Positions 1 through 64,000 of a DNA stretch of 64,000 nt are shown piece after piece. The stretch comes from a virus, in the IMG/VR virus record IMGVR_UViG_3300044632_002025. One strand, written 5' to 3'. The notes below the pieces were generated by a model. The model did not search any database. It was not told the DNA's origin and saw only the letters and a list, made by a program, of their open reading frames with translations. Within the stretch, counting starts at the first letter, position 1; every line of letters begins with the position of its first letter. The position numbers and the translations under genes are program-made.

Positions 1-59
1 GGAGGTGTCCGCCCAAACTATATTGGACAAGATAATTATTCCTAGCTAGGATAGAAAAT

Positions 60-344
60 ATGGCTTTAACTTTTGCCCCCCCAGTCCCCGCAAGTGGACA
101 TTATCAACTAGACCCTTTATATGTTAACTCCGGTGTTGACATCGTTCGTGCTTCTTACGGTTATGATTTGAATGGTACTGCTGATGCTGACCAATTACTT
201 CAACGTCAAGCCATCATTGCTCTTTTAGAGTTTGCTATCGAAGATACCGCTTTCGTTAATGCTATTCAGGCAATTGCCGCTACTGCTGGTGTTACTACCC
301 CTGTTTCCTTCGTTTCGGCGTTGGTTACTAAATTAACTGCTTAA
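60..344 (+). CDS. hypothetical protein (94 aa)
   Basis: Intact ORF with no recognisable motif. Confidence 0.35.
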   Translation: MALTFAPPVPASGHYQLDPLYVNSGVDIVRASYGYDLNGTADADQLLQRQAIIALLEFAIEDTAFVNAIQAIAATAGVTTPVSFVSALVTKLTA

Positions 345-391
345 TCCGTCCTAATCTGGGTCTGATTCAGCCTTAACCAAGCCCCCCAGTC

Positions 392-631
392 ATGGGTGGG
401 TATTTTTTTGTACCTATTCCCCTTATTGCAAGCATATTATTATTAAGTCCCAAACCCCTTTCCATAATGGTTTTTTTATTGCTTTTAGCTTCTTTAATGG
501 TCTTTGCCATTACTATTGTAGCCATTGTTGGTTTACTGTTGGCTTACCGTCAACCTCCTGAACCTCAACGCTTTGATGATTTATCCGATTTCGATTTATT
601 AGACCCTAGGGAATTTGCTGACCGTAATTAA
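392..631 (+). CDS. small membrane protein (79 aa, two hydrophobic segments)
   Basis: Hydrophobic stretches IPLIASILLLS and VFLLLLASLMVFAITIVAIVGLLLA. Confidence 0.4.
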   Translation: MGGYFFVPIPLIASILLLSPKPLSIMVFLLLLASLMVFAITIVAIVGLLLAYRQPPEPQRFDDLSDFDLLDPREFADRN

Positions 632-742
632 ACCGTCAACAACCACACATTTTTGTTGTGTTCTAATGGGTGATAAGGGGTCATCCTTTTGGGTGATGGG
701 TGTGGATAACTTTAACCCCCTTGAACAGTACAAATGAACTAA

Positions 743-764
743 TATATAACTGTATAGTTATATA
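743..764. repeat. AT-rich perfect palindrome TATATAACT-gtat-AGTTATATA
   Basis: 9-bp inverted arms read directly from the sequence. Confidence 0.8.
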
Positions 765-921
765 ATTATATGGTCAAAAAGTGCTTTTTGTGTGGCTGAA
801 ATCAGCCCCTAACCCTAAACCTTCCTAATTTCGCCTCCAAAATGATGTATAATGATGTATATCAAACTCCTGGTCGGTATTGGTTTTCTCTGGTCAACCT
901 AAAGGATTGTGAGACAATTAT

Positions 922-1050
922 GAAAAAGAGTTATGGTGGATTTTACCATTATTTGGGGTTGAGGGGGAAAAAGAGTTATGGTGAATTTCACCATTATTAT
1001 CTTAGGTGGAAAAAGAGTTATGGTAATTTTTACCATTATTATCTTGGGTT
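922..1050. repeat. three tandem 42-45 bp units, each carrying a 17-bp palindrome (ATGGTGnAtTTnCACCAT type)
   Basis: GAAAAAGAGTTATGGTGGATTTTACCATTATT starts at 922, 967 and 1009. Track ORF 842-1072 is just its translation (repeated KKSYG.F.HYY). Confidence 0.85.
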
Positions 1051-1146
1051 GGGGGGGGTGGGGATTTGTTGAGAAATGTTTCTTCGGTTAAAGCTCTTTG
1101 AGTGTCTTATCATACCTAAGATTGGCTCAGGGTCAGCCTTTTAGAC

Positions 1147-1157
1147 TATACGCCCAA
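1147..1157 (+). promoter_or_regulatory. start-associated motif copy (TATACGCCCAA)
   Basis: 38 nt upstream of ATG 1195. Its 3' half forms a hairpin arm (AATCCA/TGGATT). Confidence 0.45.
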
Positions 1158-1194
1158 TCCAGAAATTGGATTCTAAAACTATTTATAGAGGGAT

Positions 1195-1686
1195 ATGAGA
1201 AAGAAAGACGTTAGAATGAGCAAAGAGGTCGTGGAACAAACCAAAAAATTGTTCCAAATCTATAAACTGGGAGGGGTGTCTGTTAGGACTTTAGCAGAAC
1301 GGTTCGATATTCCCTGGACTACTTTAAGAGATAGATTTCGTTCCCAATATGGAAAACAGTATACCAAACATAGAGCAGATGAAGGGACTGTCCATGCTGT
1401 GATTAAAGAACATTTAAGTCGTCTAGAAGGTATTCACTTACGCAGGGCGGCTGAATGGTATCGGAAGAATCAAGCAGAACTCCTAATGCAAGCTCTTGAA
1501 GACCAAATGAATCCAGGGCAACGACCTAAAGTATATACCGAACGTCGTATGGATTCTGATACCAAAGCTATGTGTCGTTTGAACCATGATATAGGGTCTT
1601 CTCCTTATTTATCCGATGGTAGGTATGAACCTAAAATCGATGGTGAAGATTCAGACGAACCTTTACCATCAGACTTTTGGGATTAA
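1195..1686 (+). CDS. putative helix-turn-helix DNA-binding protein
   Basis: GGVSVRTLAERFDIPWTTLRDRF looks like an HTH. It lies next to the palindromic iterons. Confidence 0.5.
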   Translation: MRKKDVRMSKEVVEQTKKLFQIYKLGGVSVRTLAERFDIPWTTLRDRFRSQYGKQYTKHRADEGTVHAVIKEHLSRLEGIHLRRAAEWYRKNQAELLMQALEDQMNPGQRPKVYTERRMDSDTKAMCRLNHDIGSSPYLSDGRYEPKIDGEDSDEPLPSDFWD

Positions 1687-1688
1687 TT

Positions 1689-1718
1689 GGGTCTAACGGG
1701 GTCTAACGGGGTCTGACC
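1689..1718. repeat. three tandem decamers GGGTCTAACG/GGGTCTGACC
   Basis: Direct reading of the sequence. Confidence 0.8.
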
Positions 1719-1747
1719 CATCCTCAACCCTACCTGACCCCTCCTGA

Positions 1748-1768
1748 CCCCTTTGGAAGGGGTTTTTT
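1748..1768 (+). terminator. rho-independent terminator CCCCTT-tgg-AAGGGG-TTTTTT
   Basis: Hairpin plus T6. A near-identical element lies at 59809-59829. Confidence 0.7.
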
Positions 1769-1804
1769 ATTGTCAACCCCCAGTCTGCCCCGGTTAAGCT
1801 GGGG

Positions 1805-1996
1805 GGTGGTTCAAATGTACTAGACAAAGATGAACTGGGGGGGGTAGGGGGGGGTTCTCTTTTTTCAGGGCGACCCTTCCTATTCCATCCCCCCCAAGTT
1901 TGACAGGGCTTAACTGGGTTTGACCCCTAGACCCCCTTTTACCTTGGGTATGAGTATTTATACCTATCCCTAAAGACATAGTACGGGGTTTGACCC
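1805..1996 (-). repeat. repeat module M copy 1 (TATAAATA block, G/C-run box, TAGTACATTTG block)
   Basis: Its reverse complement is colinear with 3128-3255 and 60837-60990. 1861-1996 is a ~135-bp direct repeat of 2200-2336. Confidence 0.75.
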
Positions 1997-2173
1997 GACC
2001 AGACCCCGTTTAACCACTTCCACCCAACCTGACCCAGTTAGCTAAGGGTGGAAGTGGGGGGGTTCTTGGGTTTTTTTATGGAGACCTCCTTGATTCCACT
2101 TGGTCGGATTGGGTTGAATCTGGTTTGACCCTGCCAGCCCCAGCCTAAGCCAACCAGCCCCAGCCATTCCTTA

Positions 2174-2336
2174 CTAAGGGGGTAGGGGGGTTAGGTTGGT
2201 TTTTCAGGGCGACCCCCCTTATTTCATCCCTCCCAAGTTTAACAGGGCTTAACTGGGTTTGACCCCCCAGACCCCCTTTTACCTTGGGTATGAGTATTTA
2301 TACCTATTTCTAAAGACATAGTACGGGGTTTGACCC
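2174..2336 (-). repeat. repeat module M copy 2
   Basis: Direct repeat of copy 1 at 340-bp spacing. It includes ACCTTGGGTATGAGTATTTATACCTAT. Confidence 0.75.
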
Positions 2337-2497
2337 TGCCAGACCAGTCTTAGCCAACCAGTCCCAACTATTCTATACTAGGGGGGTAGGGGGGGTTAGG
2401 TTGGTTTTTATAACGGACAGTTATAACTCCGCACCTGGTCTGACCTGTTTTAGCCCGGTTCAACCCCAGTTTAATACATTTGTACTATATAAATCCA

Positions 2498-2536
2498 CAA
2501 CTGGGGGGGTTCGAGGCATTTTTCACCCCCCTAGTT
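2498..2536. repeat. G-run/C-run hairpin CAACTGGGGGGG...CCCCCCTAGTT
   Basis: Inverted arms with a 16-nt T-rich loop. Confidence 0.7.
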
Positions 2537-2560
2537 TCCCCTTTAGACTCAGATGAAACC

Positions 2561-2630
2561 CAGTCTGGCCATGTTCAACCCAGTCTGGTCATGTTCAACC
2601 CCGTCTGGCCATGCTTAACCCAGTCTGGTA
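2561..2630. repeat. 3.5 tandem copies of the 20-mer CAGTCTGGCCATGTTCAACC
   Basis: Exact 20-bp period (2561, 2581, 2601, 2621). Confidence 0.85.
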
Positions 2631-2650
2631 CAAGTGTACTAAGGGTCTAA

Positions 2651-2701
2651 CAAGTAGGGGGGTTACTTGAATCTGAAATTCTCTCCGAACCCCCCCACTT
2701 G
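2651..2701. repeat. G-run/C-run hairpin CAAGTAGGGGGGTT...AACCCCCCCACTTG
   Basis: 14-nt inverted arms with a 23-nt loop. Confidence 0.7.
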
Positions 2702-2840
2702 CCCCCTTAGACCCAGGTGAAACCTAGACAGGACAAGGTTTCCAGGTTGCCCCCTGACTTCCCCTATTAGGACTTAATTGCCGTTGTTGATGATGGTTAG
2801 ACCAAGTTTAAAATCTGTCAAAAGTTCAGTGTTTTAAGGG

Positions 2841-2869
2841 TTGCAAAATATTCACGCCCAAGTTATAAT
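2841..2869 (+). promoter_or_regulatory. strong sigma70-type promoter TTGCAA-N17-TATAAT
   Basis: Near-consensus hexamers. The spacer contains ACGCCCAA. No protein gene follows for ~600 nt. Confidence 0.6.
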
Positions 2870-2883
2870 AGGGAAAGAGTCTT

Positions 2884-3127
2884 GAGGTCAAATTATACTC
2901 TAGGACAAACATTTAACCTAACCATTTTTAGGAAATGTATAAATGGATACATTTTGGGTCAAACTGGGGCTTAAGGGACACCAACATCGTCAAACCATTC
3001 CAGCATGGGGTTTGCGGGGGATTTGCCAAGTCGAAACTGGAGTAGATAGGGCTAACTGGGAAATTGATGCCCTGGACATAAAAAACCAAAGCAACCCCCC
3101 CACTTGATGGGTTAAAACAGGGCTATA
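2884..3127 (+). repeat. conserved blocks i-iv shared with 60587-60836
   Basis: GAGGTCAAATTA.ACTCTAG.ACAAACATTT.ACCT; AAATGTATAA..G.TACATTTTGGGT; GGACA.CAACATCG.CAAACCATTCCAGCA.GGG..TTGCGGGG. Confidence 0.8.
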
Positions 3128-3345
3128 TCTTTAGAGGTAGGTATAAATACTCATACCTTGTACATAACGGTTAGTCGAGGGCAGTGCGGGGAGAATTAGT
3201 CCTCCCCTGTAGAAAAAACTGACCTACCCCCCCCCACCCCCCCTAGGAGATGAGAGACTGGTTAGTCGAAGGCAGTGCGGGGGGAATTAGGTCTCCCCCG
3301 TAGAAAAAAACTTATCCACCCCCCTACCTACCCCGTTGACGGGTT
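3128..3345 (+). repeat. repeat module M copy 3 plus two ~92-bp tandem subunits (GGCAGTGCGGGG...AGAAAAAAC...CCCCCC)
   Basis: CTTTAGAGGTAGGTATAAATACTCATACC, then subunits at 3170-3258 and 3262-3345. Confidence 0.75.
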
Positions 3346-3380
3346 AACCTAGAAACTCTACGGGGTCGGGACTTCAGTAA

Positions 3381-3422
3381 CAACTAGGGGGGTTATTTTA
3401 GGATTCAGACCCCCCCTAGTTG
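3381..3422. repeat. perfect hairpin CAACTAGGGGGG-N18-CCCCCCTAGTTG
   Basis: 12-nt perfect inverted arms. Confidence 0.8.
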
Positions 3423-3504
3423 GGAATTTAATACCTAAAACAAATAGGGTTTTATCAACTCTAAACAGGTTAGACATTGATAAAACCTATTCGCTATGTT
3501 AGCC

Positions 3505-4242
3505 TTACTCTAAACCAATTTGTTTGATTTTGCCAATTTCACAAGCCTTTTTGACAGCTTCAAATGGTTCTAAACCATCTTCAACAATAAATCTGGAAGC
3601 TAATTCTTCTGCAAACTTTAGCTCTCTTAAGGCTTCAGTAGGAATATGGTCACGGATAGCTCCTGATTCCTTAAGTTGATAGTGGTCTTTGGCTTGTTTT
3701 GATTTAACGCCTAAGACTAGCCCATTGAGATAGTCTGTAGAATTAGGATAGATGAACTTTTTGTAATTAGAACTTAGTTCTGGGTTATTTTCCAAATAAT
3801 ATTTGAAAGAGTCAGTTAGGGTGCGACGGGCGATTTTGCTTTCAACTCTGGTTTGGAGACGGTCATTGCGTTCTTCTTCAGTACGTTGAATATTGAAAGC
3901 ATGGTCTAAGCGACGTTCTAAAGATTCTACCAAACAGGAAAAAGCTACGGCTTGGCATTTTTTGTTGCCCAGTTGAGCATAAGCACTTACTATAGTACAA
4001 AAGGTCTCCATACCCATAAGTCTAGCTAATGCGTTAGTACCCTCTACATGAACCTTCTCAACAGAAAGATTGTCCAGTGCCAGTAAGGGTTTGGCGTATT
4101 TTTTACCGGTTGAGTCACCTATAAGAATATCTAATGCTTTGCAACCATTTTGGGACATAGCATAGCTACCATCAGGTAATTGATACCCTTCAAGTTGGAT
4201 GCCGCCTAATTTAATTGTGGCTTTTTTGGCTTTGTTGTTCAT
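3505..4242 (-). CDS. hypothetical DNA-binding/antirepressor-like protein
   Basis: ORF 3505-4287. Met16 (MNNKAKK, nt 4242) is preferred because the upstream codons overlap a promoter-like TATAAT. The family is not recognised. Confidence 0.45.
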   Translation of the reverse strand: MNNKAKKATIKLGGIQLEGYQLPDGSYAMSQNGCKALDILIGDSTGKKYAKPLLALDNLSVEKVHVEGTNALARLMGMETFCTIVSAYAQLGNKKCQAVAFSCLVESLERRLDHAFNIQRTEEERNDRLQTRVESKIARRTLTDSFKYYLENNPELSSNYKKFIYPNSTDYLNGLVLGVKSKQAKDHYQLKESGAIRDHIPTEALRELKFAEELASRFIVEDGLEPFEAVKKACEIGKIKQIGLE

Positions 4243-4344
4243 AGCTAAATTCCAGTCTGTGAAAAAGAATAACAGACCATAAATCAATTATAGCAATTTG
4301 TCAATGTTCAGACAATGTGAAAAATACGGAAATCCTGACCCCTG

Positions 4345-4362
4345 TTAGACAATAACGCCCAA
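4345..4362 (+). promoter_or_regulatory. start-associated motif TTAGACAATAACGCCCAA
   Basis: Identical 18-mer to 19943, 29651 and 33218(-). 40 nt upstream of ATG 4402. Confidence 0.55.
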
Positions 4363-4401
4363 AGCAGAAAATGTAAACCCAAGTGTACAATTAAAAGAGA
4401 T

Positions 4402-5019
4402 ATGACACCGGAAGAAATTAAACTATTATTAGAGGAATCGCAACAGGCGTTTCTATCCCAACTACAAGGGGAATTGGGAACGCTAAAGGCAGGCATCTTA
4501 AGCGAGGTAGACCGAAAAAACAGTGGATTGGCGAGTAGTCTACAAAAATCCTGGGATAAAAAAACCACTAAAGCACCCGAACCTGAGCCAGAATTAGAAG
4601 TGGAAGTGGAGACACCCAAACAGAAACTAAGTCTTCAAGCCCTACAGAAACAGATTGAAGATTTGAAAAAACAGTCAGAGGAAAAAGACAGAAAAATAGT
4701 TGCCAAAGAATTAGAATCCACATTAAATGCAACAATCTCCAAATTTAAACCGCTAGACTTAGGAATTGCGACCAAAGCCTTTAAGCTACAGTACGAGGAT
4801 AACTTAGTTTACGAGGATGGTGTAGCCTTTGTCAAAAATGGGGATAATGTGGAAAGTCTGGATGAGGCGTTAGGAAAATTCCTAGAAACTGATTTCGGTA
4901 AAAGTCTATTACCCCCGACATCCAAAGCTCGTGGTGCTGGATTAAAACCCCAAAACAGTAGCCCTGCCCCCACAGAGGGGAAACGGGACATTCTGGAAGA
5001 TTTGTTTATTGAGGATTAA
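4402..5019 (+). CDS. putative scaffolding protein
   Basis: Acidic, coiled-coil-like 205-aa protein immediately upstream of the capsid gene. Confidence 0.4.
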   Translation: MTPEEIKLLLEESQQAFLSQLQGELGTLKAGILSEVDRKNSGLASSLQKSWDKKTTKAPEPEPELEVEVETPKQKLSLQALQKQIEDLKKQSEEKDRKIVAKELESTLNATISKFKPLDLGIATKAFKLQYEDNLVYEDGVAFVKNGDNVESLDEALGKFLETDFGKSLLPPTSKARGAGLKPQNSSPAPTEGKRDILEDLFIED

Positions 5020-5040
5020 GTTAAGGTTAAGAGGGTTCTA

Positions 5041-5063
5041 AAACAGAACCCTCCCCCCCTACC
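5041..5063. terminator. hairpin GAGGGTTCT-aaaac-AGAACCCTC between convergent genes
   Basis: 9-bp stem with no clear T-run. Confidence 0.35.
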
Positions 5064-5376
5064 CCAAATTACCCCAAACGAGTCCATCATGGGTAGTCAG
5101 GCAATATAGAGCCTCGACTACCTTAATTAGTTTTAAAGTCAGAAACGGGGTAAGTTCGGGTAGTTTAGAGAGGGCAAACAAATCACGAATGATACCATCA
5201 AAAGCATTACAACGGATAACAGAAAGACTAACACAGATAGGGTTGTTATAGTCAGAAGAACCTAGTAGGGCAAGGCGTTCAGCCAATTCATAGGGGGCGG
5301 AGTCGAGACCAGAGATAAGGAAAGAAATATTGCAATGGGTCTCAAACTTTTCCAATTCCAACTGAAATATACGCAT
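5059..5376 (-). CDS. hypothetical protein
   Basis: ORF on the opposite strand between scaffold and capsid genes. Start taken at MRIFQLE. Confidence 0.3.
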   Translation of the reverse strand: MRIFQLELEKFETHCNISFLISGLDSAPYELAERLALLGSSDYNNPICVSLSVIRCNAFDGIIRDLFALSKLPELTPFLTLKLIKVVEALYCLTTHDGLVWGNLG

Positions 5377-5533
5377 CTTAACACCTACCAATATTTAGAC
5401 TTAGATTGAGCGGAGTAAAAAGGGGTTCGCCCATTTCCTATTATAGAGGCGAACTACGGCCTATTGAACAGTAGAAACCCTGTGTGGGATAAAACACAAA
5501 AGAATCTACTGAAAATAATAGGAAAATTAGAAA

Positions 5534-6580
5534 ATGGCAAAGCTTAATTTAGCAGTAGTCAACACGATTTTTTCGGAATTGTTGACCAAAGAGGTAAACC
5601 GTGAAGCAACCTTCTTGTCGTTGCTGTCGAAGTTACCCGAACGTAAGTCCAATATCCAGTGGTCTGTAGGAGTTGGTGGAACGCAAGCAACGGGAGTAGC
5701 AATTACTGGTTCAGCACCTGCGGCCAGCCAAGACGTAACTATTCCGGCACAGTTACCCATCAATAGTTCTTCGTTACAATCTACTTTCACCTTGAACTTG
5801 AAAGAGATTGAGGAAGCTAAAGAAATGGTTTCCAATGCAGAATTACGTCAGTTGCTGTCTGCACAAATGCGTAATGCAGTAGACGAACAAGCTACTACTT
5901 TAAACCGTAAATTATACAATGGAACCGGTGCGATTTCTGATGGAGGAATCATCGGTCTATCCATTGCGGCTGGTACTGGAGATTATGCGGGTATTCCTTC
6001 AGCGACCTACCCTTTATGGCAAGGACAGGTCGTAGATTGCTGGGATGCCGCCGCCGCCGCCGCCGACAAACGCCAAGCCTTAAAAACCGACTTTATGCTG
6101 GAATTAGACCGTAAAATCCGCTACCGTCCTGGTCGGTATGACCTAATCCTAACTACCCCTAAAGTCGTTGAACAATACAAGAAAGTCTTTGAAGCCAATC
6201 GTAGCTTCCAAATCATGACTTTTGACGGCAACCGAGTTCCTTTGGTGGACTTAGGATTCAACGTGGCTGGTTACATGGGAACCCCAATCATCGATGATGT
6301 GTATTGTAACCGTACCCGTACTGCGGCTGAATCGGCCATTACCACTGCTCTCGGTACTGATGTTGACGAAGGTGTAATGTATTTCTTACGTCGTGAAGAC
6401 TTAACGTTCTATTCCGCACCCGTACAGAACTCGTTTTCGGCTAACGGTGTTTATACCTTAATGCGTCAACTGGCTCAAACTAGCTTGTATGTGGACAACT
6501 TCGTAGTTGGTTGTATTGCCCAGTTGCAATTAGCCACTCGGAAAAACGTTGGAGTTATCCGTAATATTAAAGTCGCCTAA
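5534..6580 (+). CDS. putative major capsid protein
   Basis: 348 aa, follows the scaffold-like gene and is followed by a strong terminator. No motif proof. Confidence 0.6.
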   Translation: MAKLNLAVVNTIFSELLTKEVNREATFLSLLSKLPERKSNIQWSVGVGGTQATGVAITGSAPAASQDVTIPAQLPINSSSLQSTFTLNLKEIEEAKEMVSNAELRQLLSAQMRNAVDEQATTLNRKLYNGTGAISDGGIIGLSIAAGTGDYAGIPSATYPLWQGQVVDCWDAAAAAADKRQALKTDFMLELDRKIRYRPGRYDLILTTPKVVEQYKKVFEANRSFQIMTFDGNRVPLVDLGFNVAGYMGTPIIDDVYCNRTRTAAESAITTALGTDVDEGVMYFLRREDLTFYSAPVQNSFSANGVYTLMRQLAQTSLYVDNFVVGCIAQLQLATRKNVGVIRNIKVA

Positions 6581-6599
6581 GACTTAATAAACCCTAAAT

Positions 6600-6626
6600 C
6601 ACCCCTTTAACGGGGGGTGGTTTTTT
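6600..6626 (+). terminator. rho-independent terminator CACCCC...GGGGTG-TTTTTT
   Basis: Hairpin plus T6 right after the capsid stop. Confidence 0.7.
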
Positions 6627-6701
6627 GTCCTTACCCCACGCCTAAGTGTACGGGAATCCCTACTGAAAGACCGTAGATAATGCTGGAAAAATTGGCATAT
6701 A

Positions 6702-7409
6702 ATGGAAGGGAACATACATTATAGGTCAAATATGGCTATCATTCCAAGCAATCAGACTGAATTACTCGCTTTCGTTTCCCAAGATGCCAGTGAACAAGGG
6801 AATTTGTCAATCCGTGGCGTGGCGAAAATGGTGGGAGTAGACGATATGTCTATCATCCGAGCCTGTAAATTTCTAGAGATATACATGGAGGATGAAACTA
6901 TAAAGCCGTCCGATACCGTTCTACTATTGGATTATTTATCTGAAACAGATAGTACATTATTATCCGAAAGTTTTGTTAGACGCTTTGGCTTACTGGGTAT
7001 TTATGCTTCGACAATCCATTTGTTTGATGGGGTGAGTTTAGGACAAGCTTATAAGACAGCCGCACTAAGTTCTGAGGATTGCCTCAAAGGATTATTTCAG
7101 CAAACTAACAAGGGGAAAAGTAAGGTTACAGGCTATATTTATTGGATACAGCAAGCTACAACAGGTTACACAAAGATAGGGGTTAGTGTAGACCCCTATA
7201 AAAGACTAAGTTCATTACAAGTGGCATCGCCTACCCGTTTAACCTTAATACATAAAAAGCGGTATAATAATTGTGATTTATATGAAATAGAGAAACGTAT
7301 TCACAGACAATATAAAGAATATCATGTCTTAGGCGAATGGTTTGCGCTACCTCAAGATGTGGTCACTAATTTAACTAAGTCCAATAGTAAGTCTAACGGA
7401 TTAGGCTAA
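6702..7409 (+). CDS. T5orf172/GIY-YIG-superfamily domain protein with N-terminal HTH-like region
   Basis: C-terminus GYIYWIQQ..GYTKIGVSVDPYKRLSSLQ...IEKRIHRQYK...GEWFALP matches the T5orf172 pattern. Confidence 0.6.
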   Translation: MEGNIHYRSNMAIIPSNQTELLAFVSQDASEQGNLSIRGVAKMVGVDDMSIIRACKFLEIYMEDETIKPSDTVLLLDYLSETDSTLLSESFVRRFGLLGIYASTIHLFDGVSLGQAYKTAALSSEDCLKGLFQQTNKGKSKVTGYIYWIQQATTGYTKIGVSVDPYKRLSSLQVASPTRLTLIHKKRYNNCDLYEIEKRIHRQYKEYHVLGEWFALPQDVVTNLTKSNSKSNGLG

Positions 7410-7424
7410 ACTAAACAAAATGGG

Positions 7425-7450
7425 GAGGGTCTAAAAGCCCTCTTTTTTTT
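7425..7450 (+). terminator. rho-independent terminator GAGGGTCTAAAAGCCCTC-T8
   Basis: Hairpin plus T8. Confidence 0.7.
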
Positions 7451-7490
7451 GTCCTTACCAGTCTTAACAAAACTTAACATGGGTAAAACC

Positions 7491-7501
7491 ACAACGCTCA
7501 A
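7491..7501 (+). promoter_or_regulatory. start-associated motif variant ACAACGCTCAA
   Basis: 31 nt upstream of ATG 7532. Confidence 0.4.
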
Positions 7502-7531
7502 ACTAAATAAAACACCTGCCAAGAGATAAAA

Positions 7532-7891
7532 ATGCTGTTCACACCAGATGAAATATCTAGAATTAAAATAGCACTTGGGTATGAAGAATTTCCTAAGTAT
7601 GAAGCTGATGTGCAGTTCATGCTAGAAGTGATTGAAGACGAAGTGCGCTATAACAGAATCTTATTTCTACTGGACAAAGTGGAAGAAATAGATAGTAAAA
7701 TACAACAATATGTAGAGAAACTCTATGTAGAACAGGTAGAGGGTATAACTTTGAACTATGAAAAAGTGGTACTGGGATTGAAAAAAGAAGGTCTGCGGAG
7801 ACTAAAAGAATTGTCTTGGCAGACCAACTTAGATATAAGAAACTCCCCGTTCAAAGGCGGGGAGTCAGGGTTTAGCTTTGTCGCCTATTGA
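7532..7891 (+). CDS. hypothetical protein
   Basis: Intact ORF of 119 aa. Confidence 0.4.
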   Translation: MLFTPDEISRIKIALGYEEFPKYEADVQFMLEVIEDEVRYNRILFLLDKVEEIDSKIQQYVEKLYVEQVEGITLNYEKVVLGLKKEGLRRLKELSWQTNLDIRNSPFKGGESGFSFVAY

Positions 7892-8334
7892 GAAAAGGGA
7901 GGTAGTTTACAGGTTTCTGTTGTTTTGATTAGGAACTGGAGTTGCTCGGCTTTCATCAAGACATCAGAGTAGTCTACCCCATCTTGAATATGCCAAGACC
8001 AATATTTTAGGTCATCCATGACTTCTTCCAATTCCAATCGGGTAGCGATTTCTGCTTGACGTGCCATGTCTTTGTCTTCTGGGGGTAGAAATTGTACAGT
8101 ACCGCCTTTGAAGGGGGGATTCTCGGTAATTAACCAAATTACTTGAGGTACGATACCTGTTTTTATTTTAGTCCAAGCAAGGTAATACTTTCCTCGGCAA
8201 AAAACAACTGCCATATCCCCATTTTGCTTTAACTCAGTCACTTCAAAAATCGCCCCCCCACAAGGTTCTCCCTCAAAACAATCTTGACCCCGTAGGATGA
8301 AGACATCGCCTAATTCGAGAAATCCCTTAGTCAT
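7885..8334 (-). CDS. hypothetical protein
   Basis: Intact ORF of 149 aa. Confidence 0.4.
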   Translation of the reverse strand: MTKGFLELGDVFILRGQDCFEGEPCGGAIFEVTELKQNGDMAVVFCRGKYYLAWTKIKTGIVPQVIWLITENPPFKGGTVQFLPPEDKDMARQAEIATRLELEEVMDDLKYWSWHIQDGVDYSDVLMKAEQLQFLIKTTETCKLPPFSQ

Positions 8335-8563
8335 ATAAACTCCTTGTTAGTTGTGTTCAGTTTAACAGATTACAATACCGTTGTCAACCCTGGGATGAGG
8401 TGAAAAGACAACCCCATCCTTCAGAATCTTTGATGTGCTGTTCTAACCAGTGGTCGAGCAAATCCTCTGCATCATCCGTTTCCGTCTCAGCCAGAGTAGT
8501 CAGGATGTCAAGGTTTTCAATGAAAGTCCTAGTTTTCCGTGGTCAAAGGGACGGGTTTTACTC

Positions 8564-9520
8564 CTAAAGATGAGAATCTTGGTCAGAATCAAAAAAGTCC
8601 TTTGCTTCTAAATCGGAGTTAAATGGCTTAACCCATTGGGTAATTTTTTGGCGGATTTCAGTCCCATTAAGAATCCTGGTATCTTTTTCCATAGCAGAGT
8701 CACCAGACTCACCTGTAAAAAATTTACGGGCAGGAACCCAACCAATAAACCCGCCACACATCACAGATGCGTCGATGGCTACGGCAGTATGCTCTAAAGC
8801 TGACCAATGCTTTGAGCTAACTAGACGTAAAAATAGTTTAACATCCTTTTCCACATCCATATTCCCTTCGTGGTTTAGGTAAGACACTCTCGCACAACGA
8901 GAGGCTGACAGAGCAATGAGTAAAAGAGTATTACCTTTGTACAGTTCTCTTTCCTCATGGGTTACATAGGGCAGATGCAAACCACCATCTGATAGGATAT
9001 AAGCAGAACATTTGTGGTAAGCCTCAAGCATTAAGCGGGCTACTTTTCTAATCTCTGGCTGGGCTTTTTCAGAAGTACGAAGTTCAAAAAAGTTGAACCA
9101 TTGAGTGCCGGTCAGCACCACATCCACCATTTGAAAAGGCTCAGTAAGTCGGTTCACAATTTCTTTATGAACCCCAAGCAGGTTCAATAAATTAGCCCAA
9201 AACCGTTGGGAGTGCATGGAGCAGAACCATACAAGGTCAGCTAATTTAGCCTTTAGACCCGTCAGGGGCTTACCAGCTTGCATTCCTGACTTATTCGTAC
9301 CCCATTGGTCAGGGTGATAGGGATTCTCTACTAATTTTCGGTCTTTTTTCTTAATCGGAACAGCCCGATTCGACTCGGTATTAGAGGACAAAATACGGTG
9401 TTTATTGAGTTGAGCTAAGACAAATCGGGGAATACGAATTTGAAAAGTGGTAATAGTGTCGCCTGTGATGGAATTGACACTTTGTTCGATGACCTTAGCG
9501 TGGTATTGGGTAGGTTTCAA
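8564..9520 (-). CDS. thyX: flavin-dependent thymidylate synthase (ThyX-like)
   Basis: KHRILSSNTESNR fits the ThyX signature (R/K)HRxxSxxxxSxR. Confidence 0.65.
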   Translation of the reverse strand: MKPTQYHAKVIEQSVNSITGDTITTFQIRIPRFVLAQLNKHRILSSNTESNRAVPIKKKDRKLVENPYHPDQWGTNKSGMQAGKPLTGLKAKLADLVWFCSMHSQRFWANLLNLLGVHKEIVNRLTEPFQMVDVVLTGTQWFNFFELRTSEKAQPEIRKVARLMLEAYHKCSAYILSDGGLHLPYVTHEERELYKGNTLLLIALSASRCARVSYLNHEGNMDVEKDVKLFLRLVSSKHWSALEHTAVAIDASVMCGGFIGWVPARKFFTGESGDSAMEKDTRILNGTEIRQKITQWVKPFNSDLEAKDFFDSDQDSHL

Positions 9521-10044
9521 GAATTTGCTCCTAATTTCTTAATTTTTCTGACTTCTGACTTATAAGTTCGCAGGGTAAGACCCAGAGTTTTAGCTATTAC
9601 CTCTTGGGTAAGACCCATTAGACGTTTGCGGACAATTTGCTTTTGGAGGGGGGTGAGTTTTGACCAGAAGAGGTTCAGGGTCATTTGGTATTCAGTGGAA
9701 TCGACTAGGGATGCCATATTGTCTAGGGGAAAATCTCGAAGTTGGCATTCCATGACATAGGTTTTGTGCCGAATAAGGCGGAACCTTTTGCGAATATCCA
9801 ACCAGCAATAGCTGGTGAGCGTTCCTTTGTTGGGGTTCCAAGTCTTAAGTTTTTCTAGAACCAGACAAAGACCTTCCTGAAAGTAATCCTCTCCTTTGAC
9901 TGACGTATCACGCATAGCACGACGGATAGCGGGGATTTGGGATTTAACCAAATTTAGTTTAGACGTTTCACAGGCTTGTTGTTCGATGGTTAGATGACAG
10001 TATTCCATGACAGAGGTTTTGAATTTTAGACGGCTTAACCCCAC
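9517..10044 (-). CDS. phage sigma-70 family (ECF-like) factor
   Basis: Region-2-like YFQEGLCLVLEKLKTWNPNKGTLTSYCWLDIRKRF and region-4 HTH LTQEVIAKTLGLTLRTYKSEVRKIKKL. GTG start. Confidence 0.6.
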   Translation of the reverse strand: MGLSRLKFKTSVMEYCHLTIEQQACETSKLNLVKSQIPAIRRAMRDTSVKGEDYFQEGLCLVLEKLKTWNPNKGTLTSYCWLDIRKRFRLIRHKTYVMECQLRDFPLDNMASLVDSTEYQMTLNLFWSKLTPLQKQIVRKRLMGLTQEVIAKTLGLTLRTYKSEVRKIKKLGANS

Positions 10045-10188
10045 TCCACAAGCTAACTGCTCGTTTTACCCTAGTTAAAGGGGGTTTTAACCCTGATTGA
10101 TTAAGCTTGGTTCTCACTTAACCAGTTTTTTGTTGGGTTAACCCCAGTATAACAGAGAGTAGATTAGGTGTCAAGGGGTTTGAGAAAA
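10028..10188 (-). repeat. promoter-leader cassette copy 1 (drives the sigma/thyX operon)
   Basis: Its reverse complement is near-identical to 46430-46549 and 60334-60492. Confidence 0.85.
10146..10174 (-). promoter_or_regulatory. TTGACA-N17-TATACT promoter
   Basis: Reverse complement reads CCCCTTGACACCTAATCTACTCTCTGTTATACTGGGG. Confidence 0.7.
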
Positions 10189-10190
10189 AA

Positions 10191-10198
10191 TCGCCCAA
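10191..10198 (+). promoter_or_regulatory. start-associated motif core TCGCCCAA
   Basis: 36 nt upstream of the tape-measure ATG 10234. Confidence 0.35.
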
Positions 10199-10233
10199 AG
10201 CTAAGTTAGACCCCGCTTGGAGTATAACTGAGG

Positions 10234-13200
10234 ATGCCAGAACAGCAAGGATACAATGTATCGTCACTATTTGTTTCGATAGGATTAGATACAAGTCCAG
10301 CAGAAAGAACTTTAAACCAATTTGAGAACTTATTGCAAAGTTCTGTAAATCGGTTAATCTTCACATTTACAGAAGACGTATCGCAAAGATTCGCCAGAAG
10401 TTTTGAAGGTCTAGGTCGTGGCATTGGTAACTCTGTCCAAAGAAGTCTGAACGAGGCTATGGGGCAAACCAAGAGAATTGAGAAAGAAGCCACAGAATCC
10501 TTAGCAAATATAAATAAAGCGGCTCAAACAGGTTTAAGTGAAGTATCAAGTGCCACAACTGGGGCTTTAAGTGAGGTCAACAAAGCCTTAAAAGATTTAG
10601 AAGCCAATTCCAAAAAAACCTTAGAAAACACTCAAAAAGAAGTAAAACGACAATTAGACGGTATAAGAAATTTAGCGGCATCCTCCAATCTAGACCAAGA
10701 TAAGGTAATAGGGGCGATGGCCGGTAGTCTTTCTAGGCAACTAAAAGCGATGGACTTTTCGCAAATAGAGGGGAGTTTACAAGCTATTCAAAGAAAAGCT
10801 TTAGATTTAGGGTCTACACTGGAAAAACAGGTAGGAGACATAAGAAATAGCCTAGCCCAACCTGCGGAAGAATTAGAAAAGGCATTAAATAACTCGTTAA
10901 AAAAGACCCAAGAAGCAGTAGGAATAGCTGACAAAGCCTTAGAAGAATCTGGGGTAAAATTTGCTGAAAAAGTAGGTTCAGCCTACAAACAAGCATCGGA
11001 AACTTTTGCTAAAGAAGGAGTAGGTTCAGCAGAGAAAGCGATAAATAGTCTATCAAAAGGTGTAGAATCCGCAATTAAAGAATATGAGAGAGCGGTAGAA
11101 AGTACAGCCAACGATTTGTCTAAAAAAGCGCAACAGTTTCAAGTCTTGGGTACAACTGTGGCCATGGCTGAAGCCGAAAGACTTTATGCTTTAGCCAATA
11201 GTGTTCGTTTAACGTCAGTGAACACCATAGCATCAGTGAGAGAAAGTGCTACCCAAGCAACCCAAAGCATATCCAAAGAAATGGGTAAAGCGGGGAGTGA
11301 AGCGGGGTCTGCATTCGGAGGTGGATTTGGAGCGGCTTTAGGGGGGGTCGTTGGTGGCCCGGTGGGAAGTCTTCTAGGTGCGGCAATAGCAGAAGCCCTG
11401 GCCAACGGACTTCAGTTAGCTTTAAACTCCAGAATGGAGGTCATTAAAGCTACTCTCGGCGGTTATATGAACACGGTAGCCCGTGGGATGATGAACTTTG
11501 CCGAAGAAGAAAGGCGTATAAACATGGGTTTATATGTTACGGGGAAAAGGGAAGGCTTTGGACAAGATAGTGAGGAATTTAACACAAAATCTAAGGACGT
11601 ACAGAGGGCAGTTACCTTGACTGCATCTGACCTGTCTTATGGACGGGTAGAAATTGCGGAACTATTCAAACAATTGGTAAAAGCCGGGTTTAATTATAAT
11701 GAGATTATAGGTGGAACAACCCCCGAAGAAATGAGACGGGGGGCATTGTATCAAACTGCTGGTTTAGGGGAAGCAGTAGAGTTACCAGGAGACCAATTAG
11801 ATGAAACCAGCATCTTAGTAAAACAATTTAAAATGGCATTCCCTGAAAATAGTATAAAAACTATTGTTAGAGAAATCGCCGCATTGGGACTGTCCACTCC
11901 TGCCCAATTTGATAGATTTAAATATGCAACTCAGGATTCGCTATCTGCGGCGGCCGTAGCTGGAATCCCGATGAGAGATGTGATGCAAGGGTTTGCAACG
12001 ATGTTTAACTTAAGTACCCCTGAAGTAGCGGGTACAATGTTAAAAACCATCTACAACGGTATAAGTGGGGGTAATGTAAACCGCCAGATGTACGGGGTAG
12101 TGTCCAAGTATTATCAGGGAGAGGATGGGCAAGGAGATTTACTAACAGCATTAAGAAATCCTGGAGACTTTGCCGCAGAATTTGCTAGATTAGACACTGT
12201 GATGGATTCAATCCTGAAAAAGGGTGAGGCAGTGGGAATTGCGGGGATGGAGAATGTAACAGGAGACTATTACAAAAGTCTAGGGTTACAAGAACAAGCA
12301 GATATGAGGGCTAGAGGGGTATCTAATCTGTTCGGTGGTGGAGACACCTTCCAAATTGGTTATAGAAACTTAACTCTTGAAGGACGTGAAAAAGCAGAAG
12401 AACAAAAACGAGAGTTTGCCAACTTTAATAATGAGAAAGACGGGGAATTACTACCCGACTTCATTCGACTGCGCCAAAAGGGATTAAAGGGGGCAATGGA
12501 GTTAATCGAATCCACCAAAGAAAACGTGGAATCGTTTGCCGCTAAATTGGCTCCTGGTTTTACTCAAATGGTGCTATTTTTCAACAAAGTAGCCAACGAG
12601 TTAACTGCTGGTATGGAGAAGTTTTCCGGGCCACTGGAGAGAATATCTGAAAAATTAGGCGAAGTATTTGGCAATCTATCAGAGAATAAACTCATTGATA
12701 AATTTGTGGATGGAATTTCCAGTACAATGGGTAATGTTGGTAGAATCTTTGAGAACTGGTTAAACTCAGCAATAGAATTTGTATCTAAAGGGGAAAACGT
12801 AGATACAGTATTTTTAAATCTTAACAATCTGTTATCGGATTTTGCGGGGTTAATGCAAAACCTAGCAGTAGCATTTAAGTCATTTCTACCTTTGATAAAC
12901 GAAGCCACTGGTGCATTATCTAAAGCGGGGGTAGAGTCCGAAGTAAGACAAGTTTCAGAAGAACTAAAAATCAGGGGAGTAGGAGAGGTTAGTGAAAGAG
13001 TATTTAACTATGGGAGTCAAGTAGGCAATGTAGAGGGAATTAAAATTACAAACTCCGAGGCACTAGGGACAGTATCGGAGGAAGAAGCTAAACAAATAGC
13101 AAAATCCATTAAGGGTAAAAGCTCTACTGCCACACAAAGTTATATAAGAACTGGGAGAGAACGGTCTCATGCTGGAATGTTTGGGGCAGTAACAGCCCCA

Positions 13201-16200
13201 GAAAGTTTTGCGGATGTGGATGAATCTACCAGTGTTGGGTTAATCCAACAAGGAATGAAAAGGGTAGAAGCTAACGGTAGAACCTACTATATAACCGGAG
13301 GTACAGGGGAGGGTCAGAGTCAGTTTTACGAATTAATAGATGGTGATTTTAGAAAGGCCACAGGAACAATCGACTCAGACCCTAAAACCCGTGAAAATCT
13401 GATAGAAACTCTAATGCCTAGGGAGGGGAATAATCCCCCCCCAATGGATTTATCAACGGCTGGTATGGGGTCATTCCTAAATCCTAAAATACTGGCAGAA
13501 ATCGCTAAGGAAAATGGGAATCTTAAAAACCGTCAAGCCGCCACATTAGAAGCCCAACAATCAAGAGTTCGGGACTTATTTGGTAATAATGCAGTTTTTG
13601 ATGAGAAAACAGGGAAAGTAAGAGAACAGGATAGTGAGGGTAACAGAGCAGATTTATCTTCTAGTAGTTTCGGTACAGAGGCATTATCCAAAACCCCTGA
13701 ACGTCTGAATGCCTTAATCCGTACTGGGGCAGGTCTAGAGGGAAGTTCTGCGGAGCAAGCCCTAAGAGAAACGGCAAGCAGAAGCAAAATCACCAATCTA
13801 CAAACAATTACTGGTCTATCTTCTGGTAAAACCAAAGGTAAAGAGGGGGAAGCCTTCTTATTAAGTCAAGCAGATGTCTTAGAAACGGTAAGGAGAAATG
13901 AGAAAGAAGGGGCGGACATAGCCAAAACTGCTTCGGAGTTAACACAAGACACAACCAAAGAATTAGAGGAAGCCCTACGGAAAAAGGGACAATTAAAACC
14001 TGCGTGGGATAGAATTAAGAAACAGATTGAGTCTGGAGAAATTGTAGGGGACAGCACAACGTTCCTAGAACAATTTATCACAAAAGCCCGTGAAAAGGTA
14101 AGCGACAATAAAACCCCGTTTGCCGAAAGAAATGCAATGAATGAGAATTTAATTGCATTGACTAAAGATTTAAACACGGATAAACCAAAACCTTTAGAAA
14201 AACCTGGGGCAGTTAAAGAAGGTGTTCCTGCTGACCTAGAAAAGTACCGTCGTCTTATTGACGATATGAACCGGAGCAGAATTGAGCAAGAAAACCAGAT
14301 TCTCCAACTAAGGCAAAAATCTTTAGAATTGGAGCGTCAATCTTTTGTGTTGGCTACGGCATTTAAAGGACAAGTAAATGCTAATTTGGAGCAATTCTTT
14401 GGTATCTTAAGTCAGGCAGAAAATACCCTGTTAGGGAATCAGACAAAACTAAGACAAATAGACCAATTCTTTGTTGACCGTCGGAACAATCTTGCTAATC
14501 AGTTTAAAGATGTAAACCCGCAGGTAGGTGGGGGCATCCAGGACAACTATGAGGGTACGGGGCAACCAGTATTTGTACCTAAAGCATCCCCTGATAAAAA
14601 TGTTAATGCACTATCTAAAGACTTGATAAAAGGGCAATTAGATGCTATCAAAGAGAAACAGAATGAAAGGGCTGAGATTGCTAAACAGAATGAGCTAATT
14701 CAGCGTAATCTTACCCAACAAATAAGAAATGCTGTAGCCCAAACGTTCCAACAAGCCACAAACACAGCAACTGGGTTAGCCTCATCTTTCGGGGGTAACA
14801 GTGAGTTTATGGTAAAAACCACTCAACTCTTTGATGGGGTAAGAACTCAAGGGGTACAATTAGCTCAACAAATACAAGCCTTAAAAGTTATTCAACAGAC
14901 AAATCCTAGTGGTTTTGGGGCGCAGGATGCTAAAGCCCTCTCAGGATTAGAAGGTGTATTTAAGCAAATTCCCAGGATGCTGAAGGAAGCGTTAGGAGAC
15001 GCACTTGCTTCCCTACTCCGTCAGGTAAATACTTTCTTCCAAGACCTATCAGAACGGTCTAGACAAAGAAGTAATGAATTGATGGGTATGGTGATGCCTG
15101 GTGGAGCTTCTTCGGGTTTATTGACGATTGTGGGGGACTTACAAAATAGTCTGTTCAAAAATCAACAAGAGAGTTTAGAACTACAACAAGAATCTTCACA
15201 GATAAGAAGACAAGTAGAGCTAAACCGTTCACTGGGGGCTGTGTTCCCTGACCAATTCTTTGCCCAAAAAGTATCGATGGGTGAGGCATCTATAGGTGTG
15301 AATGATGCAAAAAGAGGGGGGTTAGAGTTAGAAGCTAAAAATCTCCTAGAGACTTCCAAAATTAAAGCCAATATAACCTACTTCAACAGCTTTATTGAGT
15401 TATTTCAAGGAGCTAGAGGTCTTAGCAGAGGATTCAGTAGTGTCTCAGATGCTGTAACAGAAGTAGAGCAAAGACGAGAAGCAATTACTAAATCTATCTT
15501 CGACTTAGAAACTCAAATACAGCTAATGGAATCTCAACTTGAGACCATGAATAGTGTATTTGGTTCTCTGAGTTTAGTTGACCGTGAGAGACTAGAAGAA
15601 GGTAAGAAATATTTAGAGCAACAAAAACAAGCCACAATAGCCCTTCAAAAAATCAATGATGCACTAAGAGGGGAATTAGGGAAATTGGCAATAGCTAAAG
15701 TCCAAGAGGATGCTAGGGGTAATGCTCAAAGTGCATTGATGGAATCTAATTCTGCCCGGTCACAAATTCTCGGAATGTCAGATTCCCGGTCTACTCGTAG
15801 GGAAGCCGCTTCTATAGATTTAGAAAATTCCCGTATTGATGCAATAAAAAGAGTAACAGAAGCTACTCTCAAAAGTGCTGAAGAAAGAGCTAATATAGTT
15901 GCAGAATTAGCCAACATGGACTCAAATGCGGCTAAGGGTATGTATAACACACCTGAAGCTCAAGCGGAAATAGCTAGAAAATATGTTGAGTACCAATCTC
16001 GACTCATAGCAATAGACAATGAAGTTGGGAATGCCCGTGTGATGGCGTACAACAACTTAAAAGTCCAAGTTGAAAAATCTGCCTTAGAGTTGGATGAAGG
16101 CTATCGTGCAAACGTTCAAATAGCCAATACTGTTGATGGGGCTTTCTCCAATCTTTATGATATTCTCACCGACTCCAGTAAATCTTTTGCTGATAGAATG

Positions 16201-18072
16201 AGAGATTTTTCCCAGAGTTTAATCAAAGACTTTGGACGGATAGGTTGGGAACAATTGAGGGATGTGATTGTATCCCCCTTCAAGGATATGCTAACTAAAA
16301 GAGACACATCTGGGATATTAAACCCAAGTATGCCTGATTTTAGTAGGGTGGGGGCTAATTTAAACTTCCAGTCCGCCGCAATGTCCAACCCTGACGACCC
16401 GAAATCGAAGGAAAAACTCAGAGAGCAAATTTTAGCTGTAGATGCCCAACAACAAACAGCATTAAAAGAGTTAAACGAGAGAATGCGTCGTCAAATAGTT
16501 TCCTCTGCCAACATAGATGATGCGGGCAAAGCGGCTTCTACGATGTATTCAACTTTGGCCAAGGAAATTGCTAACAACACTAAGGACGCTGAATTATCTA
16601 AATTAATCTCAATAGGTTCTGCGAATGGTCAAGAAGGTATGGCAACAAATATTGCCTTACAAACTTCCATTCAAGAAAACATCAAAAACACGCTGTTGCA
16701 AAGTCAGACTACACTGAAAGAGATTTTAGTTAAGTTAAGCTCTAATACTGTACAAAACCCAACAGCTAATCCTCAATATTCTTCAACCGCTAACACCCAG
16801 TATCCTAGTAACTTTGGTGCTGAGATTCTACCCCCGCCTCCTAACGTAAAACCTGGTACAAAGCCCCAAACTGGCTCCCAGTCTAATGTTTTACCTGCTC
16901 CCCCCAGTGTTGGGCAAACTCCGGTTAAACCCCAACCTAAACCTAAACCAGTTGTCAATGAACAAGCAGTAGATTACCAATTGAATAACAACCCTGCCAA
17001 CGCAGAGTTTAATCGTTTGTTCAAAGAGAGAAAGAGACAAGGATTGACAGGGGGAACCCTAGAGAGAACTGGGAAACCAGAAGTACCACAACCGCTTAAG
17101 GATGAGGACACCCGGAGGATTCTGGATGACCAGTTAAGAAGGGGGATGTTTAAAAATGAGAAGAATCGCACTCGTAGAAATCTACAGAATCAGTTAAGAA
17201 GTTCTACCCCTAATGAAACTCTTGTTTCAGGGTTAATGGGGGATATGCCGGTAGATTGGTTTGGGGCTTCAACCCCCACTTCTAACTTCCAATCCCTAAC
17301 TAATCTCCAAATGGGTACAGGATTAGACCGACTTATCCTTGACAATCTTCAAACGGGTTCAGGATTAAACCCTGGCAATTTCTTAATGGGTTTAGGGCTA
17401 CAACAAGGGCAAGGGCAAGGATTTGGTGCTACCCCAGCTTTCTCATTGGAAAATTTAGATATGCTCAGTGTCGCCTCCCAACAAGGGGGTGGAGGTTGGT
17501 TATCTAAATTTCTAGGGGGAATGGGGGGTATGAACTGGATGAGCATGGGTATGATGGCATTACCCTTTATCATGTCCCTATTTAATTCTGGGAAGCGTAA
17601 AAGATACAACTCCGGAGGGGTTGTCCCCGGTGCTGGTACTACCGATACTGTACCTGCCATGTTAACTCCTGGTGAGGGGATTTTAACCAACGCTGGTATG
17701 TCCAGAATTGGTGGTGAGAAAAATCTTTATGCCTTGAACTCTGGCAGTCTGAAAATGGGGGCGATTCAACCCCCCAAAAACTTAGGGATGCCCAATCTAC
17801 CTACCGCAGAAGCCAACAAGAGTAAGAGTGCAATACCCGTTCCAGTTAAAACGGAGGCTGAAAAAACGATAGCCCAATATATGGGTGGTAATGAGGAATA
17901 CAGCTTACCACCAATTGAACTATCGTACACCAGCACTACCATAGCTGGTCAAAATTATGTTACCGAACAAATGTTCAAGTCGGCCATTGAGCAATCAGTG
18001 GAACGGGCTAAAATGGAAGTTTTCGGTACATTAAAAAATTCCCCCAACACTAGGCGTAAATTGGGGCTTTGA
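10234..18072 (+). CDS. tail tape measure protein (2612 aa)
   Basis: Very long coiled-coil/Ala-Gln-rich ORF with a Gly-rich hydrophobic segment. C-terminal GGVVPGAGTTDTVPAMLTPGEGILT motif is typical of tape-measure C-termini. Tail-tip genes follow. Confidence 0.85.
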   Translation: MPEQQGYNVSSLFVSIGLDTSPAERTLNQFENLLQSSVNRLIFTFTEDVSQRFARSFEGLGRGIGNSVQRSLNEAMGQTKRIEKEATESLANINKAAQTGLSEVSSATTGALSEVNKALKDLEANSKKTLENTQKEVKRQLDGIRNLAASSNLDQDKVIGAMAGSLSRQLKAMDFSQIEGSLQAIQRKALDLGSTLEKQVGDIRNSLAQPAEELEKALNNSLKKTQEAVGIADKALEESGVKFAEKVGSAYKQASETFAKEGVGSAEKAINSLSKGVESAIKEYERAVESTANDLSKKAQQFQVLGTTVAMAEAERLYALANSVRLTSVNTIASVRESATQATQSISKEMGKAGSEAGSAFGGGFGAALGGVVGGPVGSLLGAAIAEALANGLQLALNSRMEVIKATLGGYMNTVARGMMNFAEEERRINMGLYVTGKREGFGQDSEEFNTKSKDVQRAVTLTASDLSYGRVEIAELFKQLVKAGFNYNEIIGGTTPEEMRRGALYQTAGLGEAVELPGDQLDETSILVKQFKMAFPENSIKTIVREIAALGLSTPAQFDRFKYATQDSLSAAAVAGIPMRDVMQGFATMFNLSTPEVAGTMLKTIYNGISGGNVNRQMYGVVSKYYQGEDGQGDLLTALRNPGDFAAEFARLDTVMDSILKKGEAVGIAGMENVTGDYYKSLGLQEQADMRARGVSNLFGGGDTFQIGYRNLTLEGREKAEEQKREFANFNNEKDGELLPDFIRLRQKGLKGAMELIESTKENVESFAAKLAPGFTQMVLFFNKVANELTAGMEKFSGPLERISEKLGEVFGNLSENKLIDKFVDGISSTMGNVGRIFENWLNSAIEFVSKGENVDTVFLNLNNLLSDFAGLMQNLAVAFKSFLPLINEATGALSKAGVESEVRQVSEELKIRGVGEVSERVFNYGSQVGNVEGIKITNSEALGTVSEEEAKQIAKSIKGKSSTATQSYIRTGRERSHAGMFGAVTAPESFADVDESTSVGLIQQGMKRVEANGRTYYITGGTGEGQSQFYELIDGDFRKATGTIDSDPKTRENLIETLMPREGNNPPPMDLSTAGMGSFLNPKILAEIAKENGNLKNRQAATLEAQQSRVRDLFGNNAVFDEKTGKVREQDSEGNRADLSSSSFGTEALSKTPERLNALIRTGAGLEGSSAEQALRETASRSKITNLQTITGLSSGKTKGKEGEAFLLSQADVLETVRRNEKEGADIAKTASELTQDTTKELEEALRKKGQLKPAWDRIKKQIESGEIVGDSTTFLEQFITKAREKVSDNKTPFAERNAMNENLIALTKDLNTDKPKPLEKPGAVKEGVPADLEKYRRLIDDMNRSRIEQENQILQLRQKSLELERQSFVLATAFKGQVNANLEQFFGILSQAENTLLGNQTKLRQIDQFFVDRRNNLANQFKDVNPQVGGGIQDNYEGTGQPVFVPKASPDKNVNALSKDLIKGQLDAIKEKQNERAEIAKQNELIQRNLTQQIRNAVAQTFQQATNTATGLASSFGGNSEFMVKTTQLFDGVRTQGVQLAQQIQALKVIQQTNPSGFGAQDAKALSGLEGVFKQIPRMLKEALGDALASLLRQVNTFFQDLSERSRQRSNELMGMVMPGGASSGLLTIVGDLQNSLFKNQQESLELQQESSQIRRQVELNRSLGAVFPDQFFAQKVSMGEASIGVNDAKRGGLELEAKNLLETSKIKANITYFNSFIELFQGARGLSRGFSSVSDAVTEVEQRREAITKSIFDLETQIQLMESQLETMNSVFGSLSLVDRERLEEGKKYLEQQKQATIALQKINDALRGELGKLAIAKVQEDARGNAQSALMESNSARSQILGMSDSRSTRREAASIDLENSRIDAIKRVTEATLKSAEERANIVAELANMDSNAAKGMYNTPEAQAEIARKYVEYQSRLIAIDNEVGNARVMAYNNLKVQVEKSALELDEGYRANVQIANTVDGAFSNLYDILTDSSKSFADRMRDFSQSLIKDFGRIGWEQLRDVIVSPFKDMLTKRDTSGILNPSMPDFSRVGANLNFQSAAMSNPDDPKSKEKLREQILAVDAQQQTALKELNERMRRQIVSSANIDDAGKAASTMYSTLAKEIANNTKDAELSKLISIGSANGQEGMATNIALQTSIQENIKNTLLQSQTTLKEILVKLSSNTVQNPTANPQYSSTANTQYPSNFGAEILPPPPNVKPGTKPQTGSQSNVLPAPPSVGQTPVKPQPKPKPVVNEQAVDYQLNNNPANAEFNRLFKERKRQGLTGGTLERTGKPEVPQPLKDEDTRRILDDQLRRGMFKNEKNRTRRNLQNQLRSSTPNETLVSGLMGDMPVDWFGASTPTSNFQSLTNLQMGTGLDRLILDNLQTGSGLNPGNFLMGLGLQQGQGQGFGATPAFSLENLDMLSVASQQGGGGWLSKFLGGMGGMNWMSMGMMALPFIMSLFNSGKRKRYNSGGVVPGAGTTDTVPAMLTPGEGILTNAGMSRIGGEKNLYALNSGSLKMGAIQPPKNLGMPNLPTAEANKSKSAIPVPVKTEAEKTIAQYMGGNEEYSLPPIELSYTSTTIAGQNYVTEQMFKSAIEQSVERAKMEVFGTLKNSPNTRRKLGL

Positions 18073-18136
18073 CCAGGTTTAGGGGTTTAATTGAAATTCC
18101 CTAACAGAATCTTTCTTCGTCTCTTAAGTCAAACTG

Positions 18137-18146
18137 TATCGCTCAA
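18137..18146 (+). promoter_or_regulatory. start-associated motif variant TATCGCTCAA
   Basis: ~28 nt upstream of ATG 18174. Confidence 0.35.
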
Positions 18147-18173
18147 ACTAAAAGAAACCTGCCTTAATTTCGG

Positions 18174-19946
18174 ATGCCTTTAGAATTTCCGTCAAATCTA
18201 GCCCCCAACTTCTTTCATGTGGATAAACTACCCGATTACGGGCTAAAACTACATGAAAACGAATTAGGACGGGAAATTAGACGTTTTACAGAGACTACAG
18301 GGAATGAAACAGAGTTAAGAGTTCTTTATACGGGGATGAGGGCTACGGAGGTAAATACTCTTTTATCCTTTTTCAGGGATACAAAGGGGACATTTGAAGC
18401 TTTTACCCTGCCAACAAGTTTTTACTTAAGTCCTGATGAAATCACTAACTCTTTGGCAGGATTAGACGACACAGAAACTTGGCGTTTCCTAAGACAACCA
18501 ATAATAAAAACAATTATAAGTGATATTTACCAGACCGAAATAAACCTTATTTCGCTGAAAGAACCACCATCCCAAAGTTCAGGAAATGTAGTGGGGTTTG
18601 TGGAATCAGTGGTTTTAAGTTTAACACCTTCAAAAATAACACTAGCCCCCCTTCTTGTTAGTAGGGTTTTTGATTCAATCCAGTTGGATTTTAGCGAGGG
18701 GGGTTCAACAGTTATTCCTAGAACTACCGCCCTACTCACTAATTTAAACTTTAGTCTAGCTAGTCTGACTACTTTGGCTAATGCGGGGGCGGGGGCATCA
18801 TCTGGCAGTCTAAACTTTAGTCTACCCATAGTGATTCCCAGAATACCGGTGCTTATGGGTTTTGAATCTATAACACTAGAGTTAACACAAGGTAGTACAG
18901 GTTACTATGAATTAGCAGGATGGGATGAAATGCAAAGCATAATAGTTTCTGGGACTTTTACATCGACATTAAGAACAATCCATCTGGTGAATACAGGTAG
19001 TGGTGTGGCATCCACAACTTTACCCTCAAATGCCCCTGATAATTCAATAATCATCTACTCGGATTATGCCGGTACAAGTAGCCAAAGCCCCACGGGGTTT
19101 GGGTTAAATAGTTTTACCCTGAACGCTCCTGCGGGTCAAACAATTCAGGGGCAAAATAGTAGGGTTTTTAACGTTGAAAACACTTCTATTCAGTTGATAA
19201 AGAAAGGAACCCGTTGGAATATAGTAGGGACAGAATTGGCTACTGGAAATTCTAGTGGTGGTAATAATTTGCCAGTGGAGTCCCTTCAAACTCAGAACGG
19301 AGGTAACTTAGATTTAAATACTAATCAAGCTGGGAAAATTCTTGCAAATAGTGTCAACACCAGTAACTTTAATTTAACTTTAACTCAAAATACTTTATTT
19401 ATTAACGGTTGGTACTGCTATGTAAGAAATGATAGTAATTGTATCATCACTGTAAATCCCTCATCGGGTGTAACAATAAACCATAGTAACGGTTTAACAC
19501 TAGGTCAAAATGAGTTAGGATTACTAATATGTAATGGAAGTAACAATTGGTATTTCCAAAAGCTATCTAACTTTATAAAATCGATTGGGAACGGGCTTAA
19601 CTTATCTGGAGCGGGGGCATTAGCAACGACACCCCTTACAGAATCCATGGATGGGCAAATTGACTCCCCATCAAACAAAACATACACTTTAATAGCCAGT
19701 GCTAGATATGGTTTCACTATTGAAAACTTAACAGTCTTTACTACCAGTGGAACTTGTACTGTTGCCGTCCAAATTAATGGGGTAAATGTAGGGGCATTAA
19801 GTGGTATTAACGTGACTAGCTCTAGTCAAACTGTTAATAGTACGACGGCCAAGACAGTAACCACGGGACAACGAGTAACCTTCGTGGTATCTAGTAACAG
19901 TAGTGCTAGTGAATTGGTTTTCTCTCTAGGAACCCTGAGAACTTAG
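18174..19946 (+). CDS. tail fibre/tip protein with conserved ~130-aa N-terminal domain
   Basis: N-terminus is paralogous to 20415, 25244 and 25675 (LPDYGLK...W RF..PI). C-terminus is Ser/Thr/Asn-rich. Confidence 0.55.
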   Translation: MPLEFPSNLAPNFFHVDKLPDYGLKLHENELGREIRRFTETTGNETELRVLYTGMRATEVNTLLSFFRDTKGTFEAFTLPTSFYLSPDEITNSLAGLDDTETWRFLRQPIIKTIISDIYQTEINLISLKEPPSQSSGNVVGFVESVVLSLTPSKITLAPLLVSRVFDSIQLDFSEGGSTVIPRTTALLTNLNFSLASLTTLANAGAGASSGSLNFSLPIVIPRIPVLMGFESITLELTQGSTGYYELAGWDEMQSIIVSGTFTSTLRTIHLVNTGSGVASTTLPSNAPDNSIIIYSDYAGTSSQSPTGFGLNSFTLNAPAGQTIQGQNSRVFNVENTSIQLIKKGTRWNIVGTELATGNSSGGNNLPVESLQTQNGGNLDLNTNQAGKILANSVNTSNFNLTLTQNTLFINGWYCYVRNDSNCIITVNPSSGVTINHSNGLTLGQNELGLLICNGSNNWYFQKLSNFIKSIGNGLNLSGAGALATTPLTESMDGQIDSPSNKTYTLIASARYGFTIENLTVFTTSGTCTVAVQINGVNVGALSGINVTSSSQTVNSTTAKTVTTGQRVTFVVSSNSSASELVFSLGTLRT

Positions 19947-19960
19947 ACAATAACGCCCAA
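19943..19960 (+). promoter_or_regulatory. start-associated motif TTAGACAATAACGCCCAA
   Basis: 30 nt upstream of ATG 19990. Overlaps the TAG stop of the previous gene. Confidence 0.55.
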
Positions 19961-19989
19961 ACTAAGTCTAGTAAACCCGATAAAAACCT

Positions 19990-20412
19990 ATGCCATCATT
20001 TTTATTCAACGATGCTAAAACTAAAATTCTACAAGCGTTACTAGACCTTGATGGGGATACGTTTTATGCGTGTTTAGTAACAGCCAGTCCTGCGGCCACT
20101 GTAACCCAAAGAACCGGGTTGACCGAAGCTACAGGGGGTAATTATGCAATACAGGCTTTAACTGGAAGAATACTGGACAACCCGACGGCTTCGACTGTCA
20201 GATGGACATTCTCAAATCCTATTTGGAACAATTTGACTACTGCAAACTCCGCCCCAATAGTTGGGATGGTGATTGTGAAACAAGCTAGTGGAAGTCCTGC
20301 TACATCCGACCAACCAGTATGTTTTTTAGAGTTTAACACTGCTTTTACCCCAAGTGGAGCCACGTTCCAAGTGGATATTCCAGTTAACACCGGTATCCTA
20401 ACCGCAACCTAA
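19990..20412 (+). CDS. hypothetical tail-module protein
   Basis: Intact ORF inside the tail module. Confidence 0.4.
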   Translation: MPSFLFNDAKTKILQALLDLDGDTFYACLVTASPAATVTQRTGLTEATGGNYAIQALTGRILDNPTASTVRWTFSNPIWNNLTTANSAPIVGMVIVKQASGSPATSDQPVCFLEFNTAFTPSGATFQVDIPVNTGILTAT

Positions 20413-20414
20413 TC

Positions 20415-20807
20415 ATGTCTGGATTTACTTATCCCTCCCTAGTTCCCAACGTTATCGACAACTTAGAGTTGCCAGATTTCGGTGTAAAGATATACGACAA
20501 TGATGACGGGTCTGAGACTCGGAGATTCGTTCATCAAACAGGGAACCATACCAAAATATTGTTAAAATATGAGGGGAGAAGTGAAATTGAAGTTTCGTCT
20601 CTAATCAATTTTTGGGGTCTGGTTAAGGGTATGAAGGAGGCCTTCATACTCCCTGAAGGAATTAATCGTCACCCTAGTGCTTACCAATCCGGTATTAGCT
20701 TATTAGGGGATACAACTCTTTGGCGATTTGAAGCCCCCATTAAAATTGTTACAGTCTTTACAAAAATTTATAATTTTGATGTACCCCTAATTTCAGTAAT
20801 TCAGTAA
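20415..20807 (+). CDS. minor tail protein consisting only of the shared N-terminal domain
   Basis: 130 aa. Aligns over its full length with the N-termini of 18174, 25244 and 25675. Confidence 0.5.
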   Translation: MSGFTYPSLVPNVIDNLELPDFGVKIYDNDDGSETRRFVHQTGNHTKILLKYEGRSEIEVSSLINFWGLVKGMKEAFILPEGINRHPSAYQSGISLLGDTTLWRFEAPIKIVTVFTKIYNFDVPLISVIQ

Positions 20808-20820
20808 CGATAACGCCCAG
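20806..20820 (+). promoter_or_regulatory. start-associated motif variant AACGATAACGCCCAG
   Basis: 17-29 nt upstream of start 20837/20849. Confidence 0.4.
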
Positions 20821-20836
20821 ACTATAGAAAAGTTGA

Positions 20837-21337
20837 GTGATAAAACTGATGACAGCCCAAGCCCCACACTTATCACCTGAACATTTCTATGGAAGATTGG
20901 TGTATCTGAAAACAAAGGAAGGTACAGAATACTACTTTCAGAATTTTCAGACAGCCCCCTACAGCTTTGAAGGGGAGAATTATCTCTATCTTCCTTTCAG
21001 TATGTTATCTAGTAAAGAAGATTTGGAGATAAGTTCGTCTTCAGTGGAGATAATGTTGGCCAACACTGAAACACTCAGAAACTTATTAAGGGAGACTGAT
21101 ATTAGAGGGTGTAGGCTTAGAGTATACACAATCTTTCCCGAAGAAGAAGGGGCTATTTATGAAACACAAAATACCCGAATATCTTCCTACTCTTTTCAAA
21201 AGGGAGTAGTCAGTGTCAGTTGTCGTTCCCCTGTAGATGCCATTTCTAATCAAATACCCTCTAAAGTATTTGACCCAGAAGTGTTCCCAGAGCTACCGTA
21301 TGTGAACAGTGTAAAAACTAACTATAGACCCTTATAA
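20837..21337 (+). CDS. minor tail protein (position analogous to lambda gpL)
   Basis: Position immediately before the NlpC/P60 gene. No motif. Confidence 0.35.
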   Translation: MIKLMTAQAPHLSPEHFYGRLVYLKTKEGTEYYFQNFQTAPYSFEGENYLYLPFSMLSSKEDLEISSSSVEIMLANTETLRNLLRETDIRGCRLRVYTIFPEEEGAIYETQNTRISSYSFQKGVVSVSCRSPVDAISNQIPSKVFDPEVFPELPYVNSVKTNYRPL

Positions 21338-21340
21338 ATC

Positions 21341-21784
21341 ATGGAAACACCATATACACCCACTCCCTCAGTATTTGACTTTCAAGGTATCCCCTATGCT
21401 TGGGGTGGTAAATCCTATAAAGAAGGACTGGATTGTTTTGGATTAACGAACCAAGTCTATAGAAAATTTAATTGTGAGCAGATTAATGGTTATGATTGGG
21501 TCTATGGGGAGTATGGCTCTGATTCTGATTTACCTACTGGTAAATTGGCGGAACTTTGTGATACTCTGGAACGAGAAGAAAGCCAAGTAATATCAACTTT
21601 AGACCTGGTTCTTATTGATTGGTGGGGTAAACACGGTTTAGGAGTTATTGTAGAACACATGAACCAAAAATATGTGGTATATACAGGGAGTGCTGGTACT
21701 GGAACTAGCGCATTTATCCCCCTTAGAAGAATTAAACAACGAATAGTTAAATCTTGGAAATGTGTTAAGGGGGGCGGAAAGTGA
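21341..21784 (+). CDS. NlpC/P60-family tail tip protein (lambda gpK-like)
   Basis: GIPYAWGGKSYKEGLDCFGLTNQVY contains the catalytic Cys motif. A His lies downstream. Confidence 0.65.
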   Translation: METPYTPTPSVFDFQGIPYAWGGKSYKEGLDCFGLTNQVYRKFNCEQINGYDWVYGEYGSDSDLPTGKLAELCDTLEREESQVISTLDLVLIDWWGKHGLGVIVEHMNQKYVVYTGSAGTGTSAFIPLRRIKQRIVKSWKCVKGGGK

Positions 21785-23394
21785 TTAACCCTGAGAAAAA
21801 TTTTCAAGACTTCTTTTTTAGTCTAAGTTTAAAAACAGAGTCTAAACTTGCCAATGTTCCCGTGTCCGTGGTTAGTGAAGATTTAAAAATTTATAATGGG
21901 AGAATGGGTGGAGCAATTGCTCTGGGTATTGTAGGGGGGGCAATCGGGTTTTTCACGGGGGGTACAAGTTTCCTTTTCACCGGTTTAACTCTAGGATTTG
22001 CTCTGGGTTCTGCCTTATTTGGCTCAGAGCCTAAAAAGAAGAAAAAACCCCGTGCGCCTAGTTCTTCTTTTTCCTCCATGTCTGGGGATGATATAGCAAT
22101 ACAAGGCTCCGCTATTCCAATTATTTATGCTAGTAGAAGCAAAAACCCTAAAGGGGGAGTTAGGGCTACTGGGAAACTAATTGCTTGTAAAGTGGAAAAT
22201 CTTGGTGATTCAGCTTATCAGTACAATATTATTGCCCTTAGCTTAGGGGAAATAGGCACAATAGATTCCAGTCTAATGCTTATCGATGGCCAAACAATAG
22301 AGAGATTCTATGCTGAAGATTTAACCTTTAATTATTTAATTGGGACTCCTACTTACTATAATGATGCGGCACAGGGTAGTTTACCTACCGAATTTAACTT
22401 CTTTGGTCAGTGTATAACTCCTAACACCTATAATCTACTTGGTTCGTCCAGAAGGGCGCAATCTAAATCTACCTCCCAACAAGGGACAACGGTAGCAATT
22501 AATACTTGGCAAACCTCTAATTGTTATGTTTCTGGGCGCAATGGTAATTCAGTCCTAATAACAAAAAATGCGGGTTCAACAAGTAACCCCGATGCCTACG
22601 CCCAGTCTAATGAAAATGTTAGGGATGGGGGCGGTAGTATAGGTTGGAGTCTAACAAACAATCGTAGGGTAGCGGTAGGTTACGGTACTAGGGGTAGTAG
22701 CAATATTACTTATGGCATCCTTAACGACATTGTAGTTACCCCCCAGCCTGTCCCCCCGTCTCCCCCTCCCCCCGCCGAACCCCTTACTGTTACTACTTAT
22801 CCCGTCGTTTTAATCCATAACGGTTCACCAGTAGCTATCTCCGGTGCAACTTGGTCAGTAAATGACACCTTTCAAGTTGAGTTGGGTAATGACGGGGGTA
22901 ATAAAGTGGTTAAATATAGCCAAAATGGAAATCTCCTAGTGGCGTACTCCGGTGTGAATTGGGGTAGTCTTCCAGCTAAGGGGGTAATTTATGATATAGG
23001 GACATCCATAAACATAACTTCTTCTGTGGGTATAAGTTTCCCCACTGGTAATTTTGGGGTAGATGTTGTAAACTCTACTCAAGATACTGCCACACTGGTA
23101 GTCTATGAAGATGAGCAAGATTCTATTGAAAATTGGAGTCGCTTCACACCTGCTGAAATTTATGAGGTTAACTCTGCTAGATTTAGGGTACTAAAGAAAA
23201 ACGATGCAAGCCGTCAAATCACTATTACCCCCTCAGTCAATATATCAGAAGATGATGACATTTATTGTGTTTGGGAATCTTATTATCAAACCAGTAAAAA
23301 AGTGACCAATATTGTGATAAATTTTGAAGGTATGTTTTTCTCTCGTAGAAAACCGGTTAATGCTGATTCTGGGAAAGCAGGAGGTAAAAAGTAA
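21781..23394 (+). CDS. tail tip protein with N-terminal glycine-zipper membrane-like segment
   Basis: GGAIALGIVGGAIGFFTGGTSFLFTGLTLGFALGSALFG followed by KKKKKP. Overlaps its neighbours (GTGA/TAATG). Confidence 0.4.
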   Translation: MINPEKNFQDFFFSLSLKTESKLANVPVSVVSEDLKIYNGRMGGAIALGIVGGAIGFFTGGTSFLFTGLTLGFALGSALFGSEPKKKKKPRAPSSSFSSMSGDDIAIQGSAIPIIYASRSKNPKGGVRATGKLIACKVENLGDSAYQYNIIALSLGEIGTIDSSLMLIDGQTIERFYAEDLTFNYLIGTPTYYNDAAQGSLPTEFNFFGQCITPNTYNLLGSSRRAQSKSTSQQGTTVAINTWQTSNCYVSGRNGNSVLITKNAGSTSNPDAYAQSNENVRDGGGSIGWSLTNNRRVAVGYGTRGSSNITYGILNDIVVTPQPVPPSPPPPAEPLTVTTYPVVLIHNGSPVAISGATWSVNDTFQVELGNDGGNKVVKYSQNGNLLVAYSGVNWGSLPAKGVIYDIGTSINITSSVGISFPTGNFGVDVVNSTQDTATLVVYEDEQDSIENWSRFTPAEIYEVNSARFRVLKKNDASRQITITPSVNISEDDDIYCVWESYYQTSKKVTNIVINFEGMFFSRRKPVNADSGKAGGKK

Positions 23395-25247
23395 TGGGTG
23401 GTAAGACGCAAGCTGACGCATCCAATTTTGAAGATATTTATCCCTATGGGGTAGCCTTTGATGTATACATACAACCTCTGACTAATGAGGAAGGTGAACC
23501 AATAGCTTTTTCTGAGGGAAATTGGCAATTCTTAAAGACAATTTTTATTAGGGAGAAATCTGAGAATGCTAAACAGTTTAAGTTTGAGATTCGTAATCTC
23601 CCTTATGGTCGCTACTATGTTAAGTTAAAACCGTATACTACTGCCCCTAGTAGCACATCAAATACCATAAAATTAAGTTGTACGGGGGAAAATGCGGAAA
23701 TAACTACCCCTTACACTCTAAGAGGAAAAAATGTAGGCTTAAGGGGGGAGTTCTCATCGCAACCTTCTAACCAAGATATGGCAAAAACCATTAACTATGA
23801 TGAGGAAAAGAGAATAGTATCGTCAGAAAGTGGTGCGCCCATCCGAATTACCACTGTTTCAGAAGTTGTCATACCCTCTGAAATAAGTAAAATTGCTAAC
23901 TACAAGGGTGTAGCAATAGTGGGAGTGAAAATAAAGGCCTCTGACCGTATAAGTTCATCACCTGAAGTATCCTTCTTTGTCTCAGAAGGGAGAAAGATTC
24001 GTAATCATCTTCACTATGGGACTCAACAATCTCTGACCCCTTCAAATCAAATTACTGATACTACCGTAGACTATTCAGAAATCCCTGAGTTAACCATTGG
24101 TCAAACCAAAGTAAGAAACTTAGATACTAAACAAGAGGGTGGTGTTACAGCTTTATCTAATAACCGTATCACGGCGGGTATTACCCTAAACCCAAAAGAC
24201 CGCTATATTGTTTTTAATTATGCGGCTTCTAATTATTTCCCAGATATTTATGTGGATTGGCTAATTAACCCCGAAGGTGGTTTAGGTGCTGTTATTGATG
24301 GGGATGAGGACATTGATTACTCCTCAATTGTAGAGACTAGAAAATTTGTCCGAGAGAATGGATTCTTTTGGGACGGGGTTATCTCGGAAACAGAAAGTTT
24401 ATCTTCTAAAGTAACTCAAGAAGCTGGTCTATCCTTACTCTACCCTTATTCACCTAATGGGTTATTCGGATTGACTATGGAGAACGAGGATAGATTACCA
24501 ATAGCAGTTTTTAACTCATCTAACATCCTTAAAGATTCCTTTGAAGAAAGTGTTCTACCTTGGCAAGATACCAGCGTTAACCAAGTGATTGTGGTCTATA
24601 CGGATGGTACTGATAATCAACGCCCTGCTACCGCCGTTATAGCCCGTACACAAGAATTAGATAATGGCTGGGAAAAGTTAAACTCCATCACTATCCAAGC
24701 TCCTTCGATTACCAATCCTGAACAGGCTAAAACCGTGGCAGGGGTAACTCTTAACTCTAAACGATTACAAGACCGTAACATTCGATTTAGAACTGCCACT
24801 CAGGGTTTATTCTTATCCCCTGGTGAAGCCATTTTAGTTCAACATCAGACCACTGAATTTAGTTATGAACTGTCTGGTTATGTGACTGAGACGGAGGATT
24901 ATGATACCTTGGGGCAAACACAAAGAGTTCTTTTATCTCGTTACCCTTCACCATTTATAACTTCCGATTACCGTGCCACAATCCAACTCCAGACTACCGG
25001 TGAAGTTATCACTGATTTGCCATTTACTCTGGAACAAGTGGGTGGTAAAACTTATATGAATCTTAGTGAACTACCGTCGCCCGTATCCCTGTATGACCCT
25101 GTGGTTGTTGGTAGAGATATGATTGAAAATAAAGTTTATCGTATACAATCTCTTTCCATAAGTGAATCAGGAGAAATAAGTATCGATGCCGTAATTTGGT
25201 CGGATAAGCTTTTCGATTTCACTAATCTGGAGTTTATTTTCCAATGA
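23394..25247 (+). CDS. host-specificity (lambda J-like) central tail fibre protein, by position
   Basis: 617 aa, translationally coupled after the K/I-like genes. Confidence 0.45.
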   Translation: MGGKTQADASNFEDIYPYGVAFDVYIQPLTNEEGEPIAFSEGNWQFLKTIFIREKSENAKQFKFEIRNLPYGRYYVKLKPYTTAPSSTSNTIKLSCTGENAEITTPYTLRGKNVGLRGEFSSQPSNQDMAKTINYDEEKRIVSSESGAPIRITTVSEVVIPSEISKIANYKGVAIVGVKIKASDRISSSPEVSFFVSEGRKIRNHLHYGTQQSLTPSNQITDTTVDYSEIPELTIGQTKVRNLDTKQEGGVTALSNNRITAGITLNPKDRYIVFNYAASNYFPDIYVDWLINPEGGLGAVIDGDEDIDYSSIVETRKFVRENGFFWDGVISETESLSSKVTQEAGLSLLYPYSPNGLFGLTMENEDRLPIAVFNSSNILKDSFEESVLPWQDTSVNQVIVVYTDGTDNQRPATAVIARTQELDNGWEKLNSITIQAPSITNPEQAKTVAGVTLNSKRLQDRNIRFRTATQGLFLSPGEAILVQHQTTEFSYELSGYVTETEDYDTLGQTQRVLLSRYPSPFITSDYRATIQLQTTGEVITDLPFTLEQVGGKTYMNLSELPSPVSLYDPVVVGRDMIENKVYRIQSLSISESGEISIDAVIWSDKLFDFTNLEFIFQ

Positions 25248-25678
25248 GCAATCTTTCTTTTCCTGCTATAACTCCTGATTTTATGCGAGAGATTGAATTA
25301 CCTCCTTATGGTATCCATATAGTGACATTCCCTGATGGGGGGGAAGTTCGACAAGTCCTATCAGAGCAAAGCACAAAGTCCAAAGTCAAACTAGAGTTTA
25401 TTAACCGTAATGCTGTTGAAGTAGGAAATGTGTTAAACTTTTATAAGAATACCAGAGGTGTTTTTGGTAGTTTTACACTACCCCTATCTATTTGGCGACA
25501 CCCTCTAGTATTGACAAATGCCTATTCCAATCTCCTGAAAAATATTGTCTGGCGTTTTGACCGTCCAATTAGTATAAAAACCATTAGACAAGATGTATAC
25601 TCTTTTGATACCTACCTAATATCCGTATCGCCTGTAACACCGCCTAACCCCAATAGTTTCCCTGACCAAATTCTATGA
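25244..25678 (+). CDS. minor tail protein, shared N-terminal domain paralogue
   Basis: ATGA overlap. LPPYGIHI...VWRFDRPISIKT aligns with 20415. Confidence 0.5.
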   Translation: MSNLSFPAITPDFMREIELPPYGIHIVTFPDGGEVRQVLSEQSTKSKVKLEFINRNAVEVGNVLNFYKNTRGVFGSFTLPLSIWRHPLVLTNAYSNLLKNIVWRFDRPISIKTIRQDVYSFDTYLISVSPVTPPNPNSFPDQIL

Positions 25679-26985
25679 GTTTCCCTAACTTTCACCCTAC
25701 AAGAATTGAGGGCTTTACTCTCCCTGATTTCGGACTTCTAACCATTGAAGACCAAGCAGGGGAAGAGCGTAGAGCTATGCAATACACTGGTGGTAGGGAT
25801 GCTAAGTTGGACGTTTTTTTTGAAGGGCTTAATGAGTCTCAAATTCTTGAACTATTAGATTTCTATAAAAATATTTATAGCTCTGGGAGGGGGTTCGGTT
25901 TCCCCTCTAACTTTTTTGTCGGGCAAGAAATTTACTATGAGGCTTTGAAAAAATCTCTAGGTAAATTTTTACTTTATTTTACAAGCCCCCCCACTGTAAA
26001 AACTCTATACAGTGGTATCTACAGCATAAGAACACAACTAAAGGCCAGTAATGCCTTCATTTCTGCCCCCTCCAAAATATATGTCACGTTACAAACTCAA
26101 ACTTCTGTTAGTGCTATAGCCTCCACAACTTTTGTTGTTTGGAGTCAAGTGTCGGGTTCCCCTGTAACTTTCTCTGAACCTAACAGCTTAAACACTCTTG
26201 TGACTTCTCAAGGTGGTGTTTTTAACACTGTCAACGGACGGATTTTCTTAAAAATAGCATTGGTTGATAACCTTGATGTCTTCAGTCTTGTGGAGATAGT
26301 ACCTTCCCCAACCAGTTTCGATGTTTTAGGTGGTCTTAGCTTGTACCCCTCTGTCCCTGAACACCCCTCTAGCTTAAAGGTTTCCCCCCCTTTAATCTTT
26401 TCCCCCGCAGACTCCGAGGAAGCTTACTTCAAACGCAAAATAAATATTGACTCTGTTAGTTTTAGATGGTCTTTACCCGCTCAACCAGCTTTCTTAACCC
26501 ACTTTAATATTGAGGTTTATAACAAGCCTAATTGGGAATCTGTAGCTACTACCGAATCTAACTCTTATACTCTCCCCCCTAAAACTACTTTTCGTATAGT
26601 TTCTAGTTACAATATTGGCGGGCGTATCTTTTCCGTCCCCTCTGATATTTTCTATGTAGACCCCTTGATTCATCTTGATAGCTATGGTTATGGTTCAGAT
26701 ACAGTTAGCGAAATAAAAGTTATCCCTTCTTTCCTAGAGAGCCGAGTTTTAGATTTATTTAATACTCAAAAGTTTCCAGAGAGTTTTTGGGATACCACTA
26801 TAGGCTTTGTAGGCTCAAACCCTAATGAAAACCCTTTGCCTCTTTCCAACAGTTTCATCTTTGCTTATTCTCTTTCCAGTACCAACGACTCCCCCACTCA
26901 AAGTTCGTGGCACGCCCAAGTTTCTGTTATAGGCGGAATTAAATCTGTAACTGACTTAAATCTAGGTGGGGTAGTAATTGGCTAA
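25675..26985 (+). CDS. tail fibre protein with shared N-terminal domain
   Basis: ATGA overlap. The N-terminal 125 aa are paralogous to 18174, 20415 and 25244. Confidence 0.5.
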   Translation: MSFPNFHPTRIEGFTLPDFGLLTIEDQAGEERRAMQYTGGRDAKLDVFFEGLNESQILELLDFYKNIYSSGRGFGFPSNFFVGQEIYYEALKKSLGKFLLYFTSPPTVKTLYSGIYSIRTQLKASNAFISAPSKIYVTLQTQTSVSAIASTTFVVWSQVSGSPVTFSEPNSLNTLVTSQGGVFNTVNGRIFLKIALVDNLDVFSLVEIVPSPTSFDVLGGLSLYPSVPEHPSSLKVSPPLIFSPADSEEAYFKRKINIDSVSFRWSLPAQPAFLTHFNIEVYNKPNWESVATTESNSYTLPPKTTFRIVSSYNIGGRIFSVPSDIFYVDPLIHLDSYGYGSDTVSEIKVIPSFLESRVLDLFNTQKFPESFWDTTIGFVGSNPNENPLPLSNSFIFAYSLSSTNDSPTQSSWHAQVSVIGGIKSVTDLNLGGVVIG

Positions 26986-29654
26986 TGTTTAAAGCTATTG
27001 GTGAAGTAAGACTCGTTATTACAGACACTCAAACGGGTCAACAAAAAGAAATTATAAAGAATAATACCTTCACTGAACGAGGGTATCAGGCGGCCATGAA
27101 CTTGAATGGGTCTGTTTCAGGTCTAAAACAATCCCCATTTTCTAACCCCCAGAATATGGTAATTTCTACTTCCAGTGCTACCCCTAATCGGTATACTATT
27201 TCTGTTCCAGATATTATTGATGAGTGTCAAGACCCTTCTGGTGCTTCCGGGACAACCTGGGTAGAAGCTACAGAAGATACACCGATGTACGGTGAATTAA
27301 GGGGTAGATTAACCTTTACAGGGGCAAATCGTACTTTTCAAACTGTCGCTATAGTAGATAAGGGTTCGGGTGCGGCGGGTGTTGGTTTTACGACTGCCAA
27401 TGCCTACGCTTACGTTAGATTTGAGTCCCCAGTCACTCAAGCCTCCTTTGAAACCATCGACATTTTTTATCGGGTCTACTTTATTAACAGCCCTGGGTTT
27501 GGTCTACCACTAGGGGGAGACTTTGTAAGACATCTCGGACGGCGTTTATTCGGTTTTGAGTCTATTGCCGAATTGATTGGAAGTAGCTCAGGCTCAGAGG
27601 AAAAACCTGGTCAGTATCCTAGTCTTACTAGCGTCCCTAATCCTGATAGTTATAACTTTTTTGCCGTAAGAGATACACTAGAAACCAACGTCTCAGCACA
27701 ACCTATTAATAACGGTAGTTCTGGTTTGGCCACTTGGAGATATAATGAAAGCACTTCCCCTAGCCTTAGTTTTACCTTTGGTGGAACTTCCATAGGTCTA
27801 GATGCTTTCACTGGACGGGTTCTCAATTCTTTAGCTTTCGGGGTTATTCCTAGTAATAATAATCGGTGTATATCTGCTTTCCGCTTTGCTGACCCTAATC
27901 GAAGCCCTATTCAAACCTCTTGGGGTAAAAGAAATGGCGCACCTTCAGCTTTTTACGATGCTTCCTGGAGTGCCAACGGGACTGGTAGGGTTATCCCTTC
28001 TGGTTCTTGGACGGGTTTTTACCCAGATATGTACCGTGTTCGCATTGTGGATTCTGGTAATGTGGGTTCAGCAACTTATAAGTTAGAACGTCAAAGATTT
28101 ACTCACTACAACGGAAATTCTTGGGGACAAATTACTGACACCCCGCCCCATCTCTCACGGGGTAATACTGCTATCCCCTTTCCAGATTCACACGGACATC
28201 AAGATTTTCTTAATTACAAGGCTTTTTCAGAACGTAAGCTAATACGTTGGGATGCTACAGGTGTAGTCCTAATTGATATTTTCAATGGGGAATATAAGGT
28301 TTTTGATGCTGATAATGACCTGACAGTTTCCAACGCTAATTTGCCAGTTACAAATATCAAACAGGTAGAAGTTGTTAATGGTCTCATCTATGTTGCTTGC
28401 TCTAACACGGGACTTTGGAGAATTAACCCTGCTGGTGGTACAAATTCTATAACTTTACTATTGAATGAATCCGTCCACGGAGTTACCAGTATTTATTACC
28501 AAACTGGTTTAATTATTGTTGCTGTCACATCTAACGGATTTAGATGTTCCGATAATTGGTCTACTCTGTTCACCCCTTCTTCTACTTGGATTACTGATTT
28601 AGGTTTCTTTAGAGCTAAAGTAATTGTAGGTTGTAAGTCGGCTAATCGTCCTAATGGTGAATTGGCTCTCTACCTTACTAATGGTTCCGACCGTAGGATT
28701 GTTTGGTGGTCACGGACTATTGCTAATGGTAACGCTATTGACGCATTTTCTTCAGGGGGTTTATTTGATTTAGAAAATACTATTCAATGCTCTACTTTTG
28801 GTGATTTTTGGCTTGCATCTTCCGCTAATAACAATACCAGGACTATGACGTTTGGTTCTACCAATAATCCTGTACTAGGTGGAGTTAATATTCATTACAT
28901 GGACAATAATATCCCTGTTTTAGGGTTTTTTGATGAAAAAAATTCATATTATTTTTCTGCCCATTACAGTAATGCTTATGATGTTTTAATAAACGGTTCG
29001 GTTACGAGAGTTGAGGCTGTCAGTCCTTCCTACCCAAGCAATTCACCCCGTCCCCCTGGTACTCTTGTTTATCTGGGTAGAAATTTAGTATTTTCTTTTG
29101 GTAGTATTTATACTTGCTCGTATGGGTGGGAAGAATGGGGCTGGGACGGCTCTACCTGGGTTGAGGGTCATTCAGGCTCTAAACTTACCCATAGCGGCTC
29201 TCAAGCCATTTTAGATGGTCTTTCTGTTCGATTTGAGAATGGTTCGGCTGGTACTGCTTTTACCACCACTGATTTCTACACAGTTCCCGTTTGTTACGGG
29301 GTTTTAGGGGATAACGCCCGCTATGTGGACAGTTTCATCACAATTACTGCCTCTAATGTAACCTATCAGTCCAACATAGGAAGTTTAACTGTACCATCTT
29401 CCCCCCCATATAGTCTCCCTTTACCAGCCTCTACAAATTCAAATTTTGCTGGTTTAATCGGTTCTGATGTAAATTCCATTTCCGTTTCTCTTAATGGTAC
29501 ACCCGTTCCTAATTCTAACTTACTTTTTAATGGGGCTACCCCTCCTGAAGGCGGTTTAATCTCCTTCAACAACACCACTGGGACTGCCTTTTTCCATCCT
29601 TCCGATGCTGGAAAAACTTTCTCTGGTTATTACTCGTATTTGACCTCTGGTTAG
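26985..29654 (+). CDS. large tail fibre/receptor-binding protein (889 aa)
   Basis: Last large gene of the coupled tail block. Gly/Ser/Thr/Asn-rich. Confidence 0.45.
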   Translation: MFKAIGEVRLVITDTQTGQQKEIIKNNTFTERGYQAAMNLNGSVSGLKQSPFSNPQNMVISTSSATPNRYTISVPDIIDECQDPSGASGTTWVEATEDTPMYGELRGRLTFTGANRTFQTVAIVDKGSGAAGVGFTTANAYAYVRFESPVTQASFETIDIFYRVYFINSPGFGLPLGGDFVRHLGRRLFGFESIAELIGSSSGSEEKPGQYPSLTSVPNPDSYNFFAVRDTLETNVSAQPINNGSSGLATWRYNESTSPSLSFTFGGTSIGLDAFTGRVLNSLAFGVIPSNNNRCISAFRFADPNRSPIQTSWGKRNGAPSAFYDASWSANGTGRVIPSGSWTGFYPDMYRVRIVDSGNVGSATYKLERQRFTHYNGNSWGQITDTPPHLSRGNTAIPFPDSHGHQDFLNYKAFSERKLIRWDATGVVLIDIFNGEYKVFDADNDLTVSNANLPVTNIKQVEVVNGLIYVACSNTGLWRINPAGGTNSITLLLNESVHGVTSIYYQTGLIIVAVTSNGFRCSDNWSTLFTPSSTWITDLGFFRAKVIVGCKSANRPNGELALYLTNGSDRRIVWWSRTIANGNAIDAFSSGGLFDLENTIQCSTFGDFWLASSANNNTRTMTFGSTNNPVLGGVNIHYMDNNIPVLGFFDEKNSYYFSAHYSNAYDVLINGSVTRVEAVSPSYPSNSPRPPGTLVYLGRNLVFSFGSIYTCSYGWEEWGWDGSTWVEGHSGSKLTHSGSQAILDGLSVRFENGSAGTAFTTTDFYTVPVCYGVLGDNARYVDSFITITASNVTYQSNIGSLTVPSSPPYSLPLPASTNSNFAGLIGSDVNSISVSLNGTPVPNSNLLFNGATPPEGGLISFNNTTGTAFFHPSDAGKTFSGYYSYLTSG

Positions 29655-29668
29655 ACAATAACGCCCAA
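29651..29668 (+). promoter_or_regulatory. start-associated motif TTAGACAATAACGCCCAA
   Basis: 24 nt upstream of ATG 29692. Confidence 0.55.
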
Positions 29669-29691
29669 TCTGATGACAGCAGGAGGTTTTT

Positions 29692-30123
29692 ATGAGTTTA
29701 AATTTAAATGACTTAGGATTAGTTGATGTAGTTAGAGAAATTGTCGATAGTTTACAGGCGGGTGTGGTACACATTGTTCGTCCTTCGAGTATTGCCTCTA
29801 ACCCCTTTGAGAGTTCGGATAACACTCCCCTTTTAGTAGGGTCTTTCCCTTTAATATCTTTTAAGGATGGTACAATCCATGAAAGACTTCAATTTAGCTC
29901 CAATGCTTCTGGTATTTTCAGGTTTAAAATGGCTATTCCTAATGCAGAGGTCTTAGTTGGGGATTACGCATTTATTAATTGGTCTGAAGGTGTCCGTATT
30001 ATTCCTGCTGTTGTAAAAGAAGTTAATTACAATTTATCTGCATTATCTCCAGTTACGGTTAATTCTAATGAGGGTGTTCCTTATACTTGGACACAGGTTC
30101 AGGAGTTATTAGCCGATGATTAG
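29692..30123 (+). CDS. hypothetical structural-module protein
   Basis: Intact ORF. Confidence 0.4.
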   Translation: MSLNLNDLGLVDVVREIVDSLQAGVVHIVRPSSIASNPFESSDNTPLLVGSFPLISFKDGTIHERLQFSSNASGIFRFKMAIPNAEVLVGDYAFINWSEGVRIIPAVVKEVNYNLSALSPVTVNSNEGVPYTWTQVQELLADD

Positions 30124-30340
30124 AAGAAATAATTCAGAACTTAATAGGTTTAAACAAGATGTGCGTGTTAATCTCTTGGAAAAAGCCGAAATGGTTGCCC
30201 AAAGAACTGAGGGCGTTACTGTTTCTGTATCAAATGATACTATCTTTCTTTCTAGCGAGACTTCTATTCCGGAAGAAATTCTAGACCCAAAAATGCGCCC
30301 CCTTTCAGATGAACTTAAGAAGGAAATTGGAGGCTTTTAA
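30116..30340 (+). CDS. hypothetical protein
   Basis: Intact ORF overlapping its neighbours. Confidence 0.35.
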   Translation: MIRRNNSELNRFKQDVRVNLLEKAEMVAQRTEGVTVSVSNDTIFLSSETSIPEEILDPKMRPLSDELKKEIGGF

Positions 30341-30819
30341 TGTTAAGTATTGTTAAGCTAGAATCGGCTATTTTCACCCTATTAACCTCCAAATTTCCTC
30401 CTTCTTCAGGGATTACTTTTTCTAGTAATTATCCTCGAAGCCAAAAAGAACTCACACAAAATAAAACAATTGTCTGTATTAGTTCTATTTCCGATTCTGT
30501 GGAAGGTAAGATTATTACCAGAGAATTACTTCATCCTTTAGTTTCTTTAGCCATCTTTAGTATCGATTATTTCCGAAATAGACAAGTCCAAGAACTACTT
30601 ATTTCTACTTTAGACTCTAGTAGTCCTTTTGAACTTATAATGCCCAATCAACAGGCTTTTCACTGGTTTTGTGAGAGACGTTTACCCCCCACGTTTACTC
30701 CTTCCTTAGAAATTTACTCTGGGGCTGTAGATTATCGGATTTTGCTTAGAGACTCCCCACCCCTGAACCGTAATTTCCAACCGTTGAGCATTAATTTAAG
30801 CTTGCCAATCGTTCAATAA
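30340..30819 (+). CDS. hypothetical structural-module protein
   Basis: Intact ORF with TAATG coupling. Confidence 0.4.
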   Translation: MLSIVKLESAIFTLLTSKFPPSSGITFSSNYPRSQKELTQNKTIVCISSISDSVEGKIITRELLHPLVSLAIFSIDYFRNRQVQELLISTLDSSSPFELIMPNQQAFHWFCERRLPPTFTPSLEIYSGAVDYRILLRDSPPLNRNFQPLSINLSLPIVQ

Positions 30820-30825
30820 ATTCCC

Positions 30826-30835
30826 TAACGCCCAA
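30826..30835 (+). promoter_or_regulatory. start-associated motif core TAACGCCCAA
   Basis: 38 nt upstream of ATG 30873. Confidence 0.45.
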
Positions 30836-30872
30836 TTTCATACTTGAAATCTCTATATTTGAGGCTACTTTA

Positions 30873-31514
30873 ATGGCAAAACGTGCCGGCCCTGCGCTAA
30901 TCGAAATCGGTGAAGGTGCTTCCAAGATTACTTTGACTAATGATGACCAGCTTAATGATGCGGTTATCATGATTGAACGGGATGAGTTCCAACTTAAATC
31001 TCAAATTTCCTCCAAACCAGTTGGATACATTAAGGTGGGTATCGAAACAAAGCTAGAAATCTCGATTGCGGAGATTGATGCCGCTCAAATCGCTTTACTA
31101 TTCGGCACTCCCCTTGTTACTGCTACTGACACGGTTAACTCTGTTAACTACACTATGACCAAAACGGAAGTTACTGACCAAGCTGGTCAGCTTATCACCG
31201 GTCAAAAAGTAGTTATCAAACCCTACCCTATTGTAGCTGACCCTGGCACTACTGCTCCTACTACCACTACCTATAACGGTAAAACTTATGCGACGATTCA
31301 GTTAGCTGAAGACGCTTTTGATGCTGATGTTGCTCTTTTTAAAGCATGGGAAAATACAGTAATTACTTTCCCCAACGGTGCGCTCACATCTATTAATGGG
31401 TCTCGTTTATCGATGGGTTTACAGACGCAACAAGAATTAAAAATTACAATCACCGGACTCCCTGACCCATTAACAGGGGTGAGAATGATTTACGGTGACG
31501 CAAGTATCGTATAA
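30873..31514 (+). CDS. possible major tail (tube) protein
   Basis: 213 aa with its own motif and a strong terminator. No motif proof. Confidence 0.35.
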   Translation: MAKRAGPALIEIGEGASKITLTNDDQLNDAVIMIERDEFQLKSQISSKPVGYIKVGIETKLEISIAEIDAAQIALLFGTPLVTATDTVNSVNYTMTKTEVTDQAGQLITGQKVVIKPYPIVADPGTTAPTTTTYNGKTYATIQLAEDAFDADVALFKAWENTVITFPNGALTSINGSRLSMGLQTQQELKITITGLPDPLTGVRMIYGDASIV

Positions 31515-31545
31515 ATACTTAGCCGCTTAGAGCTAATTGCAACCA

Positions 31546-32694
31546 CTAAACCCCCTGCTCTGCGGGGGGTTTTTGTTTTGGCTGTTCCCCCACTGGAATA
31601 GTCAAAGCATCTTCCACACTCCAGCCTTTTTTAAGCCTGTGTCTTAATGTGTGCGGTTTCATACCTAACTCTCTCGCCCAGCAAGAAACAGTCTGAATCT
31701 TCCCATTAAATTCTACCATGTTTAGGTGGTCATTTACGGGGGTTTCAAAGGCTTTCTCTACTGACCAACCGTACTTGTTTAATCTAACACTGAGGGTTGA
31801 TGATTGCAAACCTAATTCTTTAGCCCATTCCCCTAAACTTTGACTTCTACCCTGATATTCAATCTGGGGGATATAATCACCAGACGGGGTAGTTAATGCT
31901 TTATCCACGCTCCAACCCAAGTCTATTATGCGTGAACGAACACAACCTTCATCGAGTCCCATTCGTTCTGCCCAATGTCTTAGCGGCAAAATCTCCCCCC
32001 TGAAAGTTAGTAGACGATTGTTTCTTTTGTTAGCGGCTTGTTCTTCTAGCGGAATCCATTTGCAATTTTCAGGACAATAATCACCGTTAACATCAATTCT
32101 TTCAATAGAGTATCCTTCAGGACATTCACCCATATCTTCTAGGAAGTTTTCAAAAGAATTTAACCAACGGTCACACACTTTAATCCCTCTTTTCACATAA
32201 CCCCCATTAGGGTCTTGATTAGAATTAGTGCATCTGGCTTTCATTGAACGCCATTTAATATATGTCGGGGACTCCCCAATTTTAGGACTATGCCCATGCT
32301 TGGTTTTAGTTTCTATAACTCTTTCTAAGTTGTAGCAACCGCAGGAAGTAGTTTGACCCTTTCTCAAGTTACTACCTCTAACTGTAGTTTTATTTCCACA
32401 ATCACAAACGCAATCCCACATAACCTGTCTGAAGTTATCTCTTTCCGGGTTCTCGCCCGTGACTGTTAATCTACCAAATTTCTGCCCTAACAAATCCTTT
32501 TTGCTAATTACTTCTTGTAGTTTGCACCCGCAGGAATTAGTGTGTCCACCTGTCAAACAGCTACTTACTGTAGTTTTGGTTCCGCCACAGTCACAAACAC
32601 AGTCCCATTGAATTTGACTATTTTTTCTAACTGGGTTTTCTCCCACTACCGTCAGTTTTCCAAATCTTTGTCCCAGTAAATCTCTCTTAGGCAT
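31546..32694 (-). CDS. HNH-type (homing-like) endonuclease with duplicated Cys-rich N-terminal units and three C-terminal DNA-binding repeats
   Basis: GYSIERIDVNGDYCPENCKWIPLEEQAANKRNN. Two LLGQ.FG.LTV.GENP...WDCVCDCG units. Three ...WA.E.G......R....GWS.E.A...P repeats. Confidence 0.55.
   Translation of the reverse strand: MPKRDLLGQRFGKLTVVGENPVRKNSQIQWDCVCDCGGTKTTVSSCLTGGHTNSCGCKLQEVISKKDLLGQKFGRLTVTGENPERDNFRQVMWDCVCDCGNKTTVRGSNLRKGQTTSCGCYNLERVIETKTKHGHSPKIGESPTYIKWRSMKARCTNSNQDPNGGYVKRGIKVCDRWLNSFENFLEDMGECPEGYSIERIDVNGDYCPENCKWIPLEEQAANKRNNRLLTFRGEILPLRHWAERMGLDEGCVRSRIIDLGWSVDKALTTPSGDYIPQIEYQGRSQSLGEWAKELGLQSSTLSVRLNKYGWSVEKAFETPVNDHLNMVEFNGKIQTVSCWARELGMKPHTLRHRLKKGWSVEDALTIPVGEQPKQKPPAEQGV
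31551..31575 (+). terminator. rho-independent terminator CCCCC-tgctctgc-GGGGGG-TTTTT
   Basis: Overlaps the 3' end of the convergent HNH gene. Confidence 0.65.
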
Positions 32695-32744
32695 AAAAGC
32701 TCCTTTAACTCTATTTCTACATCATAAACCCTTACCCGTCTTTT

Positions 32745-32759
32745 GTCAATAACGCTCAA
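32745..32759 (+). promoter_or_regulatory. start-associated motif variant GTCAATAACGCTCAA
   Basis: 35 nt upstream of a 23-codon ORF. Confidence 0.35.
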
Positions 32760-32793
32760 ACTAAAATAGGACACTTTTATATTTTAACTTGGC

Positions 32794-32865
32794 ATGAAAA
32801 AAAGTTCTGGCTGTAAGAAACCCAAAATGCCTAAGCCCAAACCCCTAAAACCTAAAAAGGCTTAG
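32794..32865 (+). CDS. possible 23-aa Lys/Pro-rich peptide (MKKSSGCKKPKMPKPKPLKPKKA)
   Basis: Motif upstream and a bidirectional terminator downstream. Too short to be sure. Confidence 0.2.
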   Translation: MKKSSGCKKPKMPKPKPLKPKKA

Positions 32866-32872
32866 TCTCCCC

Positions 32873-32898
32873 AAAAAAACCCCATTAACTGGGGTTTT
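32873..32898. terminator. bidirectional terminator AAAACCCC-attaact-GGGGTTTT
   Basis: 8-bp stem flanked by A-run and T-run. Confidence 0.6.
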
Positions 32899-32905
32899 GC
32901 AGTAT

Positions 32906-33169
32906 CTAGGCTTGGTCTCCCAATCTGCCAAATTTAATTGCTTTCCCTTTTGACTGGGGTTTACTGGTGTTTTCACTATACTTGGGGGTATAGGCTTTTG
33001 AGGCTCCTTTGTCTCTAAAAGTCCCGTCCTCGTTACGAAGGACTAACCATTCTTTAAACGTCCTCCAAACACTAAATTTCCCAAAGGCTTTTTGTTTATA
33101 CGCCCCCCCTACAGTTTTTACTTTGTCTTGAACTGCTGACCCCTTTCTTTTATTATTTCGTTTCTTCAT
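32906..33169 (-). CDS. hypothetical basic protein (87 aa)
   Basis: Intact ORF with the start-associated motif upstream. Confidence 0.4.
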   Translation of the reverse strand: MKKRNNKRKGSAVQDKVKTVGGAYKQKAFGKFSVWRTFKEWLVLRNEDGTFRDKGASKAYTPKYSENTSKPQSKGKAIKFGRLGDQA

Positions 33170-33200
33170 TAAAAGTTTTAACCCAAGCTCTAATTTGGGC

Positions 33201-33218
33201 TTGGGCGTTATTGTCTAA
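33201..33218 (-). promoter_or_regulatory. start-associated motif TTAGACAATAACGCCCAA (minus strand)
   Basis: 32 nt upstream of ATG 33169. Confidence 0.55.
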
Positions 33219-33246
33219 GTACATATTTGTTTAAAAACGCTCATAT

Positions 33247-33870
33247 TTGTTTATGAACACTGATAACTGGTTTATGCTCGTTCCTTCTAGAATAGCCTCC
33301 TCCAAATTAGGGCTTCACCCCCATACCCTTAGAAAATATTTTGATGACGGTTTGATTAAGGGGATTAAAAACCCCGCAGGTCAACGATATTACGATGTTG
33401 AATCCTATTTAGCCGACCCTCTTGACAAACCCTCAGTTATCTGTTATGCTAGGGTTAGTTCAAGAAAACAGTCTGCTGATTTGGCTAGACAGGTCGATTT
33501 CTTGAAATCAGTTTACCCCGATTCGGAGATTATTACAGATGTCGGTTCTGGACTTAACTTCAAAAGAAAAGGTATTCAAACCCTATTGGACAGATTACTC
33601 TCAGGAGATTAGTTCACTCTTGCTATCTCCCACCGAGATAGACTCTGCCGATTCGGATTTGAATTGTTCCAATACCTTTTCCTCAAGAACGGTGGAACAA
33701 TCGTGGTTCTCAACAATACTCAAACAAGTCCCGAACAAGAACTTACCCCCTACTTACTATCAATCCTCCATATTTTCAGTTGCAGAGTCTACGGACTTAG
33801 AAAAAACAACAAAAATATCGAGGAAGATAAGACTTTACCCCGACAAAACTCAACAAAATCTACTGAATGA
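33247..33870 (+). pseudogene. tnpA: IS607-type serine recombinase TnpA interrupted by one in-frame TAG (33610-33612)
   Basis: MerR-like HTH, catalytic YARVSSRKQ..DLARQ, then ...LLSGD*FTLAISHRDRLCRFGFE...SPEQEL...FSCRVYGLRK, all in a single frame. Confidence 0.8.
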
Positions 33871-34969
33871 GCTAATCTCTCAATATCGGTTTGTTTACAA
33901 TAAAACTGTAGATTTGCTGATAAACGGTAAAATTGGGGCTAATTGTGATTTAAAGACTAAGAAAGAAAGAAAAGGTTTGTCAAGCTATGACATCCGTGAC
34001 ACATTCTTTCAATTTTGGTTGGAGAAACACACTTGGTTAACCAATTGCATAAACATAAATACAGTAAAGGAGGCTATCACCGAAGCTATCAATGCCCAAC
34101 AAGTAGGGTTTGCCCAATTAAAAGCGGGGTTAGTTGAAAGGTTTGAGTTAAAATTCAAATCTAGAAAAAAGCCCCGACAAACTATCAACCTAAAAAAGGA
34201 AATACTCTCAGCTAAGGGAGTGTTAGCCCCCCGAAACCTAAAACTAGAAACCCCCCTAAAATCAGACACAAGGGGTAGTTTTGATGGTCTAACCCTCACA
34301 ACTACTGGGGGATTGTTCTACCTAATTTATACTGAAGATATTGCTAATAATCCAGAAGTCGAAAACCAAGACCTAAAGATTGTAGCATTAGACCCTGGTG
34401 TTAGAACTTTCCAAACTATTTTCTCGTCTAATGGGGTTTTCGGTAAATTTGGTCAAGAAGCCATTAAAAGATTGGCTAAACTATGCCATAAAGCAGACAA
34501 AATCCAATCTAAAATAGCTAAAACCAAAAACCAAAGTCGGATTAATTATCTAAGAATGTGGCAACAACGAACCACATTAAAGATAAGAAATCTGAGGAAA
34601 GAACTCCACCACAAAATTAGTAGATTTCTAGTAGATAACTTTGATGTAATCCTGCTACCCTGCTTTAACACCGGTGAAATGGTTAAAAAGAAGGACAGAA
34701 AAATCAATAAATCTACTACCCGTTCAATGTTAAATTTTGGACATTATGAGTTTAAGGAATTATTAAAGTTCAAAGCCAATAAATTTGGTAAAAAACTAAT
34801 AATAGTTTCTGAGGCTTATACCTCCAAAACCGTATCATGGACAGGGGAAATAATAGCTAATCTAGGTGGGAGGAAAGTAATCAAATCTCAGAGTAACGAA
34901 AGTTTAGACAGAGATTTAAATGGAGCCAGAGGAATCCTAATAAAATTCTTAACTGAGCTACCCCAATAG
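33539..34969 (+). CDS. tnpB: TnpB (OrfB) RuvC-like transposon-associated protein; true start uncertain (GTG 33692 possible)
   Basis: RKIRLYPDKTQQNLLNELISQYRFVYNK, ALDPGVRTF (RuvC-I Asp), AYTSKT, DRDLNGARGI (RuvC-III Asp). Confidence 0.8.
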   Translation: MSVLDLTSKEKVFKPYWTDYSQEISSLLLSPTEIDSADSDLNCSNTFSSRTVEQSWFSTILKQVPNKNLPPTYYQSSIFSVAESTDLEKTTKISRKIRLYPDKTQQNLLNELISQYRFVYNKTVDLLINGKIGANCDLKTKKERKGLSSYDIRDTFFQFWLEKHTWLTNCININTVKEAITEAINAQQVGFAQLKAGLVERFELKFKSRKKPRQTINLKKEILSAKGVLAPRNLKLETPLKSDTRGSFDGLTLTTTGGLFYLIYTEDIANNPEVENQDLKIVALDPGVRTFQTIFSSNGVFGKFGQEAIKRLAKLCHKADKIQSKIAKTKNQSRINYLRMWQQRTTLKIRNLRKELHHKISRFLVDNFDVILLPCFNTGEMVKKKDRKINKSTTRSMLNFGHYEFKELLKFKANKFGKKLIIVSEAYTSKTVSWTGEIIANLGGRKVIKSQSNESLDRDLNGARGILIKFLTELPQ

Positions 34970-35041
34970 GGAGTTACTACCCTTACATATTAACGAATGT
35001 TAATGTTTTAGTAACCGTGTTAATGGGCTAGACCCCAGATA

Positions 35042-35206
35042 CTAGAATAATATCTGAAATAGCCATATAATAGAAGCTACACAAATTAATGCCAAAACCC
35101 CATAGACTATATAATTAAGCAAAATTAGTCTGGAAATCACATTCAAGTTTTCCCAAACCAGCCAAGATACTACAAGGGTTAGTGCGATGAAACCTAAAGC
35201 CAACAT
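35042..35206 (-). CDS. 54-aa two-TM membrane protein (not in ORF track)
   Basis: ATG preceded by GAGG at -7. MLALGFIALTLVVSWLVWENLNVISRLILLNYIVYGVLALICVASIIWLFQILF. Confidence 0.4.
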   Translation of the reverse strand: MLALGFIALTLVVSWLVWENLNVISRLILLNYIVYGVLALICVASIIWLFQILF

Positions 35207-35300
35207 ATAGATAACCTCAAAGTCTAAATTGTTTAGGGGTTATTGCCCCTGTTTATAGGGTATACGGTTTATCAGAGTTTGTCAAGGGTTTTGCAAAACT

Positions 35301-37181
35301 TTATTCCATCCCCGAAACCATAGATTTAACTTCCTCTAGGGGGATTTCCAACTTCTGCGATAATTCAGCCATTAAGGTATCTAAAATCCCTTGTAGGTTA
35401 TCTCCTCCCTCAACATACCCTACACCGTTTAGAACCTCAACTACAGTAGCATCAGTAGCCATAGCTAAAGCACTTGCCACTTCCTGGATTTGCATATCAA
35501 GGTCAACTGCTACCGTGGCTCCTGTTTCACCTTCAGCTTCAGCTTCTGGTTCTGCTTCTGCCTGAATCTCTTGCATATTTCGCATTTGTTCAGATATGTT
35601 TTCCCATTCTGCTTCAGGGTCAAATCCTAACAATTCTTGTGCTGTCTTAACTGATACAATCTGATTCAGGACTAAAGAACTTAATTCCTCCATAGATAGT
35701 TCAAAATGTTCTTCTGGTTTGAAAGATTCCTTAGTTTCATTTTGAATAGTATTTTGTTCATCAATAGAAGCATTAGGAGTTAAAGCTCGTTGTAAATCTT
35801 CAGTTACCAATCTCATCGCAGTGTCAGCGATTGGTGTTTCTAGTTTCTCCAATCGGGCAAGGCGGTCTACCTTAGCATCAACAGAATCTAGAACGAACTC
35901 ATTCAACCCTGAAACTGAAATCATTTCGGCTTTATCAGGGGGTAAACCGTGGGCTAAGGCTACCAACTTATAACAGTTCTCTAGGAATCTTAACAATTCC
36001 TCACCATAGGCGGTCAAAGCTTGTTCTTGGCTGATAAAGTCCATACTTTTGGCCACACCCGACTCTTGCATTGGTCTATCAGTACCAGCAGAAATACCGT
36101 TACTAAATACTAAATCTTTGATTCTAGATTCAATACCTTGTAAATAGCCTGTAATAGTGGAAATCGCTGAACCAGTAGTCTCATTAAAGCTAAATCCTGA
36201 CCCAATCAAAACTCTATGATTACCAGTTTGTTGTTTGGCTTCTTCAATGTCCACCATTTTATCAACAGTTTCCGCCATCGGAGTAAATAGTCTTTGAATC
36301 TGTCCAGCCAAATTAGCAGTATAGGAAAGATTATTGTGAACTCGGATGTGTTCTAGAACCAAATAAATGGCTTCTTTGACTACCCATAGATTCTCTGGGG
36401 CTTGAATCTTAACTACCGGAATACTATCTCTACCATGTTCAATAGTTGATTTCTTACTGACCATGTATTCTTTAGTTTCTAAGTCTAAACCCATGACAGG
36501 ACTAGGTGTACCATCTTTTGCTAATTCTACTGGACACGAATAAATATTTATTTCTTTATCATCAATAAAAGTCCAGTTTAGGTATACTCTAGGAATACCC
36601 ACTGGGTCATATTCAGTCATTAACTCTCTAATTTTTATCCATTGTAACCGTCCATCCTTTTCGTCATAGTGGACTACTTTACAGGGGTCATATAGGGCAA
36701 TATAAGGCATTAAACCTTGTTCATCTTGTTCCTTACGGTTTTTAGGTAGGTTCTCAGTATATTCAATATCAATTACTGCATAAACTCGTTCATACTTCAA
36801 AAGTCTGTAAAATACTTCTTTAATAAAGTTCTTTTCTTTTTGGTTATTTCCATTTACGGATTCCCTAAATTTAGCCCAGAACTTCCCCTCGTCTCCCTGA
36901 GTTCCCAAACCATTAATAACATGATTTGAAGCAGTCATCCGATTCATTAATTGGGCTAAACATTGCCCTAAAATAGGTGTGTAGGTAAAAATCTTTTTGC
37001 GGTACTTATAGACTTCTGCATCCTCATCTGGCTTTTTGCAGAGGTATTTCTCCAGATTTTCCCTAATCTGATTACCCCCCGCTAACAAATCGTCAGCAGT
37101 CTCATAGATGTATTTTTTAGCCAGTACATCGGGGTGATAAGTTTCTAACTGATTAAACGGGACTTTCTCAGGGTATCGCAT
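35301..37181 (-). CDS. portal protein
   Basis: 626 aa immediately downstream of TerL, with an acidic C-terminus. Assigned by position and size. Confidence 0.6.
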   Translation of the reverse strand: MRYPEKVPFNQLETYHPDVLAKKYIYETADDLLAGGNQIRENLEKYLCKKPDEDAEVYKYRKKIFTYTPILGQCLAQLMNRMTASNHVINGLGTQGDEGKFWAKFRESVNGNNQKEKNFIKEVFYRLLKYERVYAVIDIEYTENLPKNRKEQDEQGLMPYIALYDPCKVVHYDEKDGRLQWIKIRELMTEYDPVGIPRVYLNWTFIDDKEINIYSCPVELAKDGTPSPVMGLDLETKEYMVSKKSTIEHGRDSIPVVKIQAPENLWVVKEAIYLVLEHIRVHNNLSYTANLAGQIQRLFTPMAETVDKMVDIEEAKQQTGNHRVLIGSGFSFNETTGSAISTITGYLQGIESRIKDLVFSNGISAGTDRPMQESGVAKSMDFISQEQALTAYGEELLRFLENCYKLVALAHGLPPDKAEMISVSGLNEFVLDSVDAKVDRLARLEKLETPIADTAMRLVTEDLQRALTPNASIDEQNTIQNETKESFKPEEHFELSMEELSSLVLNQIVSVKTAQELLGFDPEAEWENISEQMRNMQEIQAEAEPEAEAEGETGATVAVDLDMQIQEVASALAMATDATVVEVLNGVGYVEGGDNLQGILDTLMAELSQKLEIPLEEVKSMVSGME

Positions 37182-37237
37182 AGGGTGGGCGGGGTTAGGT
37201 CTTCTACTTAGGTCATGAGCGTCCCTACCCTCGCCCC

Positions 37238-39013
37238 TTAATAGCCAGAATTATAATTTCCGTAGAGACTATCATCTTGGGGGACACTGGGTATTAGGGT
37301 ATTTGCACCCATACTATCGATGATATTCTCAATATTCCGATGCTCCAAAGTAGCCAAAACGTAACGTAAAGCATCGCAAAAATGGTCTCTTTGCCCTTCA
37401 GCCACTTTCTCGGTAACATTCCCTTCTTTAGACTCTCGGTGATATGCAGTCATGTCCTCAAAAACCCTTTTACAGGATTTGGCAATAAAAAGTTTATCTT
37501 GGTGTAATAAAGTGTTAACCACCCCATTACCTTCTGATACCCTATTATAGCCCTCCATTAACTTGGGAACACCCGCTTTTCTCATGGTTAAAATTCTTCC
37601 CGGTTGTGACGGGTCAGCATATCCACGGTTGACACCATGCGTTCTGGCTAACTCAATGGCTTTCTCATTGTGGACTCGTTGTTCAATGGCCGCTTTAGGG
37701 TTGGGATTTTCCCAACAATCAATCACAAAATAAGCGGCTCCCCGTCTTCCCACCACTACTAGGGCAGGATTCACATCTCCCCAGTCCACTCCGATATATA
37801 CTTGGTCAAATTTTGTCGGTAAATCGTCATCATCCAGTAAGTGTCTCTTATCTAAATCTGAGAATATCTGACCATCAAAAGATTCCCAAGATGCTAAAAA
37901 TTCTTGTCTAAAGATTTTTTCGGGTAATGACTCTTTGGTTCTTTGGATTTCATCAAGGGGAATAAAGGGATTATCATAAACTGTTTTTAAAAAACTAGCC
38001 CAATTAGGAACTTCACCACCTTGTAGGTAAAGACTATGGAAAAATGTACCTGCCCCCTTGGGCGTACCAATAATTAGAGATGTACTATTTTTAGTATCAA
38101 CTAAAGCAGGGCGAATCACTTCCGTCCATACAATAGGTTTTATATCTTGCATCTCATCTAATCCAGCAAAATATATCTTCAACCCCCGCATATTGTCGCC
38201 GTTATCTTCATTGGCTCCTCTGAGGATGATGTCTGGTTTATTTCCTTTAAAAACGATTCTGCATTCAGACTTAAAAATTCTTTTAACTGCTGGGTGTCCA
38301 TCTAGAATATTTACAAGTGGTTCCCAGTGGATTTGTTTAGCCTGTTTTAAGCTAGGCATAACGAGCAAAACGACGGGGGGTGAAGCTTTATCATAGTTGC
38401 CGTTGTAATTAATAGCCCTTTCGATTAAAGTAGTTAATAGTAGCCTGGAATTATGGGTAGGGATGTTACTTTTACTACATAGGAAAATCCCTCCTTCTAC
38501 TTGAATACACTTAGTTCGATGTCTTCCAACAGGGATTACATCGGCTATAAAAAAGCTTTCCCACGGATGCAAAATTTTACGAGGAACAGATAAATTAAGT
38601 TTTTTACTTCCCTTTTGAATGTTTTGATGGTAATAGAATATTTCCTCAGTAGTCCATGTGTTAGACTCTAACTTACGGTTTAGCTCCAAAACCCACTCAT
38701 GGTTTTTCCCTGCTCTGATAACCTGTCCATTTTCAAAGACAATATCGTAGCAATCATCTTCAAATACCTCGGTAGCCGCTAAAACTTTTACAGGTAAACC
38801 CTGTTCATTATATACAGTGTCCCCAGTGAAAATTTTCTTAATCGGTTTATAACCATTTTTGGTCAAAATAGGGGTGTTTTCTTCTAAATTTTTCCCAAAT
38901 CTCCTCGATGAAACCAAAACCTTGAATCTGGCAGGGTCTCCGAATACTTCTTGTTGTCCCGGGTGTAAATATAATTTTAATTTTCCAGGTTTTGCCATTA
39001 TCTCTACGCTCAA
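37238..39013 (-). CDS. terL: terminase large subunit, intein-containing
   Basis: Walker A SSRRFGK|S is reconstituted after removing aa 42-188. Also Walker B IYFAGLDE and nuclease motifs IGVDWGD and DHFCDALRY. Confidence 0.85.
   Translation of the reverse strand: MSVEIMAKPGKLKLYLHPGQQEVFGDPARFKVLVSSRRFGKNLEENTPILTKNGYKPIKKIFTGDTVYNEQGLPVKVLAATEVFEDDCYDIVFENGQVIRAGKNHEWVLELNRKLESNTWTTEEIFYYHQNIQKGSKKLNLSVPRKILHPWESFFIADVIPVGRHRTKCIQVEGGIFLCSKSNIPTHNSRLLLTTLIERAINYNGNYDKASPPVVLLVMPSLKQAKQIHWEPLVNILDGHPAVKRIFKSECRIVFKGNKPDIILRGANEDNGDNMRGLKIYFAGLDEMQDIKPIVWTEVIRPALVDTKNSTSLIIGTPKGAGTFFHSLYLQGGEVPNWASFLKTVYDNPFIPLDEIQRTKESLPEKIFRQEFLASWESFDGQIFSDLDKRHLLDDDDLPTKFDQVYIGVDWGDVNPALVVVGRRGAAYFVIDCWENPNPKAAIEQRVHNEKAIELARTHGVNRGYADPSQPGRILTMRKAGVPKLMEGYNRVSEGNGVVNTLLHQDKLFIAKSCKRVFEDMTAYHRESKEGNVTEKVAEGQRDHFCDALRYVLATLEHRNIENIIDSMGANTLIPSVPQDDSLYGNYNSGY
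38450..38890 (-). other. 147-aa class-3 mini-intein inserted in the TerL P-loop
   Basis: NLEENTPILT...GKNHEW (block B His and Trp)...TKCIQVEGG (block F Cys)...IPTHN|S (block G Thr-His-Asn, +1 Ser). Confidence 0.75.
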
Positions 39014-39029
39014 TCGCTTCTGTCTTAGA

Positions 39030-39038
39030 TTGGGCGAT
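39030..39038 (-). promoter_or_regulatory. start-associated motif core (ATCGCCCAA on minus strand)
   Basis: 17 nt upstream of the terL ATG 39013. Confidence 0.35.
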
Positions 39039-39106
39039 GGGGGCTTACCCTAGCGATAAGATTTACTTATACTTCATTGATAGCTTTTTCTTACGGATAA
39101 AATATG

Positions 39107-39135
39107 TTGACAAACCAATAAGCGGTATGTTATGT
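39107..39135 (+). promoter_or_regulatory. sigma70-type promoter TTGACA-N17-TTATGT
   Basis: Upstream of the MazG-like gene. Confidence 0.45.
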
Positions 39136-39169
39136 TGGGAACATACAGACCTTAAAGACCTAAAAACCT

Positions 39170-39751
39170 ATGCGATTTGAATTAACACCAGAAAATTTGG
39201 CTTACCTAGACTCATATATGGAGTTTACGGACTCTACAGCAGTTTACCCCGATGAAGTAGCCCTGACTTATTCCATTCTGGGTTTGGTTAATGAGTTAGC
39301 TGAAACCATCGAGTGCTATAATGACCAAATAGCTCAAGATGACACTAACCTTAAGGCAATCGCCCTAGAACTGGGGGACGTAGTTTACTACTTGTGTCGA
39401 ATAGTTAAGCACCTGGGACTCCCCCCACTGTCCACCTTATTTTCACAATACTCTTTGGGCAAACCAGATTCGGTTTCTTCATTGAGATTGAGTAAAGTGT
39501 TTGAAAGAGCGGTAATTTTTGCTGGCTCCCTCGCTAGTATTCACAAAAAACAACTACGGGGTGATGAAGCATACCAATCCCCAGCTATCTTACAGTCTAA
39601 GATGCGGGTAATGCCCCTGTTCGTCATTCTTGATGAGTTATCCTGCCTGTTCGGGTTTAACAACCTTCTCAGTGTAATGAACATGAACATGGCAAAGCTA
39701 TCTGCCCGAAAATTGGCAGGTACTATTAAAGGGGATGGAGATTATCGCTAA
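39170..39751 (+). CDS. mazG: MazG-like nucleoside triphosphate pyrophosphohydrolase
   Basis: LGLVNELAETIE and ELGDVVYYL motifs. Confidence 0.6.
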   Translation: MRFELTPENLAYLDSYMEFTDSTAVYPDEVALTYSILGLVNELAETIECYNDQIAQDDTNLKAIALELGDVVYYLCRIVKHLGLPPLSTLFSQYSLGKPDSVSSLRLSKVFERAVIFAGSLASIHKKQLRGDEAYQSPAILQSKMRVMPLFVILDELSCLFGFNNLLSVMNMNMAKLSARKLAGTIKGDGDYR

Positions 39752-39774
39752 TTAAACTGACTCAACTTTAATAA

Positions 39775-39802
39775 CCCTAGCCTAGCTAGGGATTTTTTTT
39801 TT
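39775..39802 (+). terminator. rho-independent terminator CCCTAG-cctag-CTAGGG-A-T10
   Basis: Hairpin plus T10. Confidence 0.7.
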
Positions 39803-39810
39803 GTTGGGGG

Positions 39811-39840
39811 TTGACAAACCCATAAAGGCTAAGTTATACT
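39811..39840 (+). promoter_or_regulatory. promoter TTGACAAACCCATAAAGGCTAAGTTATACT
   Basis: -35/-10 with an 18-nt spacer. Duplicated at 40700-40729. Confidence 0.65.
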
Positions 39841-39874
39841 GTTAAAGTAATCAGAAAACACTAAAGAGGTAAAT

Positions 39875-40714
39875 ATGGAAATCGTAAAACCCACAACTGT
39901 TAAAGTCCCCGAATTAGATATGGAATTGCAATTTTTTGTCAGTGCAGACGGGAAAACCTGTGGCATGAGTCAGTCTGCGTTAGCCCGATTATGTGGAGTT
40001 CAACGTGGGAGTATGTTCTCAGAGGGTCGGGTTATCGCAAATCTTTCTCAAGAAACCCCCGAATCAAAAACAGTCCCAGAATGCTTGAAACCCTTCCAAG
40101 GTAAGGTTTTCTCCCAGACGCTGAAAGGGGATTGCGACAGTGTTAATCTTGCGAACATTGTCAACAGTAAAGCCGCCGCCGCTATCATTTCCTATTACGG
40201 TTTTGAATCAAAAGCCGCTAATCCAGTGGCTCGAAAAAGTCTTTTAGCTTTTGCTTCAATCGGAATCGACACATGGATTAAATCTGTCACTGGTTATGTC
40301 TCTGACTCAGACCGTCTGGCTAACATTGAAATGGTCATGACGGGTTTAGTTGGTGAAGTACGGGAAATGCGAGAAGAAATCCGTGACTTCAAAAAAGTAG
40401 TCACGGTCTATCCTAAAATCGATGGGTGGAAAAATGGACTAAAAGGTTTGCCCTTTTATCTGCCGGAAGATTTCTCCCTAAAAGATTACCTAGAAGCAAA
40501 GGCTTTAGACTTCACTAACACAGAGTTCCGCAAAATCCGCCTTCAAGTTGCTCAAGCATGGGAAACCTTAATGGGTGAAAAACCCCCAAAACGCCATGTC
40601 TACGGGTTAAAAAACGGCAAGAAAAAACGAATCAGCACTGAGTATTTCTACCGACGGGAAGACATCCCGATGATTGAGGAAATTCTTTTGGGTTTAGACT
40701 TGACAAACCCATAA
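39875..40714 (+). CDS. hypothetical DNA-binding-like protein
   Basis: Intact ORF. N-terminus GMSQSALARLCGV is HTH-like. Confidence 0.4.
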   Translation: MEIVKPTTVKVPELDMELQFFVSADGKTCGMSQSALARLCGVQRGSMFSEGRVIANLSQETPESKTVPECLKPFQGKVFSQTLKGDCDSVNLANIVNSKAAAAIISYYGFESKAANPVARKSLLAFASIGIDTWIKSVTGYVSDSDRLANIEMVMTGLVGEVREMREEIRDFKKVVTVYPKIDGWKNGLKGLPFYLPEDFSLKDYLEAKALDFTNTEFRKIRLQVAQAWETLMGEKPPKRHVYGLKNGKKKRISTEYFYRREDIPMIEEILLGLDLTNP

Positions 40715-40729
40715 CGGCTAAGTTATAAT
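40700..40729 (+). promoter_or_regulatory. promoter TTGACAAACCCATAACGGCTAAGTTATAAT (drives the tRNA)
   Basis: Copy of 39811-39840. Overlaps the last codons of the upstream ORF. Confidence 0.65.
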
Positions 40730-40754
40730 AAAGAGGTCTGGAGCAAAAGACCTT

Positions 40755-40826
40755 CTGGGTTTAGCTTATCGGATAAGCACCGTCCTCATAAGACGGCATA
40801 GGTGGGTTCGACTCCCACAACCCAGA
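40755..40826 (+). tRNA. tRNA with CAU anticodon (Met elongator or Ile2/lysidine type); no encoded CCA
   Basis: Hand fold: acceptor CTGGGTT/AACCCAG, D stem GCTT/AAGC, anticodon stem CCGTC/GACGG with loop CTCATAA, T arm GTGGG-TTCGACT-CCCAC. Confidence 0.85.
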
Positions 40827-40851
40827 TTTGTTCCTTGTTTGGTTTATTTAA

Positions 40852-40876
40852 CCCCCTAGAGTATAGGGGGTTTTTT
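40852..40876 (+). terminator. rho-independent terminator CCCCCTA-gagta-TAGGGGG-T6
   Basis: Hairpin plus T6 after the tRNA. Confidence 0.75.
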
Positions 40877-40884
40877 CTTGCCTG

Positions 40885-41727
40885 TTAATAGTTACTGAAC
40901 CATATATCCTTAAATTCTTCTAAAGCCTTTTCTAATTGTTCCCACACTCCTAAGACCGACTCTCCCCCTTGTTCCCACAGTTCTAAGACAGACTCTCCTC
41001 CTTGTTCTGGAATTACTCTAGACTTAAAGGGGGGGGTTTTCCGTCCGTTCCAGTTAACCCCTAGATTTCCATGTTCTGACTCTAAATGGATTCCTACAGC
41101 ATTAGCGATTAATTTGCGCTTCTGTCCTCCCCATCGCATAGCAAATAGCATATCGGCTCTAGCGGCATTTTGATGGACTGTAGGGTAGGAATTTTCACTA
41201 TTGGGAGCATACCAAGCTTGAAAGAATCCAATGGGGACATAATACCCATCCTTAAAGACACGGGGCATAATCGGGAAACGGTCTAATCTGAGCCAGACTT
41301 CCTGTTCATAAAATACGTTAGGGTCGCTAACATAATCTGTCCATTTATCAAAACCTACTGCACTAACTCGGTCAATACCGTAAATACAATCGGTTTCTAT
41401 AAGCTCTTTTCGGATATGATTCATTGAGCGAGGGGGTAGAACAATATCAGAGTCAAAGTGGACTAGCCAACCGCTTTTAGATAAAATATTAGACTTCAAA
41501 AATTCATCGATTGCCTGGGATTTACCGAAAGTTTGACCCTCAGCAAAAAAAGCTTCAGTAGCATAACACTGAACATGGTGAAAGGAACATACCTCTTGGG
41601 TCTTCAGGTCTTGGGGTGTAGTGAGGACTACCAGATTGTCGAACTGCGGACGATTGAAAAGTAAAGACCAAGACAAAAAATCCGAATAACCAACACAAGT
41701 GGTAAAAGCTTCAACGGGAGAGTACAT
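40885..41727 (-). CDS. putative GT-A-type glycosyltransferase-like protein
   Basis: VVLTTPQD...HFDSDIVLPP (DxD-like). Weak, from the motif only. Confidence 0.35.
   Translation of the reverse strand: MYSPVEAFTTCVGYSDFLSWSLLFNRPQFDNLVVLTTPQDLKTQEVCSFHHVQCYATEAFFAEGQTFGKSQAIDEFLKSNILSKSGWLVHFDSDIVLPPRSMNHIRKELIETDCIYGIDRVSAVGFDKWTDYVSDPNVFYEQEVWLRLDRFPIMPRVFKDGYYVPIGFFQAWYAPNSENSYPTVHQNAARADMLFAMRWGGQKRKLIANAVGIHLESEHGNLGVNWNGRKTPPFKSRVIPEQGGESVLELWEQGGESVLGVWEQLEKALEEFKDIWFSNY
40936..41010. repeat. 33-bp tandem duplication (2.3 copies) at the 3' end of the GT-like gene
   Basis: Encodes EQGGESVLELWEQGGESVLGVWEQ. Confidence 0.8.
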
Positions 41728-41761
41728 ATTTTCTCAGTGGGCAGGGGGATTCAAGAATATT

Positions 41762-41770
41762 TTGGGCGCA
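41762..41770 (-). promoter_or_regulatory. start-associated motif core (TGCGCCCAA on minus strand)
   Basis: 35 nt upstream of ATG 41727. Confidence 0.35.
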
Positions 41771-41783
41771 TACTTTTAGGCAC

Positions 41784-41808
41784 AAAAAAACCACCGGTTA
41801 AGGTGGTT
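41784..41808 (-). terminator. terminator AACCACC-ttaacc-GGTGGTT-T7 (minus strand)
   Basis: Variant of the 42198 and 43014 hairpins. Confidence 0.6.
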
Positions 41809-41831
41809 AAATTTACCGACATCCAAAATCA

Positions 41832-42158
41832 TTACCACACATCAAGCGGCAATCCAGGGTAACGTATTTGAATCCCTAGAGCGTCGCAAGTGAACTGCAA
41901 ACTATCAGATAATGGATGACTTTCTCCAAACAAATAAATGACTTTATGTGTCAGTGGGAAGTATATGTGCAAAATACTGATTAGTCTAATGGCTTTTTCG
42001 GCATTGTAATCTTCTGAGACTATTACCAATTCCTCATCTGTTAAAAAGTCAATAACACCCTCTGGAAGTTTGATAGTTCTTGGGGGAGTTATATACTCTA
42101 GTGCCAAAAAGTCGCAACAATCCTGCTTACTTTTAAACTGTGGGGGTTTGATATTCAT
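41832..42158 (-). CDS. hypothetical protein
   Basis: Intact ORF of 108 aa. Confidence 0.4.
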   Translation of the reverse strand: MNIKPPQFKSKQDCCDFLALEYITPPRTIKLPEGVIDFLTDEELVIVSEDYNAEKAIRLISILHIYFPLTHKVIYLFGESHPLSDSLQFTCDALGIQIRYPGLPLDVW

Positions 42159-42185
42159 GGCTACATGGGTTAAATGTACTTTCTT

Positions 42186-42222
42186 ATTATAGCAACAAAA
42201 AAACCACCCGTCAAGGTGGTTA
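42186..42222 (-). promoter_or_regulatory. fused terminator-promoter cassette (hairpin ACCACC/GGTGGT-T7 whose loop is the -35 TTGACG; -10 TATAAT)
   Basis: Reverse complement reads AACCACCTTGACGGGTGGTTTTTTTGTTGCTATAAT. Confidence 0.6.
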
Positions 42223-42240
42223 ATGTTTTATTTTGTATCG

Positions 42241-42972
42241 TTAACCGTTTATAGTGCTGAAAAATCCTTCTATTGCCTCTCTCACTTCTGGGTGATTTGC
42301 CGGATAAACTGCTATCTCTCGCATTGCCCCGTTGACTAACCGTTTCTCTTGTTGACTTAGTTGACGACAACTCTTTTTAACGTATTTTCCAAGTTGAGAC
42401 CGATTATCATGGGAAGGGTTAAATCCCATTTCTAGTGCAATCTCAACAACTCCTTGCAAGGAATCCCCAGTTAAAGTAGCCTGACTTGGCATTAAATCGG
42501 AAATAGCATGGTCAATTAGAAATTGGGCTAATCGGGGGTTATTTCGAGAAATCAATCCCTCAATTTCCACAACTGCCTTAGCTGTTTCAACAGCAACCTG
42601 ACGAGATGTTAATTTAGGCTGTTCTACATGGTGCAGACTAACTGTGCCAGTTGTGACTAGCGTTTTGATTTGCTGTAGCATCCAGATTTTGAACTTCACC
42701 GAACACCAACCAGCAAACTCTAAAGCGACTTCTTCAATTGCCCATGTTCCAGTAGTTGCAGGTAAGCCCCCAACGTTAGACACCATTACGGGAATCCCCG
42801 CAATGCCCTCAAACTCAGTCAGGAACTCGGTTGTAGCATTTAGTCGATTCCAATCATTAATCCGTTTCCCACTAGCCTTAGCCATATCGGTTAGACAAAC
42901 CCAGACCCGACCTTCACGATTTTCAAAGCGAATGTTGTTGGAGTTGAAATCAAAAACAGATAAATTAGACAT
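42241..42972 (-). CDS. KilA-N/Bro-N-type DNA-binding domain protein
   Basis: LSVFDFNSNNIRF...VWVCLTDMAKASGKRINDWNRLNATTEFLTEF. Confidence 0.6.
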   Translation of the reverse strand: MSNLSVFDFNSNNIRFENREGRVWVCLTDMAKASGKRINDWNRLNATTEFLTEFEGIAGIPVMVSNVGGLPATTGTWAIEEVALEFAGWCSVKFKIWMLQQIKTLVTTGTVSLHHVEQPKLTSRQVAVETAKAVVEIEGLISRNNPRLAQFLIDHAISDLMPSQATLTGDSLQGVVEIALEMGFNPSHDNRSQLGKYVKKSCRQLSQQEKRLVNGAMREIAVYPANHPEVREAIEGFFSTING

Positions 42973-43001
42973 AGTTTAGTCCAGAAATAGGTATCCCGTT
43001 T

Positions 43002-43038
43002 ATTATAGCAACAAAAAAACCACCCGTCAAGGTGGTTT
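43002..43038 (-). promoter_or_regulatory. fused terminator-promoter cassette, second identical copy
   Basis: Same 35-nt sequence as 42186-42222, between the phoH and KilA-N genes. Confidence 0.6.
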
Positions 43039-43065
43039 AATATTTAATTCAGAAGTAACTTTAGA

Positions 43066-43701
43066 TTAACCTAGTGCTTCTAAAATTTTGGCCAGAATTG
43101 GATGGCGAACCGACGTACCCTTCGGAAAGAAAGTTACCCCAACACCTTCCACATCATTCAACCGGTTTGCGGCAATTGGTAAATAGGCTTCAGTTTTCAA
43201 ACTACATTGGGTGGGGTCTCCGATAATACAGAGCTTTGAACCGTGTGCAATTCTAGTTACCACGGCTTTAAACAGACGTTCAGTAGCGTCCTCAGCCTCA
43301 TCAAAAATAATAAAGGTATTAGACAAACTAGCTCCTTTAATATTACCGATGTGGCTAATTTCTATAGTAGAACGGAGCTTCTGGAAATCTTTAGGGTGGG
43401 CAATTTCAGAAAGATTAGTCCATAGGGGAGTTCCCAATGAATCTACTTTTTCCCCATAATCACCTGGCATAGCCCCAATATCAACCTCATCCCTGTCTCT
43501 TACAAACGGTCTTACATATAAAACACTATTAATGGGGTCATCTGGATTATTAAGAGCTAAAAGGGCGGAATACATCGCAATCAGAGTCTTACCAGTACCA
43601 GCCTCACCAACACCAATAGAAATGGTATTTGTCCGTAAAGACCGTAGAAACTGTTCTTGATAGCGGTTCTTGGGTTTCAATCCGTGGGCAATATTGACCA
43701 T
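43066..43701 (-). CDS. phoH: PhoH-like ATPase
   Basis: Walker A GEAGTGKT, Walker B FIIFDEAED, 211 aa. Confidence 0.75.
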   Translation of the reverse strand: MVNIAHGLKPKNRYQEQFLRSLRTNTISIGVGEAGTGKTLIAMYSALLALNNPDDPINSVLYVRPFVRDRDEVDIGAMPGDYGEKVDSLGTPLWTNLSEIAHPKDFQKLRSTIEISHIGNIKGASLSNTFIIFDEAEDATERLFKAVVTRIAHGSKLCIIGDPTQCSLKTEAYLPIAANRLNDVEGVGVTFFPKGTSVRHPILAKILEALG

Positions 43702-43724
43702 GTTGTTTTTATGGTTGTTAGTGA

Positions 43725-44297
43725 CTAAATGTTTTCAACGGAATCGGGGGCTAATTCAGCACTAGCCTCAATCTGATTTGGGGCGGGTTCTAGGAATTGA
43801 GGGTAAACAGCGACATCAACATAGTCTTCTTCACTGACTACTTCAGTAGCACCCTCTACCATAAACATGATGGCAGTAAGTTGTTTATGTGCTTCCAAAG
43901 AGGCAGAAAGATTTTTAGAAACTAATTCGATAACATCACCCCGACCAGTAACTTTTTGGTCACTGTAGCCAGACTTACCCATATCCATTACCTCGGCCAA
44001 GAACTGAACCCGGGAATATAAAGTAGCATACTTTAACTCCTTTAATTCCATGCCCATTTTGACGGCTTCAGCCCCGCCCTTCCGGTATTTAGCAACCAAA
44101 TTAGGTTCAGCCTCAATAACTCTGACTACTAAATCCTCATTAATATCCAAAGGAGTTATCTTCCGATTTACCCTTCGACAGATTTCCGAGAATGAGTATT
44201 CAGGGTAGCAACCCTTATAGAAACAAATAGCCTCCTTTACTAAATCTGGTAGACTTCCCTCCGTATTTACCACAATATCTTTTTTAGACCTGGACAT
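43725..44297 (-). CDS. hypothetical protein (possible small terminase-like, unproven)
   Basis: Intact ORF of 190 aa. Confidence 0.35.
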   Translation of the reverse strand: MSRSKKDIVVNTEGSLPDLVKEAICFYKGCYPEYSFSEICRRVNRKITPLDINEDLVVRVIEAEPNLVAKYRKGGAEAVKMGMELKELKYATLYSRVQFLAEVMDMGKSGYSDQKVTGRGDVIELVSKNLSASLEAHKQLTAIMFMVEGATEVVSEEDYVDVAVYPQFLEPAPNQIEASAELAPDSVENI

Positions 44298-44599
44298 TAA
44301 ATAGCCCCCATTAAATCAGAAGTCCAAGATTTACCCGTAAATTTCTTGGGGACTTTGGTTTTAATCCGGGGGAAACCTGCTCTACCAGCAATCATATTGC
44401 GGAGATTTTCTTTTTCCTCTGGTTCACCAAATCCAGAACCTAACGCAACAGCATCGGTCATGTCAAGAATGTCCCTAGCCCGATGTTTATAATGACCAGC
44501 TAAAGCATTCATGACTTCCCAATGTGGCATAGATAGTAATTGTTTACGGCTAATTCCCATTTTGTAAAATACGGGTAAAACATCGATTAGAGTTTCCAC
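44297..44599 (-). CDS. hypothetical protein
   Basis: Intact ORF coupled to its neighbour. Confidence 0.4.
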   Translation of the reverse strand: METLIDVLPVFYKMGISRKQLLSMPHWEVMNALAGHYKHRARDILDMTDAVALGSGFGEPEEKENLRNMIAGRAGFPRIKTKVPKKFTGKSWTSDLMGAI

Positions 44600-44607
44600 A
44601 TAGAGAT

Positions 44608-45171
44608 TTACTCTTGCTCGATTTTGGAATCCAAAGGGACATCTAATTCCTCCTGTTGAACGGGGGTAACACCATCCTGTTCTGGTGTTTGCCCAATTTC
44701 ATCCAGTAGTGTTTGTAAATGGTTATAAATACCCATGATGGTTTTAGAGCGTAATCTTTTAAAGGTTCCTACTGGTTGGCCAAGCAGTGCCTCAATCATT
44801 TTTCGAGCGGGGGCTAACATCTGGGCTTCCAATTTAGCTTTCCGTACAGCATCTTTGGCATCTTTGGTCTGTACTAGCACCACAGTACCATTTTCATCTT
44901 CTTGTCCAAAAATATTAATGTAGGCATCCATAGCCTCGCTCCGTCCAGCAAAATAGGCAATATACTGTTCTTCTAAAAGATTCTCTGGGCTAGTTACCTG
45001 ATAGGTCTTACCATTTACAGTTACTTCACCCAAAGGCTCAGTGTCATCTAAGAACTGGGGGATAATCTTTTCGTCAATAAGGGTCATAAACTTTTTTATT
45101 TGTGTGACTACACTCTCAAATTGGGCGTATTTGTCTGGATAGACTGCGAGATTATGAAGATTAAGTTTCAT
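44608..45171 (-). CDS. hypothetical protein (alternative start at 45087)
   Basis: Intact ORF. A start-associated motif sits inside the first 17 codons. Confidence 0.4.
   Translation of the reverse strand: MKLNLHNLAVYPDKYAQFESVVTQIKKFMTLIDEKIIPQFLDDTEPLGEVTVNGKTYQVTSPENLLEEQYIAYFAGRSEAMDAYINIFGQEDENGTVVLVQTKDAKDAVRKAKLEAQMLAPARKMIEALLGQPVGTFKRLRSKTIMGIYNHLQTLLDEIGQTPEQDGVTPVQQEELDVPLDSKIEQE
45121..45135 (-). promoter_or_regulatory. start-associated motif variant (GACAAATACGCCCAA on minus strand)
   Basis: 34 nt upstream of internal Met codon 45087. Confidence 0.3.
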
Positions 45172-45278
45172 GAAGTTAACGAGAATTTAATCGTAAAACC
45201 CAGTGGTTGATTTTTTATTTGTACCTAAAGTCGGGATTGCAGGCATATTATATGTGAGACCTATAAGGACTAAAAACT

Positions 45279-46184
45279 ATGTCTGAATTTACCAACGCCC
45301 CTATTATTGTTAACGACTTTAGGGTAGCAGTGTACCAGATTTACCATCAGTACCAGTTTATTAAAGCCAATCTTCCTGCCGCTACTGCCTCAACTTGGTT
45401 AAAGGCTACATGGGCTATTACATTGAATCGGGGGTTTACTGGTCTTCCTTATTTCCCCCATACAGTGGTGGTAGTAGATGATAGTAGCCCTTACTGGAGA
45501 GAAGCCTACCTTAGAGAGAGAGGATTCCCAGAGTATAAAGGTGGTAGACCCTCTAAAACCGATGAATGGTATGAGGTCAACCAAGCTGGGTTAGATTATG
45601 TAACTGCCCCTAACAGCCCTATTCACTATTTAAGATTCCCCCAATTTGAGGCAGATGATATAGCCTCTGCCATTGTAAGAAGCAAAAGTAATAGACTGGT
45701 TTTTCTCCACACGATAGACTCTGACTGGATGGGTTTGGTTAACAATGGTGTCCTCAACAGTATGACCTTAGACCAAGCCCTATTGGAACCCTTTGTGGAA
45801 CCCACCTCTCTCTGGGTCAGTATGGCGCAATGGACTCCTCGGTTCCGTGATGAGGCGGGTGTATTTGCTCACACCTTAAAACGGGAAAAACGTAAAATTG
45901 ACTCTCCCCCCCAAATTTGGGATATAAAAGTTGAAAAAGGCGATAAGAGTGATAATCTCATCAAAGGTAGTCCTATCGAAGTGATTAATCTACTCAATCC
46001 CCCTCCTGAATTTGATATTTTACAAAGAGCTAACTACGCACCACAGGTACGTCAAGTGGTTAACTCCGGTGAACCCAATTCTAGTTTTAAGCACCTGAAG
46101 AAAGCCCACGACTGGTTTGTTGAATCTGGTCAAAGAGTAACAGTACATGGGTACTATGACTTTTTAAGTCCAGAGTTGACTTGA
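45279..46184 (+). CDS. 5'-3' exonuclease / flap endonuclease-like protein
   Basis: VVVDDSSPYWR...YKGGR...FEADDIASAIV resembles the PIN-like 5' nuclease motifs. Confidence 0.55.
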   Translation: MSEFTNAPIIVNDFRVAVYQIYHQYQFIKANLPAATASTWLKATWAITLNRGFTGLPYFPHTVVVVDDSSPYWREAYLRERGFPEYKGGRPSKTDEWYEVNQAGLDYVTAPNSPIHYLRFPQFEADDIASAIVRSKSNRLVFLHTIDSDWMGLVNNGVLNSMTLDQALLEPFVEPTSLWVSMAQWTPRFRDEAGVFAHTLKREKRKIDSPPQIWDIKVEKGDKSDNLIKGSPIEVINLLNPPPEFDILQRANYAPQVRQVVNSGEPNSSFKHLKKAHDWFVESGQRVTVHGYYDFLSPELT

Positions 46185-46209
46185 CAGACTTCGCTCAAAC
46201 TGTTATACT
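46181..46209 (+). promoter_or_regulatory. promoter TTGACA-N17-TATACT
   Basis: Overlaps the stop of the exonuclease gene. Confidence 0.6.
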
Positions 46210-46233
46210 GGAGTTAACCTTCAGGATTCAACC

Positions 46234-46497
46234 ATGTACATTATAATTACACCGTGCGAAACATATCAAACCCCAGTTTTGACAGAGGTTGAGCAACAAG
46301 GTCTGGAAAGTGGTGAGTACACCATACTCAAGGTAATCTTCGATGGCTCTGATGAAGTAGTCCATCTAGATTGGACGGTACTCCAGGATTGGATTGAACA
46401 GAAAAAACAGGAAAAAAGAAATAACCTAAACCCCTTGACATCTAATCTACTCTCTGTTATACTGGGGTTATTAACCCAACAAAAACTGGTTAAGTGA
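46234..46497 (+). CDS. hypothetical protein; its last ~25 codons are a translated promoter cassette
   Basis: Intact ORF. The 3' end coincides with cassette copy 2. Confidence 0.35.
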   Translation: MYIIITPCETYQTPVLTEVEQQGLESGEYTILKVIFDGSDEVVHLDWTVLQDWIEQKKQEKRNNLNPLTSNLLSVILGLLTQQKLVK

Positions 46498-46549
46498 GAA
46501 CCAAGCTTAATCAATCAGGGTTAAACCCCCTTTAACTAGGGTAAAGCGG
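46430..46549 (+). repeat. promoter-leader cassette copy 2 (promoter 46435-46463)
   Basis: CCCCTTGACATCTAATCTACTCTCTGTTATACTGGGGTTA..ACCCAACAAAAACTGGTTAAGTGAGAACCAAGCTTAATCAATCAGGGTTAAACCCCCTTTAACTAGGGTAAA. Confidence 0.85.
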
Positions 46550-46584
46550 CAGAGAAAAGCCTAAAAAGAATTTTCTCAAACCCC

Positions 46585-46613
46585 TTGACACCTAATATAC
46601 CTTCTGTTATACT
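46585..46613 (+). promoter_or_regulatory. promoter TTGACA-N17-TATACT
   Basis: CCCCTTGACACCTAATATACCTTCTGTTATACTAGGG. Confidence 0.65.
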
Positions 46614-46660
46614 AGGGTTAACCCAACAAAAACCAAATCTAAACAAAACCCAACAAATTT

Positions 46661-47575
46661 ATGACAACCTCAACTGCACAAGTACCCTCCGTAGTTTCCT
46701 TTGATGAAGTAATTTCCTTATACTCTGGTAAGCTTTGGGACAAGGTTTATACCAATGTTCCAAACTCTAAGATTGGACGTACCTTAACCACCCAACTCAG
46801 TTACATTTTAAACCAAGTTGGTGAAAAGTTCGACCCAGATGGCTCCATTCTGACAGTAAAAGCGGAAAATGGGGTGTTCAAAGCACTCTATAGCCCCACC
46901 CTTTATAAAGTTTCTAACACATTATTGCGGGGTTCGGCATACGCAAAAGCAAACCCCAGCTTGTTTGAAGACGAACCTGCTGAAAACGGTGAAACTGGTT
47001 ACAACCTAGGAGTTCGTTTCAGTCAAACCTTGTTCGTACCCTACATGGCTTTCGCCAATATCGAAGGCATCGCATCCATGCCTTCCGACAGTGGCATCAC
47101 CATTGTCCTTCCCGAAAGCGAAGCGTTCCCCGAAGGTTTGACCTTTGACTTGACCGCACGTTTTACTGAAGCCGACATGGAAAAACGTAAAAACGATTCC
47201 ATAAAAATGCGTCGGGCATTCACAAAAGGTACTTTCTTTACTTATTTGGCTGAACCCCCGACTGGTGGTGGTTCTGCTACACCCCTCCGTGATTTGGAAG
47301 ACGGTACAGAATACACTATCGTAGGGTATGAATTTAAAGAAAGTGACAATGGTGGATTTTTCACCCTCACCACTGAAGATGGTATGAAGATTATGTCCAA
47401 CAAAGCCATTGCCCGTACTCTTGAGGCTGGCCCGGTAGTCACCCCTACTAAAACCTGCTTACTCCGAGTAGTAAACAAAACAAAAATGGCAAATGGAAAT
47501 ACTAAGGTTAATGCGTCTCTAGTCGTACCCTCTGAGAATTTCCCCAGCCGTGGAGACATCGACCTAGATTGGTAG
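46661..47575 (+). CDS. hypothetical protein (304 aa)
   Basis: Intact ORF behind two tandem promoters. Confidence 0.45.
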   Translation: MTTSTAQVPSVVSFDEVISLYSGKLWDKVYTNVPNSKIGRTLTTQLSYILNQVGEKFDPDGSILTVKAENGVFKALYSPTLYKVSNTLLRGSAYAKANPSLFEDEPAENGETGYNLGVRFSQTLFVPYMAFANIEGIASMPSDSGITIVLPESEAFPEGLTFDLTARFTEADMEKRKNDSIKMRRAFTKGTFFTYLAEPPTGGGSATPLRDLEDGTEYTIVGYEFKESDNGGFFTLTTEDGMKIMSNKAIARTLEAGPVVTPTKTCLLRVVNKTKMANGNTKVNASLVVPSENFPSRGDIDLDW

Positions 47576-47628
47576 GCATTTTTACCTAATCCGAAGGGGG
47601 GTACAAAGCCCCCTTCACCATCTCTTTA

Positions 47629-47895
47629 ATGGAAATACTGGAGTCTAAAATGTCTGAGAATTTGATGCGGAAAGCTTTAGAAATTGTAAAGAGTTTCGAC
47701 ACGGAAGCCGAACGTTCCCAAGGGTTAGTGGCGTTAGCCCCTAATTTACCCCCAGAACTAATACCCGAAGCCATAGAACTTGCTGAGGGTATCAAAAAAG
47801 AGGACTTACGATTTCATGCTTTGGTAGCTTTAAGAGTCACTCTACCTTTGAAAGCATTAGCCCCTTACTTGGCTTTGGCTAAAGTAACCCCTTGA
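47629..47895 (+). CDS. hypothetical protein
   Basis: Intact ORF of 88 aa. Confidence 0.35.
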   Translation: MEILESKMSENLMRKALEIVKSFDTEAERSQGLVALAPNLPPELIPEAIELAEGIKKEDLRFHALVALRVTLPLKALAPYLALAKVTP

Positions 47896-47920
47896 CATCT
47901 AATCTACTCTCTGTCATACA
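47892..47920 (+). promoter_or_regulatory. promoter TTGACA-N17-CATACA (same spacer as the cassette promoters)
   Basis: CCCCTTGACATCTAATCTACTCTCTGTCATACAGGG. Confidence 0.5.
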
Positions 47921-47971
47921 GGGAGTAACCGTCCAACACAAAGTTGACCCGTTAAAACAAACACTTTACCC

Positions 47972-48259
47972 TTGGGGAACATTATGGTATCAGAAATGAA
48001 TGAACTCCTTCCCACCGATTGCGGTGACTGTGAGTGCGATGATTTGGGATGTGATTTTAAGGATGACGAAGAATCTGACTTCGAGTGTAAGTTTCCTACC
48101 GAGTTTGACCTAAATACAGGTCTGCTTTATGATAATGTTCAAAACACTATTGACTCATTAACCACCGTACTCCGTAATCATCAGCTAGAATATGAGGAGG
48201 TTGATGTATATTCTGAATTGTTACGTCAACTTTATGTAGTTTTCCAAACTTTAGGCTAG
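47972..48259 (+). CDS. hypothetical acidic Cys-containing protein
   Basis: Intact ORF. ATG 47984 is the likelier start. Confidence 0.35.
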   Translation: MGNIMVSEMNELLPTDCGDCECDDLGCDFKDDEESDFECKFPTEFDLNTGLLYDNVQNTIDSLTTVLRNHQLEYEEVDVYSELLRQLYVVFQTLG

Positions 48260-48271
48260 AACTCTAACCAC

Positions 48272-48282
48272 TTAACGCCCAA
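48272..48282 (+). promoter_or_regulatory. start-associated motif core TTAACGCCCAA
   Basis: 42 nt upstream of the endolysin ATG. Confidence 0.45.
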
Positions 48283-48323
48283 GTCCAGATTTAGACCCTT
48301 GTTTAATCTGGACTTGATTTTTT
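48281..48323 (+). terminator. terminator-like hairpin AAGTCCAGATT-N13-AATCTGGACTT-gaT6 abutting the endolysin ATG
   Basis: 11-bp perfect stem and a T-run ending at 48323. ATG at 48324. Confidence 0.6.
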
Positions 48324-49166
48324 ATGACCTTGAATCCTGCTAAAACCGTTACCTTTGACCAGCTAAAAGCTGATTCAGAGACTTTAAAAGACTTACAGAC
48401 AGAACTAGCCAGAATAGGCTTTTATAAATTAGAAATTGACGGTATTTGGGGGGAAGGGACAGAACTAGCCCTTAAACAAGCCTCTGAGAAATATAAACTT
48501 AATAATTTTGAAAAACAAGTTATCGGTAAGAGTTTCATCACAAAACTGTTGGCAGATACTGCTAAACCGGCGGATACCCTTAAATACGATTTGAGTCCAG
48601 TGGCGGAGGCAGATTTTCAAGCCTTGGCTAAAAGTCTTAATCTAGAGGTCGCCCTATTGAAAGCAGTTGCCGAAGTTGAATCTTCTGGTCGAGGACTTCA
48701 GGATGATGGCAGACCCGTCGTTAGATTTGAATCCCACGTTTTCTCTAGTATGACTAACCGTAAATTTGATTCTTCCCATCCTAAACTCTCTACTCGCAAA
48801 TACTCTCCCTTATTGAACTCCCGTAGTTCTGAGGGGGAATACCTACGCTTAGAGGCGGCTATGCTTTTAGACCGGGAAGCGGCATTACAATCAGCATCCT
48901 TTGGGGCTTTCCAGATTATGGGATTCAACTATGAAGTGGTTGGCTACCCTACAGTTGAAGAATTTTTCCAAGCCATGCACAGCCCTAAAGACCAGTTAAA
49001 AGCTTTAGGGCAGTTTTTAGTTCGTAATGCTTTGGTGGTTTCCCTAAGACGAAAAGATTTTAAAGGGTTTGCTCGTTCTTATAATGGCCCGGCTTACAAC
49101 CAACATCGCCCACCTTATGATGAGCGTATCCGTACTGCATACGAAAAACATTTGAAAAACATTTGA
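48324..49166 (+). CDS. endolysin: peptidoglycan-binding domain plus N-acetylmuramidase (DUF3380-like) domain
   Basis: LARIGFYKLEIDGIWGEGTELALKQ, then FGAFQIMGFNY...FARSYNGPAYNQHRPPYDERI. Confidence 0.75.
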   Translation: MTLNPAKTVTFDQLKADSETLKDLQTELARIGFYKLEIDGIWGEGTELALKQASEKYKLNNFEKQVIGKSFITKLLADTAKPADTLKYDLSPVAEADFQALAKSLNLEVALLKAVAEVESSGRGLQDDGRPVVRFESHVFSSMTNRKFDSSHPKLSTRKYSPLLNSRSSEGEYLRLEAAMLLDREAALQSASFGAFQIMGFNYEVVGYPTVEEFFQAMHSPKDQLKALGQFLVRNALVVSLRRKDFKGFARSYNGPAYNQHRPPYDERIRTAYEKHLKNI

Positions 49167-49197
49167 AAACTAAAGTAAAACCACTTTAAATCAGCCC

Positions 49198-49226
49198 TTG
49201 ACAATTCTGGGGGGGTCTGTTACACT
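49198..49226 (+). promoter_or_regulatory. promoter TTGACA-N17-TACACT
   Basis: Coincides with the track's TTG start, so the gene start was moved to ATG 49261. Confidence 0.55.
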
Positions 49227-49260
49227 GGGTTCAACAAGGACAAGTAATCTGCGGCCAGTG

Positions 49261-51243
49261 ATGACGAGAAAGTTAACTGCAAGAGAAAAAAATAGCGTGG
49301 ACAAATTCAACCATGAGGGTTGTGACCCCCATGAAAACCGATTTGAGAACCAGCAAGAACAAAAAACCCCTAGAGATTCTGATGATGAGGGTCAGTTTAT
49401 GGGGGATTTCACCCGTTATCGGGAGGGAATGCGAGTTCTGGCTCAACATGGGCTAGAGCTTATCCCCCATCCAAAGGGTGATTTAGCTGGACACAAAATT
49501 TATATTGACTGTCCCTACACGGTAGCTCCCACTGGGGATGGCTACAAACCACCTTCGGATTTCCATTGGAAAAAGAAAATTGTGCCAATGGAACACCAGG
49601 ACACCCTGGAGGACGCAGTAAACATGATTAAGTCCCATTGTAGCAAGCAAGTTTGGGAATACTGGAAACCTTTAGTGTTTCACAATGGGGACAATCGTAG
49701 ACCAGTTTTTAATACTGCTCTTTTAATGTTGGCTGGTGAGCAAACCAAACGATACAATTCTGGCATTAGTTTAAGGGGTGGTACTGGTGGGAAATATATA
49801 GTTCCCCAGAAATCTTGGTTTGACCCCCGCATTCAGGAGGTTACAGCCCAAGATTTGTTGTCCATCTTTCCCGAAGCAGAACGTCAAATGTTCCTCTTAT
49901 TAGTCGGGAGAATTGTGGTTGGAAGTGGTGATTCCACAACTGTTGAGGGAATCGACATTAACCATAAGTTTCGCTCTATGGGCATTGTCTTGGGTGAACC
50001 AGGCTTGGGTAAATCGGCTCTAATGACCTTTGTAATGGACGCTCTGAAAAATTGCGGCTATGACATCCAAACCATGGCTGATAACTTTGGCAGATTTGGT
50101 TGGGGGGAAATTGCTGTCTCCCATCTGGCTTATCTGGATGACCTCACCAAATCCACCCAACAAAAAATGTTACACTCCGGGCTGACTAAGCAATTGGTTA
50201 GTAACGGTGTACTACGCACCGAAAATAAAGGAGTTGACGCAATAAACGTTAAGTCTCGAACTGTCATAATTGCTTGTTCTAACGAGTGGAATGCTCGTGA
50301 CTTGTATAATGCTGATGACGGTATTAAGGACAGGGTAAATATGCTCTCTATTTACCAGGAGACAGAATTAAAGAAAATGGTGGGTACTGGGTTATCCTCT
50401 GGTAGCCCTGATTTCCGAACTTGGCATCATTGGAATTATCTGGCTAAAAAACTTAATACCACTACCGATGTTTTGGGGTTTTGGCTACTCCACTTGTCCT
50501 CCGAAGAGTTCCTCAAAGTGGCAGGTTACACTGAGTCCGTATTGCCCCGTGACCCCAAAAAATTTCCTTCGCTATCAGATGAAACTTATAATCAGATGCT
50601 GAGGATGACTGGGGCTACTATGGCTCAAACCAATCCTAACCGTCTGGAAGAAACCATTGTAGCCCTCCATAAAGAACTGAGAATCCGTACAGTTCAAAAT
50701 GCTACAAAGGATATGGTTCACTTCTGGAGATTCTGTATGGTTTTTTCGGGAATTGACTCCAAGAGTGGGATTGGTGAATACTACGAGTCTAGTGCTAACT
50801 TTGATGACCAACTCGCAGTGTTCTTTCTCGAAGCTCAAAGAGCCTTTATGGGAAATAAAGGTATTGATTTATGTCGCTATTTAAAGTCTGATTTTGAGAA
50901 AAGGGGGAAACCTAAAGGTCATCCCTACGCCATAGTAGAATCCGTGTCCGCTACAGGATTAAATAATGCAATACTAAAAGGCTTGGAGTTAGCTTCCCAA
51001 CACAATAGCCCCGCTAACATCATAGAAAATATGCTTAAGGGGTTAACCACTACTGGAGGTTACGAACTTCGTAGGGACTTATCCGTAATCGTGAGCTACT
51101 ACGAAGGCAGTAAAAGCTATGACCCCCTATATAACCAAATTATCTCAGATGTCCAAGACTTAGACGATGAGGACGTATATCTAGGGTTTCACAAAGTCCT
51201 AACTAACCTTGCTAAGGGGTTTTTAAAACTGATGGTGGATTAG
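49261..51243 (+). CDS. primase/helicase-like protein with SF3 (P4/D5-type) helicase domain
   Basis: Walker A GEPGLGKS, Walker B LAYLDDL, motif C IIACSNEW. Confidence 0.6.
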   Translation: MTRKLTAREKNSVDKFNHEGCDPHENRFENQQEQKTPRDSDDEGQFMGDFTRYREGMRVLAQHGLELIPHPKGDLAGHKIYIDCPYTVAPTGDGYKPPSDFHWKKKIVPMEHQDTLEDAVNMIKSHCSKQVWEYWKPLVFHNGDNRRPVFNTALLMLAGEQTKRYNSGISLRGGTGGKYIVPQKSWFDPRIQEVTAQDLLSIFPEAERQMFLLLVGRIVVGSGDSTTVEGIDINHKFRSMGIVLGEPGLGKSALMTFVMDALKNCGYDIQTMADNFGRFGWGEIAVSHLAYLDDLTKSTQQKMLHSGLTKQLVSNGVLRTENKGVDAINVKSRTVIIACSNEWNARDLYNADDGIKDRVNMLSIYQETELKKMVGTGLSSGSPDFRTWHHWNYLAKKLNTTTDVLGFWLLHLSSEEFLKVAGYTESVLPRDPKKFPSLSDETYNQMLRMTGATMAQTNPNRLEETIVALHKELRIRTVQNATKDMVHFWRFCMVFSGIDSKSGIGEYYESSANFDDQLAVFFLEAQRAFMGNKGIDLCRYLKSDFEKRGKPKGHPYAIVESVSATGLNNAILKGLELASQHNSPANIIENMLKGLTTTGGYELRRDLSVIVSYYEGSKSYDPLYNQIISDVQDLDDEDVYLGFHKVLTNLAKGFLKLMVD

Positions 51244-51293
51244 TTTTAGACCTACGGGGGTGGCTAAAACCTAAAAAATTTTTCTCAACCCCC

Positions 51294-51322
51294 TTGACAC
51301 CTGCCATACCCTCTGTTATACT
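51294..51322 (+). promoter_or_regulatory. promoter TTGACA-N17-TATACT
   Basis: CCCCTTGACACCTGCCATACCCTCTGTTATACTTT. Confidence 0.65.
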
Positions 51323-51349
51323 TTAGTTATTGCTACCCCAAAGACACCT

Positions 51350-52657
51350 ATGTTAGGAACAGCCAACAAAATATTAAAAACTTCCACAGTAGAAGTCGAA
51401 ATGGACTTCAGAGACTTTAATAACGTCTCTATCGAAGCTTTAGAGGCGGAAATTGTGGATACCGACACTTTTATCGCCGTTCACGAAGAATTTAAACTTT
51501 TTGTAGAGAAAGTTGTCACACCCACTGGCTATACCAGCCGTCATTTCGTGGACATCTATAAACTCCTAAAAAAACTTTTACCCGTTTATAACCCCCCGAA
51601 AACTAAGGCTACTTCCAATAAGGGTCTACAAGCCGCTTACAACGCCGCTATGGGTTCCGTATTAACCACTATGGTTAACACTCCCTTCAAAAAGAAAACA
51701 GAAGCCGTAAAACTAACTGGCTCTCAGACTGTTGCGGCGGGTAGTGCTGTCCTATTACAATTACAAATTGCAATGGATTTTACCCACGAAATTTTTCATG
51801 ATTTAGTTAGAAGTGTTGAGAAAGGAGAGCCTAGACTTAGACCTAAAGAGGTTCGTAGTGCGGATGATTTAATCCGTAATGAGGATTTTTTTGCTTACTC
51901 TTGCATCCCCCCTGAAGATGTAGATGGGAGAAAGGCCTATATTGACCAGACTATGGCTCACTGGCGTGAACACACCAACACCTATCTTGACTATATGTTC
52001 TCCATTCTAGAGTTCAGCGAAAATAAATTTAACCGCCCCTGTGGTGAACTTGCCGAGGCTCTCCATACGTTTAAGGCTGAACTTGATAAGAAGGGTATCT
52101 TTAGAGCTTGGGTTAATTTCTATGATAACGTAGGAGCCGTTAAAACCTACTCTAGTATGGGCATACCAATTGAACACGAGGGTTGTTGGGGCAATCAATT
52201 GGGGAGAGACCTTGATAACAATCCCCTTTCCATTACTATGCTTTTAGAAAAGATGTTCCCATGGCAAGTAGGAAAATCCTACAGTAGAAGGCAAATAAAT
52301 GCTTGGAACAAAGGCAAATGTGAGGTTCTTTTTTACGAGTGGGTTTCCCAATTCGTTTATTCTGACGACCCATTAAACTACGCTCCTTACTCTTTAAAGC
52401 TTAGAAAACCCCCCAAATCTGATAAGGATATTTTTAAAGCCGCTTGGCAGAATCTTTATAATATCCAGAGACAAGTCCTAAACAAGATGGAGCAAAAAGT
52501 AAAAGCCACTTACGTCCGTGTTTCTGCTGACTTCTCTAATCTCACTTCCTCAGTCAAAGAAGGGTTCGCTAAATTCTGCGGTGGTCAAGTGGTAAATTTC
52601 TCCGTCCTAGAAACAGAAGACTCAGGACTAGAACCAAACTTCACCATGTCAACGTGA
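51350..52657 (+). CDS. hypothetical protein (435 aa)
   Basis: Intact ORF. Confidence 0.45.
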   Translation: MLGTANKILKTSTVEVEMDFRDFNNVSIEALEAEIVDTDTFIAVHEEFKLFVEKVVTPTGYTSRHFVDIYKLLKKLLPVYNPPKTKATSNKGLQAAYNAAMGSVLTTMVNTPFKKKTEAVKLTGSQTVAAGSAVLLQLQIAMDFTHEIFHDLVRSVEKGEPRLRPKEVRSADDLIRNEDFFAYSCIPPEDVDGRKAYIDQTMAHWREHTNTYLDYMFSILEFSENKFNRPCGELAEALHTFKAELDKKGIFRAWVNFYDNVGAVKTYSSMGIPIEHEGCWGNQLGRDLDNNPLSITMLLEKMFPWQVGKSYSRRQINAWNKGKCEVLFYEWVSQFVYSDDPLNYAPYSLKLRKPPKSDKDIFKAAWQNLYNIQRQVLNKMEQKVKATYVRVSADFSNLTSSVKEGFAKFCGGQVVNFSVLETEDSGLEPNFTMST

Positions 52658-52682
52658 CATCTAATCTACTCTCTGTTATACT
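52654..52682 (+). promoter_or_regulatory. cassette-type promoter GTGACA-N17-TATACT with no downstream plus-strand gene
   Basis: ACGTGACATCTAATCTACTCTCTGTTATACTGGGTTTAACCCGACAAAAACTG. Faces the 3' end of the convergent ORF 52818-53216. Confidence 0.45.
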
Positions 52683-52817
52683 GGGTTTAACCCGACAAAA
52701 ACTGTTGTCACATAGAAGACATTATTTGTGGATGTTATTGTTTGAACTAAAGTCTCAGGGGTGGTAACTACATACACCCCGTTAGTCTCATTAGAAAATA
52801 ATATTTCTCCATTCAGT

Positions 52818-53216
52818 TCAATTGCCATCGGGAATTACCTCCGTAGTCACTTCCGGGCTTACATTAGCCAATCCTTCAAAAAATCTGTGTACAATTAGCC
52901 CATCGGGGGACTTCATTTCACAGTCATATACCCAAGCATCCCTCCCAACTATATTCCCCATTGCCGCCGGTAATAAGGTTGTGGTCTGATAAACCATAAT
53001 TGGAGTTATTAATGTGTGGTTCTCATAGGTAATATCCCCTATTACGAAATCATCATTAACTATTTCAAAGTCTCCTTCTGCCAATAGAGTTCCCTTATGT
53101 TTTCTCTTAATTTGCCAAGCGAACTCCCAGTCACTATAGTTACCCGCTAATAGTAAAGATTTACCCCTATAGCTGGCTCCTTGTCTTATTAATATGTTAA
53201 CTTTTATTGGTTCCAT
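52818..53216 (-). CDS. hypothetical protein
   Basis: Intact ORF of 132 aa with the motif upstream. Confidence 0.4.
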   Translation of the reverse strand: MEPIKVNILIRQGASYRGKSLLLAGNYSDWEFAWQIKRKHKGTLLAEGDFEIVNDDFVIGDITYENHTLITPIMVYQTTTLLPAAMGNIVGRDAWVYDCEMKSPDGLIVHRFFEGLANVSPEVTTEVIPDGN

Positions 53217-53247
53217 ACTGGTTTTCCCGCAATCCCTACCTTAATCT

Positions 53248-53256
53248 TTGGGCGCA
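53248..53256 (-). promoter_or_regulatory. start-associated motif core (TGCGCCCAA on minus strand)
   Basis: 32 nt upstream of ATG 53216. Confidence 0.35.
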
Positions 53257-53300
53257 TAGGATTTTATCAATCTTAAACAGGGTGGGTATTGAGAAAAATC

Positions 53301-53311
53301 TATACGCCCAA
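53301..53311 (+). promoter_or_regulatory. start-associated motif core TATACGCCCAA
   Basis: 36 nt upstream of ATG 53347. Confidence 0.45.
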
Positions 53312-53346
53312 TGTCCTGTACAGAAGCATCATTCCCCCAATTTATA

Positions 53347-56300
53347 ATGGCCAGACGCAAAGGTAGAAAATTATACTCCCCTAATTCCCCCCAAGACCCC
53401 AGGAAATCCCGTGGCGGTAATATTAAAGATGGTATGGGGGTTGTTAAAGGTACTAATGTTAAAGGGGAAGCTTTTTCCTTTGACCCGTCTAAGCACAAAC
53501 GAGACCCCTTGACTGGTAAATGGGCTACTAAACCTGATGTGGTTAAGCCCCAAAAAGATAAGAAAAAAGCCACTAAACCCACTTCTTCCGAGGCTAAAAA
53601 AACTAAACCATCCTCCCCCTTCGCCAAATTTAGACAAAGGGTTCGTGATGCTTTAAAACAACAATTAATTAATTACGCAAAAAATAAATCAGATAAGTCT
53701 AAATCCACACCGTCTAAACCTGATTCTGTGTCAACTGTGCCAGTTAATGCTAAACCTATTGAGAAAAAGAATTTTACCCTGGATGACTATACTCAAAGAG
53801 GACAAGAAATTAGCTCTAAATATGGGTTGAGTGATAATAAGTTCTTAGGCAGACTGGCGAAGTTAATAGACAAATTACTCAGTTTCCAAGAAAAACCGTC
53901 ATTAACGCCTTCTGACATGGAGGAACTAAAAAAAATTAATGACGATATATTGGAGACACAAAAGAAGGCCTATGAAGACTTTGAGAAAAAAGTTGAACAA
54001 CTTTTAGACGACTATAGAGAAAATGCTTCAGATTTAGACATGGATAAAGTAATTTTAAAGACTAGATTTGTAAGAAATGGTTTTCCAAGAGATTTAAATG
54101 AGGACGTTGATATGGTGAGGGAAGCCTATAAAGATTTTCACTATCTCACTAACGGCAATATTATAGGCTTTCCCAATTTGTTGGATGTTAACAATGAAGG
54201 TAATAGCTATGCCGTTTACCCTAATAAACCCGCACAAAGTTCAATAGTCAGCATTGGGACATCTGGACAGGGGGAAGTTCCTCTGAGGCAGGCGACCTTC
54301 CATGAATTGGCGCACCTAGTTGAGCTTCATGTTCCTGGTCTCAAAGAAGCGTCTCTAGAGTTCCTGAAAAAACATAGTTACACTGGAACTCTAGAGAATT
54401 TTGATTACCTGGGTGTACCTATCTCAGGATATAAGGGGGACTTTATAGATGAATATGTGGGTAGATTTTACGTCCAAAATTCAGCCACAGAGGTTTTATC
54501 TACGGGATTTGAACGTTTAAGTAATCCAGATAGCGCATTTAAACTTTTTGTAAATTCTAATCATCACTTTAATTATATTCTTGGTGCGCTTGACCGTGTT
54601 AACTCTACTAGAAATTCTGAATCTTACCGGCTACCAAATAAATCTGTTAGGAAAATACCAAATAAATCTGCTGAGGAAATACCAAATAAATCTGCTGAGG
54701 AAATACCAAATAAATCTGCTGAGGCAAAGAATTTGACCCTAGATAACTACACTCAAAGAGGACAAGAAATTAGCTCTAAATATGGGTTGAACGATACTAA
54801 AACACTAGGAAAACTCCAAGAACTAAGTGGTATACTAAGAGAATTTAACACTAAAATAATGGGTATGTATGACGACCCTACTTTAACCGACTCCGACAGA
54901 GAAGAAGTTATACGTCAATTTGACGAGGTTTTCAAAAAACACAAAAATCTTGAAAAGAAATTTAGGGCAAAATTCGAGAAAAATGTTCAAAATCTTCTAG
55001 AATCCTACAAAGAAGCTAGTAAAGATTTAGACTTAGAGAAACTTTTGGAAAATTCTAAATTCACATTGTATGGGCAAGAACTAGATAAATCAGATAGGAA
55101 CGTGGATTTAGTGAAAGAAAGTGTTAAAGATTTCCACTCTCTTACTAAGGGGTTTCTGGGAGAATTGGTTCCTATGATTGACGTAGACAGAAATGGTTCT
55201 AGTTACGTCCGCTACCATCCAGATAAGCCAGAAAAATTGACACATATTAGAATCGGGGCTATTGGACTCGGTGATGAAGTATTTAAACTTCAGACCTTCC
55301 ATCAAATGGCTCACATTCTGGAATCCCACATACCTGGACTCCTAAAAGCATCTATGGAGTTCCTGAAAAAACATAGTTATTCGGGGCAAGAGGAAGACAT
55401 CGAACACAGGGGTATGACCTACAGAGGGTATAAAGGTGATTTTATAAATAATTATGTGGGTAGAACATACAACAAAGGGGTATCAGCCACAGAGGTTATA
55501 TCTACAGGTTTTGAAAGACTTCGTAACCCTACAGACGCATTTACTCTCTACACAGAATCAAACCATCACTTTAATTTTATTCTTGGGGTTCTAGATAGTA
55601 TTAACCAGACTGAGCCGCCTAAAACAAAATTAATGAGTAGCTTAACTCAAAAAAACTTAGACCCTAAACCAGAACCCGCAGAGCCAAAACCAACTACTCC
55701 TAAACAGGTTTCCAAAGAGTACACTGATACTATTAATTCTGCAAAATCTAAAATCTCCCAGTATAAACTGGATAGACTTGTCAAAGTTTTTGAAACTCAA
55801 GATGCCCAAATCAATGCGGAGCTAAAATCTTTAGACCCTAAAAACCCTGAAGACGTTGAAAAAGCCCAAAAACTTTTTGCTAGAAAACGTAAACTGAAGC
55901 AGTCTCTTGATACTTACCTTGAGAAACAGATGAACTTATTGTATCAAGAACTGCTTGATAATAATAATTCTGTAAACTCTGACCTCCTAGTGGGACAAAC
56001 TAATTTTCAAATAGGTGAATACACTAAAAATCTTAAACCAGCCAATACTGAAGACCCTATCTATAAAACTCACACTCCTGTAATTAGTAAGGCTTTGGCT
56101 GAATTTCATAAACTTACAGGGGGGATTCTGAACAACTTAGTCCCCCGTATAGGACTCAGCGAAAAAAAAAGAAGTTGGGCTGGATTCGATGCAAAAGAAC
56201 CCCAAAAAAATAATTATCTTTCTATATCTGTAACCCGTTCCAATGATGTTAAACCCTCAGTTTTTCATGAAGCGGCACACCTGTTGGAAGGGTCTGACCC

Positions 56301-56610
56301 TAAATTTGCCAACTTAGCTAAGGAATTTTTAGCTAAAAATAGAACTTCAGATGAACTTAAGCAAATAAAGGGTTATCCTGCTGGCGAAGTGGCTTACCCT
56401 GGAAACTGGGTTCACCCCTATGTGGGTAAAAATTATGAAAATGCCCCCTCCACAGAAGTAATTTCAATGGGTATAGAACGATTTGCTAGTCCTAGAGATA
56501 TGGCGGAATTTTATTTTAAAGATAAGGAACATTTTGCTCTAACTTTGGGGATTATAGAATCCCTTAAAGTCCCTGAACATCTAAAACCAAAACCTGCTAC
56601 AATATATTAG
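53347..56610 (+). CDS. large basic-N-terminus protein with three ~320-aa internal repeats, each with an HExxH-type motif
   Basis: HELAH (54301-54315), HQMAH (55300-55314), HEAAH (56266-56280), each followed by ..GYKGDF..YVGR.Y....ATEV(L/I)S.G.ER. The first track Met overlaps the upstream motif. Confidence 0.6.
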   Translation: MARRKGRKLYSPNSPQDPRKSRGGNIKDGMGVVKGTNVKGEAFSFDPSKHKRDPLTGKWATKPDVVKPQKDKKKATKPTSSEAKKTKPSSPFAKFRQRVRDALKQQLINYAKNKSDKSKSTPSKPDSVSTVPVNAKPIEKKNFTLDDYTQRGQEISSKYGLSDNKFLGRLAKLIDKLLSFQEKPSLTPSDMEELKKINDDILETQKKAYEDFEKKVEQLLDDYRENASDLDMDKVILKTRFVRNGFPRDLNEDVDMVREAYKDFHYLTNGNIIGFPNLLDVNNEGNSYAVYPNKPAQSSIVSIGTSGQGEVPLRQATFHELAHLVELHVPGLKEASLEFLKKHSYTGTLENFDYLGVPISGYKGDFIDEYVGRFYVQNSATEVLSTGFERLSNPDSAFKLFVNSNHHFNYILGALDRVNSTRNSESYRLPNKSVRKIPNKSAEEIPNKSAEEIPNKSAEAKNLTLDNYTQRGQEISSKYGLNDTKTLGKLQELSGILREFNTKIMGMYDDPTLTDSDREEVIRQFDEVFKKHKNLEKKFRAKFEKNVQNLLESYKEASKDLDLEKLLENSKFTLYGQELDKSDRNVDLVKESVKDFHSLTKGFLGELVPMIDVDRNGSSYVRYHPDKPEKLTHIRIGAIGLGDEVFKLQTFHQMAHILESHIPGLLKASMEFLKKHSYSGQEEDIEHRGMTYRGYKGDFINNYVGRTYNKGVSATEVISTGFERLRNPTDAFTLYTESNHHFNFILGVLDSINQTEPPKTKLMSSLTQKNLDPKPEPAEPKPTTPKQVSKEYTDTINSAKSKISQYKLDRLVKVFETQDAQINAELKSLDPKNPEDVEKAQKLFARKRKLKQSLDTYLEKQMNLLYQELLDNNNSVNSDLLVGQTNFQIGEYTKNLKPANTEDPIYKTHTPVISKALAEFHKLTGGILNNLVPRIGLSEKKRSWAGFDAKEPQKNNYLSISVTRSNDVKPSVFHEAAHLLEGSDPKFANLAKEFLAKNRTSDELKQIKGYPAGEVAYPGNWVHPYVGKNYENAPSTEVISMGIERFASPRDMAEFYFKDKEHFALTLGIIESLKVPEHLKPKPATIY
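54634..54729 (+). repeat. four tandem 24-bp repeats (IPNKSAEE linker)
   Basis: CCAAATAAATCTGCTGAGGAAATA starts at 54634, 54658, 54682 and 54706. Confidence 0.9.
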
Positions 56611-56651
56611 TAGTCTCGAACGACCAAATTTTAATTCGGAGGATTAATTTC

Positions 56652-56978
56652 TTGAAAGCTACCCTATCCCATTTTTTAGGTACAGTGAGTATTTCTACCA
56701 ACGTGGACACACACCCTGACAAACCAGTTGTTGCTGAATATAAGGTGGATTCCACTGTCCCAGAGGCTATCCCTGTCCTAAAATCCATCTTTGTTCGTGA
56801 ACTAGACCGGGCTACTGGTCTTTATGGTCATATCGGCGTGTTTTACGACAAAGAGAATGATACCTTTGACTCCACTAATATGGATTTATACGTCGCTTTA
56901 CAAGGTCTTGACGGCTTTTCCGTAGATGAACTCACTGAAATTAAAGCCAGCAAAATGCCTGAAGGAGTTTTGACTTAG
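56652..56978 (+). CDS. hypothetical protein
   Basis: Intact ORF with a TTG start. Confidence 0.3.
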   Translation: MKATLSHFLGTVSISTNVDTHPDKPVVAEYKVDSTVPEAIPVLKSIFVRELDRATGLYGHIGVFYDKENDTFDSTNMDLYVALQGLDGFSVDELTEIKASKMPEGVLT

Positions 56979-56981
56979 GAC

Positions 56982-57010
56982 TTGACAAATCTTTTAAGGT
57001 TTGTTATATT
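56982..57010 (+). promoter_or_regulatory. promoter TTGACA-N17-TATATT
   Basis: No obvious ORF for ~370 nt downstream. Confidence 0.5.
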
Positions 57011-57107
57011 AGAGAAAAGGTTTCCTTGTTAGTTATTTTTTCTAGGTCGTCTACACTGTTCCGTGGGCGAATTTTTTTTTGTCCTAACTCATGTTGGTAG
57101 GGGGGGA

Positions 57108-57150
57108 GGTAGGTACATGGGTTTTTATAACGGCTACCCCTAACTTCACC
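57108..57150 (+). repeat. isolated copy of the G-box element (GGTAGGGGGGGAGGTAGG...GGGTTTTTATAACGG)
   Basis: Matches 2380-2420 (GGGGGGTAGGGGGGGTTAGGTTGGTTTTTATAACGG). Confidence 0.6.
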
Positions 57151-57202
57151 ACTTGTCCCCGCACTTCGCTTAGTTACCAGTAGTACACTTGTTCAAAAAA
57201 AG

Positions 57203-57245
57203 ATTCTCCCAGACAGTTGACATTTCTGGGAGAATATCATAGGAT
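57203..57245 (+). promoter_or_regulatory. promoter TTGACA-N17-TAGGAT bracketed by an 11-bp perfect inverted repeat ATTCTCCCAGA/TCTGGGAGAAT
   Basis: The inverted-repeat arms at 57203-57213 and 57225-57235 flank the -35. Confidence 0.6.
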
Positions 57246-57380
57246 AGAATCAAGCAAACAAACACGGAAAACAGGATGACGGGTAACGCTAAACAACCAA
57301 TCGAAACAACACAAATTCCTGTATCCGACGCTATAATTAGTTATCAGTTATCAACTATTTGGGACTAACAAAAAAAAAAA

Positions 57381-58340
57381 ATGAACCAATTTACCGAAAA
57401 ACTACCCAATCAAGTCACACTAGAGATGGTAAGCTTACCAGCAGGTGAGTTTCTCATGGGTTCTGCTGAAAGCGAGGATGAAAAGCCTCCACACCAAGTT
57501 AAAGTCAACAGTTTTGCTATTGGGAAATATCCCATTACTCAAGCACAATATCAAGCGGTAATGGGAACCAATCCCTCTTATTTTTATAATAATCCCCAAA
57601 ATCCGGTAGAAAGGATTAGTTGGAATGACGCTCAAGCCTTTTGTCAGAAATTGAGTCAAATAACCGGCAAAACCTATCGCCTACCCACAGAAGCGGAATG
57701 GGAATATGCTTGTCGTGCGGATACAACTACTCGCTATTATTTTGGTGATGTTGCCAATCAGTTAGGAAATTACGCTTGGTATGAAGGAAATTCTCAAAAT
57801 ACAACTCATCCTGTGGGTCAGAAAAAGCCCAATGCTTGGGGACTATATGACATGAGTGGTAATGTTTGGGAGTGGTGCGAGGACTATTGGCACGATAGCT
57901 ACGAAAATGCACCAAAGAATGGCAGTGCCTGGGTAACAAATGATAATGATTATCAGTTACTGCGGGGCGGTTCTTGGAGCGACCTTTTGGGTGACTGCCG
58001 TTCCGCTTACCGTTACTACGACAGCCGCCACAACTACGACGACACCGACGGTTTTCGGGTAGTCTGCGACAATCAAATGTTCTTTTACAACGCCTTTAAT
58101 TTCCCCCTTCTTACCTCTAGTGTAAAAGAATTTGCTGTAAAGCTCGAAAAAATGCTAGTAAAGTTAGGACATCGTTTAGCAATAAGCGAAGATGGTCTCT
58201 ACTGTAAAATATATTTCCACCAACCCTATTCCGGTGTTTATCCAGGTGTTTTTGATACTCAAAAAGTGTATCAAATGCTAAATAATTTTACCGAACATAA
58301 AGATTATTTATGGGCTTTTCTCCAAGATTGCAAAGCTTAA
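57381..58340 (+). CDS. FGE-sulfatase (SUMF1/DUF323)-domain protein with an 89-aa C-terminal extension
   Basis: LPAGEFLMGS...HQVKVNSFAIGKYPITQAQY...YRLPTEAEWEYACRA...GLYDMSGNVWEWCED...LRGGSW...GFRVV. Confidence 0.75.
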   Translation: MNQFTEKLPNQVTLEMVSLPAGEFLMGSAESEDEKPPHQVKVNSFAIGKYPITQAQYQAVMGTNPSYFYNNPQNPVERISWNDAQAFCQKLSQITGKTYRLPTEAEWEYACRADTTTRYYFGDVANQLGNYAWYEGNSQNTTHPVGQKKPNAWGLYDMSGNVWEWCEDYWHDSYENAPKNGSAWVTNDNDYQLLRGGSWSDLLGDCRSAYRYYDSRHNYDDTDGFRVVCDNQMFFYNAFNFPLLTSSVKEFAVKLEKMLVKLGHRLAISEDGLYCKIYFHQPYSGVYPGVFDTQKVYQMLNNFTEHKDYLWAFLQDCKA

Positions 58341-58373
58341 TTCATTAATTATTGGTTGCTAGTCTGCGACAAT
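58060..58373 (+). repeat. 300-bp segment flanked by a 14-bp direct repeat TAGTCTGCGACAAT (58060-58073 and 58360-58373)
   Basis: Exact repeats 300 bp apart. The second copy restores the ancestral ...GFRVVCDN-stop junction seen in the paralogue. Confidence 0.75.
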
Positions 58374-58423
58374 TAATCAGTTATCAGTAGTACACTTGTT
58401 CAAAAAAAGATTCTCTCATACAC

Positions 58424-58452
58424 TTGACATTTCTGGGAGAATCGCATAAGAT
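58424..58452 (+). promoter_or_regulatory. promoter TTGACA-N17-TAAGAT (paralogue of 57217-57245; left operator arm degenerate)
   Basis: ATTCTCTCATA replaces ATTCTCCCAGA. Confidence 0.55.
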
Positions 58453-58522
58453 AGCATCAGGCAAACAAACACGGAAAACAAGATTACGGGTAACGATAAA
58501 CAACCAGTCGAACGCTATAATC

Positions 58523-58550
58523 AGTTATCAGTTATCAGTTATCAGTTATC
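58523..58550. repeat. (AGTTATC)x4 heptamer repeat in the 5'UTR
   Basis: Also x2 at 57339-57352 and x3 at 59210-59230. Confidence 0.9.
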
Positions 58551-58580
58551 AACTATTTGGGACTAACAAAAAAAAAAAAA

Positions 58581-59207
58581 ATGAACCAATTTACCGAAAA
58601 ACTACCCAACGGAGTAACATTAGAAATGGTAAGCTTACCAGCAGGTCAATTTCTCATGGGTTCTTCTGAAAGTGATTCTAAAAAGCCTAAACACCAAGTT
58701 AAAGTAAACAGTTTTGCCATTGGCAAATATCCCATTACTCAGGCACAGTATCAAGCAGTAATGGGAACCAATCCCTCTTACTTTGAAAATAGTCCCCAAA
58801 ATCCAGTAGAACAAGTTAGTTGGGACGATGCTCAAGCCTTTTGCCTAAAATTAAGTGAAATCACAGGCAAAACCTATCGTCTTCCCACAGAAGCTGAATG
58901 GGAATATGCCTGTCGAGCAGGTACAACTACTCACTATTATTTTGGTGATGATGCTAATCAGTTAGGGGAGTACGCTTGGTATGACGAAAATTCTAATAAC
59001 AAAACTCATCCTGTAGGACAGAAAAAGCCCAATGGTTGGGGGCTTTATGACATGAGTGGTAATGTTTGGGAGTGGTGTGAGGATATTTGTCTGCGGGGCG
59101 GTTCTTGGCACATCTTCCCTTATTACTGTCGTTCTGCTAACCGCCTCCAGAACAACCCCGTCATCCACTACGACGACTTTGGTTTTCGGGTTGCGTGCGA
59201 CGATTAG
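58581..59207 (+). CDS. FGE-sulfatase-domain protein, shorter paralogue
   Basis: Same motifs as 57381. Start taken at MNQFTEKLPN after the A13 tract. Lacks ~23 aa before RGGSW. Confidence 0.7.
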   Translation: MNQFTEKLPNGVTLEMVSLPAGQFLMGSSESDSKKPKHQVKVNSFAIGKYPITQAQYQAVMGTNPSYFENSPQNPVEQVSWDDAQAFCLKLSEITGKTYRLPTEAEWEYACRAGTTTHYYFGDDANQLGEYAWYDENSNNKTHPVGQKKPNGWGLYDMSGNVWEWCEDICLRGGSWHIFPYYCRSANRLQNNPVIHYDDFGFRVACDD

Positions 59208-59232
59208 TTAGTTATCAGTTATCAGTTATCAG
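59206..59232. repeat. (AGTTATC)x3 heptamer repeat
   Basis: Direct reading of the sequence. Confidence 0.9.
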
Positions 59233-59257
59233 CAATTAGAGTTTTAGTGTGATTGTC

Positions 59258-59710
59258 ATGGATAACCGTCTAACGCAAGTGTTTGATTTTAACTCCATTC
59301 AGCCCATTGAAGGAATCCCTTTTCAGTCTCTTTCTCTTTATGGAGTAGATTTATACTTTCAGCCAGTATCTGGTTTAAAAGGTATCTCTGTATCTGGTTT
59401 GGCTAAATTGCTGGAATACGAGAAGGGCAGTCTGTATCAGGAGTTAAGTGAAATCCCCCCTGGATGCCATTTACCTGACAACGAGTTTTGGTCGTTTGAA
59501 AATTGCGTGAAAGAAGTAAAATCCTTATCAAATGGGGGTTTACAAAAGATTTTCCTAATCCCAGAGCATGGACTATTTTTCACTCTGGAAGCTATAAAGC
59601 TCTGGACTTACTCTCGTCGAATCAGAACCAATGCTTTGATTCTACAAGCTAAATTTGCTAAAGCAGGTTGCAAACTTACTACCATGCTTCATTCGATAAG
59701 GCTGGGGTAA
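59258..59710 (+). CDS. hypothetical protein (Bro/antirepressor-like N-terminus, unproven)
   Basis: Intact ORF. ATG 59258 is preferred over GTG 59249. Confidence 0.35.
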   Translation: MDNRLTQVFDFNSIQPIEGIPFQSLSLYGVDLYFQPVSGLKGISVSGLAKLLEYEKGSLYQELSEIPPGCHLPDNEFWSFENCVKEVKSLSNGGLQKIFLIPEHGLFFTLEAIKLWTYSRRIRTNALILQAKFAKAGCKLTTMLHSIRLG

Positions 59711-59808
59711 CAAGTGGGGGGGGTTCAAGGCTTTTTTCAAAATACCTAGACTACTACCAATACTTTTTAGCCCCAGCAATGGACATAACCAATAACTAAT
59801 TTGACCAG

Positions 59809-59829
59809 CCCCTTCCAAAGGGGTTTTTT
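59809..59829 (+). terminator. rho-independent terminator CCCCTT-cca-AAGGGG-T6
   Basis: Paralogue of 1748-1768. Confidence 0.7.
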
Positions 59830-59857
59830 ATTGTCCGTTATTTGACGGGGTTGGGAC

Positions 59858-59912
59858 ACAACTGGGGGGGGGTTCTGAGATTTTTCAAGAATGGGATAAC
59901 CCCCCTAGTTGT
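59858..59912. repeat. G-run/C-run hairpin ACAACTGGGGGGGGG...CCCCCCTAGTTGT
   Basis: Inverted arms with a 27-nt loop. Confidence 0.7.
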
Positions 59913-60072
59913 CCCCTAAACCTCTTTTTAACCTTAGTCTGACTAGGGTTTCCCACGTCTTATCCTGCCAACTAGGGGGGTGGGGGGGTTCATTCTTTTT
60001 TTCACGGGACACCCCCTAATTTCACCCCGTAGCCAATTTAAACTTATTTGACCAAACTCATCTGTTAGCCCC

Positions 60073-60101
60073 TTGACATCTTTTTTCAATTTTGCTAGAA
60101 T
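60073..60101 (+). promoter_or_regulatory. promoter TTGACA-N17-TAGAAT
   Basis: Followed by an ORF-free 220 nt and a terminator. Confidence 0.55.
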
Positions 60102-60107
60102 CAAATA

Positions 60108-60328
60108 GTAAACACATACACCAAGTTCGCCCATTCTACATGGGCAGACAGTCTTAATCGGGCAAGGTCGGAACCCTAGCCTTAAACAAGTTTTTGGGGT
60201 TCTGGACTTATCGCCCGATTCTTGACTGGTTTGCCTCCCTCCCCCTGTTAGCGAATGTTTAGCCCCTTACCTGAAACTCAGTGCTTAGACTTTTAGAATA
60301 AAGTTTTCCCGAAGTCTAAAAGTTTTTT
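60108..60328 (+). ncRNA. candidate ~220-nt small RNA
   Basis: Promoter 60073-60101. Internal stems GCCCAT/ATGGGC and AATCGGGC/GCCCGATT. Terminator TTAGACTT...AAGTCTAA-agT6 (60285-60328). No ORF. Confidence 0.35.
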
Positions 60329-60333
60329 CTCGA

Positions 60334-60492
60334 ACCCCTTGACATTTAATCTACTCTCTGTTATACTGGGGTTAACCCAACAAAAACTGGTTAAGTGAGA
60401 ACCAAGCTTAATCAATCAAGGTTAAACCCCCTTTAACTAGGGTAAAACGGGCAGTTAGCTCGTGTTAGCTTGTGGAGTGGGGTTAAGCCGTC
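60334..60492 (+). repeat. promoter-leader cassette copy 3 (promoter 60339-60367), including a copy of the first 5 codons of the sigma gene
   Basis: Near-identical to the reverse complement of 10028-10188, with a 9-10-nt internal duplication. Confidence 0.85.
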
Positions 60493-60506
60493 TTACCCCC
60501 CTGTGA
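60477..60506 (+). pseudogene. 9-codon remnant of the sigma-factor gene start (GTG GGG TTA AGC CGT ...TGA)
   Basis: MGLSR matches the first five codons of ORF 9517-10044, then diverges to a stop. Confidence 0.6.
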
Positions 60507-60586
60507 AACAGGAAATTAATGTTAATGAAAGTTAACATTTTTTATAACGGGAGAAAATCCCCAGTCAAGTTTGGTGCAAGAGTTCT

Positions 60587-60836
60587 GAGGTCAAATTAAA
60601 CTCTAGAACAAACATTTGACCTGCCAAGAAATAATAAATGTATAATTTGGTACATTTTGGGTTAATTGGTTTAAATTGGTTTAAAGGACATCAACATCGC
60701 CAAACCATTCCAGCACGGGCGTTGCGGGGATTCCCATAATGGAAACCATCTACGGCAGGGTCAAACCGGAGGGACAGGGTCAGACATAGAAAAACTGGGA
60801 TAACCCCCCCAGTTGATAGGTTTTCTTAGAGCTATG
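60587..60836 (+). repeat. conserved blocks i-iv, paralogue of 2884-3127
   Basis: Colinear at an offset of ~57.70-57.71 kb with substitutions and small indels. Confidence 0.8.
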
Positions 60837-61065
60837 CCTTTAGAAATAAGTATAAATACTCATACCCTGTTTGAACTTGGTTTAATGGGGGAAGTGAGGG
60901 GGTAGCCCAAGAAAAAACCAAGAACCCCCCCCTACCTACCCCCCTAATTGCTGGTGAAACTTTATGTCTAGTACATTTGTATTACACCCTATCTCGACTG
61001 GGGCAGTGCGGGGGAAAGCAAGGGTCAACCAAGAAAAAACCGACCTACCCCCTACCCACTTGACA
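60837..61065 (+). repeat. repeat module M copy 4 plus one GGCAGTGCGGGG subunit
   Basis: CTTTAGAAATAAGTATAAATACTCATACCC ... GAAAAAACCAAGAACCCCCCCCTACCTACCCCCC ... GTCTAGTACATTTG. Confidence 0.75.
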
Positions 61066-61089
61066 AAACCTATTAGCCCAAGATATAAT
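61060..61089 (+). promoter_or_regulatory. promoter TTGACA-N18-TATAAT
   Basis: Places the transcription start at about G61096, the first base of the tRNA-like terminal stem. Confidence 0.6.
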
Positions 61090-61095
61090 AAGAAT

Positions 61096-61291
61096 GCTAT
61101 TGTGGCTTGGTAGCCAGAGGTTTGAAACGGAAACCTCCAACCGAAAAGGAATACCCACATTAACTAACCTTTAGTTAGTGGTTCAACTGGAATTTGCGAA
61201 TCCACCAAATCTGTAAAAGCTATGGGTGAGGGAAGGGCGTTTCGCCAGAAGATTTAGGACTATTTTGCGGGTTCAATTCCCGTCAATAGCA
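61096..61291 (+). ncRNA. 196-nt tRNA-like non-coding RNA (acceptor-like terminal stem plus canonical T arm, no anticodon arm)
   Basis: GCTATTG (61096-61102) pairs with CAATAGC (61284-61290). T arm GCGGG-TTCAATT-CCCGT (61267-61283). Internal hairpins TGGC/GCCA, GAGGTTT/AAACCTC, TAACTAA/TTAGTTA. Confidence 0.45.
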
Positions 61292-61314
61292 CTTTAATTG
61301 GTTTTAATCCCCAC

Positions 61315-61343
61315 TTGACAACCAGAAACATAAAGTATATAAT
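61315..61343 (+). promoter_or_regulatory. promoter TTGACA-N17-TATAAT
   Basis: Consensus hexamers upstream of gene 61365. Confidence 0.7.
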
Positions 61344-61364
61344 GGAAAAAACGGAGAAATTTTA

Positions 61365-61904
61365 ATGACCCAAGTAAAAATCTATCTGGCTGGACGTATC
61401 CACGGGTTAACGTACCAACAAGCCACTGGTTGGCGTAATGAACTTAAAAGCTATGTTAAGGTTTGGCCAGTAGAAGTCTTAGACCCTATGGATAAATCCA
61501 AAACCCTCGAAGCCCTAGACCGCCCCATTAACAACTCTGAAACTGAATTAAACGGGTATAATCCTGGGCAAATCTACAACGATGACATTTCTGCGGTAGA
61601 AAAAGCAAATATCATTTATGCCTACCTACCTTGGGGAAGCGGGCATGGTACTTCCTTTGAAATTGGTTATGCCCAGGGTTTGAATAAAATCGTCTCTAGT
61701 ATCCCCTCCTTGAGTCATTTTTTCCCCTTTAAGACTATTATCGTGGTTGGAACTCCAGATATGGTGGGACATCCTTTCTGGTCTGAAGAGGCAGGAATAA
61801 ATTTCTTCACGCTAGACCAAATTCAGGAGGCTAAAGAGTTTTTAGCAAAAATAGTTTTTGGGGAGCGTGAAACCGAAAAAACTGGGTTAAACTCCAGAAG
61901 TTAG
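61365..61904 (+). CDS. nucleoside 2-deoxyribosyltransferase-like protein
   Basis: KIYLAGRIHG...W R......GTSFEIGYAQG pattern. Confidence 0.5.
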   Translation: MTQVKIYLAGRIHGLTYQQATGWRNELKSYVKVWPVEVLDPMDKSKTLEALDRPINNSETELNGYNPGQIYNDDISAVEKANIIYAYLPWGSGHGTSFEIGYAQGLNKIVSSIPSLSHFFPFKTIIVVGTPDMVGHPFWSEEAGINFFTLDQIQEAKEFLAKIVFGERETEKTGLNSRS

Positions 61905-61937
61905 AATCGGATAGTCAAACTGATTTAAGGCAGACCA

Positions 61938-62126
61938 ATGGAACTGATTTTAGATATTGATTGCGGTGGAAAAACTTGTGCCAGTAGCAAGGGGAATTTT
62001 TGCCAATTTTTCAAGTCAGATTTAAGAAACCAATGTAGCTGTCATATATTTGATGTAGTTTACCCTGATGAATCTGGGTGGGTTCAGAGACACCCAGATT
62101 GCCTCCAGAAGACTAAGAATAAATAA
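61938..62126 (+). CDS. small Cys-rich protein (62 aa)
   Basis: Intact ORF with seven Cys. Confidence 0.35.
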   Translation: MELILDIDCGGKTCASSKGNFCQFFKSDLRNQCSCHIFDVVYPDESGWVQRHPDCLQKTKNK

Positions 62127-62138
62127 TCGATAAACCCC

Positions 62139-62167
62139 TTGACATATTCTGAACCCTATGTCACATT
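62139..62167 (+). promoter_or_regulatory. promoter CCCCTTGACA-N17-CACATT (weak -10)
   Basis: Same CCCCTTGACA -35 context as the phage promoters. Confidence 0.4.
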
Positions 62168-62200
62168 AAATAAGTAAACCAAATCACCCCTGAAAAGCAA

Positions 62201-64000
62201 ATGAAAAAGCAAAGATTGTCATTTTCCGAAGACAGCCTGTTACCTGAAAAACTCCCGCAAATTCAGGAATTACGACCTTCTAACAATCTTTCCGCAGTTT
62301 TTGAAGAGTGCCATAATTATATTTACGCCAACGAAGGAATGCTCAAAGACAAGATTTTTCACGAGATGGTTAAACTAATCATCATCAAACTTCATGACGA
62401 AAAATCCGCCAAGCAATCTGTAAATTTTGGGGTTACGGCAAGTGAATATAAAGCCATCGGAGCCAATAAGTCCGATGAATTTATGTTGCGTCTCAGTCAA
62501 TTATTTACCTCCATCAAGAATCATTATCGGGGATTTTTCACCGATGACACATTCAAGTTAAAACCTTTGACTCTTGCTTATATTGTAGGAAAGTTGCAGT
62601 ACATCAATTTAACTAAAACATCTGGCGATATAAAAGGTAAAGCTTTTCAGACTTTTGTAAATAAACACCAGCGAGGAGATAGGGGAGAATTTTTTACCCC
62701 TCACCCAATTGTACGCCTTGCAGTTGAAATGATAGACCCCAAACCAAACGAAAAAATTATCGACCCTGCTTGCGGAAGTGGTGGGTTTTTAATTCAAGCA
62801 ATCAACCATGTTCGACAAAATAATCCAGAGTTCGATATAGCAAGTTTTGTGCAAGAAAGTATTACAGGAATTGAATTTAATCCTGATGTCGCCCTTTCGG
62901 GAATGATTCGTTTAGTTTTTGAAGGTGGCACAGGTTCAGAAATTATCTGCACTAATGCGCTTATTGAAGATGAAAAATTAAATAATTCCTTTGATGTTAT
63001 CTTGACCAATCCTCCTTTCGGAAATAAAGGCAAAGTAGAAGACCAGAAAATTCTTCAATCATATCTTCTCGCCAGGAAATGGCATAAATCAGCGTCCAAT
63101 AGTTGGCAAGTTTCCCCAACCGTTTTAGCGGGTCAGTCGCCCGATATTTTATTTATTGAGAAATCTATAAAATTATTGCGGGCAGGTGGGCGCATGGCAA
63201 TTGTTTTGCCCGATGGTCTATTACAAAATATTTCTAATGGACATATTCGCTATTGGTTGCGCTCCCAAGCAAAAATATTAGGTGTTGTTTCCATCCCCAC
63301 AGAAGCTTTTGAACCTTATGGCACAGGAATCAAGACATCACTTTTGGTGGTTCAAAAATTACCAGCAAACAATGATTCTTGTTTTATGGCACAAATCAAA
63401 AAAATAGGCTATGACGTTAAAGGACAAACAATATATAAGCGCAACGAGTCTGGAGTTATAGCCCAAACAAAATTAGGTTTGCCAATAGTTGACGATGATA
63501 TAGATGATATTTCTCAATCTTTTACGTCATTTATCAACGGCGAATTTGCACAAAATAGCGATTGTATTTATACAGTTAAGAATACCCTGCTCAATTCGAG
63601 ACTGGATGCCGAACATTATTTACCCAATGACCAAAAATTATTAGAATATCTAAAATCTATTGGGGCGAAACCTTTAGGTGAAATTGCCGATATTTTGAGA
63701 GATTCATCTGATTTTCGTTTAGCCAAAGATAGTGAAATTAGATATATCGCTATCTCCGATGTTGATTATCGTACAATGCAAGTTGTTTCTCAACAAATAA
63801 TCAAAGCACATGAAGCTCCATCTCGTGCAACTTATAGATTGTACAAAGGTAATATTATTACAGCAATTTCAGGAGCAAATACGGGAAGTCCACGCCAAGC
63901 AACAGCCCTAATCACGGAAGATGAAGACGGAGCAATTTGCTCAAATGGATTTTCAGTATTAAGAAATATTCAGGGAGTCGAGCCTTTGTTTTTATTAGTA
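62201..64000 (+). CDS. gamma-class N6-adenine DNA methyltransferase (HsdM-like) fused to a target-recognition-like domain; 3' end beyond the window
   Basis: Open frame from ATG 62201 to the window edge (600 codons; absent from the ORF track because no stop is reached). Motif I IDPACGSGGFL, motif IV LTNPPFG. Confidence 0.75.
   Translation, partial: MKKQRLSFSEDSLLPEKLPQIQELRPSNNLSAVFEECHNYIYANEGMLKDKIFHEMVKLIIIKLHDEKSAKQSVNFGVTASEYKAIGANKSDEFMLRLSQLFTSIKNHYRGFFTDDTFKLKPLTLAYIVGKLQYINLTKTSGDIKGKAFQTFVNKHQRGDRGEFFTPHPIVRLAVEMIDPKPNEKIIDPACGSGGFLIQAINHVRQNNPEFDIASFVQESITGIEFNPDVALSGMIRLVFEGGTGSEIICTNALIEDEKLNNSFDVILTNPPFGNKGKVEDQKILQSYLLARKWHKSASNSWQVSPTVLAGQSPDILFIEKSIKLLRAGGRMAIVLPDGLLQNISNGHIRYWLRSQAKILGVVSIPTEAFEPYGTGIKTSLLVVQKLPANNDSCFMAQIKKIGYDVKGQTIYKRNESGVIAQTKLGLPIVDDDIDDISQSFTSFINGEFAQNSDCIYTVKNTLLNSRLDAEHYLPNDQKLLEYLKSIGAKPLGEIADILRDSSDFRLAKDSEIRYIAISDVDYRTMQVVSQQIIKAHEAPSRATYRLYKGNIITAISGANTGSPRQATALITEDEDGAICSNGFSVLRNIQGVEPLFLLV

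Follow-up and report, generated by a model that had tools for sequence, protein, structure and literature searches.

What does an 18-nt sequence that recurs, letter for letter, ahead of the assembly genes of a phage do there? The question is raised by a 64,000-nt stretch of viral DNA (the window, analysed over its whole length), which belongs to a siphophage related to Microcystis phage Mic1, the portal proteins being 60.8% identical. Mic1 was found as a relative by protein-level search only; a megablast of 20 kb against a phage collection gave no match, and the intergenic DNA of the two phages cannot be aligned. The original prediction saw in four identical 18-mers and a set of shorter variants a candidate late promoter or regulator site. 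The reading favored here, at a probability of roughly 0.62, is that the motif is a -10-type late-gene promoter of this Mic1-like Microcystis siphophage and is probably read by a sigma factor that the phage itself encodes.

The four exact 18-mers are indeed present at all the predicted places (4345–4362(+), 19943–19960(+), 29651–29668(+), and 33201–33218(-)), with a chance expectation of 0.05 for the 18-mer with up to 3 mismatches. The shorter pattern WMCGCYCAA has 15 matches against 2.26 expected, and its 7-nt core, CGC(C/T)CAA, has 27 matches in the window, 19 of them non-coding. Sixteen of the 27 lie 10–50 nt upstream of a called start in the sense orientation and none in the antisense, which bears out the claim that the motif shares the orientation of the downstream gene, and the enrichment upstream of starts held over the whole sequence (binomial p = 2e-21) and against the non-coding portion only (p = 2e-13). 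Likewise, in a prior-free count of 7-mers in windows 10–57 nt upstream, CGCCCAA ranks first and stands before 12 genes. Some details called for correction: 12 of the 13 shorter variants originally listed carry CGCYCAA at the positions given, whereas the one at 20806 is ATAACGCCCAG, the core of which ends in G; a T in place of A/C directly precedes the core at 10192 and 18140; and the spacing, given as 17–42 nt, measures 23–43 nt from the end of the core to the likely start codon, reaching 99 nt for the capsid gene. With five sites missing from that list (marked "added" below), the motif precedes about 20 assembly, lysis, and packaging genes:

10–16 (+): core CGCCCAA, 43 nt before ATG 60 of a 94-aa ORF; added
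1151–1157 (+): core CGCCCAA (ttTTAGACtataCGCCCAA), 37 nt before ATG 1195
4345–4362 (+): exact 18-mer, core 4356–4362, 39 nt before the scaffold gene 4402–5019, in a divergent region common to it and the regulator gene 3505–4287(-); Mic1 scaffold ortholog gp42, CGCTCAA at 39 nt
5406–5412 (-): core CGCTCAA, 29 nt before ATG 5376 (ORF 5059–5376/5391); added
5428–5434 (+): variant core CGCCCAT, 99 nt before the major capsid gene 5534–6580; Mic1 counterpart gp40, CGCCCAA at 97 nt; added
7495–7501 (+): core CGCTCAA, 30 nt before ATG 7532; Mic1 counterpart gp38 (late, L1), CGCTCAA at 30 nt
10192–10198 (+): core CGCCCAA, 35 nt before the tape-measure gene 10234–18072, divergent from the sigma gene; in relatives, CGCCCAC (Mic1 gp35) or CGCCCAT (contigs L026–L028) at 35–46 nt
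18140–18146 (+): core CGCTCAA, 27 nt before the minor tail gene 18174–19946
19943–19960 (+): exact 18-mer, core 19954–19960, overlapping the TAG stop of 18174–19946, 29 nt before ATG 19990; Mic1 ortholog gp33, CGCTCAA at 41 nt, with a +4 log2 TPM step over gp34
20814–20820 (+): variant ATAACGCCCAG, 16 nt before GTG 20837 or 28 nt before ATG 20849
26913–26919 (+): core CGCCCAA inside coding sequence 25675–26985, a probable internal promoter, 65 nt before the 889-aa tail-fibre gene 26985–29654; Mic1 gp25, CGCTCAA at the same 65 nt, +3.1 log2 step; added
29651–29668 (+): exact 18-mer, core 29662–29668, overlapping the TAG stop of 26985–29654, 23 nt before ATG 29692; Mic1 counterpart gp23, CGCTCAA at 30 nt, +4.2 log2 step
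30829–30835 (+): core CGCCCAA, 37 nt before the tail-tube gene 30873–31514; Mic1 gp20 (tail tube), CGCTCAT at 43 nt, +6.4 log2 step
32742–32759 (+): 18-mer with 3 mismatches, TTTGTCAATAACGCTCAA, 34 nt before a conserved 23-aa ORF 32794–32865
33201–33218 (-): chimeric 18-mer, 31 nt before ATG 33169
37215–37221 (-): variant core CGCTCAT in the terminase–portal gap, 33 nt before portal ATG 37181; Mic1 counterpart gp2, CGCCCAA at 26 nt; added
39030–39036 (-): core CGCCCAA in a divergent intergenic region before the large terminase, 31 nt from ATG 38998 and 16 nt from TTG 39013; Mic1 counterpart gp1, CGCCCAT at 42 nt
41762–41768 (-): core CGCCCAA, 34 nt before ATG 41727, preceded by a terminator hairpin; in two paralogous cassettes a TTGACG-N17-TATAAT promoter takes the place of the core behind this hairpin
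45121–45127 (-): core CGCCCAA (ccAGACAAataCGCCCAA), 33 nt before ATG 45087, heading a cluster that ends with phoH; Mic1 counterpart gp94 (late, L1), CGCTCAA at 38 nt
48276–48282 (+): core CGCCCAA, 41 nt before the endolysin gene 48324–49166, with a hairpin and T-run beginning at the core
53248–53254 (-): core CGCCCAA, 31 nt before ATG 53216, back-to-back with the next site
53305–53311 (+): core CGCCCAA, 35 nt before in-frame ATG 53347 of a 1087/1099-aa protein

Comparison with relatives points to the 7-nt core, perhaps with weak flanks, as the functional unit rather than the 18-mer. At orthologous Mic1 positions the core is kept before the terminase, portal, endolysin, scaffold, capsid, tape measure, and tail tube genes, as well as before the orthologues gp16, gp23, gp25, gp33, gp38, gp94, and gp97, and these sites have the same core without the 11-nt upstream half of the 18-mer. 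Four other Mic1-like contigs and three more distant ones have kept it too, and it is invariant in all relatives of 93–98% identity, in which the bases directly upstream vary; the sequence between core and start codon is not conserved. The resulting consensus is CGC(C/T)CA(A/T), with a weak preference for A/T-rich or TTAGAC-like sequence upstream and aCTAA downstream.

[quoted passage not shown] The core precedes 18 of the 43 late genes of Mic1 as against 1 of the 55 genes in its early and middle classes (Fisher p = 4e-7), and at 20–60 nt 14 of 43 as against 0 of 55, the late class and the TPM values being those of Mic1, and the late class of the window's phage following by orthology only. Across co-directional late-late junctions of Mic1 at 6 h, the median log2 TPM change is +3.97 where the motif is present (n = 9) and -1.3 where it is not (n = 17; p = 3e-4), so that transcripts rise about 16-fold across motif-bearing late-gene junctions. 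Together with the conservation, these associations uphold the original assignment as a late promoter or regulator site, and the motif accounts for late genes that stand singly within middle or early clusters: gp9, which is late but flanked by middle genes, has a core 36 nt before its start and the same core/hairpin layout as the endolysin site of the window, and gp67, a late member of the early cluster, has one about 150 nt upstream. The correspondence is looser at some genes. One middle gene, gp7, has a core 86 nt upstream, some late genes have only degenerate cores (e.g., CACTCAA or CGCTCGC), and several lack one because they are located inside operons; before the capsid and cement genes, the late genes with the highest expression, the core lies about 75–100 nt upstream and not about 35.

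These step-ups could alternatively have their source in RNA processing or differential stability, which leads to the possibility that the motif acts in the mRNA 5' leader, as a site of processing, stabilising, or translation control akin to the start-associated sequences of mycobacteriophages. The strict sense orientation and the narrow interval to start codons would suit such a role, as would the Mic1 step-ups, should they reflect cleavage and differential stability, and the capacity of the core to pair into a hairpin at four sites. This hairpin is, however, found at only 4 of about 22 sites, the ribosome-binding site is not overlapped, and at eight sites the intergenic region is divergent, where a sense transcript would not be expected to arrive from upstream; one of these regions has a back-to-back pair 50 nt apart, the cores of which leave only about 44 nt for another promoter. 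Moreover, several sites sit directly after terminators, namely the one at 41768 and the counterpart of 32753 in a contig without the HNH gene (L002), where a terminator hairpin directly precedes it. Mic1 gp9 is late although the adjacent upstream gene is a very highly expressed middle gene; therefore the motif does not simply pass on upstream transcription. At gathering thresholds, Rfam recognized only a tRNA in the window and no known RNA family at the motif sites. The divergent regions, the post-terminator sites, and the cores that overlap hairpins thus favor a promoter acting on DNA, and an RNA-level role is quite improbable.

The comparison with mycobacteriophages itself proves to be superficial. 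Start-associated sequences of Cluster K are 13-bp elements that take in the ribosome-binding site and lie within a few bases of the start codon. The motif resembles them as a short conserved repeat in sense orientation upstream of a subset of start codons, but it differs in that the core lies 23–43 nt (up to 99 nt) upstream, does not cover the ribosome-binding site, and is linked with one temporal class; because of this spacing and the free ribosome-binding site, it does not qualify as a start-associated sequence.

If the motif is a promoter, which kind of promoter is it? No conserved -35-like position is found at the sites of the window phage or of Mic1, and from -17 to -30 relative to the core the information content is at most 0.3 bit in both. 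No TTGACA/TATAAT hexamers stand at a fixed spacing around the core, as a SigA/sigma-70-type host promoter would have them, while near-consensus host-type promoters are present elsewhere in the window; the expectation that the other gene class uses such promoters was confirmed by TTGACA-N17-TATACT found there. ECF-sigma promoters combine a -35 "AAC" with a short CGT-type -10 some 16–17 bp downstream. The motif sites do not follow that pattern either, having no conserved -35. Two placements of a -35 were considered and set aside: one 16–17 nt upstream of the core, where nothing is conserved, and TTAGAC serving a downstream -10, for which it is either unconserved or at an impossible spacing. The core itself cannot act as a -35 because ATG codons follow as near as 23–27 nt. 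Given that no -35 is conserved, the core is read as a single-element late promoter of the -10 type. A purine occupies position +13 from the start of the core (7 nt after it) at 13 of 18 window sites and 17 of 18 Mic1 sites, 30 of 36 in all. Transcription might accordingly be placed, going by sequence, as starting about 7 nt downstream of the core, preferably at a purine, which would yield 5' leaders of about 17–37 nt. Such a start would also bypass the terminator-like hairpin where there is one: four of the cores overlap such a hairpin in its 5' arm, with a T-run behind it (dG -11 to -20 kcal/mol).

The obvious candidate for the reader is encoded next to the tape-measure site:

9517–10044 (-): sigma-70-family protein of 175 aa with regions 2 and 4, putative reader of the motif

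That the phage encodes its own sigma-family protein was correctly predicted: both the sigma2 and sigma4 domains are present, and the best matches among solved structures are SigH (3mzy, E = 7e-23) and the ECF factor SigE, while its score against TIGR02937 (34.5 bits) falls under the 42.9-bit cut-off. It is 41% identical to gp36 of Mic1, a middle gene of class M2, and the motif is absent upstream of the sigma gene. Among 1.8 billion cluster representatives, the family is restricted to this phage group, and an exhaustive HMMER search returned 3 proteins only below 1e-10. A shared-word search gave near-identical proteins only, and a locus search with a remote match (P0125) no related loci; the contigs around more distant terminases (L012, L013, and L015) stop short of the sigma region. 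Host-type promoters would supply the small phage sigma in the middle phase, and it would probably direct the host RNA polymerase to the core. Region 4 of sigma factors normally reads the -35 element; here it is intact, yet the motif sites show no conserved -35.

It might instead be that a late activator assisting RNA polymerase with the host sigma, or an alternative sigma of the host, reads the core in place of the phage sigma, an explanation that appears unlikely, if far from negligible. The late association and the conservation would suit any late-specific DNA-binding reader, and the phage encodes two putative regulators (3505–4287(-) and 42241–42972(-)) that would be candidates for a phage-encoded activator. 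At about half of the window sites, too, a hexamer starting with TA (TATATT, TAAGTT, TAAAAT) follows 2–3 nt past the core and could be a weak -10 element. However, such a hexamer is absent from the best copies (4356, 29662, and 33207) and unconserved in Mic1, and a -10 directly after the core would have no -35 partner at a workable distance, TTAGAC being 14–15 nt away. A sigma expressed just ahead of the late genes is the simpler candidate.

A phage sigma acting through one short element would have its closest analogue in the gp36 promoters of phiEco32. In that E. coli podophage, gp36 is a distant sigma-70 homologue with a sigma2-like N-terminal and a sigma4-like C-terminal domain, made in the middle phase, and the middle and late promoters share one short consensus centred near -11.5, early genes being left to host sigma-70 (PMC12276001). 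The parallel consists in a phage-encoded two-domain sigma of the middle phase (here by way of the Mic1 homologue) and a single short consensus. The two differ in that consensus (AATGTA in phiEco32 as against CGCYCAA here, G+C-rich in an A+T-rich genome), in the host (E. coli as against a cyanobacterium), and in the sigmas, which have nothing but their family in common; in the window phage no counterpart of the phiEco32 co-factor gp79 was identified, and dependence on the sigma, shown for phiEco32, is here what we infer.

Similarly, the late promoters of T4 (TATAAATA) consist of a single -10-region element with no -35 and are found before many late genes, including sites inside gene arrays; they are served by gp55, which is without region 4 and requires gp33 and the gp45 sliding clamp. 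The motif shares with them the single -10-region element before many late genes, some of them inside arrays, but the window sigma has region 4 and the promoter sequence is unrelated. In Bacillus phage SPO1, phage sigmas (gp28, gp33/34) displace the host sigma on the host core polymerase and drive the temporal classes from bipartite promoters with -35 and -10 elements, unlike the window and Mic1 sites with their one conserved element.

One of the four 18-mers has a different history, and it involves a transposon:

33208–35024 (+): TnpB-only element of the IS200/IS605 family (tnpB 33539–34969), inserted 3' of TTGGGCG

The 1.8-kb element carries tnpB alone, without TnpA; its product matches PF01385, PF07282, and PF12323 (OrfB_IS605 and zinc-ribbon TNB domains) and scores 120.7 bits against the NCBIfam model guided_TnpB (cut-off 100), its relatives in a scan of representative genomes being only full-length proteins of about 30–38% identity from other cyanobacteria. 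The target TTGGGCG is the complement of the core. The 18-mer at 33201–33218, though an exact match, is not an independent resident site but the junction of a pre-existing core, CGCCCAA (33201–33207), with the 11-nt left-end tip of the element, TTAGACAATAA (33208–33218); the empty site in contig L002 reads cccCAT|CGCCCAA. Three independent insertions—in the window, in L018, and in L006/L017, three events only—all have the form TTG(G/A)GCG|left end, with no target duplication. In L018 the element is inserted at the core corresponding to 5406–5412(-), and in L006 it adjoins the capsid-gene site, which there reads CGCCCAA.

One might then ask whether the 18-mers are footprints or targets of the TnpB transposon, mobile-DNA debris with no regulatory role, since one of the four is a transposon-target junction and three insertions adjoin the core. 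This reading is largely refuted already and is highly improbable. The other three 18-mers share only the 11 nt with the element, and 11-nt footprints at them are ruled out, the L018 ortholog of the 4345 site having the same length, with substitutions (TTAGTTTAGAA) and no 11-nt indel; in Mic1 the core is kept before late genes at sites from which the element is absent, and a transposon leaves the fixed distance to start codons unexplained. For the promoter reading, the insertions constitute a natural experiment. At three sites in natural genomes, one of them before the essential capsid gene, TnpB DNA replaces all sequence upstream of the core, which indicates that this sequence is replaceable and supports a -10-type promoter of the core only. 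The four 18-mers are three strong resident copies and one regenerated by the transposon, the left-end tip of which carries the same 11-nt half and lies directly upstream of the core.

A further reading joins these strands: the TnpB element would be specialised on the late-promoter core, and several late promoters would be nested in the 5' arm of terminator hairpins. As a whole it is tentative and on balance doubtful. The element would use the complement of the core, TTGRGCG, as its target-adjacent motif in this phage lineage, and, with the 11-nt half in its left-end tip, every insertion would rebuild a full consensus promoter for the downstream gene, so that its spread among about 20 promoter sites would burden the phage little. 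At the hairpins, middle-phase read-through would be halted, while late transcripts starting inside the hairpin would escape. The fixed target-adjacent motif (three events) and the lack of target duplication are as in IS200/IS605 TnpB elements, and a tip that supplies the upstream half of a resident promoter motif recalls insertion sequences that form hybrid promoters through outward-facing promoter halves at their ends; this half is identical over 11 nt to three putative resident promoters. Unlike in known IS cases, the sequence targeted is the core of a candidate late promoter belonging to the phage itself, which may make the element an RNA-guided-nuclease transposon tuned to the promoter of a virus.

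A late-promoter consensus or a sigma-promoter pair is given neither in the paper on the Mic1 genome nor in the one on its transcriptome (PMC11237433). The motif offers the Mic1 group, with its bloom-related Microcystis phages, a concrete consensus and a candidate pair, and makes the temporal programme directly testable; as an orthogonal, G+C-rich promoter/sigma combination, it could also serve cyanobacterial or cyanophage engineering.

The core also turns up in other settings. It is found in the spacers of three host-type promoters overall, and the matches at 2855 and 46192, within spacers of TTGACA/TATAAT promoters, are probably a different thing from the late-gene sites. The match at 38058–38064(-), by the insertion point of the terminase intein, is taken to be a coincidence, encoding T-P-K beside a glycine-rich stretch.

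The 18-mer TTAGACAATAACGCCCAA, a candidate late-gene promoter signal, is present in four exact copies at 4345(+), 19943(+), 29651(+) and 33201-33218(-), as originally predicted, and in one copy with 3 mismatches at 32742; shuffles yielded 0.05 matches at the same stringency (3 mismatches or fewer). The string WMCGCYCAA has 15 matches in the window against 2.26 expected, and the 7-nt core within it, CGCYCAA, i.e., CGC(C/T)CAA, has 27 over both strands, 19 of them non-coding. Sixteen of these 27 lie in sense 10–50 nt upstream of a same-strand start codon (from simple gene calls made for this analysis) and none in antisense in such upstream windows, with binomial p = 2e-21 for the sense placement over all positions and 2e-13 over non-coding positions only, which bears out the predicted orientation with the downstream gene. 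In a prior-free count of 7-mers in upstream windows, CGCCCAA comes out on top, preceding 12 genes, and its overlapping neighbours come next. The predicted short distance to the start holds at 19 sites, where the core ends 23–43 nt before the ATG when the nearest plausible start codons are chosen, but weaker or internal copies stand at 65 and 99 nt; the predicted list of shorter variants is essentially right and needs small corrections, e.g., at 20814. Flank preferences in the window are weak (T.AGAC at -12 to -6, A/T at -2/-1 and aCTAA 3' of the core).

20814, weaker copy, CGCCCAG
5428, weaker copy, CGCCCAT, 99 nt upstream of the capsid gene
37215-37221(-), weaker copy, CGCTCAT, upstream of the portal gene
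26913, CGCCCAA within a coding region, 65 nt upstream of the next gene

The genome is that of a siphophage with 40.8% G+C, coding for a scaffold, a capsid, a 2612-aa tape measure and tail proteins, with the portal and large terminase on the strand opposite to these, along with an endolysin, primase, ThyX, MazG, PhoH and a tRNA-Met. Its nearest isolate is the Microcystis phage Mic1 (portal identity 60.8%, gene order syntenic), and several IMG/VR contigs are 93–98% identical to it. An ATCAGTT repeat (x4.6) at 58520-58551 is also known from Mic1 and Microcystis NIES-843 (PMC7156551). A 20-nt tandem repeat at 2557-2628 has several staggered matches over ~250 nt of the related contig L006, suggesting a longer array there, and the window's non-coding DNA is strongly enriched in C or G runs (ACCCCCC/GGGGGGT).

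Mic1 intergenic DNA (35% G+C) is unalignable with that of the window; there, a sense core CGC(C/T)CA(A/T/C) lies upstream of the orthologues of the motif-bearing genes, namely terminase gp1, portal gp2, endolysin gp9, gp16, tail tube gp20, gp23, gp25, gp33, tape measure gp35, gp38, capsid gp40, scaffold gp42, gp94 and PhoH gp97. Some spacings recur as well: the gp25 core lies at 65 nt inside the upstream gene, the same distance as its window counterpart, and the capsid core at 97 nt in Mic1 (window, 99 nt). The cores persist in four other Mic1-like contigs, where they show C/T and A/T wobble and have different flanks, and a few core sites also occur in three more distant relatives (terminase identity 53–59%). 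In near-identical relatives the core is invariant and the bases directly upstream vary (e.g., TTAGTTTAGAACGCCCAA at the 4345 site in contig L018), and the 18-mer's upstream 11 nt are not conserved in Mic1. As judged from sequence comparison, the functional unit is the core.

[quoted passage not shown] A core lies 15–110 nt upstream of 18/43 late genes versus 1/55 early or middle ones (Fisher p = 4e-7), and 20–60 nt upstream of 14/43 versus 0/55, in keeping with the predicted late promoter or regulator site. The muramidase gene gp9 is late though its neighbours gp8 and gp10 are middle, and a core stands 36 nt before its start. At co-directional late-late junctions, the median 6-h log2 TPM change is +3.97 if the downstream gene has a core (n=9) and -1.3 if it has none (n=17; Mann-Whitney p = 3e-4), TPM values of short genes being noisy. 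The late gene gp67, within the early cluster, has a core ~150 nt upstream, and 33 nt past this core begins a 22-aa ORF that lacks annotation. A 22–23-aa Lys/Pro-rich ORF, unannotated in Mic1, is conserved at window 32794-32865(+) (MKKSSGCKKPKMPKPKPLKPKKA) and Mic1 65582-65650 (MKKKSCGKKIKKVTPKPVKPNK), starting 33–34 nt past a motif copy in both; a hairpin lies 3' of the window copy.

Four observations favour a start signal at the DNA level over an RNA element. Eight window sites lie in divergent intergenic regions, with the cores at 53254(-) and 53305(+) back to back and 50 nt between them. Some sites lie directly 3' of terminators: the hairpin preceding the 41768 core has two paralogues, each with a TTGACG-N17-TATAAT promoter after it, and in the related contig L002, which is without the HNH gene, a terminator T-run leads directly into the 32742 copy. 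Four sites (window 48276 and 33207; Mic1 11292 and 2876) have a stable hairpin, with a T-run behind it, whose 5' arm the core overlaps or touches; dG is -11 to -20 kcal/mol and z is -3 to -8. A start ~7 nt past the core would fall inside this arm, so that upstream read-through would terminate at the hairpin and late transcripts would not form it, a bypass that fits the very high, middle expression of gp8 versus the late expression of gp9. Distances of 23–27 nt to the ATG are too short for a -35 role of the core; no conserved -35-like column is seen in the window phage or Mic1, and a purine stands 7 nt past the core at 13/18 window and 17/18 Mic1 sites, a preference matching a -10 element that spans -13 to -7. 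The core is therefore proposed to be a single-element, -10-type promoter.

A second, host-type promoter class, near-identical copies of CCCCTTGACA-N17-(TG)TTATACT, precedes the tRNA and motif-less genes, as the original prediction had it for the TTGACA/TATACT class. Several of the near-consensus copies have similar flanks, and they are probably the early/middle class.

39811, 40700, 46181, 46435, 46585, 51294 and 56982 (+), host-type promoters CCCCTTGACA-N17-TGTTATACT or TATAAT
43030 and 42214 (-), near-consensus host-type promoters; in both, the -35 element lies within a terminator hairpin
40754-40827(+), tRNA-Met (CAT), with a perfect TTGACA-N18-TATAAT at 40700 before it and a terminator at 40850 after it

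CGCYCAA also occurs in the spacers of three strong host-type promoters (window 2855-2861(+) and 46192-46198(+), Mic1 54438(-)) at variable distance to the -10 hexamer, which may be chance or mark dual-phase promoters.

The candidate reader is the predicted sigma-family protein at 9517-10044(-), whose 175 aa align with sigma regions 2 and 4; in profile searches against solved structures it matches SigH (3mzy) at 7e-23 and also ECF SigE, and it scores under the NCBIfam sigma70-ECF cut-off. Among 1.8 billion cluster representatives its only relatives below 1e-10 are three, all from the Mic1 group, and in Mic1 its homologue gp36 is a gene of middle cluster M2 (PMC11237433). The simplest pairing would be of a private middle-phase sigma with a private late-gene motif, which might work like the sigma/late-promoter pairs of phiEco32, T4 and SPO1. 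The best documented analogue is phiEco32, whose distant sigma homologue gp36 switches on middle/late promoters that share one consensus centred at -11.5 (PMC12276001). The motif falls outside the definitions of SigA-type and ECF-type promoters and of mycobacteriophage start-associated sequences; the likeness to the last was drawn in the original prediction and fails, the core ending 23–43 nt before the ATG. Neither the motif nor its link to the Mic1-group sigma appears in the Mic1 genome and transcriptome papers (PMC7156551, PMC11237433) or in the titles and abstracts from a further literature search.

The less ordinary part of the finding is a promoter-targeting TnpB element.

33208-35024, TnpB-only IS200/IS605-family element of 1.8 kb, with tnpB at 33539-34969(+)

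Its TnpB matches the Pfam OrfB_IS605 and TNB domains and exceeds the NCBIfam guided_TnpB cut-off. L002 lacks 33208-35024, and its empty site reads ...TTGGGCG|ATGGGGCTAGACC..., or cccCAT|CGCCCAA in motif orientation. Read in that orientation, the element's left end finishes in the 11 nt TTAGACAATAA, which makes the 18-mer at 33201-33218 a junction of element tip and core. L018 carries the same element 3' of TTGAGCG (window 5406-5412), so that the join reads ...TTAGACAATAA|CGCTCAA, and in L006 and L017 a variant with another 86-nt left end lies in opposite orientation against CGCCCAA upstream of the capsid gene. The left end thus abuts TTG(G/A)GCG, the core complement, in 3/3 insertions, the target preference being drawn from these three events. 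In natural genomes, transposon DNA has thus taken the place of the upstream DNA at three late promoters, including one before an essential gene, which argues that nothing 5' of the core is indispensable. Over its 11 nt the tip is identical to the upstream half found at three resident promoters, possibly from capture of a promoter flank by the element or from intragenomic conversion; that the resident 18-mers are footprints of the element is unlikely, the orthologous 4345 site in L018 being of equal length. The element is polymorphic in the population (no copy in L002, at window 5412 in L018, a variant in L006/L017) and has its own promoter, TTGACA-N17-TATGCT; no close copy was found in representative cyanobacterial genomes. 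The Mic1 TnpB, gp49, is in the earliest-expressed gene class (PMC11237433).

An HNH endonuclease gene at 31546-32694(-), within 31545-32745, is replaced in L002 by a terminator hairpin and ~25 bp; it resembles an insertion of a free-standing homing endonuclease, with the tail-tube operon on one side and the 32742 copy on the other. The large terminase gene (37238-39013(-)) has no intein in the window; five near-identical contigs (L007-L011) carry an 855–873-nt insertion at 38066/38067, between G and T of ...IIG|TPKGAG..., Pfam intein domains are found in relatives' terminases, and two inteins have been reported in that of Mic1. The ORF at 57381-58340(+) has a YRLPTEAEWE-type signature, as known from formylglycine-generating-enzyme/sulfatase-modifying-factor domains, and DNA of close similarity lies in Mic1 at 50956, inside gp45 ('serine/threonine kinase', 50768-51343).

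Follow-up and report, generated by a model that had tools for sequence, protein, structure and literature searches.

A putative class 3 mini-intein interrupting the Walker A motif of a cyanophage large terminase

The gene encoding the large terminase (TerL) of a Mic1-like cyanosiphophage carries an in-frame insert of 147 codons between the lysine and serine codons of the Walker A motif (RRFGK|S). Judged from sequence comparisons and a structural model, the insert is very probably a splicing-competent class 3 mini-intein. It lies on the minus strand at 38450..38890 of the window (the whole 64,000-nucleotide stretch analysed, IMG/VR record IMGVR_UViG_3300044632_002025) and comprises 147 residues (Asn1 to Asn147; 16.9 kDa). 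Its assignment draws on homology, on fold and on its absence from intein-free homologues. An earlier note on this DNA had proposed such an intein at residues 42-188 of a 591-residue reading frame, which maps exactly onto this interval.

The terminase gene

The open reading frame list places TerL on the minus strand at 37238..39013 (591 aa), just as the earlier note had quoted it, with a TTG at 39013 as the upstream limit. Because a 99%-identical protein (P0001) begins MAKPGK at the ATG at 38998, the true start is probably this ATG. The precursor gene then spans 37238..38998 (minus strand; 586 codons) and encodes a protein of 586 aa with a computed mass of 66.5 kDa, and removing the insert in silico leaves a terminase of 439 aa and 49.6 kDa. 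The spliced length of 444 aa given in the earlier note therefore holds from the TTG but becomes 439 aa from the probable ATG, and of the two product masses predicted there, that of the intein (17 kDa) stands whilst that of the terminase (52 kDa) has to be lowered. With numbering from the ATG, the intein occupies residues 37-183 and its catalytic cysteine, Cys169 in the 591-aa count, becomes C164; this is Cys128 of the intein.

TerL has a T4-like (Terminase_6) layout, with an N-terminal Walker A ATPase and a C-terminal RNaseH-like nuclease. In a Pfam scan, Terminase_6C matched residues 417-554 with 23.6 bits (cut-off 22.6), and Terminase_6N matched residues 213-385 with 20.2 bits, slightly under its cut-off of 22. 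In all, 181 TerL-family homologues were found, and segments of the protein are 65-78% identical to the TerL of Microcystis phage Mic1. The Walker A sequence SSRRFGKS is visible only once the insert has been removed in silico. On the basis of an alignment of TerL homologues (A1), the 36-residue N-extein (38891..38998, minus strand) ends in SSRRFGK, the start of Walker A. The C-extein (37238..38449, minus strand), defined by the same alignment and by the Terminase_6N and 6C matches, accounts for 403 residues and the stop codon. Beginning with SRLLLT, it supplies the missing serine of Walker A (GK|S), the remainder of the ATPase and the RNaseH-like nuclease.

Position of the insert

Alignment A1 locates the insertion point precisely. 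Fifteen intein-free homologues are contiguous across the site, reading RRxGK|SRLL without a gap, and this is the reading obtained when the insert is taken out of the window TerL (SSRRFGK|SRLLL), bearing out the earlier claim that its removal restores the P-loop. R37, R38, G40 and K41 (591-aa numbering) are invariant across the 21 homologues aligned, and K41 and S189, the residues flanking the insert, are likewise invariant. The DNA of Microcystis phage Mic1 is also uninterrupted at this site. In four homologues this point is occupied by a larger intein, but none of the TerL homologues in the alignment has a structural insert devoid of intein blocks there.

The boundary at residue 1 of the insert is fixed by the intein-free homologues and by an alignment that runs end to end from residue 1 of the class 3 DnaB intein 6bs8. 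A boundary shifted by one residue, giving a class 1 start, was rejected, since the extein would then read GKN|RLL in place of the invariant GKS.

Homology and fold

The insert resembles known inteins far beyond what chance would produce. As a single sequence it matched a class 3 DnaB intein in the PDB with E=9e-8 (phmmer), and a profile of its family matched the class 3 DnaB inteins 6bs8 and 6rix end to end with E=3e-38. An exhaustive phmmer search of 1.8 billion proteins returned 156 matches below 1e-10, whereas a word-indexed search for homologues of the insert by itself matched only two truncated, near-identical fragments. The curated models, a type of check that the earlier note had recommended, stayed below threshold and were not decisive on their own: Pfam Hint_2 gave E=0.067 on the insert, and the NCBIfam model TIGR01445 (intein_Nterm) gave 18.1 bits against a cut-off of 24.5.

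An AlphaFold2 model of the insert, built on a 22-sequence alignment of mini-inteins, has a pLDDT of 88.9 and a pTM of 0.84 (a 6-sequence alignment gave a pLDDT of 49). When this model was searched with Foldseek, the first eight matches were MchDnaB1 (6rix/6riy), MsmDnaBi1 (6bs8) and gp41-1_WCT (6riz), the last being gp41-1, a class 1 intein into which the WCT triplet had been engineered, with target-normalised TM-scores of 0.81-0.87. All 50 PDB matches listed are HINT folds (inteins, BIL, hedgehog), the best with E=5e-10. By sequence and by model, then, the insert is a HINT-fold intein, and both place it closest, among solved structures, to the M. smegmatis and M. chimaera DnaB mini-inteins of class 3, for which either splicing has been demonstrated or the structure was determined as that of a class 3 intein.

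Intein blocks and class 3 hallmarks

The four Hint-domain blocks (A, B, F and G) named in the earlier note were correctly assigned; all lie on the minus strand. Block A (NLEENTPILTKNG; 38852..38890) begins with Asn1, which is not a nucleophile, and contains the near-invariant residues T6, T10 and G13. Block B (...IRAGKNHEWVL; 38687..38728) supplies Gly61 (B:7), His64 (B:10; codon at 38699-38701) and Trp66 (B:12; codon at 38693-38695). Block F (HRTKCIQVEGGIFLC; 38477..38518) contains Cys128 (F:4; codon TGT at 38507-38509), the predicted initiating nucleophile. Block G with the following Ser+1 (SNIPTHN|S; 38447..38470) provides Thr145 (G:5), His146 (G:6) and Asn147 (G:7), encoded at 38450-38458, with Ser+1 at 38447-38449.

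The insert thus ends as inteins do, with His-Asn followed by a nucleophilic Ser at +1, and it combines a non-nucleophilic residue 1 with His B:10, Ser+1 and the WCT triplet (Trp66, Cys128 and Thr145), whose members align to their counterparts in 6bs8 and 6rix. These class 3 hallmarks, whose residues the earlier note had already listed, are kept among the 126 best-mapped intein relatives drawn from the 1.8 billion proteins. His B:10 and Trp B:12 are each present in 123/126, and Cys F:4, whose counterpart in 6bs8 lies in the region of the catalytic Cys118 (VRCVEVD), in 124/126. In block G, Thr and Asn are found in every relative (126/126) and His in 122/126. The +1 residue is Ser, Thr or Cys in all but one (Ser 88, Thr 29, Cys 8; 125/126). 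Other residues important in the class 3 prototype (PMC2807308) are also kept in the insert: Lys F:3, Ile F:5, an acidic residue at F:8 and an aromatic one at F:15. The block B histidine is essential in that prototype (PMC2807308). In 88 of the 126 the intein follows the GK of a P-loop, many of the hosts being terminases. Of ten nearest relatives sampled, six are TerL proteins in which the intein comes directly behind the P-loop lysine; these six represent four Pfam families, and four of their inteins are minis of 133-146 aa.

Two positions are in minority states. Residue 1 is most often Ala (93 of 126), followed by Asp, Pro, Glu and others, and is Asn in just two; at B:7, Asp (67 relatives) is more frequent than Gly (25) or Ser (14). 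The Asp of the DnaBi1 DxxH motif (B:7) has been proposed to aid the first step (PMC6195587), and we considered whether Gly at B:7 might be a decisive mark of inactivity. This was rejected, given the 25 relatives with Gly and the splicing retained by the prototype when its B:7 Ser is mutated to Ala (PMC2807308).

Size, alleles and intein-site turnover

The insert is a mini-intein without a homing endonuclease between blocks B and F. In a Pfam scan its 147 residues gave no match to LAGLIDADG, HNH or Hom_end models, in agreement with the earlier note, and it is collinear with mini-inteins of 132-165 aa. The same-site inteins of four related cyanophage TerLs (P0004, P0005, P0007 and P0008) are about 340 aa long, and that of P0005 gives a weak Hom_end match (a LAGLIDADG signal; E=0.0022). 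Most likely the mini-intein descends from such an endonuclease-bearing intein of ~340 aa, which persists at the same site in these relatives, and would now be inherited along with the terL gene.

Comparison with a 99%-identical metagenomic allele (L002) revealed five synonymous differences and one non-synonymous difference in the intein (pN/pS about 0.05, p=0.0017). The C-extein has a pN/pS of 0 against the same allele, so constraint on the intein resembles that on the exteins. At this low pN/pS the intein is under purifying selection and kept functional, on the evidence of one pair of alleles and few events. All five synonymous differences fall within the last 18 intein codons; this cluster may be a single recombination patch, and the selection test therefore rests on few independent events.

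The same allele exposes a second intein site (site b, LIIG|TPKG; 38066..38067, minus strand), which is empty in the window. By blastn, L002 differs from the window by a clean insertion of 873 bp between 38067 and 38066. The inserted sequence encodes a class 1 intein, and the P0001 protein matches Intein_splicing and LAGLIDADG_3 there. The TerL family has three intein sites, at which presence or absence varies between near-identical phages.

Proposed maturation and alternative explanations

We infer splicing and its chemistry from these observations, and the steps proposed here are modelled on the published class 3 pathway. terL would be translated as the 66.5-kDa precursor with its ATP-binding loop divided (GK | 147 aa | S), and for this reason the precursor should be unable to act as a packaging ATPase. 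Cys128, positioned by His64 and Trp66 of block B and by Thr145 of block G, would attack the Lys(-1)-Asn1 peptide bond to form a block-F branched thioester. The hydroxyl of Ser+1 would then receive the N-extein, giving a block-G branched ester, and cyclisation of Asn147 would free the 16.9-kDa intein. Finally, an O-to-N acyl shift would generate a normal Lys-Ser bond, restoring SSRRFGKS in an active TerL of 49.6 kDa.

The intein might instead have decayed and no longer splice, in which case terL would be a dead gene and the phage defective or reduced to a prophage remnant, or else another protein would package the DNA. The minority residues Asn1 and Gly B:7, the sub-threshold scores of the curated Hint and intein models and the loss of the endonuclease could all be read in this way. 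So could two short metagenomic contigs (P0121/L003 and P0122) that end inside the intein linker; the first of these was set aside, however, as L003 turns into unrelated DNA at window position 38595 and is most likely an assembly chimera and not a product of decay. Decay is nevertheless improbable, for the catalytic and near-invariant positions are all intact, pN/pS against L002 is low in the intein and nil in the C-extein, the 586-codon frame is open throughout, and the same mini-intein was recovered from independent metagenome samples.

Splicing by a different route, for example by direct attack of Ser+1 on the N-terminal junction, the mode of class 2 (KlbA-type) inteins, would equally suit a non-nucleophilic residue 1, which is typical of that class too. 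[quoted passage not shown] Least credible of all is a permanent HINT-like structural insertion retained in the mature terminase. It would leave GK parted from S/T in the phosphate-binding loop, and every catalytic residue has been preserved, the terminal Asn and Ser+1 among them. The earlier note had held that homologues with a block-less segment would count against an intein; in the homologues, instead, the segment is either missing or represented at this site by a larger intein that has the same blocks. Class 3 splicing of a mini-intein remains by far the best explanation.

Possible regulation of packaging

If the mini-intein splices, splicing may be a regulatory point for packaging, which the earlier note had raised as no more than a possibility. 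Cys47 of the intein (38750..38752, minus strand) is matched by the Cys of RPCYVVEF in the alignment with 6bs8, and the position is Cys in 93/149 relatives. Its counterpart in M. smegmatis DnaBi1, Cys48, which lies outside the blocks, is needed for splicing and forms a disulfide with the catalytic block-F cysteine (PMC6195587); this disulfide is reversible, arises under oxidative stress and blocks splicing. By analogy, the insert could act through Cys47 as a redox-gated packaging switch in a phage of an oxygenic phototroph, although we consider this unlikely. The redox state of a Microcystis-type host varies with light; were the idea correct, TerL maturation, and with it packaging, could halt when oxidative or high-light stress sets in and start again on reduction. 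Conservation of Cys47 may be unrelated to regulation, because the DnaBi1 equivalent is needed for splicing itself.

Significance

Class 3 inteins in the P-loops of phage TerL proteins are already well known, having been described since 2010. The insert adds a cyanophage example and leaves the general understanding of inteins unchanged. In annotation, with Pfam and NCBIfam models below threshold on the intein, the terminase would be annotated as oversized or odd, with a broken Walker A, whereas recognising the intein yields the true 439-aa enzyme. Together with Mic1 and the metagenomic alleles, the window shows a single cyanophage TerL family with two mechanistic classes of intein at three sites, in varied combinations. 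Since these combinations differ even between 99%-identical genomes, the family lends itself well to studying, in nature, how inteins are gained and lost. A class 3 intein of 147 aa with Ser+1, from a mesophilic freshwater phage, could also be a candidate for use in protein engineering.

Comparison with known systems

The nearest known systems are the DnaB inteins of M. smegmatis (DnaBi1), M. chimaera (DnaB1) and M. leprae, HINT-only minis of 139-145 aa that, as here, follow the P-loop lysine of an ATPase. Like the insert, they combine a non-nucleophilic first residue with the WCT triplet, a His-Asn end and Ser or Thr at +1, and splicing has been demonstrated experimentally for the class 3 minis Msm DnaB-1 (139 aa) and Mle DnaB (145 aa) (PMC5222942). 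Their host, however, is a bacterial helicase and not a phage terminase, and identity to the insert is about 21-24% in structural alignments. They have Ala at residue 1 and Asp at B:7 (DxxH) where the insert has Asn and Gly (GxxH), and their linker between blocks B and F is shorter than that of the insert, which is predicted to be partly helical. The DnaB intein of mycobacteriophage Bethlehem, the class 3 prototype (Tori et al. 2010, PMC2807308), shares the signature and the predicted mechanism but differs in its length (341 aa), its endonuclease, its initial Pro, its Ser at B:7 and its Thr+1.

According to two accounts of actinobacteriophage inteins (Kelley et al. 2016, PMC5050341; bioRxiv 2025, 10.1101/2025.01.02.630785), TerL is the protein most invaded by inteins in these phages, and class 3 inteins are common in it. 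The TerL1-a site described there lies between the invariant Lys and Thr of Walker A, the position of the insert. The hosts are phages of Actinobacteria and mostly Terminase_1 proteins, unlike the cyanophage Terminase_6 TerL described here. The class 3 inteins of the 2025 survey are 225-359 aa long, so that no mini of the insert's size is among them.

Microcystis phage Mic1 is the closest sequenced phage. Its TerL exteins are 61-78% identical in pieces and its portal protein 61%, and in both phages the portal gene comes after terL. The kinship is seen at the protein level only; when 20 kb of the window was compared with a phage collection by megablast, there was no match. The Mic1 TerL is also interrupted by inteins, but these are two class 1 inteins at other sites and its P-loop is intact, whereas the window TerL has only the class 3 mini in the P-loop. 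The first Mic1 intein (Cys...Asn|Thr) has an endonuclease and lies at G|TPKG in the ATPase domain; the second (Cys...Asn|Cys) is a mini in the nuclease motif DHxC|DAL (PMC7156551). For Mic1 too, control of packaging by splicing has been proposed by its authors (Yang et al. 2020, PMC7156551).

The terminase gene and its genomic setting

The frame that the earlier note had assigned to the large terminase, TerL, is borne out. It runs from 37238 to 39013 on the minus strand (591 codons from TTG at 39013, the longest ORF), and in a Pfam scan Terminase_6C scores above the cut-off and Terminase_6N slightly under it. The start codon probably does not stand: P0001, a metagenomic homologue with 99% identity, begins MAKPGK, which argues that the real start is most likely the ATG at 38998, to which the alignment with Microcystis phage Mic1 also points. 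This alters the numbers (586 aa) and leaves the substance unaffected. Among deposited phages, the large terminase of Mic1 is the sole close relative of TerL. The next gene downstream (35301..37181, minus strand) is portal-like, with 61% identity to the Mic1 portal, and the TerL–portal order is that of Mic1; judged from these genes, the window comes from a Mic1-like cyanosiphophage. A megablast of 20 kb of the window against the phage collection found no nucleotide-level match.

Upstream of the tail genes, represented by Phage-tail_3 (23394-25247), lies a 2,612-aa ORF (10234-18072, plus strand) with no Pfam match. At that length it could be the tape-measure protein of a phage with a very long tail; the tail of Mic1 measures 400 nm. 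An IS607-like mobile element (33247-34969, plus strand) adjoins the portal gene. Its 121-aa ORF has a MerR-type HTH and just the beginning of a serine-resolvase domain, so that it is apparently truncated, and overlaps a 476-aa TnpB (HTH_OrfB_IS605, OrfB_IS605 and Cas12f1-like TNB). Further along are genes for a KilA-N domain protein (42241-42972), PhoH (43066-43701), a 5'-3' exonuclease slightly under the Pfam cut-off (45279-46184), an N-acetylmuramidase with a peptidoglycan-binding domain (48324-49166) and a DUF5906 protein (49198-51243).

A class 3 mini-intein in the P-loop

The TerL insert occupies window positions 38450..38890 (residues 42-188 of the 591-aa frame), exactly as first proposed. 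We aligned 21 members of this cyanophage TerL family. Fifteen read RRxGK/SRLL without a gap across the site, the window and P0001 have an insert of 147 residues, and P0004, P0005, P0007 and P0008 have one of ~340 residues at the identical position; homologous terminases thus either lack the segment or have an intein in the same place. The Lys and Ser bordering the insert are invariant, and deleting the insert in silico yields SSRRFGKS, a canonical Walker A motif. A boundary moved by one residue was ruled out because the invariant GKS would become GKN. Both ends are fixed independently by a profile of 22 mini-sized relatives, which aligns to the M. smegmatis DnaB class 3 mini-intein DnaBi1 (6bs8) from first to last residue (E=3e-38).

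Sequence and structure searches support a HINT fold. With the insert as phmmer query against all PDB chains, the three best matches were class 3 DnaB mini-inteins (M. chimaera 6rix and 6riy, M. smegmatis 6bs8; E-values 9e-8 to 2e-6), the alignments taking in TPxxT...HxW of the N-terminal half as well as the C-terminal motif xxCxxV...PTHN. Across 1.84 billion representative proteins, an exhaustive HMMER search gave 2,803 matches below 1e-3 and 156 below 1e-10. The AlphaFold model made with the alignment of mini-sized relatives is confident (pLDDT 88.9, pTM 0.84). Its top eight Foldseek PDB matches are MchDnaB1, MsmDnaBi1 and gp41-1_WCT (6riz), a class 1 gp41-1 intein engineered with the WCT triplet; all 50 matches listed are HINT domains. 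Curated models fall short on 38450-38890 (Pfam Hint_2, E=0.067; NCBIfam intein_Nterm, 18.1 bits where the cut-off is 24.5), and no Hint or intein domain match was found in P0004, P0162 or P0197, related TerLs that have class 3 inteins. The intein group will probably escape automated annotation.

Class 3 inteins are defined by a non-nucleophilic start, a WCT triplet and Ser or Thr at +1 (Tori et al., PMC2807308). The residues read from the DNA match this signature and uphold the earlier class assignment: Asn1, His64 (B:10), Trp66 (B:12), Cys128 (F:4) and Thr145-His146-Asn147 (G:5-7), followed by Ser+1. Lys F:3, Ile F:5, an acidic F:8 and an aromatic F:15, further residues important in the mycobacteriophage Bethlehem DnaB prototype, are also kept. 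We tabulated the 126 of the 150 best relatives in which both intein ends could be mapped. Conservation is near complete at B:10 (His, 123/126), B:12 (Trp, 123/126), F:4 (Cys, 124/126), G:5 (Thr, 126/126) and G:7 (Asn, 126/126); residue 1 is Ala in 93, Ser in three and never Cys or Thr, +1 is Ser in 88, Thr in 29 and Cys in eight, and the two residues preceding the intein are GK in 88.

Splicing competence and proposed route

With an intein between GK and S, the ATPase can exist only if splicing takes place. Two features might mark it as inactive: Asn at residue 1 is rare (2/126), and Gly stands at B:7 in place of the Asp that DnaBi1 has there as part of a DxxH motif, proposed to assist in positioning the N-terminal junction (PMC6195587). 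However, at B:7 Gly ranks second in frequency (25/126) and a B:7 Ser-to-Ala mutant of the Bethlehem prototype splices normally (PMC2807308); therefore neither residue was taken as a sign of inactivity. The metagenomic contig L002 (ENA ERZ27271802) carries the same gene, with 98.8% nucleotide identity over a stretch holding most of the C-extein, and differs from the window at 25 of 586 TerL codons. The C-extein shows 16 synonymous and no non-synonymous differences; the intein shows five and one (pN/pS ~0.05, p=0.0017 against neutrality), with the caveat that the five synonymous changes are possibly one recombination patch. All five lie in the intein's last 18 codons and belong to a cluster across the C-terminal junction, in which eight of the 25 differences, all synonymous, fall within 23 codons (TerL codons 166-188 in ATG numbering, window 38435-38503). 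This cluster may be a short tract taken over, through recombination or gene conversion, from an allele of greater divergence. Because the catalytic residues are intact and purifying selection is seen, the best reading of the sequence is that the intein is splicing-competent.

On the established class 3 pathway (PMC2807308, PMC5222942, PMC7664689), Cys128 would attack the Lys(-1)-Asn1 bond to give a block-F branched thioester, and transfer onto Ser+1 would give a block-G branched ester. Cyclisation of Asn147 would then free the 16.9-kDa intein and an O-to-N shift would restore a Lys-Ser bond, converting a 66.5-kDa precursor to a 49.6-kDa TerL. [quoted passage not shown] The intein keeps Cys47, which corresponds to Cys48 of DnaBi1. 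Under stress, Cys48 forms a disulfide with the catalytic Cys of DnaBi1, and it is also required for splicing itself (PMC6195587); because of the latter, conservation of Cys47 is no proof of regulation. Splicing is, as the earlier note suggested, a possible regulatory point for packaging, with Cys47 as one concrete lead.

Origin and polymorphism

As the earlier note had held, there is no homing endonuclease in the 147-aa intein, in which a domain scan detected no endonuclease family. The ~340-aa inteins of P0004, P0005, P0007 and P0008 are 38-44% identical to it in the splicing blocks, and that of P0005 has a weak Hom_end (LAGLIDADG-type) match. Mapped relatives are mostly 320-370 aa, with 26 minis of 132-165 aa. 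The usual explanation, that a full-length ancestor lost its endonuclease, fits. The GC content of the intein (35.8%) is somewhat under that of the exteins (40.2%) and the window (40.8%).

Three intein sites are seen in the family alignment (window 37238-39013 with P0001-P0023): a, the P-loop K/S (class 3); b, G/TPKG (class 1 with endonuclease); and c, the nuclease motif DHx/C..N/CDAL (class 1 mini). Site b, in the ATPase motif LIIG/TPKG at 38066/38067 on the minus strand, is empty in the window; in L002 (4850-5722; protein P0001) it holds a cleanly inserted 291-aa class 1 intein with a Cys start, an HN/T end and a LAGLIDADG-like middle, and the site is flanked by synonymous differences at codons 308, 311 and 314. 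The window has a only, P0001 a and b, the Mic1-like P0003 b and c, several TerLs b only and many none. This polymorphism is a more interesting by-product than the intein itself.

A second metagenomic contig, L003 (P0121; 1399-1670), is 93% identical to the window as far as 38595, inside the intein linker, beyond which its sequence is unrelated and holds an ORF on the other strand; P0122 ends ~10 codons before this breakpoint. The linker may be variable or rearranged in the population, but assembly chimerism is probably the cause of both breaks.

Comparison with known inteins

The P-loop Lys/Thr site of mycobacteriophage TerL is described by Kelley et al. as a 'classic' insertion point (PMC5050341), and a 2025 survey of actinobacteriophages reports 287 class 3 inteins, which occupy just four host proteins and lie mostly in TerL and Cas4 (10.1101/2025.01.02.630785). 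Among ten nearest relatives sampled, six are TerLs as well; they represent four Pfam terminase families, their inteins follow the P-loop Lys, and four of the six inteins are minis. Many terminases also came up in a search of a viral structure library. The two inteins reported in the Mic1 TerL, in contrast, are class 1 and lie at other sites (PMC7156551). For this cyanophage lineage, a class 3 intein in the P-loop is thus new, although already known as a kind.

Follow-up and report, generated by a model that had tools for sequence, protein, structure and literature searches.

Why does a phage genome hold 1.65 kb of DNA that encodes no protein, with predicted promoters crowded into it? The question is raised by positions 59711-61364 of the 64-kb stretch of viral DNA analysed here (the window), which an earlier sequence-only reading had described as a gene-free region of promoter-bounded non-coding units. 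We find no locus dedicated to non-coding units but a recombination-prone patchwork of promoters, terminators and repeats, and judge it probable (roughly 70%) that it represents a hyperplastic cassette zone in which ORFan genes have been lost, with transcription modules and an RNA gene being kept. Its units are unequal, with a deeply conserved tRNA-like RNA, an orphaned promoter and leader (the P2 unit), and a P1 unit and a paralogous block that are lineage-specific. The interpretation of the sequence-only reading is partly supported, in that its division into units stands, coordinates included. With a terminase showing 68.5% amino acid identity to that of the Microcystis siphophage Mic1, the window phage is by sequence a Mic1-like, Microcystis-type siphophage.

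Coding status and predicted transcription modules

The 1.65-kb stretch is without protein genes in this genome, with no conserved ORF found between 59711 and 61364. The largest ORFs, 59943-60134(-) (63 aa) and 60936-61160(-) (74 aa), both cross G/C homopolymer repeats, and their versions in the relative L063 are frame-shifted or truncated (58 aa with another C-terminus, and 44 aa), in agreement with the proposal that they are translations of G/C runs and that no credible protein gene lies here. The flanking ORFs 58557-59207 (FGE-sulfatase) and 61365-61904 (nucleoside 2-deoxyribosyltransferase-like) are genuine genes. An ORF of 26 codons at 60519-60599, which has a Shine-Dalgarno-like AGGAA, might conceivably be a small coding sequence. 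The description "gene-free" is correct for this genome but not for the locus, as relatives carry ORFs at the same junctions.

All promoters, transcription starts and terminators given here are predictions from sequence (Table 1). Four near-consensus sigma70 sites fall within 1.3 kb of the region, compared with ~0.03 expected by chance, and these are 4 of the 16 sites in the 64-kb window that agree with the consensus at 11 or all 12 positions (dinucleotide shuffles yield 1.4, with a maximum of 5). Three others of the 16 lie within 430 bp at 46181-46613, dense promoters of this kind being a genome-wide habit of the window phage. In Ma-LMM01, a Microcystis phage that also carries the tRNA-shaped RNA, genes of every expression class are reported to be read from SigA-type promoters (PMC5780444). 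The promoter density, though far above chance, is therefore less anomalous than first claimed. Likewise, the four promoters were said to lack coding capacity, which is true of P1-P3, each heading a non-coding unit, but not of P4, which heads ORF 61365-61904. A host-type sigma70 RNA polymerase would be expected to start at P1-P4, with P4 giving rise to the mRNA of this ORF.

Table 1. Predicted features of positions 59711-61364 (for elements given in RNA positions, window coordinate = 61095 + position)
Feature	Position	Strand	Description
G-run/T-run motif copy 1	59716-59737	+	G8-TTC-N6-T6; repeat family D3
ORFan 3' stump	59746-59799	+	last ~17 codons (~50 nt) of an 87-aa ORFan intact in L060-L062
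Intrinsic terminator	59807-59834	+	stem 59807-59825, 8 bp CCCCUU/AAGGGG, then T6
G/C-run hairpin 1	59851-59919	n/a	CAACUG9...C6UAGUUG; -33.4 kcal/mol, z -2.76
G-run/T-run motif copies 2, 3	59864-59885, 59975-60002	+	
G/C-run hairpin 2	59977-60028	n/a	weaker; -26.1 kcal/mol, z -0.99
Promoter P1	60073-60101	+	TTGACA-17-TAGAAT, TG-extended, 11/12 positions
Non-coding unit 1	60108-60330	+	~220 nt, rod-like structured RNA, terminated; fold z -4.07
Unit 1 terminator	60285-60327	+	AT-rich hairpin (60285-60319), then T6
Terminator-tail/promoter junction	60323-60367	+	TTTTTTCTCGAACCCC-TTGACA-17-TATACT (P2)
Promoter P2	60339-60367	+	TTGACA-17-TATACT
Non-coding unit 2	60374-60545	+	orphan leader copy, sigma-like/ThyX operon; ends in hairpin + T6
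Unit 2 terminator	60518-60545	+	AT-rich hairpin (60518-60539), then T6
Region A paralogue block	60578-60870	+	70.6% identity to 2875-3161
Reverse G-run/T-run motif copies	60790-60810, 60912-60932	-	face the + strand copies; inverted repeats I1-I6
Cassette-boundary repeat	60831-60930	+	~100-bp block; duplicated in L063 around two ORFans
Promoter P3	61060-61089	+	TTGACA-18-TATAAT, 12/12 positions
tRNA-shaped RNA	61096-61291	+	196 nt; homologues, covariation, cloverleaf core
Acceptor stem	RNA 1-7/189-195		discriminator A196
D-like arm	RNA 9-20		loop UGGU
Anticodon-like arm	RNA 22-42		loop GAAACGG
Mini-hairpin	RNA 46-54		
Conserved arm	RNA 55-169		~110-115 nt in the window
T-arm	RNA 172-188		UUCRAUU
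Pseudoknot	61124-61129 with 61238-61243	+	
Promoter P4	61315-61343	+	TTGACA-17-TATAAT, 12/12; for ORF 61365-61904

From P1, transcription would yield a hairpin-rich RNA of ~220 nt closed by an intrinsic terminator. A promoter and terminated unit of this size had been proposed at 60073-60328, and P1 is indeed present, with the unit folding at z -4.1 and ending in a hairpin and T6. Unit 1 lacks any ORF longer than 13 codons and is the segment least conserved in L063 (86% identity, with indels); no homologues were found beyond close relatives, and no Rfam match identifies it as a 6S-like RNA. Unit 1 may be debris. P2 appears to be one copy of a repeated terminator-tail/promoter/leader module, which elsewhere heads a sigma-like/ThyX operon with a leader of ~85–120 nt. 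The junction TTTTT(T)CTCRAACCCC-TTGACA is found at 60339, 46585, 51294 and 10174(-), with a classical terminator-promoter pair at 39811. The duplication of the sigma-operon promoter and leader, earlier placed at 60334-60492, is upheld by 90% identity between 60323-60493 and 10190-10028(-) and 95% identity between 60333-60450 and 46429-46549, the gene downstream of the paralogue of unit 2 being a sigma70_r4 / PHROG sigma factor. In the region itself, the P2 transcript would be terminated at ~170 nt and so consist of the orphan leader (60374-60548, fold z -3.37) that is 97% identical in L063. Both unit terminators are AT-rich and were missed by a standard consensus terminator scan, yet fold.

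Further elements recur in region A (1687-3504), the other gene-free region of the window. The terminator at 59807-59834 shares its stem and TTTTTTATTGTC tail with 1748-1775, the loop being reverse-complemented, which bears out its suggested paralogy to 1748-1768. A paralogue of region A had been placed at 60587-61065, and is recovered as the block listed in Table 1; this block is without a promoter of its own, whereas its counterpart in region A carries a promoter at 2843-2871. In L063, identity to the window reaches 99.2% over 60549-60930, which includes the block, and 99.6% over the tRNA-shaped RNA and its promoter, compared with 82–93% for the flanking ORFs. The high identity of non-coding blocks among relatives may reflect recent recombination rather than selection. 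Of the 14 copies of the motif G6-9 T N3-14 T5+ in the window (0.04 expected from shuffles), all but one lie in the two gene-free regions, with + strand copies at the left and - strand copies at the right of both regions. Additionally, short tandem repeats are present at 60657-60687, and 22-nt tandem repeats in region A. Of the two G/C-run hairpins described previously, that at 59851-59919 is strong (z -2.8), but the second, at 59977-60028, is weak (z -1.0).

Cassette turnover among relatives

Relatives that are 93–99% identical to the window carry ORFan genes at the same points of the gene-free region. In L060-L062 (98.8% identical) the segment 59741-59965 is replaced, with a promoter and an intact 87-aa ORFan at the place of the 3' stump left in the window. 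The ORFan of L060 (4305-4568) ends in ...LDFYQYTIAPTLGIYCN, where the window reads ...LDYYQYFLAPAMDITNN, with the same terminator following. L063 contains a 73-aa ORF at the site of the 87-aa ORFan, as well as two further ORFans of 214 and 191 aa bracketed by a direct repeat of window positions 60831-60930; the cassette genes of L060-L062 and L063 are all ORFans. A 36-nt core of this boundary repeat is also found at 1946-1981(-), 2286-2321(-) and 3123-3161. A weak match to the boundary block in Ma-LMM01-like contigs was discarded, as it lies in coding sequence in which the core motif is absent.

Cassette turnover at 59711-61364 is shown by this comparison of genome sequences. The repeated modules, comprising the terminator-promoter junctions, the ~100-bp boundary block and the convergent G-run/T-run arrays, would be the points at which gene cassettes come and go by recombination.

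The tRNA-shaped RNA

P3 places the predicted transcription start at G61096, and would initiate exactly at base 1 of a 196-nt tRNA-shaped RNA, with a -10-to-G1 spacing of 6 nt both here and in Ma-LMM01; no terminator was found 3' of the RNA in the window. The promoter and tRNA-like RNA noted previously at 61060-61291 are confirmed, and extended by homologues, covariation and a cloverleaf core. The RNA is found in four clades, namely the Mic1-like window, Ma-LMM01-type myophages (74% nucleotide identity to an unannotated Ma-LMM01 interval at 144,879-145,077 of NC_008562), a metagenomic phage contig (L205, 138.7 bits) and a Laspinema genomic island (L263, 77 bits), the latter two being full-length matches, with a total length across clades of ~190–210 nt. 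No other part of the region matches an isolate phage at the nucleotide level, and across window positions 40000-64000 only a kinase gene otherwise matches the Ma-LMM01 group at this level. As the window terminase lies near that of Mic1, the Ma-LMM01 myophages sharing this RNA are unrelated to the window phage. A literature search found no earlier description in Ma-LMM01-type phages, and the tRNA-shaped RNA is, on sequence grounds, a conserved and previously undescribed RNA gene.

Broader pattern searches were less productive. In IMG/VR, the pattern GGGAAGGGCG with a T-arm returned many gut-phage loci with GUGAGGGAAGGGCG beside a partial tRNA duplication, along with ordinary tRNAs, and these are regarded as chance matches since the family model finds none of them. 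A loose metagenome scan with 20 specified bases gave mostly random hits among the matches listed, with nhmmer rescuing the L205 clade, whilst genome and viral scans with other motif pairs gave chance matches in coding sequence only.

Covariation shows the predicted fold to be a cloverleaf core with an arm at the variable-loop position (Table 1). The canonical tRNA features present are a 7-bp acceptor stem, a D arm with GG, a T arm with UUCRAUU and a discriminator, with covarying stems; those absent are U33 (replaced by an invariant A33) and a free anticodon loop, and the length is 196–209 nt where a tRNA has 70–95 nt. The mini-hairpin and conserved arm (~110–130 nt across clades) are inserted at the variable-loop position, with invariant blocks of 13–16 nt across the four clades making the inserted arm the most conserved part of the RNA. 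Within this arm an invariant CGUUUY strand pairs with the anticodon-like loop RAAACG, itself invariant, so that the formal anticodon AAC would be pre-paired with an internal GUU. In a MAFFT alignment 16 pairs show double changes, compared with 3.7 in shuffles, and in the four-clade alignment, which was fitted to the model, 37 of 62 pairs do so (8.1 +/- 2.4 when shuffled; 5–14 in slid controls), with 99% of cells paired. In the pseudoknot, 61 copies have G-C at pair 29:148, whereas two independent lineages have A-U there and the two closest relatives of the A-U lineages have A.C. The inner helices of the large arm (UCC/GGG and CC/GG) never vary and are therefore unsupported, and the sequence UUUCAC in L205 weakens the case for an alternative inner helix, GCGAA/UUCGC. 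Once the arm is removed in silico, the default settings allow ARAGORN to detect a cloverleaf in three of the four clades, and a 90% threshold (ps90) in all four.

The RNA is probably matured in the manner of a tRNA, by 3' trimming and CCA addition. Its role is probably not decoding but that of a stable tRNA mimic, or a scaffold, by which the conserved arm is presented to some factor of the host or the phage; a stable tRNA mimic is our best guess. A bolder and doubtful proposal is that it imitates a codon-bound tRNA, and represents a new class of phage effector RNA favouring infection. This would accommodate the full cloverleaf, the AAC permanently paired with an internal GUU-containing strand, the invariant purine-rich arm, the perfect predicted promoter, and horizontal passage between unrelated phages of bloom-forming cyanobacteria; if true, the mimic would dock on the ribosome, on enzymes that modify or charge tRNAs, or on immune nucleases directed at tRNAs. 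Microcystis phages are under study for their control of toxic blooms, and their gene content consists mostly of ORFans. The presence of this RNA in both a Mic1-like siphophage and Ma-LMM01 myophages points to a host-specific function missed by protein-centred annotation, and it is directly testable because Ma-LMM01 is culturable.

Rival readings and comparison with known systems

For the region as a whole, it is possible, if somewhat unlikely, that everything except the tRNA-like gene is functionless debris of deleted cassettes, transcribed through surviving orphan promoters. The stump of the 87-aa ORF, the orphan sigma-operon leader, the indel-bearing and only 86% conserved P1 unit, and the restriction of homologues to close relatives are all in keeping with this; however, the P2 unit (97%) and block 60549-60930 (99.2%) surpass the neighbouring protein genes in conservation, and units 1 and 2 fold far better than shuffles. 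A DNA element acting in cis, with the region and region A serving mainly as a replication origin or a packaging or recombination site, the repeat arrays as protein-binding sites and the promoters in transcriptional activation of the origin, would account for the same layout of G-run/T-run motifs in both gene-free regions, the tandem repeats of each, and the 99.2% conservation of a block without its own promoter, with cumulative GC skew peaking near 24 kb and falling lowest at the window end. This is distinctly unlikely, as relatives tolerate gene insertions within the region, every major segment lies between a promoter and a terminator of one strand, no initiator gene was identified alongside, and the GC skew tracks gene orientation and is uninformative. 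Furthermore, it leaves the conserved tRNA-shaped RNA unexplained, and other phages carry this RNA without the repeats.

The RNA itself invites two other readings. Microcystis has an unusually rich defence repertoire, and the predicted transcription of short non-coding RNAs from consensus promoters, one of them common to unrelated phages that infect a single host genus, might suggest an anti-defence island of strongly expressed CRISPR-repeat mimics (Racr-type) or tRNA decoys. The loop YUGAAAC does resemble the GAAAC 3' ends of Microcystis repeats (PMC4428289), but some members have UAAAAC instead and the loop has its pairing partner in cis, and the seven published repeat types of the presumed host Microcystis (PMC4428289) match the window at best over 20–23 of 35–37 positions, no better than shuffles. 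With no defence or anti-defence protein genes identified beside the RNA, we regard such an island as unlikely; a search with an approximate repeat pattern found no Microcystis CRISPR array. A true decoding tRNA, formally tRNA-Val (AAC) with an excisable variable-region insertion, is highly improbable. ARAGORN calls tRNA-Val(AAC) once the arm is removed, and the acceptor, D and T features and the discriminator A are canonical; against this, position 33 is an invariant A rather than U, the anticodon-like stem is 6–7 bp long, and the loop has a covarying pairing partner inside the molecule. The insertion, unlike an intron, is the most conserved part of the molecule, Rfam detects no group I core, and variable-loop introns are not known in bacteria. 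An ARAGORN intron-mode call of tRNA-Phe(GAA) with a 105-nt intron was dropped because it breaks the covarying stems, and a tRNA containing a group I intron was rejected, with the insertion lying 3' of the covarying anticodon-like stem and no Intron_gpI match in Rfam.

The favoured cassette-zone reading has a parallel in the promoter-early stem-loops (PeSLs) of T4-type phages, in whose hyperplastic regions ORFan cassettes lie between composite terminator/promoter motifs (PMC2839356, PMC4122927). As in those phages, a stem-loop and T-run directly precede a sigma70-type promoter in a junction repeated genome-wide, and close relatives differ by ORFan cassette indels at the repeats. Unlike the T4 elements, the module described here also includes a transcribed leader of ~85 nt, with the ~100-bp boundary block and G-run/T-run motifs also taking part, and the phage is a Mic1-like siphophage rather than T4-like. 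The likeness is known from genome comparison, and is one of analogy rather than T4 family membership, given the Mic1-like terminase. The T4-type terminator-promoter cassette mechanism would then have a counterpart in an unrelated cyanosiphophage, in which "empty" cassettes may leave promoter-to-terminator RNAs behind.

Among known RNAs, no family match was obtained for the tRNA-shaped RNA in Rfam, and neither ARAGORN at default settings nor the Rfam tRNA model matched the native sequence. The RNA resembles tmRNA (SsrA) in that its ends form an acceptor stem stacked on the T-arm, with a large pseudoknotted insertion between, but differs in possessing a D-stem and an anticodon-like arm. Rfam gives no signal beyond a local match of 15 nt between the T-arm and tmRNA, which at 13.3 bits falls below the gathering score of 47, and tmRNA is rejected, with pair 3:70 being U-A, C-G or A-U in the four clades rather than G3:U70, no conserved tag frame (the window and Ma-LMM01 have different frames through the insertion), and no hit in ARAGORN tmRNA mode. 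Species 1 (rnaC, 139 nt) and species 2 (rnaD) of T4 are stable RNAs of its tRNA cluster, and are likewise phage-encoded, with a canonical T-arm and a tRNA-like 3' part plus an extra domain. Homology to these is not indicated, with the family model R1 scoring rnaC at 18 bits and T4 tRNAs at 10–22, and rnaD unmatched. Furthermore, rnaC lies in a polycistronic tRNA cluster, whereas the window RNA has its own predicted promoter starting at base 1, a full cloverleaf with its extra domain in the variable-loop position, and a pseudoknot between loop and arm.

In common with the bacterial Y-RNA-like YrlA, viral TLS and mascRNA, the RNA copies the tRNA elbow (D-loop GG and T-loop), and could engage tRNA-processing enzymes. 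In YrlA the RNA ends form a Ro-binding stem and the tRNA-like part is internal, whereas here the ends form the acceptor stem, no match to the Rfam Y-RNA families was found, and no rsr gene was noticed in the vicinity. The extra helix between the anticodon and T stems and the discriminator A73 recall class II tRNAs (Leu, Ser, Tyr); however, the arm is branched and ~110–130 nt long, compared with 10–25 nt in these tRNAs, position 33 is A in place of U, the anticodon loop has its pairing partner in cis, and the total length is ~190–210 nt. The combination of a cloverleaf, an anticodon locked by a codon-like strand in cis and a ~110-nt arm sets this RNA apart from every tRNA mimic compared here.

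Promoters and transcription units in the gene-free region

The window is identified as phage by its genes for a terminase, tail protein, PhoH, KilA-N and T5orf172 protein, with its large terminase 68.5% identical to that of the Microcystis siphophage Mic1, and IMG/VR holds near-identical contigs. A TnpB/Cas12f-like gene, with OrfB_IS605, Cas12f1-like TNB and HTH_OrfB_IS605 domains, also lies within the genome. Downstream of an FGE-sulfatase-type ORF (58557-59207), AGTTATC heptamers are repeated in tandem, and upstream a stretch resembling these repeats (~58518-58551) matches Mic1 exactly over 34 nt, in a part of that phage that is unannotated.

The region at 59711-61364 had been described, in the sequence-only reading, as free of credible protein genes and packed with promoter-bounded units, and every sub-feature then listed is present. 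The only two ORFs of at least 60 aa both lie on the minus strand and cross G/C homopolymer repeats, and both are frame-shifted or truncated in L063, a relative 93-94% identical to the window. A 26-codon ORF (MLMKVNIFYNGRKSPVKFGARVLRSN) is preceded by an AGGAA Shine-Dalgarno-like site, with its start codon inside the hairpin read as the P2-unit terminator; its conservation is uninformative because relatives are identical at that place.

Features of the region and of related sites, with identity of the window to relative L063
Feature	Position (strand)	Description	Identity
AGTTATC tandem repeats	59207-59236		
ORFan, 153 aa	59249-59710	left flank	82-93% (flanking ORFs)
Terminator	59807-59825	stem and T-tail as in 1748-1775	
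P1	60073 (+)	sigma70 promoter	
P1 unit	60108-60330	~220 nt; fold z -4.1; 3' end an AT-rich hairpin and T6	86%, indels present
P2	60339 (+)	sigma70 promoter; promoter/leader 90% identical to 10190-10028 (-), 95% to 46429-46549	
P2 unit	60374-60545		97%
26-codon ORF	60519-60599 (+)		
Block	60549-60930		99.2%
Paralogue of region A	60578-60870	70.6% identical to 2875-3161	
P3	61060 (+)	sigma70 promoter	99.6% (with RNA)
tRNA-shaped RNA	61096-61291	196 nt	99.6% (with P3)
P4	61315 (+)	sigma70 promoter	100%
Nucleoside 2-deoxyribosyltransferase-like gene	61365-61904	right flank	82-93% (flanking ORFs)
Region A	1687-3504	first gene-free region	
TnpB/Cas12f-like gene	33539-34969 (+)		
tRNA-Met CAU	40754-40827		

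In a consensus scan P1 to P4 match 11-12 of 12 positions, and four promoters in 1.3 kb far exceeds chance, with 16 across the 64 kb compared with 1.4 (maximum 5) in dinucleotide shuffles. ORF 46661-47575 is preceded by three further near-consensus promoters within 430 bp (46181-46613); two are P2-module copies, of which one includes the ~85-nt leader. The sole standard tRNA of the window, tRNA-Met, also has a perfect promoter (TTGACA-18-TATAAT; window 40700-40827), the type that also precedes the tRNA-shaped RNA. SigA-type promoters have been reported for early, middle and late genes of Ma-LMM01, a carrier of this RNA (PMC5780444). Strong sigma70 promoters are the house style here, and we infer that they fire and that the AT-rich terminators function.

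The loops of the left-hand terminator and its paralogue (59810-59823 and 1751-1765) are mutually reverse-complementary (TTCCAAA vs TTTGGAA) with identical stems and tails, and to judge from these sequences the hairpin looks as if inverted in place. Of the two proposed G/C-run hairpins one is strong and one weak. The P1 unit is possibly a small RNA specific to this lineage, or else the remnant shell of a cassette since lost; the P2 unit is most readily interpreted as a promoter-leader module that became orphaned and now stops at a terminator. Its label of sigma-operon leader is fair, since the leader copy at 10 kb is followed by an ORF for a sigma-70 region-4/PHROG sigma-factor protein, and then by ThyX. 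The paralogous block has its own promoter directly upstream in region A (TTGCAA-17-TATAAT, 2843-2871) and none was found for it in the region; its covariation, from two copies only (3 of 68 pairs), is too thin to judge by.

Conserved fold of the tRNA-shaped RNA

Homologues beyond close relatives were detectable for no part of the region except the tRNA-shaped RNA, whose proposed presence is borne out by a conserved fold with covariation across clades. In a four-clade alignment fitted to the model, 99% of cells pair, with double changes in 37 of 62 pairs compared with 8.1 ± 2.4 in shuffles and 5-14 in slid controls; an unfitted MAFFT alignment of 20 sequences gives 97.7% of cells pairing, and double changes in 16 pairs compared with 3.7 and 1-4 respectively.

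The two ends form a 7-bp acceptor stem with an invariant C2-G71 pair, followed by a discriminator A. A short D-like arm with a UGGU loop (an 8-nt GG loop in Laspinema), an anticodon-like stem of 5-7 bp with loop RAAACGN, a CC-GAAAA-GG mini-hairpin and a canonical T-arm are accompanied by a long closing helix covarying in all clades (GACUUAAU/AUUAAGUU, GUCAACU/AGUUGAU, GAUAUUGA/UCAAUAUU), within which a hairpin and stem (CUGG/CCAG, CCGA/UCGG, UGAG/CUUA) surround the invariant blocks TTTGCGAATCCACC and GGGAAGGGCGTTT. The anticodon-like loop RAAACG is complementary to an invariant CGUUUY, and the variable end pair supports a predicted loop-to-arm pseudoknot: it is G-C in 61 copies and A-U in two independent lineages (contig L059 and Laspinema), and the two nearest relatives of L059 have A.C.

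ARAGORN makes no call on the native RNA by default; once the large arm is deleted in silico it calls the cloverleaf 'tRNA-Val(AAC)' in three of four clades by default, and in all four at a 90% threshold, and it is the formal anticodon AAC that pairs with an internal GUU. Readings as a tmRNA, an intron-bearing tRNA or YrlA all fail the defining tests, and a CRISPR-repeat mimic is ruled out for the seven published Microcystis repeat types compared. Rfam 15 yields no family for any clade, whether at the gathering score or with E values as high as 10, and no prior description was found in the searchable literature. A new RNA family is well supported. T4 rnaC, which scores 18 bits, as ordinary T4 tRNAs do, is an analogue and not a homologue.

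The -10 hexamer ends 6 nt before base 1 in the window and Ma-LMM01 alike, and transcription should therefore start at the acceptor stem. CCA is not encoded at the 3' end, and no terminator lies downstream in the window, with P4 starting 20 nt further on. The transcript would be trimmed and given CCA in the manner of a tRNA, and could serve as a stable tRNA mimic or scaffold offering its invariant arm to a partner. It merits experimental follow-up.

Distribution of the RNA

Window 61082-61294 aligns at 74% identity with an interval left unannotated in Ma-LMM01 and its relatives; among isolate phages the region has no other nucleotide match. Exact-motif scans place the RNA in 51 IMG/VR contigs and also in three mis-binned MAG contigs. 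Among the matches listed, an nhmmer search of metagenome loci contributed the divergent AT-rich phage contig L205, and a genome scan revealed a further copy in a cyanobacterium, Laspinema olomoucense D3b (L263). A covariance model from two clades recovers both at full length, L205 with 138.7 bits and L263 with 77 bits. A kinase gene is the only other nucleotide match to the Ma-LMM01 group in the searched part of the window (40000-64000). That both a Mic1-like siphophage and Ma-LMM01-type myophages carry the RNA speaks for its horizontal spread and for some benefit linked to the host.

The Laspinema context is mobile-element-like (IscB/HEARO, a PAPS-reductase-like gene and an ASCH gene). The IscB-type protein (RRXRR and HNH; L263 875-2608, minus strand), with its HEARO RNA (133.5 bits), lies ~2.2 kb from the tRNA-shaped RNA and is probably unrelated to it, since two ORFs separate them. 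In some Ma-LMM01-like contigs (L004 4802-4915; L008, L016, L039, L162) an extra, truncated copy precedes the full gene by ~1.2 kb: the promoter and the initial ~40 nt (5' strand of the acceptor, D-like arm and half the next stem) lead into a clean intrinsic terminator. In another Ma-LMM01-type variant (L007, L027 and identical contigs) the 3' acceptor strand is swapped for CTGGGGA, breaking the acceptor stem; decay of the copy or recombination may account for this. Many gut-metagenome IMG/VR contigs (L067-L135) share a widespread element ~250 nt downstream of an odd tRNA, with GGUAGUGAGGGAAGGGCG and then an apparent partial tRNA duplication (GGTCTTAG fused to a T-arm), which the family model R1 finds unrelated.

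Cassette turnover and comparison with known systems

Whilst the observation of a promoter-dense, gene-free region stands, its interpretation is only partly supported, as relatives carry ORFan cassettes there and the DNA is hyperplastic rather than dedicated to non-coding use. In relatives L060-62 (98.8% identical) an 87-aa ORFan with a promoter separates the first G-run motif from the terminator, a gene of which the window retains just the final ~17 codons; L063 has a 73-aa ORF at the same site. At window ~60930, L063 also has an insertion of two ORFans, of 214 and 191 aa, flanked on both sides by a direct repeat of window 60831-60930. No Pfam or PHROG family was found for any of these ORFs. 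Terminator tails are fused to promoters, as TTTTT(T)CTCRAACCCC-TTGACA, at 60339, 46585, 51294 and 10174 (-), and a classical terminator-promoter pair lies at 39811. The anatomy, the repeat relationships and the insertion and deletion of cassettes among relatives are directly evident.

The window also contains 14 copies of a second repeat type, G6-9-T-N-T5-7, compared with 0.04 expected, and 13 of the 14 lie in the two gene-free regions, where plus-strand copies lie to the left and minus-strand copies to the right; these motifs may have an origin-like or other DNA-level role. Region A shares this convergent layout (five plus, three minus), and also has 22-nt tandem repeats (~2560-2640) and GGGGTCTAAC repeats (1680-1715). 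Across the window there are 81 G or C homopolymer runs of at least 6 nt (38 G, 43 C) compared with roughly 11 predicted from base composition, many of them within coding regions and so not limited to the gene-free ones.

The region is a known kind of thing in a new setting, a hyperplastic zone of promoter-terminator cassettes. Its architecture and behaviour are those of the promoter-early stem-loops (PeSLs) of T4-type phages (PMC2839356, PMC4122927), in this case found in a siphophage unrelated to those phages.
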